Shown here in pieces: positions 1-64,000 of a stretch of DNA of 64,000 bases (within the stretch, counting starts at the first letter, position 1; every line of letters starts with the position of its first letter). The notes beneath the pieces are model-generated. The model ran no database searches and was not told the DNA's origin. It was given only the letters and a program-made list of their open reading frames with translations. Source of the DNA: Azolla caroliniana. Taxonomy: Eukaryota; Plantae; Polypodiophyta. Position numbers and translations under genes: made by a program. Location of the stretch: contig JBHGNT010000006.1 in the NCBI GenBank assembly GCA_043228905.1, positions 6,014,001 to 6,078,000 on the forward strand, in the 5' to 3' direction.

Positions 1-513
1 TTATGAGTAACACATTAGTTAGCTACTAGTAAAAGACACTCTATGTACTAAAGTATGATTAAAATCCTATGACCAAACATGTAAACAATTGTCAACGTCA
101 AAGCAACACTTACATGTACTTACATCCGGAATTAATCCACCAAGTAGAGAATGCAACAAGCATAATATCTTTTTTTACATTCTCATGATCGGCTCTACTC
201 AATTTCTTCTACCATGACTATAAAATTCAATAGGTGGTGTATTCCATTGTACGTTGTTGGTTGGTTGAGTTTCACCAAACCTTCAATCAAGTGGTAGTAG
301 TTCGGAAATTTACTCAATACAATTGTAACCAACACTAGACAAAAGTTTCTTCCTCACGATTAGTGCACATTTCGAAAACCAAGGAAAAATGTTTTCATTT
401 ATAATATAACTCACTGTGGCTTAACAATAGCTTAGAAGGCAGTTCAAATAATGTCTTTGCTCTTTGAGAAAATTCATGAATAGCTTAGAAAGCCTTGTTT
501 TCCTACCTCTACC

Positions 514-758
514 GGAGTGAAAATATGGCATTGAACTCAACTCCTACAAATATGGGAAGATTGTTACAATTAGTGTGATCAATTGTTAATTTAATGTGAC
601 ATTCTTATATTTAACTTTTGTGTTATTGTTGAGCTCAAATCCTTGTTCTCTTACCACTATTGGAGTGAAAATATGGCATTGAACTCAACTCCAATAAAAT
701 GGCAAGATTGTTACCAATAGTGTAATCAACTATTGATTTAATATGATGTTCTTATATG
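514..758. repeat. Diverged direct repeat, ~97-bp copies (514-610, 662-758)
   Basis: Both copies read GGAGTGAAAATATGGCATTGAACTCAACTCC...TTCTTATAT; spacing ~148 bp. Confidence 0.85.
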
Positions 759-889
759 TAATGTGCATGTTATTTTGATGTGGACTTCACGAAGCAATTT
801 GGAGGTTTTTGACAAGGATGAGTGATGATGGTGTGGGGGGCGAAGCATAAGCTCATGAGGAGAGGAGAAAATTGACTTAATGTGTTGTT

Positions 890-1095
890 GTATGACAGGA
901 AGTTGGTGGTAATCGACGAGATGGTTGATGTGGAAAGAGGAAGCATATTGGTTGAGTTGACAATATAATGTATTGGATCACCTTCCAATTTGTGATGTAT
1001 AGGAAGTTGGTAGTAACTAGCGAGATTGTTGATGTGGAAAGAGGAAGCATATTTGTTGAGTTGACAATATAATGTATTAGATCACCTTCAAATCT
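890..1095. repeat. Tandem duplication, ~102-bp unit x2
   Basis: AGGAAGTTGGT...GATGTGGAAAGAGGAAGCATATT..GTTGAGTTGACAATATAATGTATT.GATCACCTTC occurs twice. Confidence 0.85.
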
Positions 1096-3414
1096 GCAAT
1101 AGACAGGCATGGGATACATTGTTATCTACCTTGAAAGTTTCTAGTAGCATTGGGGGTTTTTTTGGATAAAGATTATGTTGTACAGGAGCAAGTTGAAGAA
1201 GTATTGAAAGGTTCATAACTATGACATGCGAGGGCTTGTTTCTGAATATAAGTACTTTGGTTGTTGTCTATGGATATGATACCTTGCATTGTGTCTAAGG
1301 AATAGCTTACAATTAATGGATTATTTTCTCTATTTTGGATTTGTTTCTTCAACCATTGTCTTTCATAAGACGGGCTTGGGGGAAAAAACTTTGTATGTTG
1401 TAGCTGTTATGACCCTTTTTATACAACTAATGGAAGGATATTTGTTTTGGAAAAAATTTGCATGTTATTACCAAGCTCGAATTTACAATGATGTATTCAA
1501 ATTATTGAATGGTGTTTTGCAATGTGGTAGTTGAAATCTATGAATTTAACCACTAGCGTTCTAGTTTAGCAATTTGGGATTACAACTATCTTGATTATTT
1601 TCTTTAATAATGCCCAATTATGTTCATATTCAACACACTTTTACTTGCATCATTTTACCTTGCCAATCACAACAACTAAACTTGAAAAAAAAACTATGAG
1701 TTTTGATGTAATTAGCAAAATGTTGCACTCTTACTCTATTAAACAAAGGTGTATAGTCAGCTTTACTACTTAACACATGTTGCCTTTAAAAGAACGTTGT
1801 ATCAATTAAACCCTTTAGTTCACAATATTATAACCTAACCTTTGATATTATTCCTTCAAACATTAACCAATATCATTGTACCCTTTTTATGTTTTGAATG
1901 GTGCTAACGCATTCCTAACACCGCGTAAAAGAGTATGGGTACGGTGAGGAAGGTTGTTTTAAGGTGTGTTTATGCCAAGATATAAGAGGTCATATTCTTA
2001 ATGAGTTTAAATATTGAAAGGTAAGCAACTCTAAGGGGATATAAAAAGATAAGCATTTAAAGAATCTTATTACAACTACCTTTAAAGTAAAAAGAATTGA
2101 TACAATCATACATGTCTCCAATTTCTCATGTTCTCATCTATTAAGTCAAAACAATGAATTCTACAATAGGAATTTTGATATCCGAGGACCTAAACTCCTT
2201 GTTTTCTCTAGGTACATATGGTTGACTAAGTTGTCACTAGCCACAAGCATAGATATAAGGAAGTTAAGAAGCTCATAACCTTTTTTGAGTTGGATATTCC
2301 TCTTTCCCCTACACTAGCTTCGTATCAAGGAAAAGTTGAAGAAAACACATCTCAATATATCAAGTCAATTGCACCAACCACAATTTATTTTTTGCCTTCA
2401 ACCCACAAATGATGTTCACCGATTTAAGCCATTAATGCCCAATTTAGAGTTAAGCACGAGAGAAAACTAGTCCAAATTCTAGATTTTCACATGGTAAAAA
2501 CTCAAGTCGAGATGCATTTATGGTCCAATGTGGAAAAGGTGAAACGCCACACAATGTCATCTAGAGCTACAAAATCGCATCATTTCATTGCCAACACAAT
2601 TTTTGACTAGTTAGAAGTGATGTTGCCAATTGAATCATGATTGGCAGGTCTATGTTGATATGGAACATTTGTGTGGCATTAACTTGCTATTATTTATGTG
2701 GGAATGACAAATTTGTTTTTGGCGGTTGTTGGCTAGACTTCCCTTAATGCCAGTTTGTTATTGTTACAATTACATACTTATCATTCTCAAAGTAAAGATC
2801 ATTTATTGGCATGACAATCTATGTGGTGTCAATTGGTCATCATTTATGTAAGCAGACAATTCCGTTGGCCTTTATGTTTATTCCATCCTCTCCCGAATGT
2901 AACCATTCTTGGTCTCTGGATTCACTTGTCGCTCCAAGAAGTGAAAAGCTTTTCTCTTGTCCCTCACATCAATTTTGGGAGTTGTCCCGACTCGGCCCAG
3001 ATCCTTGGGACCCGTATATTCAATGACCAAGCCTCCGAGGTTGATGATGTCCCTTGTGTCCTTCACATATTTCATGGTTACAATTTCATTAAGATATGCA
3101 TTGGTCAATGACACTCTAAAAGTTTCCCACTAGTTCATATGGGTGCTAAACAATTAAAGAGCAAATATTTCAATCGTAAACCCAACAATGTAAAATAACC
3201 ACCAAGAACAAGTTGCATGATGTTACAGATGGGCGTGGTGATGCCCAAGGTGTTGGCGTTTAGGGCATTTAGTTGTTGTACATGAAGATGTTGATGGAGG
3301 AGGCAAAATATGGCTATATCGTGCTATCAAGATACAATCCTATACACCTTCAGAATCAGCCCATCTTTTCCCCTTTTCACACTTTTAAAGTACATGTATG
3401 TAAATACATATATT

Positions 3415-3692
3415 TGTTAAGAATATGGAGCCGGCCACAACCGGGTAAGAAGCAGAAATGAGAGAGAACAAGAAAACCCAAAAAATGAAGAATAGAGACA
3501 CAAGATTTTAACATGGAAAACCCAGAATGGGAAAAAAACCACGAGAGCCCATAGAATCACAGAATCACTATGTAGATGAGTATACAAGAGACTCAATGGC
3601 AACAACCTCGAGCTCATCTTTGTCTTATAGACATATACACACAGTGATTACAACACTCTATTCAAACAATGTCATTCATGCATATACAGATG

Positions 3693-3723
<31 letters not shown>

Positions 3724-3840
3724 GGGGTGAAAACACACAATTATATTAATAAATGTGTGTAAAAAACACTACTTACAATGGGTGTGACCATGAAGTATAG
3801 TCACCCACTAACTACACTACACTACATGGGTAGTGGAACA
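3415..3840 (-). mobile_element. Copia-type LTR remnant
   Basis: The minus strand has CGTGGTTTTTTTCCC..GGGTTTTCCATG, GGTTGTGGCC and a terminal ...TTCTTAACA. The same motifs occur in the same order in the solo LTR at 63188-63768. The other boundary is uncertain and no TSD was found. Confidence 0.6.
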
Positions 3841-3959
3841 CGTTGAATTGCCAATAGGCAAGACGAACATTCCACCGAGGAAAGGATTTCCACTTGCTCC
3901 AATAAAGAAAATTGTCACATTAGTACTCCCTTCAACTTTCGTAGATATGCTTTCACTCC

Positions 3960-4430
3960 ATGTCTACCATCGAATACAAAAGCATAGCGCATATTCCAAT
4001 TATGACACAATCCCCAATATCTCAAAAATAGAAAAACAATCTCCATCTCTGACTTTGGGTCCACCTGTGTAAAATTGTGCAAACACCCACTGTCTAGGTG
4101 TCATATAACACCGTGGTAAAACTTGTCAAATTTGAGAAATGTAACTCCAAATCTGAGAAGTAATCGGGCATTGTATAAATCGATGAGTACTATCTTCCAT
4201 TTGAACAGTGCAAAAAAAGCAATTACCCGTTGCTAGTCCACGACGCTTTAGAGCTAATCCCAAAGGCAATCCTCCAATCAAAACTCTCCAAATGAAGACC
4301 TTTGCTACAAGTGGCAATTTAGAATGCCAACTACGTTGTAAGATTTGCCACCACCCATGATTAGATTTGTGTAATCTCCATTCTTCTTCAACCTTAGATG
4401 ATAACCATCCAAGAGACTCAACAGAGCAAT
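3960..4430 (-). mobile_element. L1-type LINE 3' fragment (zf-RVT zinc-binding domain), degenerate
   Basis: WHSKLPLVAKVFIWRVLIGGLPLGLALKRRG...CFFC...EDSTHRFIQC..SQIW matches the plant L1 zf-RVT pattern. A stop and frameshifts follow. Confidence 0.85.
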
Positions 4431-4465
4431 GATACAAAAGATTTGTAGTCACTTGTAACAACGAT

Positions 4466-4496
<31 letters not shown>

Positions 4497-4674
4497 GCAG
4501 CTCGCCTCCGGTCGAATTGGCCGAGTCGGCTCCTAGCTAAGCCGGCTCTCATACTTGTCTGGCTCACAATTGGACTGGCCGATTTCCATCCGATTCCTAG
4601 CCGGATAGGTTCTCCACCCATCATGAGGGACCTCTTCTACACTACAATATTTGTGACATTGTTGGCACGAAATT

Positions 4675-5260
4675 AATAGATTTTTTTGGGGGGCATCCAT
4701 GGTCCATTCACACACAAAGTGTGTCATTAGAAACAATAACATTACAAGAGGAGAGAAAGAGATTATGTAGAACCTAGGAAAGGGTTTTGTGTCCCTAGAA
4801 TGTCAAAGGGGACACGAACAAAAACATTATTCATAAGTGTAAAAGCCAACAATTTGGCTCTTCCTATCGTCCTGTTCACATTCCCACATTAGGCTAGAGA
4901 GATTTCTCTTCTCTCTTGTTGGTTTGTGCGAAGAGCTTTACTCTAAGCATTATAGGAATCTCTTGTAGTTAGAAAAGTTGGCATTAAATTAATAGAAAAG
5001 AAAATTGGGTGTCCATGGTCCATTCACACACATAAAGTGTGTTGTTAGAAACAATAACATTACAAGAGGAGAAAGAGAAAGAAAGAAAGAAATATTAACG
5101 TCTCTTCCTATTCATAACTGTAAAAACCCAACAATTTGGCTCGTCCTATCTTCTTGTTCACATTCCCACATAAGGCTAGAGAGATTTCTCTTCTCTCTTG
5201 CTGGTTGGTGCTAAGAGCTTTACTCTATGCATTATATGAATCTCTTGTAGTTAGAAAAGT
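4675..5260. repeat. ~300-bp diverged tandem duplication, probably TE-derived
   Basis: CCATGGTCCATTCACACAC...AGAAACAATAACATTACAAGAGGAGA and ...GGCTAGAGAGATTTCTCTTCTCTCTTG...GAATCTCTTGTAGTTAGAAAAGT each occur twice. Confidence 0.8.
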
Positions 5261-6719
5261 AAGTTTAATTAATCTAACGTGGTGTTATTCATCCTTGGGA
5301 TTTTATCTTCTTTATTTAGGTAAAGTAGTTGTGTTAATTCTATCAAGTGAGTAATTTGTTGCTTTATTGGTCAAGTTATTTCATTAGGGAGCAAGTTAGT
5401 GAGTACTTTGGCGATGTAATTAGTCCATTTTTACCATTTTTAGATATGATTGGGACTCATACTTACTCAACTCGTCCTCAATAGAGTAGATGTCATTTTG
5501 AATTCCCCAACATGACCTCAATACAAGTAAACTCCATCGCGCAAGAAGTACATTCAAGGCCATAATGCCTTGAGCATAACACGTAATGTAGCGCTATAAA
5601 CAAGGATTAGAAGAAGTATTGACTAGAAAACGTTATCCGGCCTCACCTCCCCCCATGGTCCCTTTCCAAGCTATTTTTGTTGCAATAATGAATGGTCACC
5701 ATCCAACCACTCAACAATCTGGAGATGTAGGCTCAACACTTGATATTGAACATGCATGATGGCCACCAAAACAAATACGAATCAAAATGGTGTGGTATCG
5801 ATGCTTTTCTTGAAGTTCATCGAATCGTACACCAAGAGACATGTTGGAGTGTGCAATCCCACTTTGTCCAATGTTGGAATAGTTTTATTTGTAAACTCTT
5901 CTAAGCCATCGCGTATTGCGTGGTGAGGGTCATAATGACTTGGCTAACAAAATGCTTCAATGACCATAATTGTTGACTAACTTGATGGGACACATTATAA
6001 TGACTTTGCATATAGAAAACGTGCTACTTTATAATGTACTCATATATTTATATATACAGACAAAGATAGTGTTGTATTAATCACAATGGACTAGCAAAGA
6101 GAATAGAAATACAAATTTGCACCTATAGAACCATGTTATGTAATAATCAGCACAACCCGAGAATAAAATTTGCACATCTAGAACACACATTTGAACCGTC
6201 TCAGGCGATAATGATCCCAAAGTATTGAACAACAAGAACCACTAGAGCGCCCTATGTTTTCAACCTTGGGGGAAATCTCTCCACGAGGTGTTAATGAGAC
6301 AAAGTTCATCCCCAAAACACGGGAAGACGTATGGCATACCCGTGGAACTCCACATTTGAACTTGTGGACAAAAACAATGGCCGGTGTGACCAATTGAAAC
6401 GAGGGACTTCTCATCATTCATTCATTCATTCATTCATTTGCATGTTGATCTGTTTGTTTGTCGTCTGATTTATATATATGTATATACATATGTTCTACAC
6501 ACGTATCGTTGACAGTGGAGAAGTGATCAATTGGCTTCTCCTTCCTTTCCTTCCTTCCTTCCGTCTTCTTCGTCGTCGTCTGCAGTGCATGCAACTGCCA
6601 GGTACCTCTATCTATTGAGAACTTCTTGGTTTCCTTTTGCTTACTGATGGACTTCGGGTTTTGATCTTATCTGCTGAAATTCCTCGTGCGTTTTGTTTTT
6701 AAACATGTTTATAGTGTTT

Positions 6720-8110
6720 CAAGAATCGTAGCAACATGGCATGGATTCATTATTATGGCTCATTTTTGCGGCTTTTCAAAGTATCTTAGCATGGCGTGAA
6801 TTTCTTGAGTTTAAATCTTGTTTTTTTGCGTTCCTAAGCACACTTGCCATGAATAGAATTCGTATGTTTAGTCTCTCAAGAATCTTTGCATCATCTTTGG
6901 ACGCGAATGGAGCATCATCGTGATTTGTAACATTGAAAAGGAATTCTTAAGGTGCTTCTCAAGAATCTTAGCACTGAAATGGAGTCTTATGTTTATTCCT
7001 TCCTGATTATCATTATGTTTATCCAAACATGAAATCATTATCTCATAATGAAGTGGAATTCTTAGAGTATAATATTTTTGGCCTTTTTTATATGTAATTT
7101 TTGCTGTTTTTCATAGGCTCGTCTTGTTATGTTTGACTGTTGCATTTTTTGTTCAATCATCCTATGAATCCGAGTTCTTATGTTGGAGCGTTGCTGTTTT
7201 TTGTTCAAGCATATTTTCATGCAAGTGGACTTTTCAAACTCGGTTTTTGCAAAACAATTTTTAGAATTAAGTTTACCAGCATCTTAGCATGAAGTTAAAT
7301 GTTTTCAAAGCATCTTAGTATGAAATGAAATTCCAAGAGTCAAATCTTTGATTTTTTTGGGCATCATAGCATGGCATAGAATACTTGAAAATTAATTTTA
7401 GCTAATATTAGACATCATAGCTTGAGATGAAGTTCATGTGTTTTAAAATCTTTTTGCATGAATTTCAATTCTCACGGTTAATCTTTTCCTCCATCCCATC
7501 TTAACATGCAATGGAATTCTTGAAGACAAATATACTTTTGCTGCTTTTTAAGTATCTTAACATGAATTTGAATTTTCATGTTTGATTTTTTTCTGCTTTT
7601 GATATAATCTTAGCACGAGTTTGATTATGTAGTGTTAATATTTACAGCTAAACTGGCATCTTGCCATGAATTTGCGTAATGCAATTCAAATTAACTGTTT
7701 GTCAGCATCTTATTATTTATGAAGTACAGTTCAATTTTGTTTAATATTGTCAAATCATCGTATTATAAAAATGGAGATCCTAGGGGTTAACATCTGCAGT
7801 TTTTCAGCATCTTAGCATGAAATAGAGGTCTTAGGGTTTAACTTCTGTTGCTTTTTAAGCATCTTACTCTTGCTATTTGCTTCTTTTCAAGCATCGAGCA
7901 TTCTTAGGATTAATCTTTGCTTCTTTTTTTGTTCTCACAGTTTATTGTTTACTGCCTTTCACATCTTAGGCTTTCCAGAATTTGAGCATGTAATGAGCTC
8001 TTATTGCCTTCGTAGATTCTTAAAATTAATCCTATCCTTTCTCTGCATGTAAATCTGTCATCGAATAGTATTCTTAGGACTAATCATTTTTGCTTTTCAG
8101 CATGTAATGA
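6720..8110 (+). repeat. Degenerate ~50-55-bp minisatellite
   Basis: More than 12 diverged copies of GCATCTTAGCATGAAATGGAATTCTT...(T)n, e.g. at 6781, 7279, 7310, 7361, 7497, 7552, 7656, 7807. Confidence 0.75.
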
Positions 8111-8451
8111 ATGGAGACTAATCTGTATCTACTACACAGGTTTCTGGCTTTCCTTTTCCATTTCGAAAATAATGAGTTACTGTTTAAATAATTGGAAAAC
8201 AATTCCATTTTTGTTTGGGACTTTCATGAATGAAATGAATTGAAGCATTATATTAATGTCTTCAAGTGGCCAAAGTGACCTGTAAAACCAAAAGGTAGAT
8301 CCATATGATTCATCATTCTTGTAAAATGAAGCAAAATGTGTTTCTTCATTTTTAGGAGTCATAGTCTTCCCACACAAAATGCATATGATATTGAAGTCCT
8401 GGGTATGTTGACCTTTGATAGAACTCTGATTTTTTCATTTACGCTTGTTGA

Positions 8452-8869
8452 AGTGTATGAATGTTTTCTGCATTTGAAATGGAATTCTTGAGTTGGCCTT
8501 TGATTAAAATACGAAAGCATTAATTGAGGTGTAGGAATGTTTTCTGCATTTGGAAAGGAATGCTTAGGGTTGGCCTTAGATTAAAATACGGAAGCATTAA
8601 AATCCTCGCTGCCTTTTTAGCATTTGGTGTTTTAAACATACTTCTTTCTCTTTTTAGCATGTGGCGTACATGTTTGTTCATCAAGTCTTTCCATTATTCT
8701 GAAACTTCAAGGACATTCCTGGGATTTGTAATCTATCTGGATTACGCATAAAGTTTGCCTTAGGAAAGCTATATGATCATAAGTAGAGGCTTGAAGAACT
8801 TACTAAATCAAGATCTTAGGAAAGCTATACAATCATAAGGAAAGGCCTGAAGAACTCACTAAATCAAGA
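8452..8869. repeat. Two local tandem duplications (~77 bp x2 at 8452-8601; 56 bp x2 at 8759-8869)
   Basis: GAATGTTTTCTGCATTTG...GATTAAAATACG.AAGCATTAA occurs twice; CTTAGGAAAGCTATA...ACTAAATCAAGA occurs twice. Confidence 0.85.
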
Positions 8870-10003
8870 AATTTTTAACTAAATGCCCCTTGATAGTTTT
8901 TTTAATCAATGTTATATCCAAATATCTAAATGAATCTCACCCATCTCTTGCATGCAATGAAAGCTTTGAAACTAGAGCCATCCCATTTAGTCCTAGCTAA
9001 GAGTTGCAAATCATAGAAAATCATGAACAAATTCAGGGGTGGATAACAAATACCCTATGGATGATCAGATTTAGCCATAAAAGATGCACCTATGTAGCAT
9101 AGAACTGTTCACTGTTCACTTTGTAGAACCGATTGAACATCAAATTAGGAAATTTTATTTCATGAACAGATCAAATCTCTCAAATCTCATAAAAGAAAGT
9201 AAGAAAGAGAGGGAGAGAGAAAGAAAGTAACAGAATTAAGAACATCAACTCGCAAACAACCACACATACAACACATAACATGCACAGACATTGCAATTGG
9301 AGAGACCAATTCCGAATTTTGGTTCTTTTTTTCCCTCATTCTCTGTGCATTTCCAGGAGACCCCACCACCATCATGTAACAAATTCTTTTCATTTTATTT
9401 TTTTCAGAAACTCCTTCCTGTTATTGCTTTTGTGACTGTTTGGAACATAATTTTTATTTTGTTTGATGTAATTTCATCACGAACAATGTAATTTTTTTTA
9501 TCTGGATTTTGACCTCTATAAATAAAACGCACTTAATAGAATGGCGTACTTAAGAGGGCAGGCACTTAACCGAATGGTTACTGATATGTGCAGGGGTATG
9601 TGTATACGCACCATACATGTACGACACATTAATCTGCAAAAAAAACGGTCTAATGATAAATAGATAACAAAACAAGACAGACCACTTCAAAGATGGGAGA
9701 AAATAATAACTCTGTAAGTTAATCTCAGACATCGCTTCGTGCAAAGACAAACTTTTCCATTAAGACCTTGTTTCCTTTGGATCAACTAACATCTTCTGAT
9801 ATTGCTATAAGGTCTTACATCTGCTTTAACAATAACATCTAACCAAACGAGCATTACTCGATGAATAAGAAATGAATCCTTCCGAAAAACTTCGTGTTTT
9901 GGAGAGCTCAATTGTTGCTAGGAGTGATTCTAGCTATACAAAGTGTTCCATCAAAATTTTCCAAGTCATATCATTCATTGTATTGTTGCTAAGAAACAGG
10001 TTC

Positions 10004-13000
10004 TCATTTTGTAAATACTTGAATGATCGCTGCTTTTTGACTCTCCGTCAATGTTTCCGGGAAAGCCACTTCAAATGTGACAAAAAGATCACCTCTTTTG
10101 GTGCTCTCAAAGGCAGGCATCCCTTCTCCTTTATATCGTCTCACTGCTTTAGGTTTAGTTACACCCTGCAATACAATTGTCATGAGAAGGTTTAGTTACA
10201 CCCTCTGTCATGAGAAACTAAAATGATAAGAAAACATGAGAACGCAACCTGTTACTGGGAATAGCCATAAAGGGCCCATTACTATAGGTTCATGTATGAC
10301 ATGTGTAAGGTATGAGTGAAATTCTCGATATTTCAGCTGACATAAAGGATGACATGCAGCAAGATGTGTATAAAAATAGAAGTTGTCATTACTATGTAAA
10401 CTGGGCACCTAAGTCTTGGAGAAGTCTCATAGAATGCATAAAGAATAAATGGTAAAAATTGGTATCCTTGTACGGAATTATGGGTTCTGAATTTCTTTTC
10501 TAATGTATGACAATGGAATACCCTTTATAAGACTAAATTGATATGATCTAACAACGGAAATGCAAGTGGGGTGATGAAAGAAGCAAGAAAAATCAGGCTT
10601 TCCAGAAGAATATTACTTCTCAAGCTTTTCACCCAAAAACTAGATGCAGTACAATGAAAAGCATGTTTCATAGAAAATAAAACTTTAAACCAAAACATGG
10701 ACTAGGAGTGCGCTATCTAATTCAAAAATAGGAAGCAGTTACTCAAGAAACTCATGAAATTAGACCTCAAACTTTTACAGGATTATCCCTAATCTCATAC
10801 CCCATTAATTCACATCTCCAAGCATTCCAAGCCTTAACTGTAAAGATCCCATCTTGCCTCACCACATTCTCACTCAAAACACTAAGAATACATTCCTTAC
10901 CTTTGTACCAACACTAACTTTGTGGCCATCCAAATGAGGAATATCCTTCTCAAAACCCACCAAGGCATCTAACTGCAAAGAAACAAAATCCAGTAAATTC
11001 CTTATGTTTTTAAGACATTGTTTTCAGAAATACAAAAACAATATGTTTGTCACACCAGAGTAATAGTGATGGTTGTGTGAAGATTGTTGCCATCTCTCTG
11101 GAAACGGTCATGCTTCCGAGTGAAGATTTTAAACTGAAAAGCATATATGGACAGATTAAAAAAAGAGGTTGCTTTCTGAATATTTTAACTTACAAATATG
11201 TATCTGTCTGTGTAATTACAATCAACAAAATTAGGCAAGAGTCTGCATGTACCTTCAAATCACCAGGATCCCCATCAACTACAGGTTCACCATCTTCATA
11301 AAACACCACCTCCTAAATAAGGATCAATAATGCAAATTTCAATCCTAGAGCAATTAGAGCATGATAAAACATAAACGAGCTAGTATCCTAAGTTAAGAGC
11401 CAAAATGAGAAGAGATGCGAGATAGATGATCTTACATGCCCATCTGGCATTCCCTTTTCGATATCTAATGTGATATAGTAGCCCTCACGCTCAAACTTCA
11501 CATTGGCACACTTCTCACAAACCTGAGATGCAAAGTATAATGGTTCAAAAAAACTCCAAGGTCATTCTCACTTCTAAAAGCACAAGACATGTTAAAGTAC
11601 CTGCTGAGTAAACTGCTGAAACATTCCAGGGCCAATCTGCTTGTGGAAAACTTCATTCCTACAATTGCAGTCTCGTTTACCTGGTGCTGGCTTTAATACG
11701 TTCTTCTCTCTCCAAATCTATCCAGATATAATCTTTGAGAATCAAGATCATGGCAGAAAATGATCAAAGAAGTTACGATATTCAGCCAAAAAGAGAGATT
11801 CACCTTCATTGTGTTTCCAACATAGAGATCCTCCAAGCTTGCAGATATTTCAACCACAACATCATCTCCTTTGGGAGTCTTATCTTCCTCTTCTTCTCCT
11901 CCAAAACCACCACCAAAGAACCTACAAAGTACATAGGCATTTGTATCAGATGTGCACAGGAAAGCGTCAAACTGGTTTGGAAGAACAGTATATGGGTTTA
12001 GGGTTTAGGGACTCTTGACATATATATTTTCCCTGAGATTTATAGGATAACATGATCAAGACAAATGAGGAAATAGAAATCAGTTGCTCAATAATCACAT
12101 CAGTATGCTGGGCTCTTCTATGGATAATATTCTGAGTGGAATCACACTGAATATCAACTCAATGGCTGAAAAACACAGCAAGCTGATTATGGAACAAGCC
12201 AGTTTCCGACACAAACACAGCACAGGTAAAAGTAAATTATGCTGGCGTTTAGGAGATTTCATTGAGACTTTTAACCCAATTCCAAGGGCAAAGTTATTAA
12301 CAATTATGAAAAAACTTGTAGCGACAAGCATGAGCGCAATGGTGGCACTTGCACCAACATGCAAGATGCACATTAAAGACAGATGAATGTTTTCTAGAGA
12401 ATTTATGAGCACCATGGGATAGAAACAAGGATAACCTTTCTCACCTACTCTATTTGGTCACTAACTAGAAGTGTTAAATCACAAAAGCAGTGGTAGCTCA
12501 CTAATACTAAGAAGTAAGATGCATGTTGAGGACAAACTTTTCTTAAGATTTCATGAGCAACACGAGATTTAACCAAGCCTGCCCTCTATCATCTCCTCTA
12601 TTTGGTTGATGTATTCACTAACTAGAAGGGTTAATCAAAGAGGAGTTAGAAAAGCACAAGGAAAAGTGAGTCCTTGAGTCAATTTATGTTAGCAAATTTA
12701 TATAAAGCTAGATTGCAAAAGCATACAGTACATACTTCCTCTGAACCAGCAATCAGTGTTGTAAGGCCAAAATCATGGTGGTTACCATGATCAAATCTAA
12801 AAATCAGCAGCCAGTAGTGTACTATAAGAGGAGGCAGTTGAAGTGGTTCACAGTTTCAAATACCTTGGAATAGACATACATATGCATTAAAAAGAGCAGG
12901 TGTCCATGACAATCATAACTGACACAGCCAAATACTATGGATTTGACAACATGCTACTTTATCTTAGCTGTGACATGGAACTGAGCTTTAGGGAGGTCTT

Positions 13001-14804
13001 ATCTCAGAAAGCACATGGAATGAAATAGAGTAAAAACGAAACAAATTTCCATGCTGCCAACAAGAGTTAAGAGCAAAACAAGGCACTACATATGACATCT
13101 GGAAACTGGGGTAAGGCCAACAGAGTTGTGTCCTTCATTTACAACTGTACATCAGAAGTAAGGGCAATGCCACAAAATGATCTCTCTAAGGCTGCATGGC
13201 AAATTGGGCGCTGCCACATAGCTAATTTTTTTCATCCAGCTGGATCTAAAAATTCCAGATATGCTTGAAAGATGGTATGTTAAGGAATATTTAGATCAGT
13301 GTTATGGTATGTTATACTCGCCTATTAGATACCCTTCTCATAAAATGAAGACCTCCCCAACATAGATCTAAGTTTCAGTACTATTACAGCATACCATAAC
13401 ACTGTCTGCGCTCATTCACAAATTGAAAATAGAAATTAGGATAGGGCTGAACATTAAGCAGAAAAAGAGGAAATGTAACCTATGCTGCTTAATTGTCCCA
13501 CAAACATAAAACATGTGACTTTCAAAAGCTTTGAATATGAGAACATTAGGCTTAGGTTTCATGAATTAATAACAGGTTGTACTGGTTTTCAAGAACTCCT
13601 GATAAGGAGGGAAATAATGCTCTCTTTGCTTGTATATTCGATCAAAGCACCAAACTCATGGAAGCACACCCATTTGGCAACTAGCTTATTTTTTAATTCT
13701 GAGTTTACAACTTCCATTTGCTCTGGCATTTAAGATCCTCCCACCTACATCGCTGCAGAGAATGTTCTGTAGCATTTTCTGGTACCATGGGCCATGTTAG
13801 CCCTGTGGATATATTAATAAATCATTATCACAGTCTTTCTCACCCGTATGGAGATATTTTCATTTGCAAATTGAGAGAAAACATCAAAACGAAATCATAA
13901 ACCATAATCTGACCAGTCTGCGGCTCAAGAAAATAACACTTACAGTTAAGATCCATTAAAACATTTATCACTTTACAGCACAGCATTGACATAGCACATA
14001 GAAGGAAATTTTTTTGGTGCAATTTTAAAAGTCAACAGCTTTAACCATATGAACTAATTCTGCAATGCCATATTTTATGTAACACAAATTTGCAATATAA
14101 TGTGCTTTTCCAGATGATCATATCAGAGAGTCTAAGCACACAAAAACTTACTGCCTAAATATATCTTGAGCAAAGCCTCCACCACCACCTCCTCCCTTGC
14201 CTGCATTTTGCTTCAATCCTTCCTCACCATACTGATCATAGATATTTCTCTTCTCTTTGTCAATGAGAACCTCATAGGCTGCATGAGAATAAGTTTAAAA
14301 CGAATAAAAGCACATGAGTATATTTCTGTTCTCCAGGATGCATAATAATAAGTTAAAACAAAGAAAATCGTCATAGTTCTCCACGGAAATCTAGAGATGA
14401 TTAAAAAGGGTAAAGAAAAGGAGACGTCTATATCAAATGATAGCAGTGTGTAAAATGTATGTAATGTGGCAAAAAATGTGTATTTCTTTGATTACCATTA
14501 TTTATCTCTGCGAATTTCTTAGTTGCCTCTTCGTTGTCGGGATTCTTATCAGGATGAAACTTAAGGGCCAGTTTTCTGAATGCCTTCTTGATCTGATCTT
14601 CTGATGCAGTTTTTGGCACTTGCAATATATCATAATAGCTTTTGCTGCATAACATGGTGAATTACTTTGCAAAATCAGACATTTTTACCTGAACAAAAAT
14701 ATTCTTCATAGTGATTATGGTAAAGGCAAATACCTGGAAACGACGTCATGTAAACAAGACGCTAAGAAGATAATAGAAACTAGTAGTGCTTTGCAAGAAA
14801 CCAT
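10004..14804 (-). CDS. ERdj3B: ER-luminal DnaJ/Hsp40 co-chaperone, ERdj3B (DNAJB11) type, 346 aa, 10 coding exons
   Basis: Exons (minus): 14804-14734, 14644-14496, 14278-14152, 11921-11804, 11717-11601, 11522-11436, 11312-11253, 11133-11056, 10972-10901, 10165-10004. All introns are GT-AG and the exons total 1041 nt in frame. Signal peptide [23 protein letters not shown]; J-domain with HPD; G/F region; KRDCNCRNE...[15 protein letters not shown]; DnaJ C-domain GEGMP...[11 protein letters not shown]. Probable 5'-UTR intron at 15204-14829. Confidence 0.95.
12750..13010 (+). mobile_element. Degenerate LINE (RTE-like) reverse-transcriptase fragment in the third coding-region intron of ERdj3B
   Basis: KAKIMVV...[20 protein letters not shown] matches the KTKxM...FKYLG motifs at the end of non-LTR RT domains. 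Confidence 0.55.
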
Positions 14805-15254
14805 GGTATAACGTCTTGAAACACAAATCTAGAATCAGAGAAGAATGTAACAAGATCTGAGGAAGCTGGAAAATTTCCAAGCAATTGATCTGACGAAACT
14901 TCTGGAAATATGGGAAAAAAATCTGATTATTACAGAGGTGGAAAAATGTGCCTCTTGAGAGAATAATAGATCTATTTCCTTTCACTCCTTTGCGATGAGA
15001 TTTGTTGAGCATAAACGGGCGAAGAAATGGCAAACGATCTGAAGTAACTCGGGATTCTGCACGGAATCTCCACCCGTTTTGTATTCTTTGAATCTTCAGC
15101 AAATGCGTGTGGAGAGATAATAAACCTGAGAGTATTTCCAGACAAGAAACAGATCTATATTGCGCCTGCACACTCTCTCTTTCTCAATCTGTGGGAATGG
15201 GAACCTGGAGGAGAAGAAGAAGAAACGGAAGCAAAACGATGGAGAGGAAGAAGA

Positions 15255-15579
15255 AGGAGAAACCCTAGCGGATCAAGAATCGCGTTTTAGCAGGTGTCCA
15301 TCGTTCCTTCTGTTAAGAAGAGAGAAGAATGCGTGTGTGTGCGTGTGTTTATTATGCTTCCTTTCACGAAGGGAATACAAATTGGAAGGAAGCGAAAGGA
15401 AAAAGCAAAGAAAGGAAGAGAACAGAAAGTAGAAGAAGAAGAAGAAGAAGAAGAAGAAAGACTTCGTATATTTTTGCAAGCATTTATTTTAATTTTTTTC
15501 GTGTTTTGGGTTTCTTACAGCCAATGAAATGTTCCCAGTTTTTCGCCTGACCAATCATATTCCAGGAAACACCAAAGCC

Positions 15580-15657
<78 letters not shown>

Positions 15658-15680
15658 CATTATGTGTGTACGTCACTTTG
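15255..15680 (-). promoter_or_regulatory. ERdj3B proximal promoter/5' region with telo-box, CCAAT motifs and compound microsatellite
   Basis: AAACCCTAG at ~15259; CCAAT at 15521 and 15551; TGACGT on the minus strand at ~15670; (GAA)n at 15431-15459; (CT)n(TA)n(TG)n(TATG)n at 15580-15657. Confidence 0.45.
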
Positions 15681-17547
15681 CTCTTATTAGAGAAGAAACC
15701 ATTGACACAAAGAGCAAATAATAAGATTCAAGACTTGAACCCCTGACCTCCACCACAAAGATGGACTAGATAGAATGGCCGATATAATGTTTTGATTGCC
15801 TTATGAGAGACATAATAAGTCATTCATTATCTTGGACAAGTGAAGGGGGTGGCGAACCATCTCCTTGGATTATAATGAACGGAAATATGTGGCAACCCAT
15901 GTATATGATTGTGTGACATTATTCGATTCATTCAAACCGCTTTGCCATAATCAATACTTTTTTATGAAAAATTTTGGAGAAATTCTATATTAGATTTTGA
16001 TCAATACTTGTGTGTGTTTTTTTGCATGGTTCTCACTGAATGCCCATCTAGTGTTCCCTTGTTCTAAGTTTGGGAAGTCCTAAACCTAGGAAACAAATTA
16101 AGTTGATTTTATTGATGATATAATGTTTGTAATCCTCCACGCACTACAAACACCCATATGTAGATACACGTTACCTTCTTCATGAATTTTTCTCTTTGCA
16201 AGTATTGGTTTCTATAAAGTTCAATCTAATTATTATTTTAGGACAATAATATTCGTGTTGTTATTAAAGTGAGATAATCATGATATAAGGTATAATGATT
16301 TGAATCATTTGCACACATCAACAAATGTTTTCGTTTTTGCCCTCTAAATATGTTTTCTTAATAATAAACTTTGATAGTCTTAATCACGATCATGTGTATG
16401 ATTGCTTACTACAACAAAAGAGTATTGTAGCATAAATGTTACGCGAGGGTTTATTAATCACCATTATGATGCATCCGTAATGGAGGGATGATGCTAACGT
16501 ATACATACATACATGCATGCAAACATATATATTGGGTAGTCACTTGAACATAACTGTCTTATATAAAGCATAAGAGCACGTTGTCAATCAAATACTTAGT
16601 GATTCGACATGCATGGTATCCTCTATAATGACTCTCTTGATGGCTTGATAGATAATACTTAAAATTGACACCCTTTCTTAATCTTTCTTCCACCTATTGT
16701 TTTATTCACTAAGTTGTGTTAGTATGTTACCAAGTCTTGTAGTGCAGTTGAACACTCGCTTCTTTATTAGATGCCATCATACAATGTGGGAGTTAAAAAT
16801 TGCCACCGATAGAGCCACACTATGTATGTATGTATAGCAAAGTGGTCTCCAAATATAGTTAGTTCCTCTCTAGAAAAGGAAAGCTCTAAATAAGATCGGT
16901 TAATTATTCCCGATTTAATTAGGGTCGTCGATCTTCATCGAGATCCGACGGCTGACACAGTCTCTCGCCCCTGCTCCCTTCATCCAAGGACAAAACGTGG
17001 TTCGTTCCTACTTAGCTCTTCTTTTCTTCCGTGTGCCCCCGGGTCTAAGGTTTCTAGGGTTTTCGTGGAGCCACCCATACCTCAGGTAAGAGAAGAAATG
17101 CTCTTGTATCTCTGCATCGATTAGGGTTTCTACCTCTGTTCCCATCTGTCGCAGGTTTTGTTTTCTTTGTTATTATCTCTAGGTTTATTTATTCTCTTTC
17201 AAATTTCTTGGTCCTCGTTTTTCGCCGTGACATCAGTTTTAGGTCTTTTTGTCTGTATTGTGTGTTTAAAGTTTTTTCTCAGTCAATCCCCAAAGGATGT
17301 CAGGTTCCTCGCTAATCACATAATATCTGGTGTTTACCAGAGTCAAATCTTTAAGGATTTTCTGCAAGATCTTTAGTTGTGTTTCTGTGTCAGATATTTA
17401 GATTTCTAATGTTCTTGTTTCAGAACTTTAGCTTTTTTCTTGATCCAATCGTTAAGTTTTTTTCTTTCTTTCAAATGAAGTTTTTTCTCATATTTTCAAG
17501 TTTTGTCTTCTTTTATGGAATCGTACTTCATTTGTGAAGGGTTAAAG

Positions 17548-19075
17548 ATGAGTTCAGAGGAATTGGTAGTCTCTATTCCTCCTGCTACAGTGCCTGAATC
17601 AGTTCTGAAGAAAAGAAAACGCGATGATCAATGGTCTCTGTCTAGGAAGCAGAAAGCAGAAGAAACAAAATCAAAGAGTGCTGCCAATCGGAAAGGTGTA
17701 TTTAAGAGGGCGGAACAGTTCATTAAGGAATACAGACAGCAGGTATGTTTCCATGAAGTTGATATACCATTTTGCCTTGAAAGAGAGATGAAGTAGCGTG
17801 TTTTGAAGAAGTATAACAGACCATGTGTTTTATAAAGTGCAGAAATTAAACATGACCTGTTGTAGGAAAGTGATAATTTTTGCTCGTATTTCAATTGATT
17901 CGTATGAAATGCCCATATTAGATTTTTATGAGACTAAGTACAGATAAGTCAAAGAGTGTTGATCTTAGGCCAATTTACTTCAATAGTGCTAACTAGTATA
18001 ATCACAAGGGAGGTGTCATGTGTGTAAGCAGTTTAAAACTGGTTCCAGTTTTTCATTTGGGTTTTATTAATGATTATATTGTACCGAGCTAAACAAATGC
18101 CTCATTTAGGAGGATGACTTCATCAGATTGAAGAGAGAATCAAAGCTCAAGGGTGGATTCTATGTTGACCCTGAAGCCAAATTGCTTTTTGTTATTCGTA
18201 TTGGCGGGTAAGAGGAAAAGCTATATTTCCTTCTCTGATTTTCTGTTGTAACCTTCCTTCTGGATTAGTTGAATTGTGATCTGTAGAATTTCTTTGCAGT
18301 ATCAATGACATGCATCCAAAGACCCGGAAGATTTTGCAGCTTCTTAGGCTGCGACAGGTAAGAACATGGTTATCAATATTGCAATCATTCATAAAATAGC
18401 CTGATTCATTGTAATCATTTGTAGAATAGTTTTTTATGAACTTCAACCTCCTAAAATTAATTAACTTACATCCAATGTATTATGGGTGAATAGATTTATA
18501 ATGGAGTGTTCCTGAAAGCCAACGAGGCAACAATGAGCATGCTTAGAAAAGTTGAACCGTTTGTTACTTATGGGTAAACAGTCGGTCTTTGGCTTGTGAC
18601 AAAGTCAAATCTCATTTTGCCTCGGCAAACTTGCACTTCGATTAATTTACAAATAATTTAACGTTATTATCTATTTATAGTTATCCAAACATGAGGAGCA
18701 TCAAGGAACTGATCTATAAAAGAGGCTTTGGTAAGGTGAACAAACAGAGGATTGCCCTGACAGATAATGCTGTTATTGAAGAGGTAGGTATTTCTCTCAA
18801 TTGCTTATTTTTATCTATTGCTTAACTATTCATATTCATTTTGATTGCTACATTTGCTGTAGGCTCTAGGAAAATTTGGAATCATTTGTATTGAGGATCT
18901 TCTTCACGAGATTTATACAGTTGGTCCTCACTTTAAGGAGGCAAACAACTTCCTTTGGCCCTTCAAGCTGAGTGCCCCTTCAGGAGGATTGAAGAAGAAA
19001 AATCATTTTGTTAGATCTGGAGATGCAGGGAATCGTGAGAATGATGTCAATATTCTCATCAGAACAATGAATTAG
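17548..19075 (+). CDS. RPL7: 60S ribosomal protein L7 (uL30), 248 aa, 6 coding exons
   Basis: Exons 17548-17742, 18110-18207, 18300-18357, 18494-18573, 18681-18783, 18863-19075 (747 nt, GT-AG). Motifs [75 protein letters not shown]. 5'-UTR intron donor at 17086; telo-boxes (TAGGGTTT) at ~17055 and ~17122. Confidence 0.96.
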
Positions 19076-19256
19076 GAATTGAAAATGATCTTTACATGGT
19101 CACAAATCAGTTTTTTATTCCCGGGATTGCTATGCAAATTTCTGGCAGCCTAATAGGAATATAAATCTGATTTTATTGTTCACTGAGAAGTGAGATAAAT
19201 GTAGCATAACATCCACAGTTTTTGGAACTTCGTTTTTATGCTTTCACGATATATTC

Positions 19257-19437
19257 GGGAGCTGTTTCATATGAGTAAACTGTTGGACAAGTTCAATTTT
19301 CAAGAGTTTTTATTTGGGAGCTGTCCCATATGAGCAAATTGTTGGACAAGGTCAATTTCAAGAGGGTTTTTATTTGGGAGCTGTCCCATATGAGCAAACT
19401 GTCGGGCAAATTCAATTTTCAAGAGGGTTGTTATTTG
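19257..19437 (+). repeat. 60-bp tandem repeat x3 downstream of the RPL7 stop codon
   Basis: GGGAGCTGT..CATATGAG.AAA.TGT.GG.CAA..TCAATTT..AAGAG...TTATTT at 19257, 19316 and 19376. Confidence 0.9.
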
Positions 19438-20453
19438 TTAGCAATCAACGTTGTATCTAGAGCAACATTATTCTGAAAGAGGACATGCATTACTTTGATC
19501 TTGTTTGTATTGATTTATTTTTATTATGCTTATGGTATGGGCCCTCTATATAGCTGAATTGAGTGAAGCATTTTAGAGAACAGTGTATGTAATTGCTGAA
19601 TTGACATGATGGAAGAGAAAGGATGCACCAAGCTAAGCAAGATCAATAGCTGAGGTTAACTAGTTTTTTACTGATGAATGCCATCAAGATTCACACATGG
19701 AAATGGAGGTTAGAAGAGACTGATCAACCATTAATCAAAATTATATCGTATTCATATCTGAACTGGGAATGTTTACATAGTAGGACGTGCAGCAACACTA
19801 TTTACGTTGAAGTTTCTGAAATTCTGCTGCTGCTGCTTTTAAATGTAAAACGACAGTGCAGTAATTTACTAATGTTGAATAACAAGCACGTGATCAATCA
19901 AGCTACTCAATGTGAGAACCTGGGGAACTGTAGAGGACCTAAAACTGAATACAAGAAAACTGAATTACATTGTGATTTGAACAACCTGAGCCTGTGGGCA
20001 GAAGTGATTTTTTACACCAGCAGCCTTACCATCAATTAAGGATCCCTACCCAAAGATTCTATGTGCATTTCGTTAGGGTTACTTGATGGGGAGTAGTTTC
20101 GAGATTATGAATATATCATTTAATTAATTAATAGGTTTGATTAACAAGATGTAAATGTGTACAGTTATGGGATGGGTACCTTTGTAGAAAAGCTCTGAGA
20201 ATATATATGCCAAAGACAACCTTTGTCATTGAAAAGATGGCAGTGTGTCAAATATCTTCTAAAATTTATTTTCTTGAAAGAAAAAATGCCACTCTCAATC
20301 AAAGATGGCGATGTATATGTCAAATACCACTCTTTAAATTTTGTTTTCTTGAAAGAAAATGCCACACTCCCAATCCTTTTACTGCCCAACGAGAAAAAAT
20401 GGCAGCAAAGAAGTTAAACTCTGGATCAAAAGAATATCTCAATGAGTGCCATG

Positions 20454-23400
20454 TTACACGCTCCTATCTACATTTACCAGGTGCCTGGCTAAAAGCTCTT
20501 CTGCTCTTCTAGCAACTAATGAAATCTTAGCAAATTCATTGGGTTCAGTGATATAATTTGATACTTGATCACAAGCCAAACTGACCAAATTTGCGAATTT
20601 CATTGCATTTTGTAGCTTCTGTGCCACTTCACCATCCTTGCTGATCATCATATTAAAACCCACTGTTCCAGGTTTTCCTCTTGCCCATGTATACACCATA
20701 CTCCCAAATGCTGGATTCAAATGTAATGGTGGATCATATGACCCCTGCAAGGCCGCCACTTGTTTCCTCAGCATTTCTAGGTTCAAGAAGACATCTTTGA
20801 GAGGTTTTGTGATTCTATATAGGGATTCTCTTGGGTCATTGAAAAGATTCTCCGCTTCGAGTTCAGATGGCATCAATGTGGCCAAAATGCCAGCAAATTC
20901 AGCTGGCAAAAGGTTCTTCATAGAAGTGCATGTTAGGACCACAGCTAACCATAATGCGTTATCCACATTCTGAAGCCTTGAAATTAACATTCCTAGAGGC
21001 TTAAGCCGTGCATGATGTACATCATTAGCATCACTATCATCATCACGAACCATAGAGATTGCATCCACTTTTTCCATTATGTTTAATAGCTTCAATGCTT
21101 CTTTCCATGTTTTGCTTCCAGTCACACTTTCATTCCCAAGTAGAAATGCATCTTTTTTCAGTTCAGGTATATAAAGTTTATTACTATTACTACCCTGTTC
21201 AGTTTGATTATCAGGAAGTTGCAAGCTTCTCTTTTCTTCAATCAGATTTGAGATTTTTGCTTCCAAAATGTTGATTTCTCTTCTGAGGTGTAGCCCTTCC
21301 CTTACCACATCACATTGAACTGGATAGTCCATTAGCAATTTGACATACATTTTGGTTTGCGAATTTCCACTTGCAACATACCCACATGCCCCTCTATGTT
21401 CTACTTTCCAGCTGTCCTTGGGAGGTACTACAGGGGGATGCAGTACCGATCCAGTTGATTTCTTGTAAAGAATATCAAGAGGAAGCATCTCTTTTACATA
21501 CACATGGTCAAGAGCACCAGCAGGTAGCAGCCGAAAGTTGTTATCTGCTCCAAGAACCATGTATAATGACTCAACCTGACCTGGAACACAAGCAATAAGG
21601 AAGGCAGGGAAAGTGCTGCCTGTTTGTGAGGCTGAATGAATAGTCATTCTTATATCAACACGTGTAAACATGGCTGCATCTAAGAGCTTTTGTTTGTTTA
21701 CTTCTGTCAACCCTTGAAACAACTTCACCTCCATATCAGCCTTCACCTCCAAGCACCTAAGGATTTGTAAATCTAGATCTTGCACCTTTTTGTTCTTCAC
21801 ATCTGCGGCATAATATACAAAGTCATGATAACTACTCTCCAATATTGTTTTTACTTGAGAAAGACTGTATTTTGCTACCAGATTTGCAACCAGAGAATAT
21901 GATGGCTTGTGAGTAGACATCATTTTAAAGCTATTATTCAGGACCACGTATGCTACCTCTTTGGGGCCAGAGTAGAAATTTTCCAAGAACAACACATTCC
22001 CTTCAATATCATAACCCCTTCTACCTGCACTTCCAAACAATTGCAAGGCTCGATGACAGGGGATAGGGTGAACTCCATCTTTTGTAGCTTTACATATTGC
22101 TGGCAAAATGATTGTCCGAGCCACAATCCCAGTATGTAATAAAGTATTATCTGTAACAATAAGAAGTTTGAGGATATTCTTTTGGAATAAATCAAGGACA
22201 AAGTTTTGCCATAAAGGCATTTTGCCTTCATGACACATTGCAAAACCCTTGCGAAGAGCTTTAAGTTCTTTTTCATCAATGTGTTCTAATAGGCCAGGAA
22301 CATATTGTGCAAGTTTGTCTATACTCGCCTCTAGTTCAGCAAGGTCTTGCTGGGAAAGTAGTCCCTCTCCGAGAGCTATAAGGGCATCTTCCATCCCTTC
22401 ACTGCATTCTTTAACAGAGAAAAAAACCAACACAGCTGGCAGCATTGCATTCTCTTCAAGCAAACCAAGAGCATTCTTCAAACTTGGCCTATCATAGCCA
22501 ACCCAGAAAAAGGAATCTTGTTGTTCTTTGGTCATGGAATTGTCATAACCTCCATTGGATTCAGAGAATGTATTATTTAGTTGTCTGCCCTTTGTATCAA
22601 GAAGCGGCTTCAATGCTGACCCACAGCAATAGAAAAATCTTCTCAGGACAGGCTCTGATTTGTAGCAAATAAGCTTACAAGCTCCCTTTTTCTTGCCCAT
22701 CCAAGACACAACCTGTTCCTCATTGGACGATGGCAATGTAAGTGCAATGACGCTGATTTTAGGATCCATGAGCATCAATACTTGCTCCCACAGTCTATTA
22801 TAGCTTTGTTCACTGAATGTGTGAAACTTATCTAGTACAACCAAGTTTACATCCTCAAAGAAAGAGCCATATTCGGAAGTGCCAGGGCCATTGAGCTCTT
22901 GGATAATTTCAGCAAGAGATTCCAAGGTTAGGACTATCAATTTCTCACCCTTGTGAATTCTCTTTCTTGCCCATATGCCACCCACATTGCTACGACCATA
23001 GATAGTTTGTAGGCTAAGGAACTTTTGTTTTGCAAGATATTCATATGGAGTGATAAACAAGGTGCGGCACTCAAAAATTATATTTTTATAAAGGCAAAAG
23101 TCGGCCGCAACAGACTTGCCAGAACCGCCAGAAGCAGACACGAGCACAGAGCTCCCGTCTTGCACATATTTAAAGACCTCTTTTTGCCATGACTCTAATC
23201 TAATGCCCATCAATGCCTCATAAGTATCCTCATCAATATCCAAATCACATGATTTTGCATGTTTTATTGCTGATATAGCATCTTCATACTTCTTGTTGCC
23301 CACAAGTCTCTTTACATCTTGAAGAAGCCGTGTTTTTTGGACTCCTTTTCTATCAGATATCAACAGATCTGCCCCATTTGTCAGCTGTGTAGAATCATTT

Positions 23401-24560
23401 CTCCCTGCTATCTTCCTTTCTGCCATTTCAGACATTCCACCAGTGATGAACTTGGGCTCCTCGGATATTCCACCACCAGATGCCTTTTTAGTTGAAAACC
23501 TTGAGACTCTAGTGCTCTCTTCAATCATCCTCATACCTTTGAGATTGTCATCAACATGCTCTATGGTTATCTGATTGCGGATAGGCCAATTACTTGAATT
23601 CTCAACAGTGCCCCTATCCATGAAGTCATTATTCCTCTGATCTCCCTCTGTCTTCTTTCCGGTTCTAATGGAACTTTGCATGTCAAATGTGGACTTATGT
23701 TTCTTTCCTACTGCCTCAAAGAGTCTGCTTATTGCATAATCTGTGCTCTCATCAATTTCATCACTATGTTTGAGCTCATTGAGGACAGATTCCCTTGCTT
23801 CCATCATGTGTTGACCTTGCAAATTTCTTCCTCTTACATGGGTTGTTTCTCTAGCCACACCATGTGAAGAAAACCATTTCGATGCTCTCTCATCTCCTGT
23901 CTTTATAACTTGCATGCTATGATTTCTCTCTGATTGTAACCGCTTTATTTCTACTTTGCCTTGTAATACCTCCCCTTCTTCAGAGTTCAATTTCTTTGCA
24001 TTGTTCCATTTTTGCAAAAGCTCAAGCAACATATGGGAACTTTTAGAACTCTCTTCTCTTCTCTTCATGAATGTACTATCTAACAGTTTTGATCCATTAT
24101 GTGTTGAAAGTCTAGATTGCACTCCATTATAAGAACTCATTTGATTGCTCTCTAATCTTGAAATCCCCAGCTGATTTCTATTTGTTATACCTTCTCCTTT
24201 TCTCCATACCCGTTTCTGCAACGCTCCAGGTGTTTTGAATTTTGGGTATCCTATCCCCATATCTTCTTTATAGGACTCCTCAACCATATCTAGCTTTCTT
24301 GACCTATCCGAATTGGAGTCTTCTTTGTATTTGTTCAGAAATGGAGCTCTACCATTGAATGAGGGTGGGTAGGTTCCATTAACAAAGCTCTTGAGTTCGT
24401 CTGTTGGATATACATGATCAAAAGAAAAGTTCTCATCCACATTATAATGATCATCTCCACTTGGGATATCCTTATCATTATTCCCATTGCCTACTGTATG
24501 TTCTTCGAGGTCTGGTAGGGCAGGATCATTAACAAGGACATTACTGATTCCATCATCATT

Positions 24561-24596
<36 letters not shown>

Positions 24597-25562
24597 TTGT
24601 TCTTCTTCCTCGAGTTCTTCATTGATGACATCTTCTTCATTAATGGTATCTTCTTCGTCATCATCAGTAACCTCCTCATTTTCATCCCCATCTTCTTGCT
24701 CTTGTTCTTTATCATCAATGACAACTTCTCCCTCGTCTATGAATTCCCTACCAATATAAACCTCATCTGGTATATCATCAGAAAAACGAACTCTGTGCAG
24801 AAGACCATCATCACCTTCACCATCATCGTCGATGTCATCATCACAATCATCATCATCTATATCAGCGAAACCAACACCTACATCAACATCATCATTGACC
24901 TCTGCTTCTAGGTTCTTCTCCTTTTCCTTAACCATGCTTAATAAAACCCTAACAACATCAGGGTTCTGGAACCCAAAATGCCTAGCACCTTGAACGTGAT
25001 GCACACCATATACTTTCACAACTTTGTTCCAAACCTTCTGAGGAGATTCTGCATGGAAAACGGCATTATTACCACTCGTGCTATTAGTAGTACTACTATC
25101 CATCAAAATTTCTTCAACTACAAAAACAGGTCCATTCAAGCCCTCTTCTATACTCTGCCTATACAACCGGCCCTTGTAAGTCTTAGTGGAAATGTACCCT
25201 ATAGGATAAGGGTAGCTTCTGCTTGAGTTCCAATATAACTTAGATTTATTATCTCTTAAATCACCCGTGTTATAGATTTCCCCCCATCTCTCTATAGTCA
25301 GAGATGTGTTTGCATGATAAGGTAAATCATATGTATTTGAAGAAACTTCATCTTTCCTTAAGGAATTGTGTTCCGTGATGCTGAGTTTCTGTCGCTCTGT
25401 TCTTGTTATCTTGTTTCTGATATGAAAGTGTAGAGAAAAAAGCTTCCTTCTTGAAGGTAGGAGGAAGGAATTACATCTTTTGTGTAGGAATGCAGAGCTC
25501 GGTCGAAGTGGACATGGGTATGGTGAGAATGGGTGGTAAAACTGTAAGGTTGTGCTGGCCAT
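20454..25562 (-). CDS. Intronless 1702-aa protein: putative plastid transit peptide + FYR domain + acidic tract + ISE2/Ski2-like DExH helicase body with degenerate motifs + DSHCT-like C-terminus
   Basis: Uninterrupted 5.1-kb ORF. The N-terminal ~50 aa are rich in S/P/F/R and lack acidic residues. aa ~80-212 are FYR-like (SLTIERWGEI, YPIGY, GPVFVV, SPQKVW, HFGFQNPDV). The helicase part is colinear with ISE2 (GSSVLVSASGGSGKS, VVLDKFH, PLLDTKG, MLPAVLVFFS, PLWQNFVLDLFQ, AGRRGYD, SYSLVANLVA). C-terminal LGMLISRLQNVDNALWLAVVL...PAEFAGILATL is DSHCT-like. Confidence 0.9.
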
Positions 25563-27566
25563 GGCTGAAGCACTGAGCTAGTTCTGAGCTCTGTTTCTGC
25601 TCTCTGGAGCTAATCCATAACCACAGTCAGGGAGACTTTCAACGCGAAGAAGAGAGAAGAAAATTACTCTTAATGGATTTGCTCTGCTTCGTCGTTGTCT
25701 TCGCCTTCTTCTGACTCCTGAGAGCCTATCTATTCTGGAGTAAGGAGGGAGGGAATATGAAGAATACCCAGAATACCCCTGCCATTTCCTTTATTTCCCA
25801 AAATGCCCCTCCATGTTTTCGTTAATTCCTCAAATGCCCTTCAGCCCCTCCTAGCTCAAAATACACACATTGGTGATGATTTCAACTTCCTCGTATTATG
25901 TGAGATTTGCAAACATATAACTAACACTAATCACTTAGTACTTGGAATTCTTCCACACGTCCCCAAAGACATTCACATTCACATGGCATCGCCCCGAAAA
26001 GCTTGCTTATCTTCTACAAAGCATCGGTTTTTGTCCTTTACCTTTCAAATGTCTTTTGTAGCCCATGCATTTTGTGTCCGTTCTCTCTTTCGATCCACGC
26101 ATTTTGTGTTGTTTCCATTAGACATCCAGATAGCTTTTGCCATACGAGAACCGACGATGATCACCATATAGTTATGTACATTTATACCCCTTTGTGTAGC
26201 AATTCAATCTAATTCGTCCCCCAACAGTGTGGCATGCTATGTCGCAATTTATGATTACATATTTGAGGATGTATATTTCCATTCATGTTTGTTTGCGGAT
26301 TTCAAACATCATGCCTTGTAGATTCTTGCCTTATGATGGGCGATTTCTTGAGCCCTGTACATTCATCCTTGACACATAAGAAGTAAGGCATGTATGAAAC
26401 TGAAGCACACACAAGTCCATAAGAGTTAGCTACCATAACTCTAAATATTTTCCCCCTTTGGGCTCCCCAAAATTTACCTCATGTACATGGTTTCTCTCCA
26501 ATGAGGATAAAATGTCAAGTTGCATTATTTTGGATTTGTATCTCTTTTGTACCATTTTTGCAACCATCTTCATATACATTAACGTCCTCTTATATTATAT
26601 ATACAAAAAAAGTTTTTTTGACACATTGTTGGGCTTCACATGCGGGTTTCTACCACAATCAACACACCCAAAAATTTTGATTTTGGTAGCACTTAACCCA
26701 AAAACCATGGCTCATAAGAGCAATTTTGTAACCAACTACATTAATCATTGTATTCATTGTTTGTGAAAACTGAGATAGTAGAAGGCTATAGTAACTTGTG
26801 GGATAAGCAATTAGCTTGTAGGAAAAACATTCAACCAATATGCTTAAGATCAATTGGCGTATGATATGATTCTAGTGTCCACATGACCAATGGAAAGAAG
26901 ACACCGGTGGAAAGGAAAATTCACAAAATGGTTTTCAAGAAACTATGAAAAAACATATTACCTAATAAAAACACTTATGTCACAATAGAACGTGAAAACT
27001 GGTTTCATCAGACTTGCTGTTAACAATCCAACTATTGGAACCATCAACATTATGAACATGCTTTTAGGCAACGGAAAATGGAACAGGCCAAGACCATTGT
27101 GGGCTATCGAGGGATGATTACAATTGTTCGAAACATTTGTATATAAGTATTAAGAGTCACAATGTTAATGGAATATACGGAGGAGAAGAATCAAAATTGA
27201 CTTGTAATAGGAAGGGAGAAATTGGTATATGTATATATGTATGTAATGTACAGGAGACTATATGTTTTTACAGAGAATTGGTTTTGAATGGATGGGCCCT
27301 TGTTTGGTCCAACCATAATGTGAAAGCAGCCATTTTTGTTGGCGATAAGGAAGCTCTCGGCTTCGATTCTGCGATGCAGGAGAACCGACAACGCTTTTAG
27401 CACCAGTTCCAAGGCCCTTGGAGCTTAATCACGGTACTGGGTTCTCGTATCCTGCGACCCTCATGCGCTTTTCGGATCTTAATCAAGGTATATTGGATTC
27501 TCTCAATCTTCATCCGCTGCTTAATCCTAGATTGACTCATATGTCTGTTTGCTTAGTCACATCGTC

Positions 27567-29794
<2,228 letters not shown>

Positions 29795-31929
29795 ATAATG
29801 TTCTTCATGAATGGTAAGCTCATCGATGAGATTTTCTAGTGTTTTTAACTTCTATCTTCAGGCTTCTATTCTTGACAGATTGCAATTTCCAAAGCTGATG
29901 TTGAATTTTCCACCGTCAATGTAAATATATCCCACATAGACTGAGCTGGATGGTATTCTAATGTTTTCTTCTGTACAAGTGTTGTAGGTTTATGCCTTGG
30001 TTCATTTGATAACTTGAACGGTGACGGTTAGATGATCATACACATCTAATTGATAGGATGTGTTTCATTATTAATAATTCATCAGCTAAAATATTATATT
30101 GAACCTTGGGCTTCATCTAAAATAAACGCTATAAATGCAAAGTAACTTAGGGGATTGCTGAAAGAAGTGCACAAAATTCATTTAGTTACATCTTTTTTTT
30201 AATCATATTGCATACATTATGTGTTTCATATTGATGAGATGCAAATGATTATTTAGAGGGAAACGAAGGATCCATTTTTAGCAAAATAATGAGTGTTATT
30301 GAAATAGTTGTGGCATGTACATTGGGTTGATGTGCATTAAGTTGCTAGTACTTTTGATTGTGCTTGGATGGATACGAAGTGTGTGTAATGGAGACAAATC
30401 CCCCTTACCAAAGGTTATGTGTGATGAAGTTGTATCATGGTAATAACATTTTAGGCGCTCACCTTCAAATGTATTCCACTCCATCTAGGTGAGTAATGTG
30501 CCATGGGACTCCACCAATGTAGTGAAAGCATGCTTTCTAGTAGGCATATTTGGATTGGACCATTATAGTATGGTCACTAGTCAATAAATGTCTTGGGGCA
30601 TCCTATTAGCCAATGGACTAATTGTATTTGCACTTTCGTTGCGTCTTGTTTAGCTCCACCTTTTTAGTTTGCACTATTTTCTTCACTAATAAAGCATTTA
30701 CCAAATGAACTTCCAATACTACAAGAGGCTCATGAAAACCCTTTTTTAGCTTTATTGAAAAATAGTCATTGAGTAAATTGTCATATTTTTTATCCTTCAT
30801 TCATGTTTTGGTTAAGCTTTACATGGTGGTTGATGTCCACTAAATTACTTGAAGTATATGTTCCACTAAAGTACCGAGTAGTGTTTCAATTTAGAATATT
30901 GAGACAATAGATCAATGGCTCGTAAAATTGGAACACTAAACCTTTCAATTATGATCAAACCCACAAGAACATGGAGCATTCAATGCATAAGATATACATC
31001 ATAGATGGTAGAGGAATGTGATCAAAGATAATCAAATACCGAAGAGATAGGCCAATTTTAGAGCAGCGTGTTAAATATCTGTTAGGCATCTCACTGATGA
31101 TGCTATGGTTTAGGACACAATGAGGACTCATAGAAGTAGGGCAAGAAATAGAGAGATGGGTAATATTTATAAGAAAATTATGCTCCCCCAACTTGTGGAA
31201 GGTATATAATTGTAGTTTAATTAAGTTAAAAGGAAAAATAAAGGTGCATCTATAAACCCTTTTGTATCGGCTCTTCCTCATTGGGACATATCTCCCTCCC
31301 TCCCTCTCTCTCACCTTAATGATGTTTCTCACCTAAAGCTTAAGCATCTCTATCTCCTTAATCACCTTTCTATGTATATTAAGAGTTTAATATTTGCATC
31401 TTTAATAATTCGTAATTATCTAAGTGTGGATTAATAGAAATGAAACCTTGTTAGTGATTTCTCGTTGTGTCATTCTTCAATTGAGAGCTTGAGTATAGTA
31501 AATGCCCCATGTGTTTAAGCATTTAATTAATCTCACGTAAGTGATTAAGTTGTCAAGTGAGTTTAGAGTTTGTTAGTAATTAATCGGTCTTATCTAGCCA
31601 CCTATATCCCGAGGGTGATTGACACTCACACTCATATATCGCACTCACCTTTCTTGTTACAATATCTAGGTAATAGGACATGAGACCAATAGGATAATGT
31701 TCTTGAGAAATGACGTTGAAGAGCAAAGTAATCCAAGGCCTTATGAATAGGCCCCTTTCATTACCAGGCCTCCAATATATAGCAAGTGTCCCATCAAAAA
31801 AGAGTAATATGGTAGCACATTGTGACATTATAAGGACCTAACAAACCATCTATGTCCTCTCAACACATTGTGTAGGACTTCGTTGTGTGGTTCCAATGGG
31901 AACCCACATGTCTTGGTTGTGGTCTTGAT

Positions 31930-32405
31930 TAACAATGGCCAACGGTTTGGTTTGGTATTTTTTTGAAATCTAAACCAAACCAAACCATGAAACTGTTAAA
32001 CCAAATCGTAAAAACCATAGGTCTCAGTTTTCAGTTTTCAACATAGGTCAAAATTTTAATTTTTAATTTTTAATTTTTAATTTTTAATTTTTTTAAAATT
32101 TATAATCTTTCATTTTTTTAATTTTTAATTTTTTTTAAGATGTTCCTAAAACGTGAGAATAAGGTCTAAAAAATGAAAACATTGTTTAAAAACAATTTTT
32201 ATAAAATTTAAATTTTTTTCTAAATGTAAAAAAATTTAAAAAAATTAAAACAAAAAAACCGTTAAACCGTTTATACCGTGGTTTCTGACTATTGAAACCG
32301 AACCGAACCGTTTTTAAAAACCCGAACCTGAACCAAACCATTGAAACCGTTAAGCTGCGGTTTCACGGTTCGGTTCGGTTCAAACCGAATTGTTGCCGAT
32401 TGCTA
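31930..32405. mobile_element. hAT-type MITE, 476 bp
   Basis: Perfect 8-bp TSD GTCTTGAT (31922-31929, 32406-32413). Imperfect 14-bp TIRs (TAACAATGGCCAAC / GTTGCCGATTGCTA). Subterminal AAACCG/CGGTT arrays and an AT-rich core. Confidence 0.9.
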
Positions 32406-32552
32406 GTCTTGATTACCTAGAAAAAACGAGGGAAAAGTAAATATGTTGTAGGAAATTGGAGACTTGGTTGATGTAGAATTTGAGAGACGATTAATCGAGA
32501 TGTAAGAGATGATGGGTATTATTCGAATTCAAGGAAGGGAGGTATAAATAAT

Positions 32553-32843
32553 GTGCCAATCATGGTCTTGAAGTCCAAGAGATGTGAAGATGGAAGCGTT
32601 TATGTTGATTCATATAGACTATTTAGTTGTCAATGTCAAGCCTCATCTAGGCTTGTCACAATTGTGGTATCCAGATTCAAAGAGGGGATGTATAAAGAAT
32701 ATGCCAACCATGGTCCTTAAGTCCAAGAGACGTGAAGGTGCAAGCATTTGCGCTTAACTCTATAGACTAGTTAATTGCCACGGAGTAGGTCCAACATTGA
32801 GATCAAAAGCCAAGCCTCATTTGGGCTTGTCACAATTGTGGTA
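32553..32843. repeat. Diverged ~120-140-bp direct repeat x2
   Basis: TGCCAA.CATGGTC...AAGTCCAAGAGA.GTGAAG...CAAGCCTCAT.T.GGCTTGTCACAATTGTGGTA occurs twice. Confidence 0.8.
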
Positions 32844-35800
32844 ATTAGGTGTTTCAAGCATCAGATCTATCAAAGGATGCACAATAGTTGCGTTCGTTGA
32901 ATGGTTATTTGAATGGCAGGATCATGCATGTCGATGCATTCACGATCAACACCAATGTTCTTGAGTAGGGTTTTCATCTAGGAATGGGGATAACGATGGT
33001 CAATTGAATAACAACATAGGAGTGTTTTTTTGGGCTCTAACAAAGTTGGCCCATTGCCAACATCATGGAATAGGTAAGTACATTAGGCCCGCACACAACC
33101 ACAACCTAAAATTATCAATGAATTTGTTGTAAAATTTTGTGGCATTGAGTTGTTAATGTTGTATTGTTGTGGGATCTTTTATTATCATGGGTAGAGCTAA
33201 TTGTTGATGACGGAGAAGATGTGGAAGTGGTTGAATAAATTGGAGGTTTTCTAAGTATAACTTTTATTAGACATGATCCCTTCCATTTAAGTGTTGTGAG
33301 GTGAGAATGACAAAGTGTGACATACGTGTGCATGAATCATGATGAGTGGGTAGTATAGGGGTGGGAAATAAAGTATTGGATATTGGCAATACAATTGTCG
33401 ACTTGGGAAATTACCATGTGCGTACAATAAGTGGAGTAGGGGAATGTTGTGGGGAGTCGAGATAGTTTTGTGGGTGTGGTGGGTGGAAGAAAACAAAGGA
33501 CGTCCTCAAGTGAGTAACGTTCAAACAACAAAAGAGCAAAGTCGAGGATGTTATGCTCATTAAGCCCAAGGATAGATTCTTGTTGTTTGTTGAGGTATTG
33601 TTTCTAAGCCCACTCACTTAAGTGCTAGCACATTAGGGCTAGTATGGGACGTGGTGTGACAAAGAGTTCTAAAGCTAAATTAAAACTATGGATAAAATTG
33701 GTGACACTACTCAAGGAGGTTGAACAATCACTTAGCATTTCATTCCATAGGAGAAGTTTGGCCTTTTAATCCTCAATGGATCAAGGAAAAGATCTAAAGC
33801 ACCCCTAATGTGAAGGTGATATCCGTTCCATCCCAAGGTAACTTGACAACATATGAAGTTTATCCTTGCTAAAAAAGTAATGTAATAATCTTCCATGATT
33901 AAACAATCTCTCCCTACCTCACCTTCAACTAACTATTTCAACCTTTGCCAACTTCTAATGAAGCACTATCTGCCTCGTCCCCCAAATTTCTTGAGTTCTA
34001 AATTGTTCCAAAATATTCAAACCGGTTTCCTTGAGGAATTGAACATGACAAACAATCTTGACACTTAGCCACTATGCTTACTCTATCATCAAAGTAGATC
34101 GAAATATTGGATCAATTGTCAAACCAACAATAAACCTATCAATGATTTCAAATTCTCTAAAAACAATTTGTATAAATAGCAATTCATTTAAAGTTGACAT
34201 TTATATATTAAGTGCCTTTGCTATTTAGACATTATGCCCTAATCATTGTTATCCCGCAACCCCTCTAAGATTGTCTCAATCATTGACAATGGCATTAAGC
34301 AATAGCCTTGGATCCAAAGTTCTTACTTTTCCTTTATAAATTTGCTCCATGACATAAACTAATGATATGACATGCCCACATTTTATTTCAAATTGTAGTT
34401 ATCAAATTTAAGCCACGCGTTGACTCTTTGACAAAAGCAAGTAGTTCTTAACCATTGTAATTAGCCAAAAGTTGGTTTCTTAATAATTGTTTAAGGTATA
34501 ACTATATATTGTTTCATCTTAATTTTCATGTGATTAGAACTTAGAAGTGTCAACTTTGACCAAAACCATAAAGTTCTGAAAAATATGCAAACATAGTTTT
34601 TTTACATTTCTCTACATATAAGCATATTTGTAATTTTTAGCTCATATTTAAACCTTTCAACTAGTTAAAACTTGTAAGAACAATTATAGGTCACCGAATA
34701 TGAAGGATGTATTTGAATGTTTGTCTTTAGGGTTGGCCCACTATGTTGACACATGCCCACAATTCACAAACACGATATGTGGCACGATATGATGGGCATA
34801 TTTGAAGGCTTTTTTTGAAAAAGGGTTGGACCATCATAACAATGTCAGACACGTATGAACGCTCTTCATTGACCCTTGAGATCACTAATAACTATGTATT
34901 CTTTCATCAAATTTCAATGCTTCCAAACCTAATAAATTATTATGCTTTTATTTCCTTTTTAAACCTGTGAACTCAAATCTGGTGCCTTTTTTTTATTAAG
35001 ATCAGAAGTCAAAGTTCCCCCTTTCTATAAATCTCCATTCTAATGCCCCTTTTTCCCTAACTTGGTCATAGCCTATTCTTCTAGGTTATCCAAGTTACCA
35101 TGGTTTGTTTGTCAACCTAGGGTAAGGTGTTATACGTCTAATTAAGTATAGTGGTTTGTTGGAATAATGTGCTTATCTAAAACAAAAGTGGTTCCCATTT
35201 ACTAGGTCTTGCTTATTGGGCACGAAGTTAAATATGTGCGACACAAACTTCCTACATGTGATCAATGACTATACCTCCTTTTCGATCATTTCTTTACCCC
35301 GATGATTGAGCAATAAAATCTGCTAAGAGACGCAAAATAGGAACCCGTTGTATTGTCTATTGTACTCAATGCTTAAGAGCATGTTGTCTCCTCCTATGCT
35401 TATGATTCCCAAAATAAAAATTCACATCAACTCCAATGTGCAAATCGAAACACCTTACCTTCCTTTATCGAGCCACCACGTAGTACTCAACATTTAAAAC
35501 CTTTGAACATTAAAATCAACGAAAATATCATCTCATACAACTTTTTCATATTTTCTTAAAGTGAATATGTTTATTCCCTCAACATGTAATAAAGTTTTGA
35601 GAACTTCATTGTCCCTAAGTTTCAAAGATGTTCAAAGCATTCACTAAACAAATTTGTCTCTTTTTAAGTAGAAAAATAAAGCAAAACTTTCAATTCAATA
35701 CATTTGGCTCTTGTATATGTATCCAAACTTCATAATTGTCTGGTATGTCTGAATTTCAAATATTTTTTGAGCATTCATCCTTCATAGTGTTCTGGTTTTA

Positions 35801-36493
35801 AATCTTTAATTCTATATGCCCGAATATGAAAATCATTCTAGGGCTTCCATCTAAAGAGTAGTTCACAATGGCAACCATTCATATTATGTGCCTCACTAGT
35901 GGTGGTATTTAAGGAGCAAAGGCTGAATTCAAGCTTTGTGGTCGCACGAAATAAACCTTGATGAACAAGGAATGTATCATGATGAAGACAATGTTTTTGG
36001 GCGTCATCATCAAACCCAATATTATATTTATGAAATATTTAGATTGTATTAAAATGTTGTGGAATCTTTAATCAATATAGTTTGCAAAGACACAATGTCC
36101 AATATTACACACACAAAGTCAGAAACTACAAAAAGTAGACCGATGCACAATTTCAAAGTCAAACAACTTCATTGACCCATCTTGATCTTGACCTCGACAT
36201 GGCATGTGCAATGACTTACATAAGAGTTTTCATCTCTTCTCCCAAGTATGATTGCTATGGATTTAGAACATTCATTCATGATGTATTAGCTTTAAATGCA
36301 AGCGAGGTTTCCTCCAATTGAGCTTTTAGCTTTCCAGCTATCATCCTTGAAGCCTATGTAAAGCAAAAACCAAACTTTTGAGAGAAAGGGAAGAAATGTA
36401 TATGTATGTGTATATAATTTTGGGAGAGAGAAAGGGAAGAAATGTGTATATAATTTTGGGTTCTTTTCCTAACGCTCTCATCTTTCAGTGTTA

Positions 36494-39400
36494 ATGGAGA
36501 CTAGAAGAGGATGGCCTTGGAAAAAGAAATTTAGTGAGAAGATTGCACTTGCTTCTCCTGAATTGAGACAAAACAATGAGCATTTGGTAAAATAATTTTG
36601 TCTCCATTATTTTCCCCTCATTGTAAGATATTTTGATATGAATGTAACAACTAAGCAATCATCCTAATCACACGGCCTAGTTTTTTTCCCAGCCTACAGA
36701 TGAGAGATTTGATGATCACATGTGTTTCTTTTGACGACACTTTATAGTTTTCGCAATGTTCTCATTAAACTTAATTATACTGAATTACATTGCTCTTTTA
36801 TCATTAGAAAAAGATGTCATCCCTAATTAAATGTGCTTTTACTAATTGATGTTCATGTGCTTATTTAATATCACATCAAATTTATGCCCTACAAGTAGAA
36901 GAACTACATCAAAACCTTTCTATTTCGACTGAAATAGATGAAATGCAAGTGCATGTTAGATAGAATTAGATGGAATGACTTTTACTTTGAAATTCTCTTA
37001 GATTGAAATGAAATTAATGCCAAATTACTCCCAGATTTACATAGTTTGAGACAACCTAATTGTCGAATTATTTGAATTGAAATGTCTCTTCTTCCTTAGA
37101 TAAGCCTGTCCAAACATTATTGTCTTTTATTAGGACCCCAACATACAATTCAAGGACCAATCTGAAAAGGAGGGCATGAATCTCTTACAACAAGCAGAGG
37201 CCAAAATTGAAGAACTTGCTAAACAGCTTTATACGAAGGACGAGATGATCTTGCAACATGCCAAAGTATCCGAAGAGGCAATTTTAGGTACAAATCAATT
37301 GTGTTAATGCTAGACAGAGTAAGCTTACTATTGGATGTAAGTCTTTTTGAGGAATTTTGACGTAGAACAAAAATGCCGATATAAAGATCATAAAGTACCA
37401 TATACATGTTAGGATCGTTTTGGATTGCATTAATATTGGGCCATATACGGTTTTCCAATGAGATTTGCGGTTATAAAACGAAAGCATTGATGTACGCATT
37501 GGAACGTGCATAATCATATAAAGCTCAAGAATGCCAGGGAGAGCTCAACATTGCACAAATAAACTGAGAAATCCCACCAAAGCTCAACCGCTGACTATAA
37601 TTCACAATAAGTTTTTAGGCATTCATCTTGTGTGAGAAAGAGCCCAATCCCCTCATAATTCTAAGATTTCTTGTGTCTATGATATGAAACATGCTTAAAT
37701 AATTAAAGATCAAATAAATTTTTTTAAATCCACCTTTTTCTATTTTACAATTGCAGGATGGGAAAAGGCCGAGTCTGAGATTACCAACATCCAACAAGAG
37801 CTCAATGCGGAGACCCACAAGCGGCTTGCAACAGAGGATCGTGTTTCACAGTTGCAGAGCACATTGAGGGAATACATGGATCAGCTCCAAAATCTCCAAG
37901 AGCAACAAGAGGAGAAGATACATGACATGGTGCTCAAAAAAACAAGAGAATGGGAAAAAGTATGCGAAGAGTCGCAAGAGAAGATCAATAAGCTTAAAAA
38001 CGATCTCTTAGCAGCAGAAGCAGAGAATTTTGCAATGAATGAGTTGCTCCAAGAAAAGGCTAAGTCCATCGAAGAAGCTAAAGAAGCTAGAAATAGAGTT
38101 GAAGAGGAGGTTAAATTACTACAAATTAAGCTCGAATCCACAGAGAAGAACCTAACAAACTGGAAATACGAGATGTATTTAATTAGGAAGGAATTAGACA
38201 TACGGAATGAGGAGCTCAGAAATAGCAAGAAGATATCAGAGGTCGCTAACAAGCAACATCTCAAGCACATGAAGATAATTGCTAAGCTTGAATCAGAGTG
38301 TGAACGCATGCAGCTTTTTGTTCGAAAAAAGCTGCAAGGATCTGATGTCCTAGCTCAGACAAGAATAGAGTTAGGGTCAGGGTTGAACCCAGAACAAGGT
38401 CGACAAAGGACACCAAGAATTAACCAAAACAAGCAAGATCAAGGATTGGTTAATTTAAGAAATTTGGGTTGTGATACGGACGGCTCTGATCACCCAAATT
38501 TGGCAATGGTTGATGAAGAAAAGGCATTAAGAGAGCTCCTCTATAGAAGCAAGGGAGAGCACAAAGATGTAAGAATGGTTTGTACTAGGCTCTCTTCAAA
38601 GCAAGTGGATCAAAGAAGATCAAACCTAGTATCAAGATTTAATGGTATTGGTAAATTCAAAGGCCATACTAACAATTTCTCGAGTGAGGACCATAACATC
38701 ACATACAACGAAGAGCTGAGTGTCATATCTATTTTCAAGGATGGAATCGTGCATAATGAAAACAATGGTTTAGAATCGTGGGCTAATGCTCTTGAGTCTG
38801 AGCTAGCACGATTGAACAAAAAGAAGTGCCCTACTAGCTCTATCTCGGATATAACCATGCAATCACCACGTTCTTTTGAATTGATGGACGATTTTGCTGA
38901 AATGGAGAAATTTGCATCGATGTCTGATCTTCACAAAGATTTAGAACTTGACGTGCAAAGTCATATAGTTTTAGATCAAGGGTCAGATGTGGTAACAAAG
39001 AATCTATGCCATCAGTTGCCTACTGGTGTCTCTAATTGCCAATCAGAAGAGAGTATTTCCAAACAAGATGTGTCGTTAGAGGCAATAAATGGAAAAGAAA
39101 CTAGTCGAGAATTGGCCTTAGCAATGAACAAGGTGGTTAGTCTCATCGAAGTGCTGTCACAATATAACTATAATGCAGAAAATGGTCTTAATGAGACAAT
39201 TTCTTATAAGCAAAACCATGTCCTTACAAGCTCAGAGTTCAAATCTTGTGTCCAAAGCCTCATCACTCTATGCAATTGTGTCTTGCATGATAAAGTGGAC
39301 ATTATGGACTTTCTTGCTGAAGTGGCATCTGCTCTAGACTGGATACTGAATTACACTTTCTCCTTAAATGGTCCTCAAATAACAAATGTGCAAATAAGCA

Positions 39401-41067
39401 ATCTGAGATCAGGTTGTGATAGTAAAAAAACCACACTGGAAGAAAGATATCCTCATGATATTCATGATCACAAAACCATTTGCAGTGATGTGGACATTAC
39501 AAGGTTTCATAGCCTTGAAAAGCAGTTGAAATTGGAGAAAGATGCTACCAAGGAGAAATGGGCTCTATTGAAAGAAGAGGTTGCAGTATTAAAAGCTCGA
39601 CTAGAGGTATCAAGCATAAATGCAGCTGAATTGAAATCTGGTCTTTCTTCAGCTATGGAAACCAAAGGGTCTCTTATGATTGATATGGAAAAATTTGTAG
39701 CCTTGACGAATGAACTTGTGTCGCACCTTTCTGATGCCAAAGAAGATCTAAAGAAACTTGAGGTGCAATTTTTTTCTTTAGAATTTCTGCTCCAAGATTA
39801 TGTACAATGCAACAAAGATGTCAAGATAATGCATCAAGACCTCTTCGATAGACAATCTCGTTCAACAGGGTAACATAAACACCATGTTACGTAATTCTGT
39901 AGGTAGAAGGTAACTAGTTTTTAATGTTTCTATAATTTTCTATGGTGCTCTCAGGGAAACCGATTCTAAAATTGCACATAACAGAGTGACACTGCCTCAA
40001 ACATCTACAGAGAGCTCAACGACAAAGAAGGAGAAGGTATAGAAGTCATAACATTTTAACATGTTTTCCAATATTTGAAAGTAGGCTAAGGAGCTCATTT
40101 TATCAACCACACTCAAATCATCACCATAAAGCCATCAAAATTGGCTGACCAATGGCCACCCAATTGCTTATAATTCTACAATATGCTTAACTACCCCGTA
40201 TAATGTGGTTGTGTGTATGCTAATAACAAAAGTCTCAAGGGCTCCATGGTTGTAACTTATAGGATCTTGGGTTTCGATTAGTTCCCCACAAAGAATGTGT
40301 ATGAAGTTTGAGAAAATCCATCCTACACTTCTTCTATATCAAAATACCATATTCTTTTTTGACAAAAACTCTGGAGTACCACTCTAGACTTTTTATTTCG
40401 CCCAAACGCCCCTAGGTTTTCTTCATTTGGTGAAATTCTCTGGTAGGGAAAACTCCAAAAAACCTGTGAGCATTTTCTTTATTTATCACAATGCCGCTAC
40501 GTACCTCTTATTTCCCCAAATATCCATGTCGAATCAAAAACTAAGGGCACTTGGTGAAAAAATGTTCATCTTTTCCATTGCTAGAACTAAAGTAGTTCCT
40601 TTTACGATGATGATGAATGACAGGAAAAATGCATGGAGGCAACCACAAAGAAGCTAGAAGAATGCCATAGCACTGTACTTTCCATCGAGAAACAACTAAA
40701 TGATCTAGGAGAAGCATCGGATAATCTCACACAAAATTCTCCATACACAAGATCTCCGTTGAATAACCCAAAAACTCATAAGACTTTAAAAACTATAATT
40801 GATTATGACGACCATGAAGATCATGTAAAAATGGTAGGAAATCATGAGAGCATACCACAATCAATAAACCATGGAAATCAAAATGTGTTTGTTTCTTCTC
40901 CATCTCCTGGGAGGTTCTTAAGTCTAGAAGCTTGGGAGAACCAAGAAGCATTTCCTCCATGTTCTCCTTCCATCTCTGCAGCAAAGAAACGTGAAAATGG
41001 TGCGAAAGGGTTAGGCAGATTCTTCACCAAGAACAGGGTATCTAAAACCCTGAAACCCCTAAATTGA
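36494..41067 (+). CDS. FPP: Filament-like plant protein (DUF869, FPP4/5/6-like coiled coil), 961 aa, 5 exons
   Basis: Exons 36494-36586, 37134-37287, 37757-39869, 39955-40036, 40624-41067 (2886 nt, in frame). FPP motifs METRRGWPWKKK, QHAKVSEEAILGWEKAE, IAKLESECERMQLFVRKKL, SWANALESEL, LMDDFAEMEKFA, KLEECHSTVLSIEKQL. Confidence 0.92.
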
Positions 41068-41213
41068 ACTGATTTTGGCATTAACATCACATATGTACAT
41101 AAACACATGTGTCCCATCTAATAATCACACATATTAATTGGCCCAAAGAAGGCCAATTGAGGAAATGCTTGGACATATTTCCATGTCCCTTAGGCACAAA
41201 GTCATATAGGCTA

Positions 41214-41356
41214 TGCAAAAACCTGAGTAGCCCAACAAATGCCTTCAATTTTGATGTCCCATAATATTGTTGGTCACAAGTTTCATGCAAAAACCTGAGT
41301 GGCCCACCCAACAAATGCCTTCAAATTTGATGTCCCATAATATTGTTGGTCACAAG
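41214..41356. repeat. ~70-bp tandem duplication downstream of FPP
   Basis: TGCAAAAACCTGAGT.GCCC...AACAAATGCCTTCAA.TTTGATGTCCCATAATATTGTTGGTCACAAG occurs twice. Confidence 0.9.
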
Positions 41357-43954
41357 AAACTTGGAGCGATACATGTTCTTATAGGACTATTTGAGGCTAA
41401 AGAGTCTTTGTAGGAGTCCACATATGGGGAGAAAACATAACATCGAGCTCAAGCACGCCCACTTAGTGCAAGAGTTTTTCTCTACCAGTAGATTGGGTCC
41501 ACATGGTATCAATTGTTTGGCTTTTTATTTTCTTATCTAGTTAGGTGATGGATAGATTGCCCCTAAAGAGATCGATTATGGTTTTGGGCCTCCTTCATTT
41601 GGAAAGGTGAGAGGCCTATATAGGGTTTCAAACAATTGCCTTCTTTCTACTTATGGATTAATGCATCCTATAAGAAAGATGCTACATATGTATATGCATA
41701 ATACAATGATGTTATTTTTTTAAATATTAATGACTTACACTTTTACCTCACATAGTGAGGGCAAGTTATTTGAGACTACCATGCAAGGACACTTAAATGT
41801 GAACATATTTCTTATTATAAGCAAAGACGTCACAATAAAATTTCCATTTGTTTTTAATTTGAAAGGACACAATGAATCAAACATATATCTTTTGTTATTT
41901 GGTTAACATACATCCTCAAGTTCTAGCAAAAATAAGCACAAATTGTTAATCCATTACTTAGATTCAAAGCTCTACAAATCATGAAAGCTCCAATAAACCA
42001 CCAAAGTCAATGGCAATGCAATGTCCTAGGCATAAATGCATCGCCATCAATTTTGAAGCCTCTTGATTCCATCTATTGTAATCTCATATGTTTTAGATCA
42101 TGATTTCAACAATATTTCTTATTCCCACCTTGCCTTTATTAGTTGCACCTTTTGCCATTGACTAATGAGGGAGCAAGGAAAGTAGGAAACTACCTCAACC
42201 TTGTGGTCCTTCATACTTTGATCTTCTACAAGACATGACAAGAAATCTCTTTATAAACACATGCTCGTGCATGCGACTAGGTATCATTGTTGGTTGGGAC
42301 TCATGCATAGTATATGCACATTACTCACCAAACAATCACACATGTAGTACGTCAGCAACGCTTCACCATGCCTTGGTTGCGCCATTGTTCAATGTTCTTT
42401 TGGGAGATTCCCAATAGTTCCAACTAATCCCATTCTATTGGCACTTGTCCTCTCCCTAGTTGATGTTAATGTATCATCATCGTCATTTGTACCAAATCAC
42501 CAAATGATTGTTAACTGATACTTGCCATTCTAGATTCTTGTGCTTGGTTTACATGAATAAAAATGTAACCTCTTGTAAATGCCTATCCAAAAAGGCCAAG
42601 TGGCTATCTACAATGCATTTTAAGCAATTAAAGTCCATTGGACTACGTATGCATGCAAATTGGGTGGAGTGCAAAATTCCATGAATCTTTGCACTTGCTT
42701 TTGCGTGATACACAATAAAGATGAAAAAGGAGTGCAACAACAAGATTCACACGAAGTATATGCAAAGAAAGGAAATATCTCGAAATTAAAGTACTACCAT
42801 CGCTAGCCTATGGATATGATTTTAGCTTGACATCATAGAGTTATGCGTTGGCTTCCATACAAAATATTGAAACAAGATTTGTATACATTAAAAGATAAAA
42901 AGAGGTTCAAACTTCCAGAAGATCCATCCGAAGGTTTTGCTTGGTATACCCACCCATCAACATAAACCGAAGGTGAAGGCGCAAGATTTTGGAGATGGTC
43001 GGATTCGTAGTTGCATTTGTGTCCAAACCACAAGAAATAAGACAAAAAAAAGATGTGGAGGAGAGCCAATGTTTAAACAGGAAATGAGATGTGTGACAAA
43101 GGATTTGTTCGGAGCTCTACCCCACGAAGTTTTCAAAAGTTATGACGAATACCTTTAGGCATACACAAGAGTATCGATTTGGTGATCAATTTTATGTCCA
43201 TAATAGCCATGTTTGGATGTACTTGTAAAAGCTTTATACATATTGCCGAGGGGTATAACGTGTAATTAATTGAAAATTGGGGGGTATTATTTGTGAAGTC
43301 ATGAAACTTATAGAGGCGTCTGTGGCTGTTTTTGTCTTAGAAATAGCAAAATCGAAGAACAGAAAGATAAAGAGTGTCAGATTATAGATATATATTGTTT
43401 CCTTATAAGTTATAATCAATCGTTTGTGTAGATTATTAGGGTTTCCTCATCTGTTACGATTCACGAAACAAACGATTTCCTTTCTCAACAGATTTGTGTT
43501 TAAAGTTCTCATAGAAAGAGATGGATTTTTGCAGGGATTCGATGTCTTTCATGTGAAGAAAGGTCAGGCAAAGTATTTCGGGCTTCTGAGGTTTTTTTTT
43601 TCATATAAAGAGAGATCATCAAAAGATTAGGTTTCTGGTCACTTTTTTTGCGTGCAAAGAAAGACAAGGCAAAAAATTATGTTTTTTTCATATAAGAAGA
43701 AAGAGAGAACAGGTAAGGCAAAAATATCGAGTTTTGATTCTAGTTGTGAACTGTAAAGAAAGGTAAGGAGAAGTTTTAGATTTCTGAGACTTTTCTTCAT
43801 CTAGGAAGAGATATAAATATGTATAAGAGAACTTTCTCGTATAGAGAAAGATCAGGCAGATTTTAGGTTTCTCAGATGTTTTTCATGTAAGAAAAATTAC
43901 AAAAGAGAAATTTGGGGTTCTAATTTTGTGTTCTAAGAGAGATTGAGAAGTTTC

Positions 43955-45067
43955 ATGTCTCTGCCCAAAGATATACTAGAGAACATTTTTTGCCGCCTTC
44001 TGGTGACTGACATTGCCCGATCCCGAGTTGTATGTGAATCATGGAGATCTTTACTTTCTTCCGAAGATTTCTTGGTTAGATATAAGATTTCCAATGATGA
44101 AAAGTGGGTAGCTGTTTTTGATGAGAATGGTCTAAATAAGGAAAGAATGCTAATCTTGTACAATGCATCTTTAAAGACATGGCATCATGTCTCACTTTGC
44201 TTTCTTCCAAATGAATTCACTTATGCTGTGGCTTCCTCTGGTGGTTTGCTATGTGTTGCTGGACAACCTAATGGGAAAAATGTACTATGCGTTTGCAATC
44301 CCTTCACAAGATGCTATAAAGTACTACCAGAGTTGGATCAGGAACCCTCTATACCAGTTGTAGTCATGATAGAAAGCAAAAAAAGTCACACAGAAAGAGG
44401 AAAAGACCATGAAAAGAAAAGGAGCATGGGTGCCCATTTTCAGATACTTGCTTTGCGAGGAGATGTGGTGGCTCTTTACTCTACAAAACACGGGAATTGG
44501 CAAGCTTTTAACACTGGGTTACCCTATAGGCCGAGGAGCCCGGTGGCATGTGAAGGTATTGTATATGGTTTGCAAAATATGGGTTCTCCATGGAAATCTA
44601 GTTGGAGACTTGTATATGCGAAGCTCAATGAGTTTTGTTGCAAGGAAGTATGGTGTGCTATCAATAGACCTGAGTGGGGTGAAATACTAGATATTTTGCG
44701 GCAACCTCGGCTATTAGAATCAAATAACTCTCTATTGTTAACTGGTGGATTGCGACGAGGAGTGGCTAATTTTTGCTCTACTTTCATTATACTAAAGCTG
44801 GATTTGATCTCCCTTGAGTGGAGTGAAGCTCAGAGGATGCCTTATGCTTTCTATAAGCATTTTGATCCTGGGGCTGATTTTAAGATATTCGGAGGACGAG
44901 GGATGGTTTATTTCTCGAGCAAGAATCCAGGGAATCTTGTTGTGTGTGATCTCTCGGGAAGTGGAGATAGGATATGGAGTTGGGTTGAGGGATGCCCTTC
45001 AAACTATCAAAAGAATGGCCTGTGTAAAGGTTTTCCTCTAAAGCCAAGATTTGATATATTTCCTTAG
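43955..45067 (+). CDS. SKIP15: F-box protein, SKP1-interacting partner 15-like, 370 aa, intronless CDS
   Basis: F-box LPKDILENIFCRL...VCESW. SKIP15-like motifs CNPFTR.YKVLP.L, LPYRPRSPV, GSPWKSSWRL, EWGEILDILRQPRLL, LILKLDL.SLEW-type IILKLDLISLEW, FKIFGG, GLCKGF. First ATG at 43955; an upstream exon cannot be excluded. Confidence 0.88.
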   Translation: MSLPKDILENIFCRLLVTDIARSRVVCESWRSLLSSEDFLVRYKISNDEKWVAVFDENGLNKERMLILYNASLKTWHHVSLCFLPNEFTYAVASSGGLLCVAGQPNGKNVLCVCNPFTRCYKVLPELDQEPSIPVVVMIESKKSHTERGKDHEKKRSMGAHFQILALRGDVVALYSTKHGNWQAFNTGLPYRPRSPVACEGIVYGLQNMGSPWKSSWRLVYAKLNEFCCKEVWCAINRPEWGEILDILRQPRLLESNNSLLLTGGLRRGVANFCSTFIILKLDLISLEWSEAQRMPYAFYKHFDPGADFKIFGGRGMVYFSSKNPGNLVVCDLSGSGDRIWSWVEGCPSNYQKNGLCKGFPLKPRFDIFP

Positions 45068-45427
45068 CATAGATAGCATCTCAACGAAATGCTATTTGGA
45101 CCCTCTCTCTCTCTACACACATATATTGTTCCTACACATTTGAGATGATGGGGTTTTAAGTGCTATGTTGGTTTATATTGTGCGAAGTTTAAGATGATGA
45201 TTTTTCAAGTGCTGTTTTGTCAGTTTTTTGGGTCGAATCCTACTCATTTGCCTGAATTGCTTCATTGCAATACTAATAAGGCTCTGTAAAGATGGAACCT
45301 AGTCCGTTCAAATTCAGTGATTCTTTTTTAGTTCATTGCTAGTTCTGCTGGGTAAAAACATCTCACCCATTTCAATGTATCACAGTCTTAAATTACGAAG
45401 TCACTTCAAAGTCATTATTATAGTGTG

Positions 45428-45790
45428 ATTCTGTACAATCTGTGATCTCATGTGGCTCCAGTCATAATAACTTACTATTGTATCAACCACCAAAGATTGA
45501 ATACAATGTGGCCATTTGGATTTGACCAATAGATCCAAACATTATATGACTCGCTGTGAGTTTCAAGTGTTTCTGTATTATGTCAGTCAATTCTTGTGCC
45601 TCTTATCTGGATTATACTGCATATTATAATTCTGTACAATCTGTGATTTCATGTGGCTTTAGTCTTAATAACTTCCTATTGTATCAACCACCAAAGATTG
45701 AATACAATGTGGCCATTTGGATTCGACCAATAGATCCAAACACTATATGACTCTCTGTGAGTTTCAAGTGTTTCTGTATTATGTCAGTGA
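45428..45790. repeat. ~160-bp direct repeat, period 201 bp
   Basis: TTCTGTACAATCTGTGAT...GAGTTTCAAGTGTTTCTGTATTATGTCAGT occurs twice at high identity. Confidence 0.9.
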
Positions 45791-46445
45791 ATTATAAAGT
45801 GCTTTTTTCACTTCTTAGTTTAGTGCACGAATTAAGTGTATTTGTGCTGCATGATTTTGATAAATCAAAGATAAATTATAATATGTTGTCCATCATGTTT
45901 ATACTTCAAGAAGCCTAGATAATTTGTTTTAGTATACAGTCAGTTTTGAAACGAAATAATTAACTGAGCTAGAAACAATCAGGAAGTAATCAGAATAATT
46001 TTTTTGCTCATAAAATGTTTGTTATTTGTGCACACATATTTCCAGAAAGGGAGTTGCAACATAATATTGATAGAATGCCCGCGATATCATTCCATCATGT
46101 ATGAATGTTTCATAAAGGTGGTTCAACTACTCACCAGCTATGGTCAATCAAATGTGCACTTGATTATTGTAAGAACGAACAATATTATAATAGTTTATTG
46201 ACAACTTCATATGTTTTTCATGACCTTTTTTACAATGAGATGGAAAATGACAGCTTTGCCAATTAAATCATGACTATGTGATGGGATTAAAGGAGATTGG
46301 CTTGAGCACTTCTTTGGTGAACATCTAAAAGTGAATTATAATATGAAAGCATGAATTCAAGTTTGAAAATTTTAGGAGAGGCATAATATAGTAATCTACA
46401 TGATGATGTTCACATAATGTTTGGGTTTGGCTTTAGGTTGACTAT

Positions 46446-46677
46446 AGATTGAGACAATTTTGATGTCAATACATGAAGAGGGTGAAATGTTATGTTTTTC
46501 TTTTGTAGTTTTATATCAATGCTTGATTAAATATGAATATGCTACAATATTTGGGAGAATAAGATTGAGACAATTTTGATGTCAATACATGAAGAGGGTG
46601 AAATGTTATGTTTTTCTTTTGTAGTTTTATATCAATGCTTGATTAAATATGAATATGCTACAATATTTGGGAGAATA
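46446..46677. repeat. Perfect 116-bp tandem duplication
   Basis: 46446-46561 appears identical to 46562-46677. Confidence 0.95.
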
Positions 46678-48455
46678 TCACCCCATTATGTGTTTCTTAA
46701 GTGATTTACTACCAATGCTCAAATCAATATGAATAAGCTACGAGAATCGTGAGTGTATGATTCATGTAGCTTTTCTAAAAGGTGGAACCTCATCGTGGCA
46801 TGACTCGTTGCTTTCATTAACAGAATGGCTTTCTGCTACTGCATAGGAGCACGAAAGCAACGCCCATGTTGGATGGGCTGTTTTCTCATCTCCAATTTAG
46901 ATCAACTAACAGGCACAAGTGCAATATTTTCATTTTGGTGTGACTCTTGGTTGGAGAAGGCTTTCCTCATTTAACTTGCCATTCATGTCAAATGGGTCAC
47001 AAATCCTTGTATAAATTCGCCAACCTTTTTGTTTTTCAATCATAAATGATATGCCTAAATTAAAGGTTGTATTCATGGAGATATTATGACAATAAGATCA
47101 AAATCACCTAACACAATGTATATGAATACATGGAGAAACCTTTTTAGTGCAACATATTCTTCATTGTATGCTTGCCTAAGTTTCTTATGCCATTTAATTT
47201 TGGTTCCTAGTCATGTGCATCAAATGATATCAAGACACATGTTTTCAGTATGTACTTCAACTAACAATAATAATCTCAATAATGCTCATTTCCCCTTGAA
47301 AATACCCCTTAATATATGCTCCTTTTTTTCCAAAAAAAACTCCTTGTTTATTATTGTATTGACGAAATGAATAGAAGCTATACAATCAAACAAAATATTG
47401 TTGGTCTTGGTAGCTGATAGACCTCATATATGCACCTAAGGGATACTAATGGTGTGCCTAAGCTCTGGTCATCGAAGTCATACACTAATTACTCACTTTG
47501 ACAACATGTCCAATATTGGGAATGAGGAGTCACAATTAAAGTTGTACACGGAATTGGGCTCAGCCAACATATTCACATCATCTAACAATTTGGACTAGAA
47601 TAATATGCATAGATGAACTCTTTTGCAAAACTTTTTAATGAAGGTAGCATTGTAACGTTTAGCACCCAACATCTAGGTTGTGAACATTACCCGACAATAT
47701 GGAGTCGGAAAATATTGTAAATGCTTAAAATGTATAAAGGGAACCTTTATACCCTAAGGTCTCGTGAGTTTATAATTAATTGAAATGACAATAGTAGCCT
47801 AATTTCCACTTCATGTAAGTTGTGATTGCAAGTTTGTTATTTGTTTCCATCTTAGAATGTGTCCTTATACATTGAGTGGAGTTGGCGTTCTTCTCCATTT
47901 TCATCCATTGCTACTTAAAAATAACTCAACCATATTTCCATTTGCATGAGATCTCCCATTGTTAGATAAGCAATCAAAGAATAGTGTATGCTTGACTTCT
48001 TAGATTTATAGTGCTTGCAAAGTTTAAATATTGTATTCCAATTGCTTATTAATTCCACCAAGTGATAGACAAACAAATATGATGTTCAAGAAAGATATGC
48101 ATTAAGACCATACACTGTCGTGGGAATGCACTAAAGAGACTAGCCAAAGAAGGAAGATTCATAGAAATAACGTGCCAGAGAATGTGTGGAAACAACATAC
48201 CAAGACATGGTAAAGAGAGATGCAAGAGAGCAATAAGGGCGGACACCAAAGAAGATAAGTCTAGTTTCAAGTGTAGGAGAAACATCAAGAAGTGATGGCA
48301 ACATTGACTCTTCAAATGAGTCTCAAGAACAAAAAGAAATGGTGACATGAAAGAAGTAGGTAAGGTAATGTATTGACCCCAACATTAAAAAGCTAAACAA
48401 TAAAACAAATGGTGAAAGAAGAAGGTAAGGTTGAGCAATTCACATGAGCCAAATG

Positions 48456-48738
48456 AAATGGAGAAGGGGTTGGACGTTCAAACAATAATTTGACTTCTTG
48501 AGGTATTGGGGGCTTATGGCATGCTTGGCGAATGTGTAATGCCTTCAAACTTGAGGTAGAATTTGGGGTACAGAGATATATTAACGAAGTAATTGAAATG
48601 GAGAAGGGGTTGGGTGTTTAATCAGTAATTCGACTTCTCGAGATACTGGGGGGTTATTGCACACTTGGAGAATGTGTAATGCCTTTAGACTTGAGGCACA
48701 ATTTGGGGTACACATATATATTAACCAAGTAATTGAAA
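48456..48738. repeat. ~140-bp diverged tandem duplication upstream of the prohibitin gene
   Basis: AAATGGAGAAGGGGTTGG...GAATGTGTAATGCCTT...ATTTGGGGTACA...AAGTAATTGAAA occurs twice. Confidence 0.85.
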
Positions 48739-49370
48739 GGCACCTTACTTGTTCGGGCAATTTTTGTTCGTTGGAAACTTCCATGATCTTATAACCCAAA
48801 AGGAGCCCAAATATATATGTTAATAAGAAATTTTCGGCCTTTCCGTGTCACGGGATTCTCAAAGTCTATAGGATCTTGACTGAGATCCCAAGGTCATCAA
48901 TCTCGGAGTCATATCTATATCCGTTTTTTTTTTCAACGGTTCGAAACTAATACGTTTGCGTTTACCGGGGATTGAAAGCAGGAGCACGTTGGAGAAGGTT
49001 AGCGAGATTCCGTTTGGGAAGCTCCGCATATAATAGCATGGGCATTACGAAATGTAAGAAATGGCTGTTTTCTAATGTGCTTCGGCTTCGGGGTTATGTG
49101 GCGAGGCTTCTACGAGAATTTTAATGATGGGGTTTAGTTTGTCACTCATGGGGGAGGTTAGGGTCACATTGAGTGAGTGAGGGTTTATGAATGAGGCAGG
49201 AAAGGAAAAATTGAAAGAGGTATTTTTTGGGGGGGTGTTTTACTATGTAATTAGTTTGCTTCTTCTTCCTTCTTCTTTTGCCTCTTTTGGCTTCCTTCCC
49301 AAACAAAGAACAATAATAATCTAGCACTGAATGTGAGAAGAAAAACCCTAGAAAAACCTCTCCCTCCAGG

Positions 49371-49419
<49 letters not shown>

Positions 49420-49467
49420 GTTTTCTTCCTCCGCCTGTTATCTTCTTCTTCTTCTTCTCTTGCGACG

Positions 49468-52400
49468 ATGAGCTTCAGAAACATGCGCGATGCTAAGATC
49501 CCTAACGCTGGGCCTCTCTTCAACGTTGCCAAAGTCGCTGCTGTCGGTGCTTTTGGTCTTTACTTAGCAGCAAACAGCCTATACAACGTGGAAGGAGGCC
49601 ATCGCGCCATCGTCTTTAACAGAATCGAAGGTCTCCGTGACAAGGTTAGCCCTTCCTTTCCATAGTTCCTTCTTCTTCTTCTTCTTTTCCCGCTTCTTAT
49701 GTTAGTTTTCTCTTCTTTAACGTTTTTGTGAAGTGCCTAGTCAGATGTATCGATTAGAGATGGGTAATTCTTTTGAAGTGTTTAGCTATATGTATGTCTT
49801 AAAAATGGTGAGCTTTTGTGAGTGAATTATTAGATATATGTACTACGCGTGGTGAAATTTTGTGAAGTGCTTAGTTAGCTTTATGCTCTAAAGTTGTTGA
49901 TTTTCTGTGGTGTGCATCATTACATGTGCTTATATTGAACACAAAGAACTTGTCAAATGCGTTGTCTGATGTATAATATATTGTTCATTGAAGAAAATCC
50001 GCAGTTTGGAGTACATCCTTGTGAAGTGCATCATGAGACGGATATGTGTTAAGCTTCGTAAGCATTTGAAATCGATATGTTTATATAAGTATATTGAATA
50101 GGGGGAACTTGCGAAATACATATTATGAAGTGCGTAGTTAGATTTGTACTTATGAAACACTGTAATCTTGTCATTTTTGGAGTTATATGTATGCATTTTT
50201 TAGAAACACTAAGCTTGTAAAATGCATTGCTAGATGTATTTATATTCGGAATGCTAAGATTGGGAATTGCATTGTTTGATGTTTGCATAGCTAGACTGCA
50301 GATATACTAGAGGTTGAATTATATATAGTTTAACCACTGGTAACCAATGTTCTTAGAATTATATAATAGGCTAATCAAGATATAATCAATGCTAGAATTT
50401 TATATGGATTATTCACGTGTAGCTAATGTCTAAAGTGGTTTTATATGACCAAAAAATGTTTGTAAAAATAAAATCAGGCTTACATGTGTCATATGATCCA
50501 ACTGAAGCACGTGAAGTGTAATTCCATCTCCTAACAATGCTATTCAACTGGTCGAAAGCTGAAATACAGCAAGATCTTGTTGTTATATTCCACACGGAGG
50601 AAAATGGGACTTTATATATCAAGTGATTTACTTCATAGAAACATTTGAGGACAACCTTTTTAGAACCATATTTTAAAACTTAGACCTTGATTTGTGCTAA
50701 TTATTTCCAATATCTCAGTATTAATATCACACACTCATATGTTGAATCGAGTATTGTAATATATATACATATATATATATATACATATACATATATATAT
50801 ATATATATACATATATATATTTTATGTTTAGAGTGTTTTAAAACATGTATTCTACATTTTAAAACTGCCATTTCAAAATGTTCCACATATTCAACATATT
50901 ATTCAACGTTTTCAACATGGTTAACAAGTATTTTATGTTTCCTTAAATTTTTTCCCCCAAATAAACACTGTTAGATGCAATACAAATATAATAAGTGTTT
51001 TGTGTATTCAATTTATTCTATGTAGTTAATATATTCGACATATTTTATCTTTAGAATATGTATTCTAAGTATTTAAAATTAGTGCCTTACGGCCAACAAG
51101 GAGTGTGGGTCAGTACACCGCTCGAATATGGAGCATGTCCACTCTCGATAGCAATGCCCTCCCCGAAACCATTACTATCATGGATGTAACCAGGACTTCC
51201 CGGGAGGTCACCCATCCCAGTACTGTTCTGGCTCAAGCACGCTTAACTAGCAATTCTTGAAGCATCCAAACAACCACAAAACTCATGGCATGTGAGTTGC
51301 CAAGGTAGGTAGGAATGTGCTACACATTGATCTCCGGCAAGTGGTTGGCGGTCACCCGCAAGTGGGTGGTATACTGACTGCAGACGTCACACCTAGGTCT
51401 GTAGTGTGCTCAACTCTGCCACACGAGTTCAGGTGGTTAGCCCGTAACGCCGTGGGTCCGGCTACAACGCTTAGGTGCGAACATCCATAGAATATTAGGG
51501 TTCTTTTTAGCATTAGTGCCTTACAGCCAACAAGGAGTGCGGGTCAGTACACCGCTCGAATACGGTGCATGCCCACTCTCGATAGCAATGGCCCCCCCTG
51601 AAACCATTACTATCATGGATGTAACCAGGACTTCCCGGGAGGTAGAATGTCTTATCAATACATAGCTTAGGCATTGTATGCCTATTGTATGCTAATTAGT
51701 TTACAGCTTTGAAAGGATTAATAAGATATAATCAGTTATAGAATTCTATATGGATTTATCATTTGATGCTATGGTCTGTAATGATTCAAGACAAATATCA
51801 GACGTATGTTTATATGATTGAAGTGAACTGCATGAAGTGTAATTTGACCACTTAACTGTACCATTTAAGTGGTTGAAAGCAAATAGTTCATTTATGTGCT
51901 CCTAAAAGTTGAAAATTTCTGAAATCTCCATGCTGTTAATACAGCAAGATCTTCTTGTTATATGAAGATAGGGAGGAAAAATGGGACTCTATATGTTCAA
52001 ATGCTTTAGATTTTAATGGGACCTTGTAAATTTGAGAACTACCATTTTAAGAACAATGCGTTAAAACTTAGACATTGATGTGTGTTAATTATTTTCAAGA
52101 TCTCAGTGTTAGTATCTTACACTTTGCTTTAGTTATATTTAATAGCTTACTTTCTTTATTTGTGCAGGTCTACCATGAAGGAACGCATTTCATGATTCCA
52201 TGGTTTGATAGACCAATTATCTACGATGTCCGGGCACGACCTCATGTTGTTGAGAGCACTTCAGGCAGTCGAGATTTGCAGATGGTATCTTCTACTATCA
52301 ATTCATTTGTTCTTTTTGTACGAGTTAGCTTGTAAAAGCATGTGCTATACAGGGTTTTGCTTGATGATTTTTTGTAGTCATTTGTTTGTTATAAATGATG

Positions 52401-53615
52401 AAATTTGTGGAATTGTAAGATGGTATCTTTTACTATCAATGCATTTGTTCTTTTTAGGACTTGAGCTTGTAAAAGCACATGCTATGGAGGGTTTTGCTTC
52501 TTGGTGGTGTTTTGTAATCATATTTATCTTGGGATGATTAGATTTGTTAATGGTAGGCTTGATTTGGCAGGTTAAAATTGGTCTCCGAGTCCTCACAAGG
52601 CCTGTGAGTGACAGGCTACCAACAATTTATAGAACTCTTGGTACAAATTATAATGAGAGGGTCTTACCTTCAATTATTCATGAGACGTTGAAGGCTGTTG
52701 TTGCTCAATATAATGCAAGCCAGTTGATCACCCAGCGTGAGGTGCGTATACATATCTATTTGCACATTTTATTGTAAAGATACAAGACAGACTCTTTCCT
52801 GAGTGATTTTGGAATAGGCTGTGAGTAGGGAGATCAGAAGAATTCTTATGGAGCGTGCTGCGAATTTCAATATTGCTCTTGATGACGTTTCTATCATAAA
52901 TCTTACATTTGGGAAAGAGTTTACTGCTGCCATTGAAGCCAAGCAAGTAGCTGCACAGGAGGCAGAGAGGGCTAAGTTCATTGTTGAGAAGGCAGAGCAA
53001 GACAAAAGGAGTGCTATTGTTCGAGCTCAGGTATGTTTTGAATTCTTCGTCTTCTTTTTTCTCAAGTTAGATGATCAGAGTAGACTTTTACTGTATTGCT
53101 GTAGTTTATAGATATTATTTTGTATTGCCAAATAATATGCTTTGTATTAGACTTTATTTTATTCTGTCGTACTTATTAATGGAGTTTATCTTATTATTTG
53201 TACCTTATAGAGTTTCTTGTATAGTTGTACTACCAAGAATTTATCACATTGTTGTACTCGTTGTCTATCTCTCTTAACAGTGTACTTCATAGACTTGTAT
53301 TGTACTTAATTGTTTATTATGCTTTACTTTATAGAGTTGGTAATTGTTTTTTGAATTTGAATAGAGGTTATTGAACTTTAGAGAGCTTATGTATTGTAGT
53401 ACCTTATGTATGTATACTTTTTGAAACAGGGTGAAGCCAAAAGTGCCCAACTTATTGGAGATGCTATTTCTAATAACCCAGCTTTTATCACTCTTCGTAA
53501 AATTGAAGCAAGCAGAGAAATTGCAAATACCGTTTCTAGCTCTGCCAATCGAATCATGCTCAACTCTGAGGGCTTAATGCTCAATCTAGAAGATTTTGCT
53601 ACAGAAGTAAAGTAA
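49468..53615 (+). CDS. PHB: Mitochondrial prohibitin, type II (plant PHB1/2/6 class), 287 aa, 5 exons
   Basis: Exons 49468-49644, 52168-52284, 52571-52741, 52818-53030, 53430-53615; all introns phase 0 and GT-AG. Motifs [94 protein letters not shown]. Confidence 0.96.
51078..51643 (-). mobile_element. 5S-rRNA-derived element with ~131-bp terminal direct repeats (Cassandra-like/SINE3-like) in PHB intron 1
   Basis: Direct repeats at 51078-51208 and 51512-51643. Minus strand 51248-51182 reads AGTTAAGCGTGCTTGAGCCAGAACAGTACTGGGATGGGTGACCTCCCGGGAAGTCCTGGTTACATCC, the 3' ~70 nt of 5S rRNA with boxes A and C. The block is GC-rich inside an AT-rich intron. Confidence 0.75.
51182..51248 (-). pseudogene. 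Partial 5S rRNA sequence (approx. nt 50-119)
   Basis: Box A AGTTAAGCGTGC and box C GGATGGGTGACC are present. Most of the 5' third is missing, and no oligo-T terminator follows directly. Confidence 0.85.
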
Positions 53616-55475
53616 ATTTGTTGACTAAGCCAAACAAACGAATGAATCCTAATTATCCTTGGAGCGATGAGTCCACACACTAAACATTCTACAGTCTTAA
53701 GACCAAGTGAAGCTAAATATGGATATAGCACTGATTCCAAATACAATTGACTTATTTTCATCTTTCATTCTCGGAACCATACTGATTTTGGTAGTGTCTA
53801 CTGTCAAGACCACTGTGGTAAATGTGAGTATTTTTTGGAGTGTAAAGACCACAGTGCAGTAAATGTGAGTCTATAGATATAACTATTTGTGTAAGTTGAA
53901 CCAAAAGATGATAGAATTTGATGTCCCTTCTTTGATGCAAATGCAAACACCAAATTTAATTATGAGATTGTCGAGATTGTCATCTATTTACATCCGTGTA
54001 CTAACTATTTGGTTAGTTTTAATATATGTGCTATGAAATAAATTCAATGTGCTTATTGTGTTATTATCATTCTGACTGACATGTTTGTCTAAAATATTTC
54101 ATATCTAAATCTAAAATAATGTGGTGGAGAAGTTGGTACTCTTAACAACCTACATAACATCTTACATTGCCCTTAATGTTAAATGTATATATATGTATAT
54201 AGTCACGCATTTTGATATTTTGATGACTGTTAATCCATGTTGATAAGTGTGTTTTGGGATCACCATGAAATGCATAATTAATCTAAGAATCAGAGCCTTG
54301 AGCATAATAATGTTTCATGTTCAAGCCAAACCTTTCCGATAACAAAATAATACATAGGTTATTTATTATGATCGAGCTAAAATCCTTACAATAATAAAAT
54401 ATTTCATATGTTACACAAAATTCTTCCAAAAATTAAATAATCGATATGTTACTCTAACGGGAAACTCACTAACACTTATACAAATGGGGACAACTTAGAG
54501 ATAATGAACTGACATTATATTTGTCAATGATGATCCCATAGCTGTCATGTCCAATCACCTTTATGTATGATCGACCCTTATCAGCTTAATGCCAAACGTT
54601 TCTAATTTGAAACATGATGATAATCATCTTTGTAGTCAATTTGATTGTAGGGAACTCAAAAAGTACTTGTTTCAAGGTTCCCCTTGGTTAGGTTACTCGA
54701 AGACAAAATGGACATTAAAGACACGAGAGGGTTAGACATGTTTGTTAAATGCCTATTCCCTCATGATTAGTTAGGGTTTGGTCTCACCATCCAGGAGTAT
54801 GAAGGTGCTTCTTTGGGGAGCTTTTCCTCAATGTGCTAGCCAAAAATTGTTTAAATGAAGATATTCGGCTTCGACTAGTGTGCACAATTTGTGTTGCGAT
54901 ATGTTAAGAATCAATTGAATATAAATGTGCTCGATGTGTGGAGCCTTGGTAGAGGAGGAGTATATATAATAATATACCAATTGCACTCGGTGCACGAAGC
55001 GCCCCAAGCGCAAAAGTATACCACGACCGTAATGCCGAGCTCGTTATTTGGGCAATCAAAATGGGCTCTTTGATTGGGAAGGCATTTATACAAAAGGGGA
55101 ATGTGGGGGGGGGTTCCGGCAGAAACATTCTTGCAAAAGAGACAGGGAGGGGAATATGAAAAGAAGAACATCCCATGGGAACTCCCCTTAAAGGGACGAT
55201 GATCAAAGACGAATGAATGGTGGCCAGCTAGATAGTGTCAGTCATTAAGGACACAAGAGCCATTAAACAGTAGAGCAGAAAACGTAAAACAACTGATATT
55301 ATTATGAATAAATATGCCATTAGCAAAAGTTATATATACTGTAGTCTGTATATATATATATATATATATTATTATGAATAAATGATAAATCCCATTCACA
55401 GTTATTATTCTGAGAAGATGGCCCCGGATCATCCACGTTGAACGGACGGACCCGGTGACGGACGTTAACGTCGCA

Positions 55476-57263
55476 ATGACGGCGAGCCAACACTCCGTCG
55501 CATTCTCCGTCTTCTTCTTCTTCGCCGCCGTCCTTCTGCTCTGCGCCTCTCTCCCGCCGCCGTCAATGGCCGGCGCCACAGACGGCGCTCCACGGCGTGG
55601 GGGCTGGAGTGTACGCGTGAAGCTCCACCGGATCACCTCCACCCCAACGTCGAAGGCCGTCAGGGATAGCGGCGCGCTGGACAGGCCTAGCGGCGACACA
55701 GGCTCCTCCGGTGGGGTGATGGAGGCGCTGAAGGGAGCAAGAGCGAGAGACAGCCACCGAATGGAAGGCATGGTAAGGAAGCAGATGAACAGAGCTCGAC
55801 AGGTCATATTCAACACGTCAGGTAGCAGTGCAAGGTCTGCACATAGCTCGACGGAAGCAGATGATGAACGGGGCGATCACAGCCACCGCCACGATGAAGC
55901 GAATGTGATGAGGAGCCGCATTCGGTCGGGAGAGAGTTCCGGCATCGGTCAATATCTCGTGGATCTAAGCCTCGGATCGCCGCCGCAACGTCTATCCTTC
56001 ATTCTGGACACAGGTAGCGACCTCACATGGGTGAAATGCGCAGGCGACATGAAGCAAAGCAGGCTGGCAAGCAAAGGCGAGTTCCATTCTTCTGAATCTT
56101 CGTCTGCTTCTGTTTCTGTTTCTGCTTCTGCGTCGCCGCCTTCTTCTCCTGATACAGGAGCGTTCGTGGCGGGGCTTTCATCCAGTTACAGGGCGGTGTC
56201 GTGCGTCTCGCCGTGGTGTTGGCTGGTTCCGCCGCCTCTGTGGTGGTCGTGCGACTCGGGAGCGCCGGGGAGCTGCGAGTACGAGTACGAGTACGCGGAC
56301 GGGTCGAGCACAGTGGGGAATCTTGCAGAGGAGGTGGTCACTCTGAGCAGCGATGGCGATGGCGATGGCGAAGGAGGAGGCGCGTTGGGGGTTAGGGTTA
56401 GGGTTAGGGTTGCCGATATAGTGTTGGGGTGTGCGTTACATGAGGCAGGCCAAAGCTTGAATGTAGGGGGGTCATCGGGAGTGTTGGGATTGGGGCGGGG
56501 TCTGCTCTCCTTCCCGTCCCAACTGCCGCCGCCGCCCATTGGAGACAAAGACAACAACAATCACCACTCCTTCCAACGTTTCTCCTACTGCTTCATGGAT
56601 TTCTTCCACCCCACCAATTCTACTACTACTACTACTACTACTGCTACCCACGGAAGCTACCTTCAATTCGGCCTGCCACCGCCAGCCCCATCATTTACAC
56701 TGCATTACACACCCCTCCTCACCAACCCTGTCATGGAAGGCTTGAGCTATTACTACGTGGGTGTCCACAACGTGACCGTGTCCGGCCACCCCGTCCCCGA
56801 CATAGACGAGCGCGTTTGGTCCATGGACGAACTCGGCCACGGCGGCACCATCATCGACACAGGAACCACCCTCACTTACTTGCCTCGCCCTGCCTATCAG
56901 CCCATCTTGGAGGAGATCATAGCCGCCTTGCTCTCCCTAGGCTTGGAGCTAACCAATGTGCCGGAGGAGGAGGATGGGTTCGGGTCCGAGGCTTGCTTTA
57001 ATTCGAGTGCTTCGCCGGCTTGGGTGCTGCGCCTACCAAAGCTCGGGATTTGCTTCAAAGGTGCCGATGCTTGCTTCGAGCCTCCGCCCGAGAATTATTT
57101 CCTTGAGGCGGCGGTCAACGTCCGTTGCCTCGGCATTCTGCCTGTCGAGTCACCTTTCGGAATGGCCGTGCTCGGAAACCTCTTCCAACAAAATTTCCTC
57201 ATTGAAATGGACACCCATGCCATGAGAATGGGTTTCTCCCCTGCCCATTGCATCCTCACTTAA
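55476..57263 (+). CDS. Atypical A1 (nepenthesin/NANA-like) aspartic protease, 595 aa, intronless
   Basis: Signal peptide (VFFFFAAVLLLCASLP); GQYLVDLSLGSPPQ; catalytic DTGSDLTW and IIDTGTT; Cys-rich insert; CEYEYEYADGS; GVLGLGRG.LSF.SQL; FSYC; VLGNLFQQNFLIE.D...MGF....C. Confidence 0.93.
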   Translation: MTASQHSVAFSVFFFFAAVLLLCASLPPPSMAGATDGAPRRGGWSVRVKLHRITSTPTSKAVRDSGALDRPSGDTGSSGGVMEALKGARARDSHRMEGMVRKQMNRARQVIFNTSGSSARSAHSSTEADDERGDHSHRHDEANVMRSRIRSGESSGIGQYLVDLSLGSPPQRLSFILDTGSDLTWVKCAGDMKQSRLASKGEFHSSESSSASVSVSASASPPSSPDTGAFVAGLSSSYRAVSCVSPWCWLVPPPLWWSCDSGAPGSCEYEYEYADGSSTVGNLAEEVVTLSSDGDGDGEGGGALGVRVRVRVADIVLGCALHEAGQSLNVGGSSGVLGLGRGLLSFPSQLPPPPIGDKDNNNHHSFQRFSYCFMDFFHPTNSTTTTTTTATHGSYLQFGLPPPAPSFTLHYTPLLTNPVMEGLSYYYVGVHNVTVSGHPVPDIDERVWSMDELGHGGTIIDTGTTLTYLPRPAYQPILEEIIAALLSLGLELTNVPEEEDGFGSEACFNSSASPAWVLRLPKLGICFKGADACFEPPPENYFLEAAVNVRCLGILPVESPFGMAVLGNLFQQNFLIEMDTHAMRMGFSPAHCILT

Positions 57264-60047
57264 TCTTTAACAAAATGAAACAAATATCAACGGAAACAAA
57301 AAAAGAAAGACAAACGAGGACATTTTGCCTTTTGTGTATTATTTGTTTGAAGTTAAAAGGCCAAGAGGTGGAAGTTTGGAACATCGTGAAACATATGGTG
57401 GTTGTGTCTTTGTTGTAACTTGTGGTCTTAGAATTTGGAGAATTGCTTAGAAAAGGTGAATTTTGTATACTTGTTCCCTTGTAATTTTTGAATGATGCTT
57501 ATAGAAAAAGTGTGACTCATTCACTTTGCAAGGTGTATTTTTTATACGTTTCTCACCAAGATGAGTTCTTGTGATCTTCAACAAGTTCCCTTCTTTGATA
57601 CACTTTGTCAGGGCCCCAAATAATTGATGGTCATTATCTCTATAATACTGCGTGTGTGTCGATGGGCAATAAGATTGCCTTGTTGTTAATCTCATTGCCA
57701 ATTGGCATCCTAACAAGTAATCTCATATTTGAGTCTTCAGCCCATCAATATTTTTTGCCTATCCAATGTTATTTCTTTGCCATATTATTTAAAATGTTTG
57801 TGCCAAATTGGTTGATTCCTCCAAAACTCTATTGGCTTGATTTTCATCTAGGTTCATCCTAATTACTAGTACAAGTTTAGTTGTGTATATACACATTCAT
57901 CAACAATTTTATGCTATCTCCATTGGCTAAGAGTTCTATTTATATATGTTCATGAATATGTCAAATTTATCAGTGGGTATGGTGTACTATGTGATGTAAA
58001 GCTCAATGAAGAGGTTATATTATTACGCGGTTATAATTTTATGGCAGATTTGGGTAGGATCACCCTTCAGTTTAAATTGTAAGAGAAATTACATTGTGGT
58101 TAATATTGCTTCAAATTTGCTTGGAGATTATTCACATGTACCAATACCACCAATGCATTAAGGCTATGGGATAAAAGTCCTAGGAATCATAAAAGGAGGG
58201 TTTATTTGTTGTTAACATATTGAAGGGTAAACCATGTATGATAAAAAAAAGTTCCATGTTCGGTTGTGTGTTAGTGACATAGGGAAAAACTTGGTCTTGG
58301 TGTCATTCACCTAGCAATATACAATTTACATCAATGTTTTGCAACACTACCTACATATTGTTGTTGAAGTATCCCTTACGTTCTTACGTTCTAGAAAATA
58401 CATTTTAAGTTTTTTGAAAAATAATAAGTCCATGGTAAAACCCACACATAAAATTGGTGTGGCTAGAGATAATGAGAAAAAACTCAATGTTGTGAACCGG
58501 TAGTCATCTTGGTCATTATATGTAAAATATCTTCATCTTGGCCATTATATGTAAAATATTATTTGGAAATGTATCTAGCCAATGATTATTTTGTTGCTAT
58601 ATTCATTCATAGCTTGTGTACATATTAGAGTATCACACTCTTAAGAGGAAGGAAGAAACCCATTTGATTTTTCAATAGACGCCCAATGATGACATACCTA
58701 TGAGATTCCAACTTCTAGGGATAGAGGAATTTGGACCCCGTGACTAAGGTCACTAGAGCCTAAATTTGGCATGTCTATCAATTCCATCGTACCCACACAT
58801 CAACTCTATCCTTTATATCTTTATCATTGCAATATCTCACATACGTTGATATAGTAAATGATGTACTTTTGTTTATTGTTGTACACTTCCTTTATAAACA
58901 ACTAATGGACACAAATGTTGATGTTTGTTCAAATGATAATTTTTTTGTACCAAGGTACCAATGATGACATGATACACAGAAAAATAAAACTTTTGACAAT
59001 AAATGGTCTCCTACTTCTCATTGAATAAAAATACACTTTACATTTGTGCAGCTTGACTTGTAGTGTGAATCTAACTATGATTTATGTACATGAATTTTTG
59101 TTGGTTCTACTCAACCATTATATACAAAGAGAGTAGACTATTATGATAGGGAAGACTCAAAGTTAGCATCCCAAGCATGAATAGTGTGGACATCATGATC
59201 TTATTGAATTTGTTGATCATTATTAGCAACATTTTCAATTGCAATGGCAACAAAGGGGCATGGCCAAGCAAGAAAATTAGGGACATCATTTCCGGGCATC
59301 ACGACCGTAAACATGCTCATGCTTTGATCATCGATCTGTTCCACCAATACATTAATTCAAATAGTTAGGAGGATGGATTTACATAGATCAACTCAATTAG
59401 TTAGCCTTAATGCCATATGGTGTTTTCCATATAGAAAGACCTTACTTTACCTCGTGTTTCTCTACATTATGAACTAAGAGAGGAACCATATATCTAACAA
59501 GATGCAATTGTGTTGGAGGGATGATTGAGTTCAACGTTATTGTGAGCATCTATCTGTGAATTGAAGGGGAACATGGCGCTTCTAGTTACCTTCTTATCAT
59601 GGAGGCTTGACTTATGTTGAGACTGTGATTATGGCTCTTGTTAGCAAAGCATGTGCGATCCTCACAGAACCCAAGGTAGACTCACATCAATCCTCTATGG
59701 TATGGGACATTGAGGAGGTTTGTGTCTGTTTGATGACGTTACTAGGGGTGCACTTCCTCTCATGTTTCCCTAGAATGCTCAACATTACGAGCATTTGTGC
59801 ATGTATTTAGATGTGATTGGAGATAAGGGATTACTAGCCCATAAGATCTCATTTTTCCTCATGTTTCTTTTGAGTTTCTTTAGGTGATAAAAGAATGCTT
59901 ATGTAGATGCAATGGGGAGATCGACCCCATGTCTAGGCCACACCTAATCAATTATGTGGAGCTTGATACAAGGAAGCTCATTATATAACACTTGGTATGC
60001 TCATTGTGAGAATCATACCATCCAACAAATTGTCCATTAAAAAATTC

Positions 60048-60422
60048 TTACAAACTTTTCATTAAAGATGGAAAGTAGAGGTATGAGTAGATGACCTTAA
60101 TGTTACTATCAAATAGTTCATGTAATTTGCGAGCATGGGAGGAGGTGGAGGCATTTTGTATGTATGTTGCTAGAAAGTCAATTGTGGAGGCGTCGTGTGT
60201 TCTTATATACACTCGATGATGTTCTTCCATTGAAATGTTAGAGGATGGGTTAATATGAGTTGTAGTAGTACTATAAGTGTTTGTACATGTAGACATCATT
60301 TTCCGGCAATGGTAGCATAGAGATATGCAAAAAGAGAGTGTTGCGCTAATGACTAAGAAGAGAGCTACGCCCACAGTAAAGTTGAGATGAGGTGTTGAAT
60401 AACTAGTTACATAGTTCCCCAT
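60048..60422 (-). pseudogene. Possible degenerate ATL/RING-H2-type N-terminal fragment (single TM segment)
   Basis: Hydrophobic FTVGVALFLVISATLSFCISLCYHCRK is followed by a weakly GLD-like LFDSNIKVIYSYLY. No intact RING domain was found downstream. Confidence 0.25.
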
Positions 60423-61075
60423 ATAACTGCCTAGTGTAACCCCCTCTCTCTTTGTATCACACTCTCTCAATGCTCTTTCTCTCGTTGATTTCTCCACTCT
60501 CTTATATTTATACATACATGTTTACAATACTTGCTTGCACCCTCATATTGTCTCGAATCTAACACTATTCATTTATTAGTATTGTTACATTAGAGATTGC
60601 CAAGGGGACAACTTCCCTTCTATAGCCATGAACAAGTCATTATTACTATTACTATACTAGATGGGAAAAGATATCCCCCCTATTCTCATAACCTTTGGTT
60701 CATACGAGCCTTCACTTTTTTTTTGTTCCATTTAAACCTTTCCCTCTCCTTTTCCCAACCCCCTCTAATGTATAAAGTTAAGTGATTTGATGTCCCTTGT
60801 CCCCGCCTTCCTTTTTTTGTGGGTGTTGCATTTGTTCATAGGCATATCCAAAAAAGATATGTGACTTCATTTTAAAGGAGATTAACAGTAAAACCAAATA
60901 GAGCCTCTAAATGCTATCAATATTGTCTTTTGTATAGAGTCCGCTCCTTTTCTGCCCTTGTAATCATGAACGAATACTTCTCACAGTTCGATCTCATCAT
61001 ATCCAACACAATTTCGTTCCCCTACATTGAATATAATTATTCTTTGCTGCCCTCCTTTAAAGATTAATACATCAA

Positions 61076-61436
61076 GTGGTAAGCTCTACATTAAAAATTA
61101 GTAAATAAAATGATGCTTTCTGATTTAAAGATATTCAAGTCTAACAAGATGTTTTTCAAACATATTTATGCACGAGCGCGATATTGAAGCTAAATGATGA
61201 AGCATATGTTCAAAGGAAAAATAGGAAGAAGTGGGATGCATATTAATGGGAAATGAAGTGGTAAGCTCTCCATTAAAAATTAGTAAATAAAATGATCTTG
61301 CTGATTTAAAGATATTGAAGTCTAACAAGATGTTTTTCGATCACATTTATGGACGAGGGATGTATGGAAGCCAAATGGTGAAGCACGTGTTCAAAGGAAA
61401 AATAGGAAGAAAAGGGATGCATATGAATGGGAGATG
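61076..61436. repeat. ~180-bp tandem duplication
   Basis: GTGGTAAGCTCT.CATTAAAAATTAGTAAATAAAATGAT...GTTCAAAGGAAAAATAGGAAGAA..GGGATGCATAT occurs twice. Confidence 0.9.
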
Positions 61437-61929
61437 GGGGGGTTACTTTGAAATATGTATACAAATATATCGTATGAGTTTAATAGAAGATAATTTTAGA
61501 AATGCCATTATACATATTTATTTTACATGCAAAGTGAGCATGTATTTACACATGGAAGAGAAAGTGTATATTATATAATTCACTCAAAATGTACTGAAAG
61601 ATGATTTAAAACTATGCCTTATGCAATAGGGAGGTTCCAAGGGTTTACAGGAACGAGGGATGTTTGAAAATAGAAATAGAGGCAATGGAGGTTAAACACG
61701 CACATGGTGCAAGCATTAAGGACCAATTGTGGTGACCTCTAACAAGTGAACATGCCAATGCTTATTTATTAACATGATGTTGAGTTATAGAACCATTAGG
61801 TGGAAATTGGTCATTAATAGCATAATAAAGTTGATGAAGCATCTTGAATGGGGGAAGATAATGGCATGGTAAAATATAAGTAACAATGAATATAGGGTGG
61901 TGGTATTTGGCCATTGATGGTTGTTTGTG

Positions 61930-62745
61930 TTGTTTGATGAGTGTTTGTCAAGAACATTGTTCATCCGTGACAGTGTGCTTGGTTAAGATGTTTGATAATA
62001 TTTTCTTAAAAGATATTGTATCTTGGAACACCGTGATCGATGGCTTTGTACATAATGGATACAATTGTAGAGCTTTGGAATTATTGGAAAGGTTGGAGAA
62101 AGAGAGCATAATGCTTCAACTAGATGAATTTGGGAATGCTTTGTTGACATGTATGCCAAATGTGATGATTTGGAAAAAGCTCGTCTAGTGTTTGATGAAC
62201 TTCCTAGTCAAGATTTAGCCTCATGGAATTGGATATGCATGCCAAATGTGGTCAAGTAGAAAAAGCATAGAAAGTGCTCAAGGGGCTTCCGGTTTGGGAT
62301 GTGGCTTCTTGGTATGCACTAATTTTAGGATATTATATATGTTTTTATTTGATATGTATGTAAAAAATGGTATCTTAACACAAGCACAAGTAACACAAGC
62401 ACAAGAACTGTTTGACAAACATCCAATCCAAAGTGTAGGTTTGTGGATTGTATATATCTGGATATGTTGAACATGAACATGATGATGAAGATTGATTTGT
62501 TTCGAGCATATGCAAATTCATGGTATGTCTCATCTATAACTTAATGTGGGCAAATTTCTCTCTGACATATAGATTTTGGCAATACATTAGTAGATATGTA
62601 TGCTAAATGTAGGTCACTTGCCGAGCCATAGGTAGTATTTAACATGCTTTCAGTCCAAGAACATGTCTCTTGGAATGCACTGATTGCAAGAGATGTTGAG
62701 AATGGGAAATTTGAGGAAGTGCTCAATCAAGTCTATCAAATGAAG
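61930..62745 (+). pseudogene. PLS-class PPR pseudogene fragment
   Basis: PPR motifs in several frames, broken by frameshifts and stops: FDNIFLKDIVSWNTVIDGFVHNG..ALEL; LGNALVDMYAKCDDLEKARLVFDELPSQDLASWN; FGNTLVDMYAKCRSLAEP*VVFNML..VSWNALIA. Confidence 0.85.
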
Positions 62746-63187
62746 GATTCATGGCTAGCCATTGTCTTACACAAGATGGGCTTGGGAAGGATAATCGCTT
62801 CCTTTCCATCTATTTTGTATTTTGTAGCAGATATGTCTTTTAAAACTAATGGAAGGATATGTTTTTTTTGAAAAAAAGAAAAAGAAAAAGAAGAGTTGTG
62901 CAAGTAAGTTATCTTCGATTAACTTATCTTTATGGTATTCTTCTTTTCCCTGTATCTCAAAGAGCCACCCCTCCCTTTTCCCAAAGTAATTCAGAAAACT
63001 TTCGTATTCTCAAGGAAATACGTCCCTTCCAGCTCAACTACATAGGTACAAAAGGATTTACCTACGTAGCTTTGTTCAAAAGGATTTTAAGTCAACCCCA
63101 ACCCACTTTCACAACTCTTCTAATTGATACTTGTGAATGGTCATGTTCCCCATGGAAAAACATTGACTATGATCCTATTCATCTATA

Positions 63188-63768
63188 TGTTGGGAAAACA
63201 GGTCCCTCCGGATGGGAAGAGTACGAATAAGATGGGATCAATGGGTAATTCGGCCGCGGTCGAAAACGAAAATAGATTATATAACCGATTCGGGAGACTA
63301 TACTTGTAAATACTCTAAATGTGCCCTATGTGGGCTATATCTATAAATAGCCCAAGAGTTAGATAAGTATAAAGATAACTAGGGCAAACTTTATGTAAGT
63401 GAGTCGAGTTGTCTTGTTCGGAGTGTAGCAGGGAGTAACCGAGTGTTGTGCCTGTGTGTGAGGTCGTTGCCTCCATAGCTAGAAAAGACGAAGTGTGTGA
63501 GTGTGAGTGAGACATTGTAAGTGCCTATGTTGTAACTGCGAGTCGGCGAAGTAAATGAACTCAGGTCGGTGCCCGTGTGTTAGTGTCGTTGTACATCTTT
63601 CTTATAGCAATTTGTTTGGTGTATGTGGCACCCGTGGTTTTTACCCTATTTGGGGTTTTCCACGATATATCTTGTGCACCCCTTTTCGTTGTGTTTTTTC
63701 TTTCGATTCCACTTGATTTCCTATTCCGCATTCGACTTGGTTGTGGCCAAGTTCCTATTTTTCTTACA
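63188..63768 (+). mobile_element. Copia-type solo LTR, 581 bp
   Basis: TGTT...TTACA termini with flanks CTATA / TTATA (near-perfect 5-bp TSD). Internal TATA box CTATAAATAG at 63341. CCCGTGGTTTTT..GGGGTTTTCCACG motif typical of Tnt1-like LTRs. Confidence 0.8.
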
Positions 63769-64000
63769 TTATATGATGGAGTTTAATACTTATGGATGTT
63801 ATTATGAAGACATAGATTGAGAAGAGCACTCGTGATTGACTTTCTTTCAAGTTTATTTTTATTTTTATTTCCACCACAGTCGATTTATATAAATGTGCAT
63901 CAAATGTTGACATTAGCTTAGGGATGGACCATGGTGAGATGAGTTGAACTCCTCATTTGAGGAGTGTGTTAATGAACTTTGCTCTTCTTGAGCCATTTTT

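Follow-up and report, generated by a model that had tools for sequence, protein, structure and literature searches.

Results

An intact frame encodes a large composite protein

The window analysed here is a stretch of 64,000 nucleotides from Azolla caroliniana (contig JBHGNT010000006.1, positions 6,014,001 to 6,078,000). The ORF list and translation placed one unbroken frame of 1702 codons plus a stop on its minus strand, at 20454..25562. This 5109-nt frame has no internal stop, and between 19 and 27 kb of the window there is no other ORF of at least 150 aa. Contigs from close relatives, which are approximately 97% identical, cover positions 20329–25553 colinearly with no supported splice joint; the sole joint listed comes from one low-depth contig and has a 21-nt flank. 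An earlier note on this DNA had described a single intronless ORF at this locus, and the intact frame and colinear contigs agree with that description. Depth in the contigs of relatives drops from approximately 55 to approximately 1 upstream of the ATG. At the other end, one relative's contig stops at 20329 in a loose run of T on the plus strand, which corresponds to the poly(A) of a minus-strand transcript, so that a 3′ UTR would occupy 20329..20453 (minus strand).

The protein can be divided into several regions, all encoded on the minus strand. The N-terminal extension (aa 1–78; 25329..25562) is basic and Ser/Thr-rich with nearly no acidic residues, and on composition it is a putative organellar presequence. 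Its first 55 residues contain no Asp or Glu, seven Lys or Arg and 18% Ser/Thr, which bears out in composition the transit-peptide-like character claimed for it before. In alignments the extension is only weakly conserved, and an extension of 80–170 aa precedes the FYR domain in all full-length family members. Early acidic residues in the Ceratopteris, A. capillus-veneris and Calypogeia N-termini make these less presequence-like. The FYR domain (aa 79–215; 24918..25328) is followed by an acidic tract (aa 216–345; 24528..24917) with 51% Asp+Glu and one acidic run of 12 residues, and this matches the D/E tract seen earlier. The length of the tract differs between homologues, and the assemblies of relatives are interrupted there. 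The low-complexity stretch, put at about 400 aa in the earlier note, was found as a charged linker (aa 346–775; 23238..24527). Alignments of this linker revealed linear motifs conserved in ferns at approximately aa 505–527 and 603–621, and a conserved pre-helicase helix region at aa 742–790. The helicase body makes up the remainder of the protein (aa 776–1702).

The FYR module resembles that of chromatin proteins

When the full-length protein was compared with Pfam, FYRC scored 16.5 bits and FYRN 13.2 bits, both under their thresholds. The excised piece scored 23.0 bits against FYRC (PF05965; gathering score 21, E=9e-5) and 17.5 bits against FYRN (PF05964; gathering score 24, E=0.003), and the FYRN match adjoins FYRC on its N-terminal side, as expected for this pair. 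Across the family, FYRC was matched in five of five fern members (best E=1.2e-8) and FYRN in four of the five (best E=7.6e-4), and the Mesostigma member matched FYRN at E=2.3e-4. A profile of the FYR region searched against the PDB had the KMT2D FYR region as its best match; a single-sequence search with the piece reached TBRG1 at E=0.31, which is below significance. An AF2 model of the piece had a pLDDT of 78.9, and Foldseek with this model returned the TBRG1 FYR domain (2wzo) first (E=1.5e-4, probability 1.00, TM 0.62/0.64, 146 columns) and a second match at only E=0.28. Protein language-model features of the region scored 0.93 to FYRN/FYRC clusters. Together, the profile matches and the predicted fold indicate that aa ~79–215 are a genuine FYR domain with a single alpha+beta fold like 2wzo, so that the FYRN/FYRC-like module proposed earlier (aa ~80–212) is confirmed.

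TBRG1, KMT2/trithorax proteins and the JMJ14-type demethylases share this arrangement, in which FYRN and FYRC are contiguous and form one alpha+beta module. Identity between the window FYR domain and theirs is approximately 20%. Unlike these proteins, the window protein has no SET, JmjC, PHD or other chromatin domain, and the partner of its FYR domain is a helicase of organellar lineage.

The helicase body is complete but its catalytic motifs are altered

Pfam matched DEAD at aa 792–942 (E=5e-14) and DSHCT at aa 1523–1631 (E=4e-5), both over their cut-offs, and a PDB sequence search matched Ski2/Mtr4 at E~1e-30. The AF2 model of the helicase (pLDDT 83.9) has a beta-rich insertion carried on a helical stalk, and Foldseek with this model placed Mtr4/FRH/Ski2 first (E~1e-38, ~985 columns), with no plastid-type structure among the matches listed. 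On these matches and the predicted structure, the body is a full Ski2-like set of RecA1/RecA2, winged helix and DSHCT bundle. The RecA1 and RecA2 core occupies aa 776–1260 (21783..23237). The C-terminal part (aa 1261–1702; 20457..21782) contains the winged helix, an arch-like stalk with a beta-rich (SH3/KOW-like) insertion and the DSHCT helical bundle. The solved structures closest in sequence and fold, Mtr4/Ski2/FRH, likewise combine a DSHCT bundle with a stalk of long helices that bears a beta-rich insertion. Unlike them, the window protein lacks the rRNA_proc-arch Pfam domain, has lost a catalytic motif and carries a different N-terminal module.

The chloroplast RNA helicase ISE2 has been studied extensively and has effects on splicing, editing and rRNA maturation as well as on plasmodesmal trafficking. 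With hhalign, the helicase body of the window protein aligned colinearly with ISE2 across 858 profile columns (probability 100), and this bears out the RecA1, RecA2 and DSHCT-like correspondence proposed before. ISE2 (EMB25/DExH15) has the same overall helicase body, with RecA1, RecA2, an insertion domain and DSHCT in the same order, and both proteins have an N-terminus that is presequence-like in composition. The colinearity extends through the SH3 insertion of ISE2. However, SH3_ISE2 (PF25446) had no match at E<=1 in the window protein, and a local jackhmmer search seeded with the ISE2 SH3 domain reached ISE2 only and not the FYR-helicase family. Identity between the two proteins is only 21–23%, and ISE2 lacks both the FYR domain and the disordered linker of approximately 560 aa.

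In SF2 enzymes, the glutamate of motif II is the catalytic base, and motifs III (SAT) and V couple ATP hydrolysis to RNA binding. Motif II of the window protein (aa 911–914; 22821..22832) is DKFH instead of DExH, with Lys912 at the position of the catalytic Glu, where ISE2 has DEVH. The alignment of motifs showed that every land-plant member examined has Lys or Arg in place of this glutamate: most ferns have DKFH, with DKLH, DKFC and DKFF as fern variants, and the liverwort has DRFH. Mesostigma alone keeps DEFH, so the change in land plants is a derived, fixed state. Land-plant members have also lost the SAT of motif III, and motif V is eroded. By contrast, Walker A (aa 810–817; 23112..23135) keeps GKS, with G813, G815, K816 and S817 invariant in five ferns; the Q-motif glutamine and the arginines of motif VI (AGRRG) persist too. 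In Calypogeia, Walker A reads GKF. From motif II we infer that in land plants the protein has lost RNA unwinding driven by ATP hydrolysis, and from Walker A and motif VI that it may still bind nucleotide.

The family is old and distinct from ISE2

The earlier note regarded the gene as a lineage-specific fusion, and this proved wrong. The same architecture is present in other ferns, in the lycophyte Diphasiastrum, in the liverwort Calypogeia and in the basal streptophyte alga Mesostigma, and both modules are homologous at the sequence level across all of these. An HMM of the FYR domain matched Calypogeia at 1e-33, Diphasiastrum at 5e-32 and Mesostigma at 2.5e-20, and had no match in the other Ski2-like proteins of a local set of approximately 180 sequences. 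In an exhaustive hmmsearch, family members scored 536–1736 bits and the next sequence 297 bits. Ginkgo has a helicase fragment of the family; a search with this fragment returned generic Ski2/Mtr4/HelY proteins and added no further member from seed plants. No angiosperm, moss or Selaginella member was found in the exhaustive profile search of 50%-identity cluster representatives or in word-limited searches. A word search with the FYR region returned two ferns that were already known and nothing else. One with the whole protein, in which acidic low-complexity words were probably dominant, scored only 8000 candidates; because Ceratopteris, the lycophyte and the liverwort were absent from its results, it was left out of the distribution. 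Because Mesostigma has the same architecture, the fusion predates land plants and dates to early streptophytes. The family is old, streptophyte and, as far as we found, without a name. The earlier note knew of no description of the architecture, and the literature searched held none of an FYR domain on an ISE2-type helicase.

To place the helicase, a quick PMSF tree with SH-aLRT support was rooted on Mtr4/Ski2 as outgroup. The FYR-helicase family came out as monophyletic (100), and Mesostigma was its basal member. The ISE2 clade (angiosperm, Selaginella, Mesostigma) was supported at 100, and the cyanobacterial and red-algal clades, whose labels come from one named member in the first case and two in the second, were each supported. 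These four clades grouped together at 97. The tree does not settle the order of branching among them, so we make no claim of sisterhood to ISE2 specifically. Mesostigma has its own ISE2 (P0037) beside its FYR-helicase member, Mv02438. On this tree, the helicase is a clade parallel to ISE2 and not ISE2 itself. The earlier idea of an FYR domain on an ISE2-like helicase therefore stands with respect to the FYR domain and the ISE2-type Ski2-like body, but the protein belongs to a clade of its own and has no SH3_ISE2 match.

The gene is intronless in ferns, transcribed and under purifying selection

All five of the fern loci are intronless, with CDS length equal to gene length, whereas tblastn divides the Calypogeia gene into at least 25 blocks within 11 kb, and in Diphasiastrum the gene extends over 136 kb. 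The lack of introns alone is specific to ferns; the fusion is not. The intronless ferns set against the intron-rich liverwort and lycophyte suggest a retroposition on the fern stem. After an event of that age, a poly(A) remnant, target-site duplications or the parental copy would not be expected to persist.

The gene is transcribed, with transcript evidence from several species. The earlier note had asked for transcripts across the junction of the FYR and helicase modules, and both modules lie together on a full-length Trinity transcript from Pteridium and on single Logan contigs. Comparison of two Adiantum nelumboides copies gave an overall omega of 0.27, with values of 0.24 for the FYR domain, 0.26 for the helicase, 0.13 for the C-terminus and 0.43 for the linker. 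Every module is thus under purifying selection (omega 0.13–0.43), and the dN/dS check suggested with the fusion claim came out well under 1 throughout. In the last 250 codons, comparison with relatives showed 11 synonymous and 12 nonsynonymous changes.

Discussion

We think it probable that the locus is a functional, transcribed gene of an old streptophyte family of FYR-bearing pseudo-helicases, with a putative scaffold role, a putative retroposition in ferns and a preferred location in the plastid. Loss of the motif II glutamate and erosion of motifs III and V, together with purifying selection, point to a conserved pseudo-helicase. Its architecture comprises a poorly conserved N-terminus, an FYR domain, a disordered charged linker and a complete ISE2/HelY-type Ski2-like body of cyanobacterial derivation. 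In such a protein, the helicase fold may act without ATP-driven unwinding, as a scaffold or clamp that binds nucleotide and/or RNA. The FYR domain would then mediate docking to other proteins, as the FYRN/FYRC domains of JMJ14 bind NAC050/052 (PMC4659397), and the long linker would tether the parts flexibly. Inert SF2 scaffolds and clamps are known from the C-terminal cassette of Brr2 and from the RNA-locked eIF4AIII of the exon junction complex. In both, a helicase fold is selected while hydrolysis is absent or blocked, as we propose here, but homology with the window protein is limited to the SF2 fold and the comparison is a working analogy. In ferns, a spliced mRNA may have been retroposed, with the copy replacing its intron-containing parent and duplicating later.

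For the location of the protein we lean slightly toward the plastid, given the kinship with plastid-lineage helicases and the presequence-like N-terminus. A somewhat unlikely alternative is a nuclear or nucleo-cytoplasmic protein whose FYR domain, like those of JMJ14, ATX and TBRG1, docks onto chromatin or transcription factors, while the dead helicase binds nascent or regulatory RNA and the N-terminus is no transit peptide. To our knowledge, the FYR proteins characterised so far are all nuclear. JMJ14 is one of these (PMC4659397). The strongly acidic start of the linker and the mixed K/R/S-rich sequence after it are of a kind typical for nuclear proteins, acidic residues occur in the first 6–12 aa of several orthologues, and the closest solved folds are the nuclear/cytoplasmic Mtr4/Ski2, with plastid-type structures absent from the matches listed. 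However, in the tree the helicase body falls together with the cyanobacterial, ISE2 and red-algal clades and not with Mtr4/Ski2, the pre-FYR extension recurs in all full-length members, and the acid-free first 55 aa of the window protein resemble the presequence of angiosperm ISE2.

It is improbable that the protein remains active as an RNA helicase or translocase and tolerates the non-canonical DKFH. A Walker A that keeps GKS would fit such an enzyme, as would the retained glutamine of the Q-motif and arginines of motif VI, the high confidence with which the whole fold is predicted and the purifying selection on the core. Against this, the catalytic base is replaced in every land-plant member, motifs III and V are altered too, Walker A is changed in Calypogeia, and DEFH in Mesostigma marks the replacement as derived and fixed. 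A processed pseudogene in decay, or an artefact of annotation with a chance open frame, would fit the lack of introns and the degenerate motifs, but it is extremely unlikely and we rejected it on the stop-free 5109-nt frame, the invariance of the same degenerate motifs in ferns, lycophyte and liverwort, omega far under 1 and the transcripts in several species.

The pseudo-helicase reading would place an unrecognised family with a chromatin-type FYR domain beside ISE2, equally old, kept from liverwort to ferns and Ginkgo and, judging from its motifs, catalytically inert since around the origin of land plants. Because no angiosperm member was found, the family has no Arabidopsis counterpart, and this would explain why model-plant genetics never found it. 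If the reading is correct, it provides a natural conversion of a helicase into a scaffold conserved for several hundred million years, and a clean case of a large retrogene replacing an intron-rich parent in ferns. It would also be the first FYR domain that we have found outside a recognisable chromatin protein and could help to work out what FYR domains bind. A more speculative and rather doubtful idea is that a nuclear-type FYR domain of the host was grafted onto an endosymbiont-derived ISE2-like helicase, which has been an ATPase-dead scaffold since the origin of land plants and serves plastid RNA metabolism or communication between plastid and nucleus, possibly with dual targeting. Ceratopteris richardii, where the orthologue is KP509_25G043200, is a suitable species for direct tests of function.

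A FYR domain is joined to a helicase body in a single ORF

The minus strand carries one unbroken ORF of 1702 aa at 20454..25562, and no second ORF of at least 150 aa occurs within 19–27 kb. ORF listing, Pfam and composition located it and every element that the earlier note had ascribed to it. The N-terminus has no acidic residues in aa 1–55, 7 K/R and 18% S/T; Asp and Glu make up 51% of the tract at aa 216–345, and a charged, low-complexity linker extends to approximately aa 775. In the full-length protein, Pfam placed DEAD (aa 792–942, E=5e-14) and DSHCT (aa 1523–1631, E=4e-5) above cut-off, and FYRN (aa 95–130, 13.2 bits) and FYRC (aa 163–210, 16.5 bits) below it.

The FYR match is genuine on four partly independent lines, which confirm the module proposed earlier. 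When the FYR piece of the window protein was excised, FYRC reached 23.0 bits, past the gathering threshold of 21; among excised pieces of five fern homologues, all matched FYRC (best E=1.2e-8) and four gave hits to FYRN in the correct order relative to FYRC. A profile built from five N-terminal pieces had the KMT2D FYR region as its top PDB match (E=0.0098). We also modelled aa 72–222 with AlphaFold2 (pLDDT 78.9), and the sole significant Foldseek match of this model was the TBRG1 FYR structure 2wzo (E=1.5e-4, probability 1.00), with a TM of 0.62/0.64 across the entire 146-residue chain and a runner-up at E=0.28. Language-model features placed aa 75–215 adjoining the FYRN/FYRC clusters (score 0.93).

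The fusion is an ancient family

A word-based search found four homologues with 47–51% identity and the same architecture: a Pteridium aquilinum transcript, an Adiantum nelumboides genome protein and two Logan-contig proteins. An exhaustive hmmsearch of 1.84 billion cluster representatives with the helicase profile then delimited the family sharply. Its members are from Ceratopteris richardii, Adiantum capillus-veneris, the lycophyte Diphasiastrum complanatum and the liverwort Calypogeia fissa, with a Ginkgo fragment and, lower, Mesostigma viride. Land-plant members scored 536–1736 bits, followed by a gap down to 297 bits, the approximate score of Mesostigma, which lies there among cyanobacterial, ISE2 and red-algal helicases. 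The fern FYR-region HMM located the domain N-terminally in the Calypogeia (1e-33), Diphasiastrum (5e-32) and Mesostigma (2.5e-20) proteins, and in none of the remaining Ski2-like proteins in the local set (approximately 180 sequences). By these matches, both modules are homologous across ferns, liverwort, lycophyte and Mesostigma, so a single fusion took place, and it predates land plants. The idea that the fusion is lineage specific is thus contradicted. No angiosperm, moss or Selaginella member was found among the cluster representatives; this absence is meaningful, because angiosperm and Selaginella ISE2 are present in the same library, but not proven. The only seed-plant member found, Ginkgo Gb_15475, is a fragment: 680 aa from the C-terminal part, lacking both the motif II region and the FYR domain.

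Family members are named 'hypothetical protein' or 'Helicase ATP-binding domain-containing protein' in databases, and full-text literature searches found no paper on a FYR-helicase fusion or an ISE2 sister family, in line with the earlier remark that the architecture is not known to have been described. The observation is real and goes beyond that proposal, to an ancient family, a conserved pseudo-helicase and a retrogene-like fern copy.

The helicase body is ISE2-like and has lost the catalytic residue

The region at aa 781–1702 is Ski2-like by sequence, with Ski2, FRH and Mtr4 as best PDB matches (E~1e-30). An AlphaFold2 model of aa 775–1702 (34-sequence alignment, pLDDT 83.9) aligned with Mtr4, FRH and Ski2 over approximately 985 columns (E~1e-38) and contains RecA1, RecA2 and a long helical stalk with a beta-rich insertion, and ends in a helical bundle. 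The colinearity with ISE2 that had been noticed was upheld by profile–profile alignment of the family with the ISE2 clade (858 columns, probability 100, 23% identity), which takes in the segment occupied in ISE2 by the SH3 domain. The Pfam SH3_ISE2 model had no match to the window protein, and local jackhmmer started from the ISE2 SH3 domain did not reach it.

Two helicase-core trees (FastTree, 145 sequences; IQ-TREE PMSF with a quick search, 50 sequences) gave the same four supported clades. These are the FYR family with Mesostigma basal (support 100), green ISE2 (100), which takes in proteins of angiosperms, Selaginella and Mesostigma, and two further clades, one with Prochlorococcus (98) and one with Pyropia and Cyanidium (99). 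The four jointly split from Mtr4/Ski2 at 97, and the trees do not settle the branching order among them. Mesostigma viride has both a FYR-helicase and a separate ISE2 orthologue. The label ISE2-like therefore holds for architecture and ancestry, yet the window protein is no ISE2 orthologue, since the FYR family and green ISE2 form separate clades.

Motif II is DEFH in Mesostigma and DKFH, DKLH, DKFC, DKFF or DRFH in land-plant members, a loss of the catalytic Glu. Motif III (SAT) is LLV in Mesostigma and LTL, LSL or LSG in land-plant members, where motif V is eroded; that of Mesostigma is nearer canonical. Motif I (Walker A) is GKS throughout except for GKF in Calypogeia, motif VI (AGRRG) is kept in all, and the Q-motif glutamine is retained. 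From these motifs, the family would be an ancient, conserved pseudo-helicase. The Mesostigma protein has 1943 aa with its DEFH motif intact, and is the natural point of comparison for an ancestral state that was presumably active.

The gene is clearly under purifying selection. Between the two A. nelumboides copies (dS 0.078), omega was 0.27 for the whole protein, 0.24 for FYR, 0.26 for the helicase core, 0.13 for the C-terminal bundle and 0.43 for the linker. In the last 250 codons, the differences listed between the window and its ~97%-identical relatives number 11 synonymous and 12 nonsynonymous.

The fern gene is transcribed and intronless

A Pteridium Trinity transcript (ORF 175–5178) runs across the FYR–helicase junction, and single Logan contigs of 5.0 and 6.2 kb likewise cover both modules. 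Contigs of close relatives tile 20329–25553 without a supported splice joint and break only at the acidic repeats; the sole listed joint comes from one contig of low depth (3.7) with a 21-nt flank. Depth in these assemblies falls from approximately 55 to 1 upstream of the start codon, and one contig stops at 20329 in a loose T run, the poly(A) tail of a minus-strand transcript. This contig evidence for transcription is supportive rather than formal because the library type of the runs, RNA, is a guess.

The intronless state noted for the window gene holds for five fern loci, this one included, gene length equalling CDS length in the two A. nelumboides loci, Ceratopteris and the divergent A. 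capillus-veneris paralogue. With tblastn, the Calypogeia gene breaks up into 25 or more blocks over 11 kb, with the FYR domain across three, and that of Diphasiastrum spans 136 kb. The fern copy looks like a retrogene: the disappearance of approximately 25 introns in one step on the fern stem would be accounted for best if a spliced mRNA had been retroposed and the copy later duplicated. There seem to be two old fern paralogue lineages; the A. capillus-veneris protein branches outside all other fern copies and is 36% identical to the window protein. Introns are missing from both lineages, and their loss is thus older than the duplication.

Possible function and location

The land-plant protein may have retained the nucleotide pocket and Ski2-like RNA channel and lost ATP hydrolysis, and would then bind RNA or ATP statically or serve as an assembly platform, not a motor. 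The FYR domain might recruit partners, with the ~560-aa acidic/charged linker as a tether; in the one plant case studied, the JMJ14 FYR domain binds NAC050/052 in protein–protein docking (PMC4659397).

A plastid location is somewhat favoured, because the helicase body falls in a clade derived from cyanobacteria in which the plant member that has been characterised, ISE2, works as an RNA helicase in chloroplasts (PMC10940495), and because the composition of the N-terminus resembles the ISE2 presequence. A nuclear location is a serious, if less likely, rival: both a FYR domain and an acidic/basic linker are features typically seen in nuclear proteins, and the N-termini of several orthologues are less presequence-like.

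Linker, acidic tract and neighbouring genes

Within the otherwise disordered linker are two short motifs at aa ~505–527 and ~603–621 (window 23700–24050 and 23990–24060 region), of the types Leu-Leu-Glu-Leu-Leu-Gln-Lys-Trp-Asn and Asp-Glu-Ser-Thr-Asp-Tyr-Ala-Ile-Ser. Both are near-invariant in ferns and absent from the lycophyte, liverwort and Mesostigma, and are candidate fern-specific interaction motifs. Assemblies of relatives are interrupted or rearranged at the acidic-tract repeats (24547–24613 and 24797–24858); an in-frame 3-nt insertion after 24845 in one relative and, in one run, an unusual joint leading back from 24859 to 24649 indicate length polymorphism or assembly slippage.

The surrounding genes encode usual plant proteins. 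Long, single-exon plus-strand ORFs for a PRISE-type reductase (28796–29794), a filament-like plant protein (37852–39873) and an F-box/KIB1-4 beta-propeller protein (43943–45067) have GTG/TTG starts in the ORF tool, which suggests that they are exons of larger genes. A single-exon TAXi-type aspartyl protease ORF of 602 aa (55455–57263, plus strand) lies in the sole GC-rich patch of the window (GC 0.43–0.48 at 54001–58000), and an overlapping antisense ORF of 192 aa is probably spurious.

Follow-up and report, generated by a model that had tools for sequence, protein, structure and literature searches.

The closest characterised family to the protein described here is ISE2 (DExH15, EMB25; AT1G70070), a chloroplast DEVH-box Ski2-like RNA helicase that binds its RNA targets and is required for chloroplast group II intron splicing (PMC9497791). 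Among solved structures, the best matches over the helicase body are the nuclear and cytoplasmic exosome helicases Mtr4, FRH and Ski2, all of them active DExH enzymes whose motifs are canonical and which carry an arch/KOW insertion. The role of FRH in the Neurospora clock is reportedly independent of its ATPase, so that a Ski2 fold can apparently act as a scaffold. A Ski2-like module without hydrolysis is found in the C-terminal cassette of Brr2, which binds nucleotide, serves as a platform for protein interactions and regulates the active cassette (PMC8220420); it is fused in cis to that active partner and works in the spliceosome. Degenerate helicase motifs combined with roles in assembly are also described for Utp25, D. 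radiodurans PriA and a C. elegans pseudohelicase-centred complex (PMC9539457, PMC4504706, bioRxiv 10.64898/2026.09.04.749402), which belong to other helicase families, are unrelated in sequence and share only the principle. FYR domains (FYRN plus FYRC), for their part, occur in chromatin-acting proteins (KMT2/trithorax, plant JMJ14-type demethylases and TBRG1) together with SET, JmjC or PHD domains, and none of the titles and abstracts listed in literature searches describes a FYR domain fused to a helicase.

The open reading frame analysed here lies in a 64,000-nucleotide stretch of Azolla caroliniana DNA (the window) and probably encodes the fern member of an ancient streptophyte family, in which a FYR domain is joined to an ISE2-like pseudo-helicase that most likely acts as an adaptor or scaffold. 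Like ISE2, the window protein has the order RecA1, RecA2, middle region and DSHCT. Unlike ISE2, which has the motifs APTSSGKT, DEVH, SAT, TETLAAGIN and QMAGRAGRRG and no FYR domain, it has DKFH, TLP and about 750 additional N-terminal residues, and its identity to ISE2 proteins is only 21-24%.

Coding frame and domain architecture

The frame is on the minus strand and comprises 1702 codons and a stop without interruption (Table 1), in agreement with the stop-free frame of about 5.1 kb reported in a preliminary description of this DNA, whose coordinates for motifs I, II, III and VI are also reproduced exactly by minus-strand translation. Full-length relatives in ferns measure 1557-1710 amino acids, and all full-length family members have an intact reading frame and an N-terminal FYR domain. 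One Pteridium transcript and two SRA-derived contigs suggest that the family is transcribed in relatives. An Rfam scan of the whole window gave no match.

Table 1. Features of the Azolla gene in window coordinates, with the evidence for each
Feature	Residues	Position	Strand	Basis
Whole gene: single-exon ORF, FYR + ISE2-like pseudo-helicase, 1702 aa		20454-25562	-	ORF; full-length fern relatives
Presequence, poorly conserved, rich in Ser/Thr and Arg/Lys, few acidic residues	1-74	25341-25562	-	composition
FYR domain (FYRN + FYRC)	75-216	24915-25340	-	Pfam, family profile, AF2 model
Acidic low-complexity linker with 13-Asp run; sequence not conserved	217-345	24528-24914	-	sequence, alignment
Conserved linker motif REE..KSS.MLLELLQKWN	503-520	24003-24056	-	alignment
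Second conserved linker motif DEST.YAIS.LFE.VG	604-619	23706-23753	-	alignment
RecA1 domain	785-985	22608-23210	-	Pfam DEAD 5e-14
Motif I ASGGSGKS (RecA1)		23112-23135	-	translation checked
Motif Ia TPYEYL (RecA1)		23034-23051	-	motif table vs 97 canonical relatives
Motif Ib TLESL (RecA1)		22914-22928	-	motif table vs 97 canonical relatives
Motif II DKFH (RecA1), catalytic Glu to Lys912		22821-22832	-	translation checked
Motif III TLP (RecA1)		22731-22739	-	translation checked
RecA2 domain	1012-1195	21978-22529	-	PDB sequence matches, motif table, AF2 model
CHEG in place of HHAG (RecA2)		22224-22235	-	motif table
Motif V TDNTLLHTG (RecA2)		22128-22154	-	motif table
Motif VI QLFGSAGRRG (RecA2)		22014-22043	-	translation checked
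Short helices, then long helix	1200-1294	21681-21965	-	AF2 secondary structure, Mtr4/FRH/Ski2 alignments
Beta-rich insertion domain	1301-1398	21369-21662	-	AF2 strands (model 547-644), invariant columns
C-terminal helical domain with DSHCT	1401-1702	20457-21362	-	Pfam, AF2 model
Pfam DSHCT match	1523-1631	20670-20996	-	3.8e-5, 24 bits vs cut-off 22.7

The presequence, which varies in length and is not conserved in sequence across members, has its first Asp or Glu at residue 56 and is possibly an organellar transit peptide. When the segment that follows it is scanned alone against Pfam, FYRC scores 23.1 bits (cut-off 21) and FYRN 17.7 bits, under its cut-off of 24; across the family, FYRC is matched by nine of ten members and FYRN by eight of ten, with best E values of 4e-8 and 3e-6. 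The family profile also matches the FYR region of KMT2D (E 7e-4), and the AF2 model of the segment (pLDDT 88.7) has a single significant PDB match, 2WZO, 'structure of the FYR domain' (E 1.9e-5, TM 0.67). The window protein thereby presents the sequence signatures and, in the model, the fold of a FYR domain. Between this domain and the helicase body, two short motifs stand out. The first has the invariant columns E504, S508, S509, L512, L515, L516 and W519, with an LL..W core that reads LLQKW in ferns, LLQYW in Diphasiastrum and LLEEW in Calypogeia; in the second, D604, E605, S606, T607, A610, L614, F615, E616 and G619 are invariant. The cues to localisation look conflicting, with an organellar-looking presequence on the one hand and, on the other, a FYR domain and a poly-Asp linker typical of nuclear proteins.

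The helicase body resembles Ski2, FRH and Mtr4 both in sequence matches to PDB entries (about 1e-30) and in its AF2 model (pLDDT 87.6, pTM 0.82), which aligns with all three over its full length (about 950-1000 columns, TM about 0.6, E down to 4e-36) at 14-17% identity. RecA1 and RecA2 are followed by a helical DSHCT domain, the layout of the Ski2-like SF2 fold, with Pfam Helicase_C staying below threshold in the window protein. We read residues 1200-1294, on the basis of the model, as the winged-helix region of this layout. Instead of the arch/KOW insertion of Mtr4, FRH and Ski2, the window protein has an ISE2-type beta domain, which family members share with very high conservation (FTRVD.R..., YMV.G.DN.F.L.P, DHVY) and which aligns with the middle part of ISE2 (SYHVALGSDNSWYL). 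The Pfam family SH3_ISE2 (PF25446), which is found in ISE2 proteins and is listed for that of Ceratopteris, finds no match in the window protein at E <=1.

Distribution, age and selection of the family

Lys or Arg in motif II and xLP in motif III are fixed in 9-10 land-plant relatives, of which eight are fern sequences (one the Pteridium transcript and three from fern genomes that are named), one comes from the lycophyte Diphasiastrum and one from the liverwort Calypogeia. Ginkgo adds a further family member, a fragment whose gene model lacks RecA1 and with it these motifs. All members found are annotated as "hypothetical protein", and the family is not described in the listed literature titles and abstracts on ISE2 in ferns, ISE2 paralogues, pseudohelicases or FYR with helicase. 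In an exhaustive profile search, full-length and large-fragment members score at least 552 bits, two short fragments about 220 bits, the Mesostigma member 327 bits and everything else at most 326 bits; outside the family, the nearest matches, at about 300 bits, come from cyanobacterial-type helicases and from ISE2. This search returned no member from Selaginella or hornworts, and none from angiosperms or Physcomitrium in a library collapsed at 50% identity, which hides seed-plant proteins at least 50% identical to the Ginkgo fragment. A family confined to ferns is ruled out by the lycophyte, liverwort, Ginkgo and Mesostigma members, and what the window protein represents is a streptophyte family, with a FYR domain that the preliminary description did not mention, rather than an oddity of ferns or of seed-free plants.

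A quick tree, whose branches are long, recovers the family as monophyletic with Mesostigma included (SH-aLRT 99) and as sister to green-plant ISE2, with an SH-aLRT of only 90 for the sister relation. Family and ISE2 together lie among cyanobacterial-type helicases and far from the outgroup Mtr4, and an origin in the Mtr4, Ski2 or HEN2 lineages is ruled out. The window protein accordingly falls outside the ISE2 orthologue group, in a separate sister clade, and a separate canonical ISE2, whose existence the preliminary description had proposed to check, is present in the same species in Ceratopteris, Diphasiastrum, Calypogeia and Mesostigma (a poplar-type query recovered ISE2 from angiosperms only, a Selaginella ISE2 query that of ferns, lycophytes and liverworts). 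Since the Mesostigma member already has the FYR fusion but still reads DEFH, we place the predicted catalytic loss in the land-plant stem. The stem branch in the tree is long (0.72 + 1.07 substitutions per site).

The gene consists of a single exon in the window, and gene span equals coding length in Ceratopteris, where the gene is KP509_25G043200, and in two Adiantum genomes, whereas the Calypogeia gene is recovered as 26 tblastn pieces over 11 kb, with about 25 introns, and that of Diphasiastrum extends over 136 kb; Ceratopteris ISE2 covers 57.7 kb. Intronless copies with intron-rich orthologues are the signature of a retrogene, and this pattern suggests, as its simplest reading, that the parent gene gave way to a retrocopy in an ancestor of ferns. 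Such an event would predate the fern radiation, so that any poly(A) remnant or target-site duplication would be expected to have been erased.

An intronless structure is also what a processed copy in neutral decay would have, and the unusual AAG codon for Lys912 (22827-22829, minus strand) could in principle be an error of sequencing or assembly. We give both possibilities a negligible probability. The same AAG codon is found in two independent assemblies (L001 and L002) and is therefore no read error, while the 1702-codon frame is open and the same architecture and substitutions recur in at least ten species from liverworts to ferns. In the helicase part, pN is 0.21-0.27 against a pS of 0.62-0.70, and dN/dS is 0.17-0.24 overall and lowest in RecA1 (0.11-0.17), values that come from three sequences only and are upper bounds because dS is saturated. 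With dN/dS at about 0.2 or less, and not near 1 as the preliminary description had allowed for, these comparisons indicate that the family is kept under purifying selection across land plants, and decay, a pseudogene or a read error are ruled out by orthologues, dN/dS and the two assemblies.

Helicase motifs and the nucleotide and RNA sites

The ISE2 consensus on which the preliminary description had relied is correct. In Arabidopsis, Ceratopteris, Diphasiastrum, Calypogeia, Psilotum and Physcomitrium, ISE2 carries the motifs given above, with motif II as D-E-V/I-H and motif III as LSAT. More widely, D-E-x-H is found in every non-family match with a located motif II among the first 60 of the profile search, and in 97 aligned canonical relatives the motif II Glu column is at least 90% Glu. 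The window protein has neither the D-E-x-H of motif II nor the S-A-T of motif III that characterise active Ski2-like SF2 enzymes, and motifs Ia, Ib, IV, V and VI are altered as well. Motif III couples ATP hydrolysis to unwinding. Among land plants, D-K or D-R is invariant in all ten sequences that cover motif II, and motif III reads ALTLP, ALSLP or ALSGP, so that alignment of orthologues bears out both changes as fixed in ferns, lycophyte and liverwort. In the Mesostigma member, motif III is LVP, the SAT being lost. The motifs had been described as systematically decayed; they are indeed non-canonical, but their state is old, going back to the land-plant stem, and partly re-fixed, which is not decay. 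Of 127 positions at least 85% conserved in the 97 canonical relatives, the family keeps 52, while 15 are swapped for a family-fixed residue (E912K, K841E, T880L, A943L and T944P among them) and 60 vary within the family, the last pointing to real relaxation in parts of the core.

The nucleotide pocket is preserved in part. The window protein retains the Walker A G-K-[ST] and the Q-motif Gln (W792-Q793); W-Q and GKS are invariant in ferns and lycophyte, and G-K-S is present throughout the family except in Calypogeia (GKF). In motif VI, AGR is kept in 11/11 family sequences and AGRRG in 9/11. Given that motif II keeps its Asp and His, motif VI its AGRRG, the P-loop its Gly-Lys-Ser and the Q motif its Gln, an adenine nucleotide may still be held as a structural or allosteric ligand, as in the C-terminal cassette of Brr2. 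Binding itself is nonetheless uncertain, since the pocket is eroded elsewhere: family members have S, I, L or T at the first Arg of motif VI (R1178), which is present in 100% of canonical relatives, four of 11 sequences have Pro for the Gln of that motif, and Calypogeia has GKF.

A lysine at the position of the catalytic base is no strict proof that ATPase activity is lost. The protein could be a slow or specially regulated motor that uses another catalytic base, or Lys912 with a perturbed pKa. A pure scaffold would hardly seem to need pocket residues as strictly conserved as these, and Mesostigma keeps DEFH even though SAT is already lost. We nevertheless regard a still-active ATPase or helicase as very unlikely, given that neither Lys nor Arg was seen in the motif II Glu column of the 97 canonical relatives, that the losses of motif III, motif V and one Arg of motif VI go together, and that the long stem branch fits a change of function. 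Very probably, to judge from these residues, the protein is a pseudo-helicase that neither hydrolyses ATP nor translocates on RNA.

A pseudo-helicase of this kind might still act as an ATP-locked RNA clamp, an option raised in the preliminary description, with single-stranded RNA bound across RecA1 and RecA2 without hydrolysis, so that the protein stays on its target RNA and marks or protects it. What speaks for this proposal is that the Ski2 fold is preserved as a whole, its C-terminal helical domain included, as are the Q motif, the P-loop Lys, the Asp of motif II and two Arg of motif VI, to which TP of motif Ia, T.E.L of motif Ib and ART of motif V can be added. Many positions that we take, from general knowledge of SF2 helicases, to be RNA contacts, and that are at least 95% conserved in canonical relatives, have been lost with removal of positive charge: K841E, R884A, R1050V/I and T880L are replaced, T-G-D of motif Ic has become W-x-x, and motif V varies at G1143, N1145 and P1147. 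Since these positions are lost and some are reversed in charge, the clamp is weakened as an explanation, and we consider it unlikely.

Probable role and significance

We favour the adaptor or scaffold reading. Catalytic residues are lost in a fold kept under purifying selection, the combination by which a pseudoenzyme is recognised, and the preliminary designation of the locus as a candidate pseudo-helicase stands, the protein being intact, selected, related to ISE2 and non-canonical in its catalytic motifs. The protein begins with a variable presequence and the FYR domain; a linker that is acidic and contains two conserved short helical motifs then leads to a complete ISE2-type Ski2-like body. 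The family split from ISE2 before Mesostigma diverged; in the land-plant stem, the motif II Glu changed to Lys or Arg and SAT of motif III to xLP, and motifs Ia, Ib, Ic, IV and V, a large share of the surface in contact with RNA, were replaced, with purifying selection on the protein ever since. Adaptor or scaffold is its most likely function, which it would exert by means of the FYR and DSHCT domains, the linker motifs and the beta insertion; the RNA-processing setting may be shared with ISE2, which coexists in every species checked. A role as regulator of ISE2, also put forward in the preliminary description, is compatible with this co-occurrence.

The C-terminal cassette of Brr2 offers the best functional analogy, as a conserved Ski2-like module inactive in ATP hydrolysis, a property predicted for the window protein, even though the two are only distantly similar (sequence E about 1e-10, TM about 0.47) and the window protein is the product of a separate gene of the ISE2 lineage with a FYR domain. 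A more specific scenario, speculative and unlikely as a whole, is that of a roughly 450-million-year-old FYR-bearing ISE2 paralogue that binds but does not hydrolyse nucleotide, docks on and regulates ISE2 or its RNP substrates in organelles, and is kept in liverworts, lycophytes, ferns and Ginkgo; it would have been lost from model angiosperms and mosses and therefore overlooked. The suggested connection to heavy organellar RNA editing finds no support, as the family predates land plants (Mesostigma), has no Selaginella or hornwort member in our search and shows nothing that ties it to editing.

What is known of organellar RNA biology in plants comes almost wholly from angiosperms and Physcomitrium, where the search returned no member of this family. 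The family would provide a natural example of stepwise pseudoenzyme evolution, from loss of SAT with DEFH kept in Mesostigma to D-K/R and a remodelled RNA surface in land plants, and it adds a new domain combination for FYR, with a Ski2-like helicase body. That a 5-kb gene has lost all its introns specifically in ferns likewise provides a datable case in which a parent gene appears to have been replaced by its retrogene. Transformation and CRISPR are available in Ceratopteris, and this candidate regulator is directly testable there.

Gene structure and domain architecture

The gene under study is an uninterrupted frame of 1702 codons, and each of the four helicase motifs listed for it in the table translates exactly as the preliminary description had stated. 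The Lys codon of motif II is found also in both independent, SRA-derived fern contigs. The window, at ~36-40% GC, is nuclear plant DNA of an ordinary kind. The genes next to the frame encode a reductase of the PRISE type, a filament-like plant protein, an F-box protein and an aspartyl protease of the TAXi type; the region around the first three is nuclear and gene-dense. The protease frame sits in the window's only GC-rich stretch (43-48% GC at 54-58 kb).

Positions of the features in the window
Feature	Position	Strand	Observation
FYR-helicase frame	20454-25562	-	single exon, 5109 nt span
Acidic tract	24528-24914	-	between FYR domain and linker motifs; 13 Asp codons in a row
Motif I	23112-23135	-	ASGGSGKS, by translation
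Motif II	22821-22832	-	DKFH, by translation; Lys codon AAG at 22827-22829
Motif III	22731-22739	-	TLP, by translation
Motif VI	22014-22043	-	QLFGSAGRRG, by translation
PRISE-type protein (progesterone 5-beta-reductase / iridoid synthase-like)	28796-29794	+	long open exons
Filament-like plant protein (FPP)	37852-39873	+	long open exons
F-box / KIB1-4 beta-propeller protein	43943-45067	+	long open exons
TAXi-type aspartyl protease (TAXi_N, TAXi_C, Asp)	55455-57263	+	unbroken frame of 602 codons

An N-terminal FYR domain is common to all full-length members of the family, the FYR-helicases. In the whole window protein Pfam detects DEAD at residues 792-942 (E 5e-14) and DSHCT at 1523-1631, with weak FYRN and FYRC matches near its N-terminus; when the FYR segment is scanned alone, FYRC reaches 23.1 bits against a cut-off of 21 and FYRN 17.7 bits against one of 24, and these domains are matched in 9/10 and 8/10 members, respectively. 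The family profile matches the KMT2D FYR region in the PDB, and an AF2 model of the domain (pLDDT 88.7) has 2WZO ("the structure of the FYR domain") as its sole significant structural match (TM 0.67). The domain is preceded by a presequence of 13-164 residues that is not conserved and, in most members, contains much Ser, Thr, Arg and Lys and few acidic residues. It is followed by an acidic low-complexity tract, different in length and sequence in each orthologue, and then by two short conserved motifs. For the helicase body, a PDB sequence search with the window protein retrieves Ski2, FRH and Mtr4 at ~1e-30, and a high-confidence AF2 model (pLDDT 87.6, pTM 0.82) aligns to all three over its full length. 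Few parts of the family are as well conserved as a beta-rich insertion in this body, which aligns with the middle region of ISE2, the closest characterised relative. ISE2 proteins carry Pfam SH3_ISE2.

Motif state, family members and selection

The ISE2 consensus against which the motifs had been judged decayed (APTSSGKT, D-E-V/I-H, LSAT, TETLAAGIN, QMAGRAGRRG) is indeed present in the ISE2 proteins of Arabidopsis, Ceratopteris, Diphasiastrum, Calypogeia, Psilotum and Physcomitrium. An exhaustive HMM search supplied 97 canonical relatives for alignment with the helicase part. By this comparison motif I keeps the G-K-S of the P-loop, motif II its Asp and His, and motif VI its AGRRG, and the Gln of the Q motif is also retained. 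Changes affect motifs Ia (TPLKAL to TP(S/Y)E.L), Ib (TTE to TLE), II (DE to DK) and III (SAT to TLP) as well as HHAG (to CHEG), while TGD of motif Ic, FSR of motif IV, GIN.P of motif V and the first Arg of motif VI are lost. At 127 positions conserved in at least 85% of the canonical proteins, the family keeps 52, has swapped 15 for a family-fixed residue (including E912K, K841E, T880L, A943L, T944P and T817S) and is variable at 60. The motif II column holds Glu in at least 90% of the 97 relatives, and among the first 60 matches D-E-x-H occurs in every non-family match with motif II located.

A word search recovered six full-length fern relatives with helicase parts 45-59% identical to the window protein, from Pteridium aquilinum (a transcript), Ceratopteris richardii, Adiantum nelumboides, Adiantum capillus-veneris and two SRA-derived contigs. 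Further members came from a profile search of 1.84 billion representative proteins: Diphasiastrum complanatum (lycophyte, 1483 aa), Calypogeia fissa (liverwort, 1484 aa), Mesostigma viride (1943 aa), a Ginkgo biloba model (680 aa, C-terminal half only), an extra fern-like fragment (P0011) and two short ENA fragments (P0072 and P0088, on contigs of 1-6 kb). The last two show 53% and 44% identity to the window protein and probably derive from plant DNA in environmental samples. Full-length members and the large fragments (P0011, Ginkgo) score at least 552 bits, with a clear gap below them; Mesostigma scores 327 bits, everything else at most 326, and P0072 and P0088 ~220. All members are named solely "hypothetical protein" or by a generic domain, and among the papers listed by our literature searches none described a FYR-helicase or ISE2 paralogue. 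The family is most probably a Ski2-like helicase turned pseudoenzyme, with FYR as a new domain partner.

Across ferns, lycophyte and liverwort, the orthologues share D-K/R in motif II (DKFH, DKLH, DKFC or DKFF; DRFH in the liverwort) and a motif III of LP or SGP type (ALTLP, ALSLP or ALSGP). Motif I reads G-K-S throughout, bar GKF in Calypogeia, where P0013 and P0159 have APGGAGKF, with Phe in place of Ser/Thr after the P-loop Lys; nucleotide-Mg binding may have been lost in this lineage with the rest of the pocket kept. The algal member, from Mesostigma (P0015), has the FYR domain and LVP as motif III, and retains DEFH, HHAG, TESLAAG and RAGRRG. It is an intermediate stage and so may still be an ATPase.

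The selection proposed for the intact frame is borne out by Nei-Gojobori estimates from three sequences with DNA. In the helicase part, pN is 0.21-0.27 versus a pS of 0.62-0.70, and dN/dS comes to 0.17-0.24 overall and to 0.11-0.17 within RecA1, where the odd motifs lie; these values are upper bounds because dS is saturated. The motif state of the family is fixed, not decaying.

Origin, distribution and intron loss

A maximum-likelihood tree was computed from 43 helicase bodies. In it the FYR-helicases, Mesostigma among them, fall into a single clade (SH-aLRT 99) with green-plant ISE2 as its sister group (support 90), both lying within cyanobacterial-type Ski2-like helicases and far from Mtr4. 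A long branch (0.72 + 1.07 substitutions per site) leads to the land-plant members. Canonical ISE2 stands beside a family member in Ceratopteris (KP509_18G021200), Diphasiastrum, Calypogeia and Mesostigma (P0041, P0203); since the two occur together in four species, the family is an old ISE2 paralogue and not an ISE2 replacement. The Adiantum copies are split: P0006 of A. capillus-veneris (motif II DKFC; long branch of 0.63) is excluded from the clade that unites the window protein with the Polypodiales members, and two A. nelumboides copies (P0004 and P0420, at least 90% identical) group with Ceratopteris, a pattern suggestive of either an ancient duplication in ferns or a copy that evolves fast.

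The preliminary description also raised a link to the heavy organellar RNA editing of seed-free plants. This finds no support, as the family is older than land plants (Mesostigma) and present in Ginkgo, and the exhaustive profile search returned no representative from Selaginella, hornworts, mosses or angiosperms in a library collapsed at 50% identity, where near relatives of a listed member would stay hidden.

All four fern family genes are single exons, with spans equal to the coding sequence in Ceratopteris (5097 nt), A. capillus-veneris (5019 nt) and A. nelumboides (5133 nt). The Calypogeia gene covers 11 kb (L003, a C. fissa DNA sequence, 2001-13055) in ~26 coding pieces by tblastn; the Diphasiastrum gene (136 kb) and Ceratopteris ISE2 (57.7 kb) are intron-rich. 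This points to complete intron loss in a fern ancestor, explained most simply by a processed copy (retrogene) that probably took over there from an intron-rich parent.

Proposed working of the family

SF2 helicases depend on the Glu of motif II to activate the attacking water, and on motif III to link hydrolysis with unwinding. In the window protein the Ski2 fold is retained under purifying selection, and the catalytic Glu and motif III are absent; ATP-driven translocation is not expected because these are gone. A pocket with an adenine nucleotide as structural or allosteric ligand may persist, since the Gln of the Q motif, the Lys of the P-loop, the Asp of motif II and two Arg of motif VI are still fixed. 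The analogy is with the C-terminal cassette of Brr2, which is inactive and nucleotide-bound, serves as a protein-interaction platform and regulates the active cassette (PMC8220420). The earlier suggestion of an RNA clamp would call on the canonical RNA-contact motifs, and these have lost many residues, some by charge reversal, which argues against it. We favour an adaptor or scaffold role, because catalytic residues are gone, the fold is kept and selected, and RNA-contact residues are lost. Such a scaffold would act by way of its FYR domain, the two conserved motifs of the linker, the beta insertion and DSHCT. ISE2 functions in chloroplasts as a splicing factor and binds its own RNA targets (PMC9497791); the family protein might plausibly work beside it.
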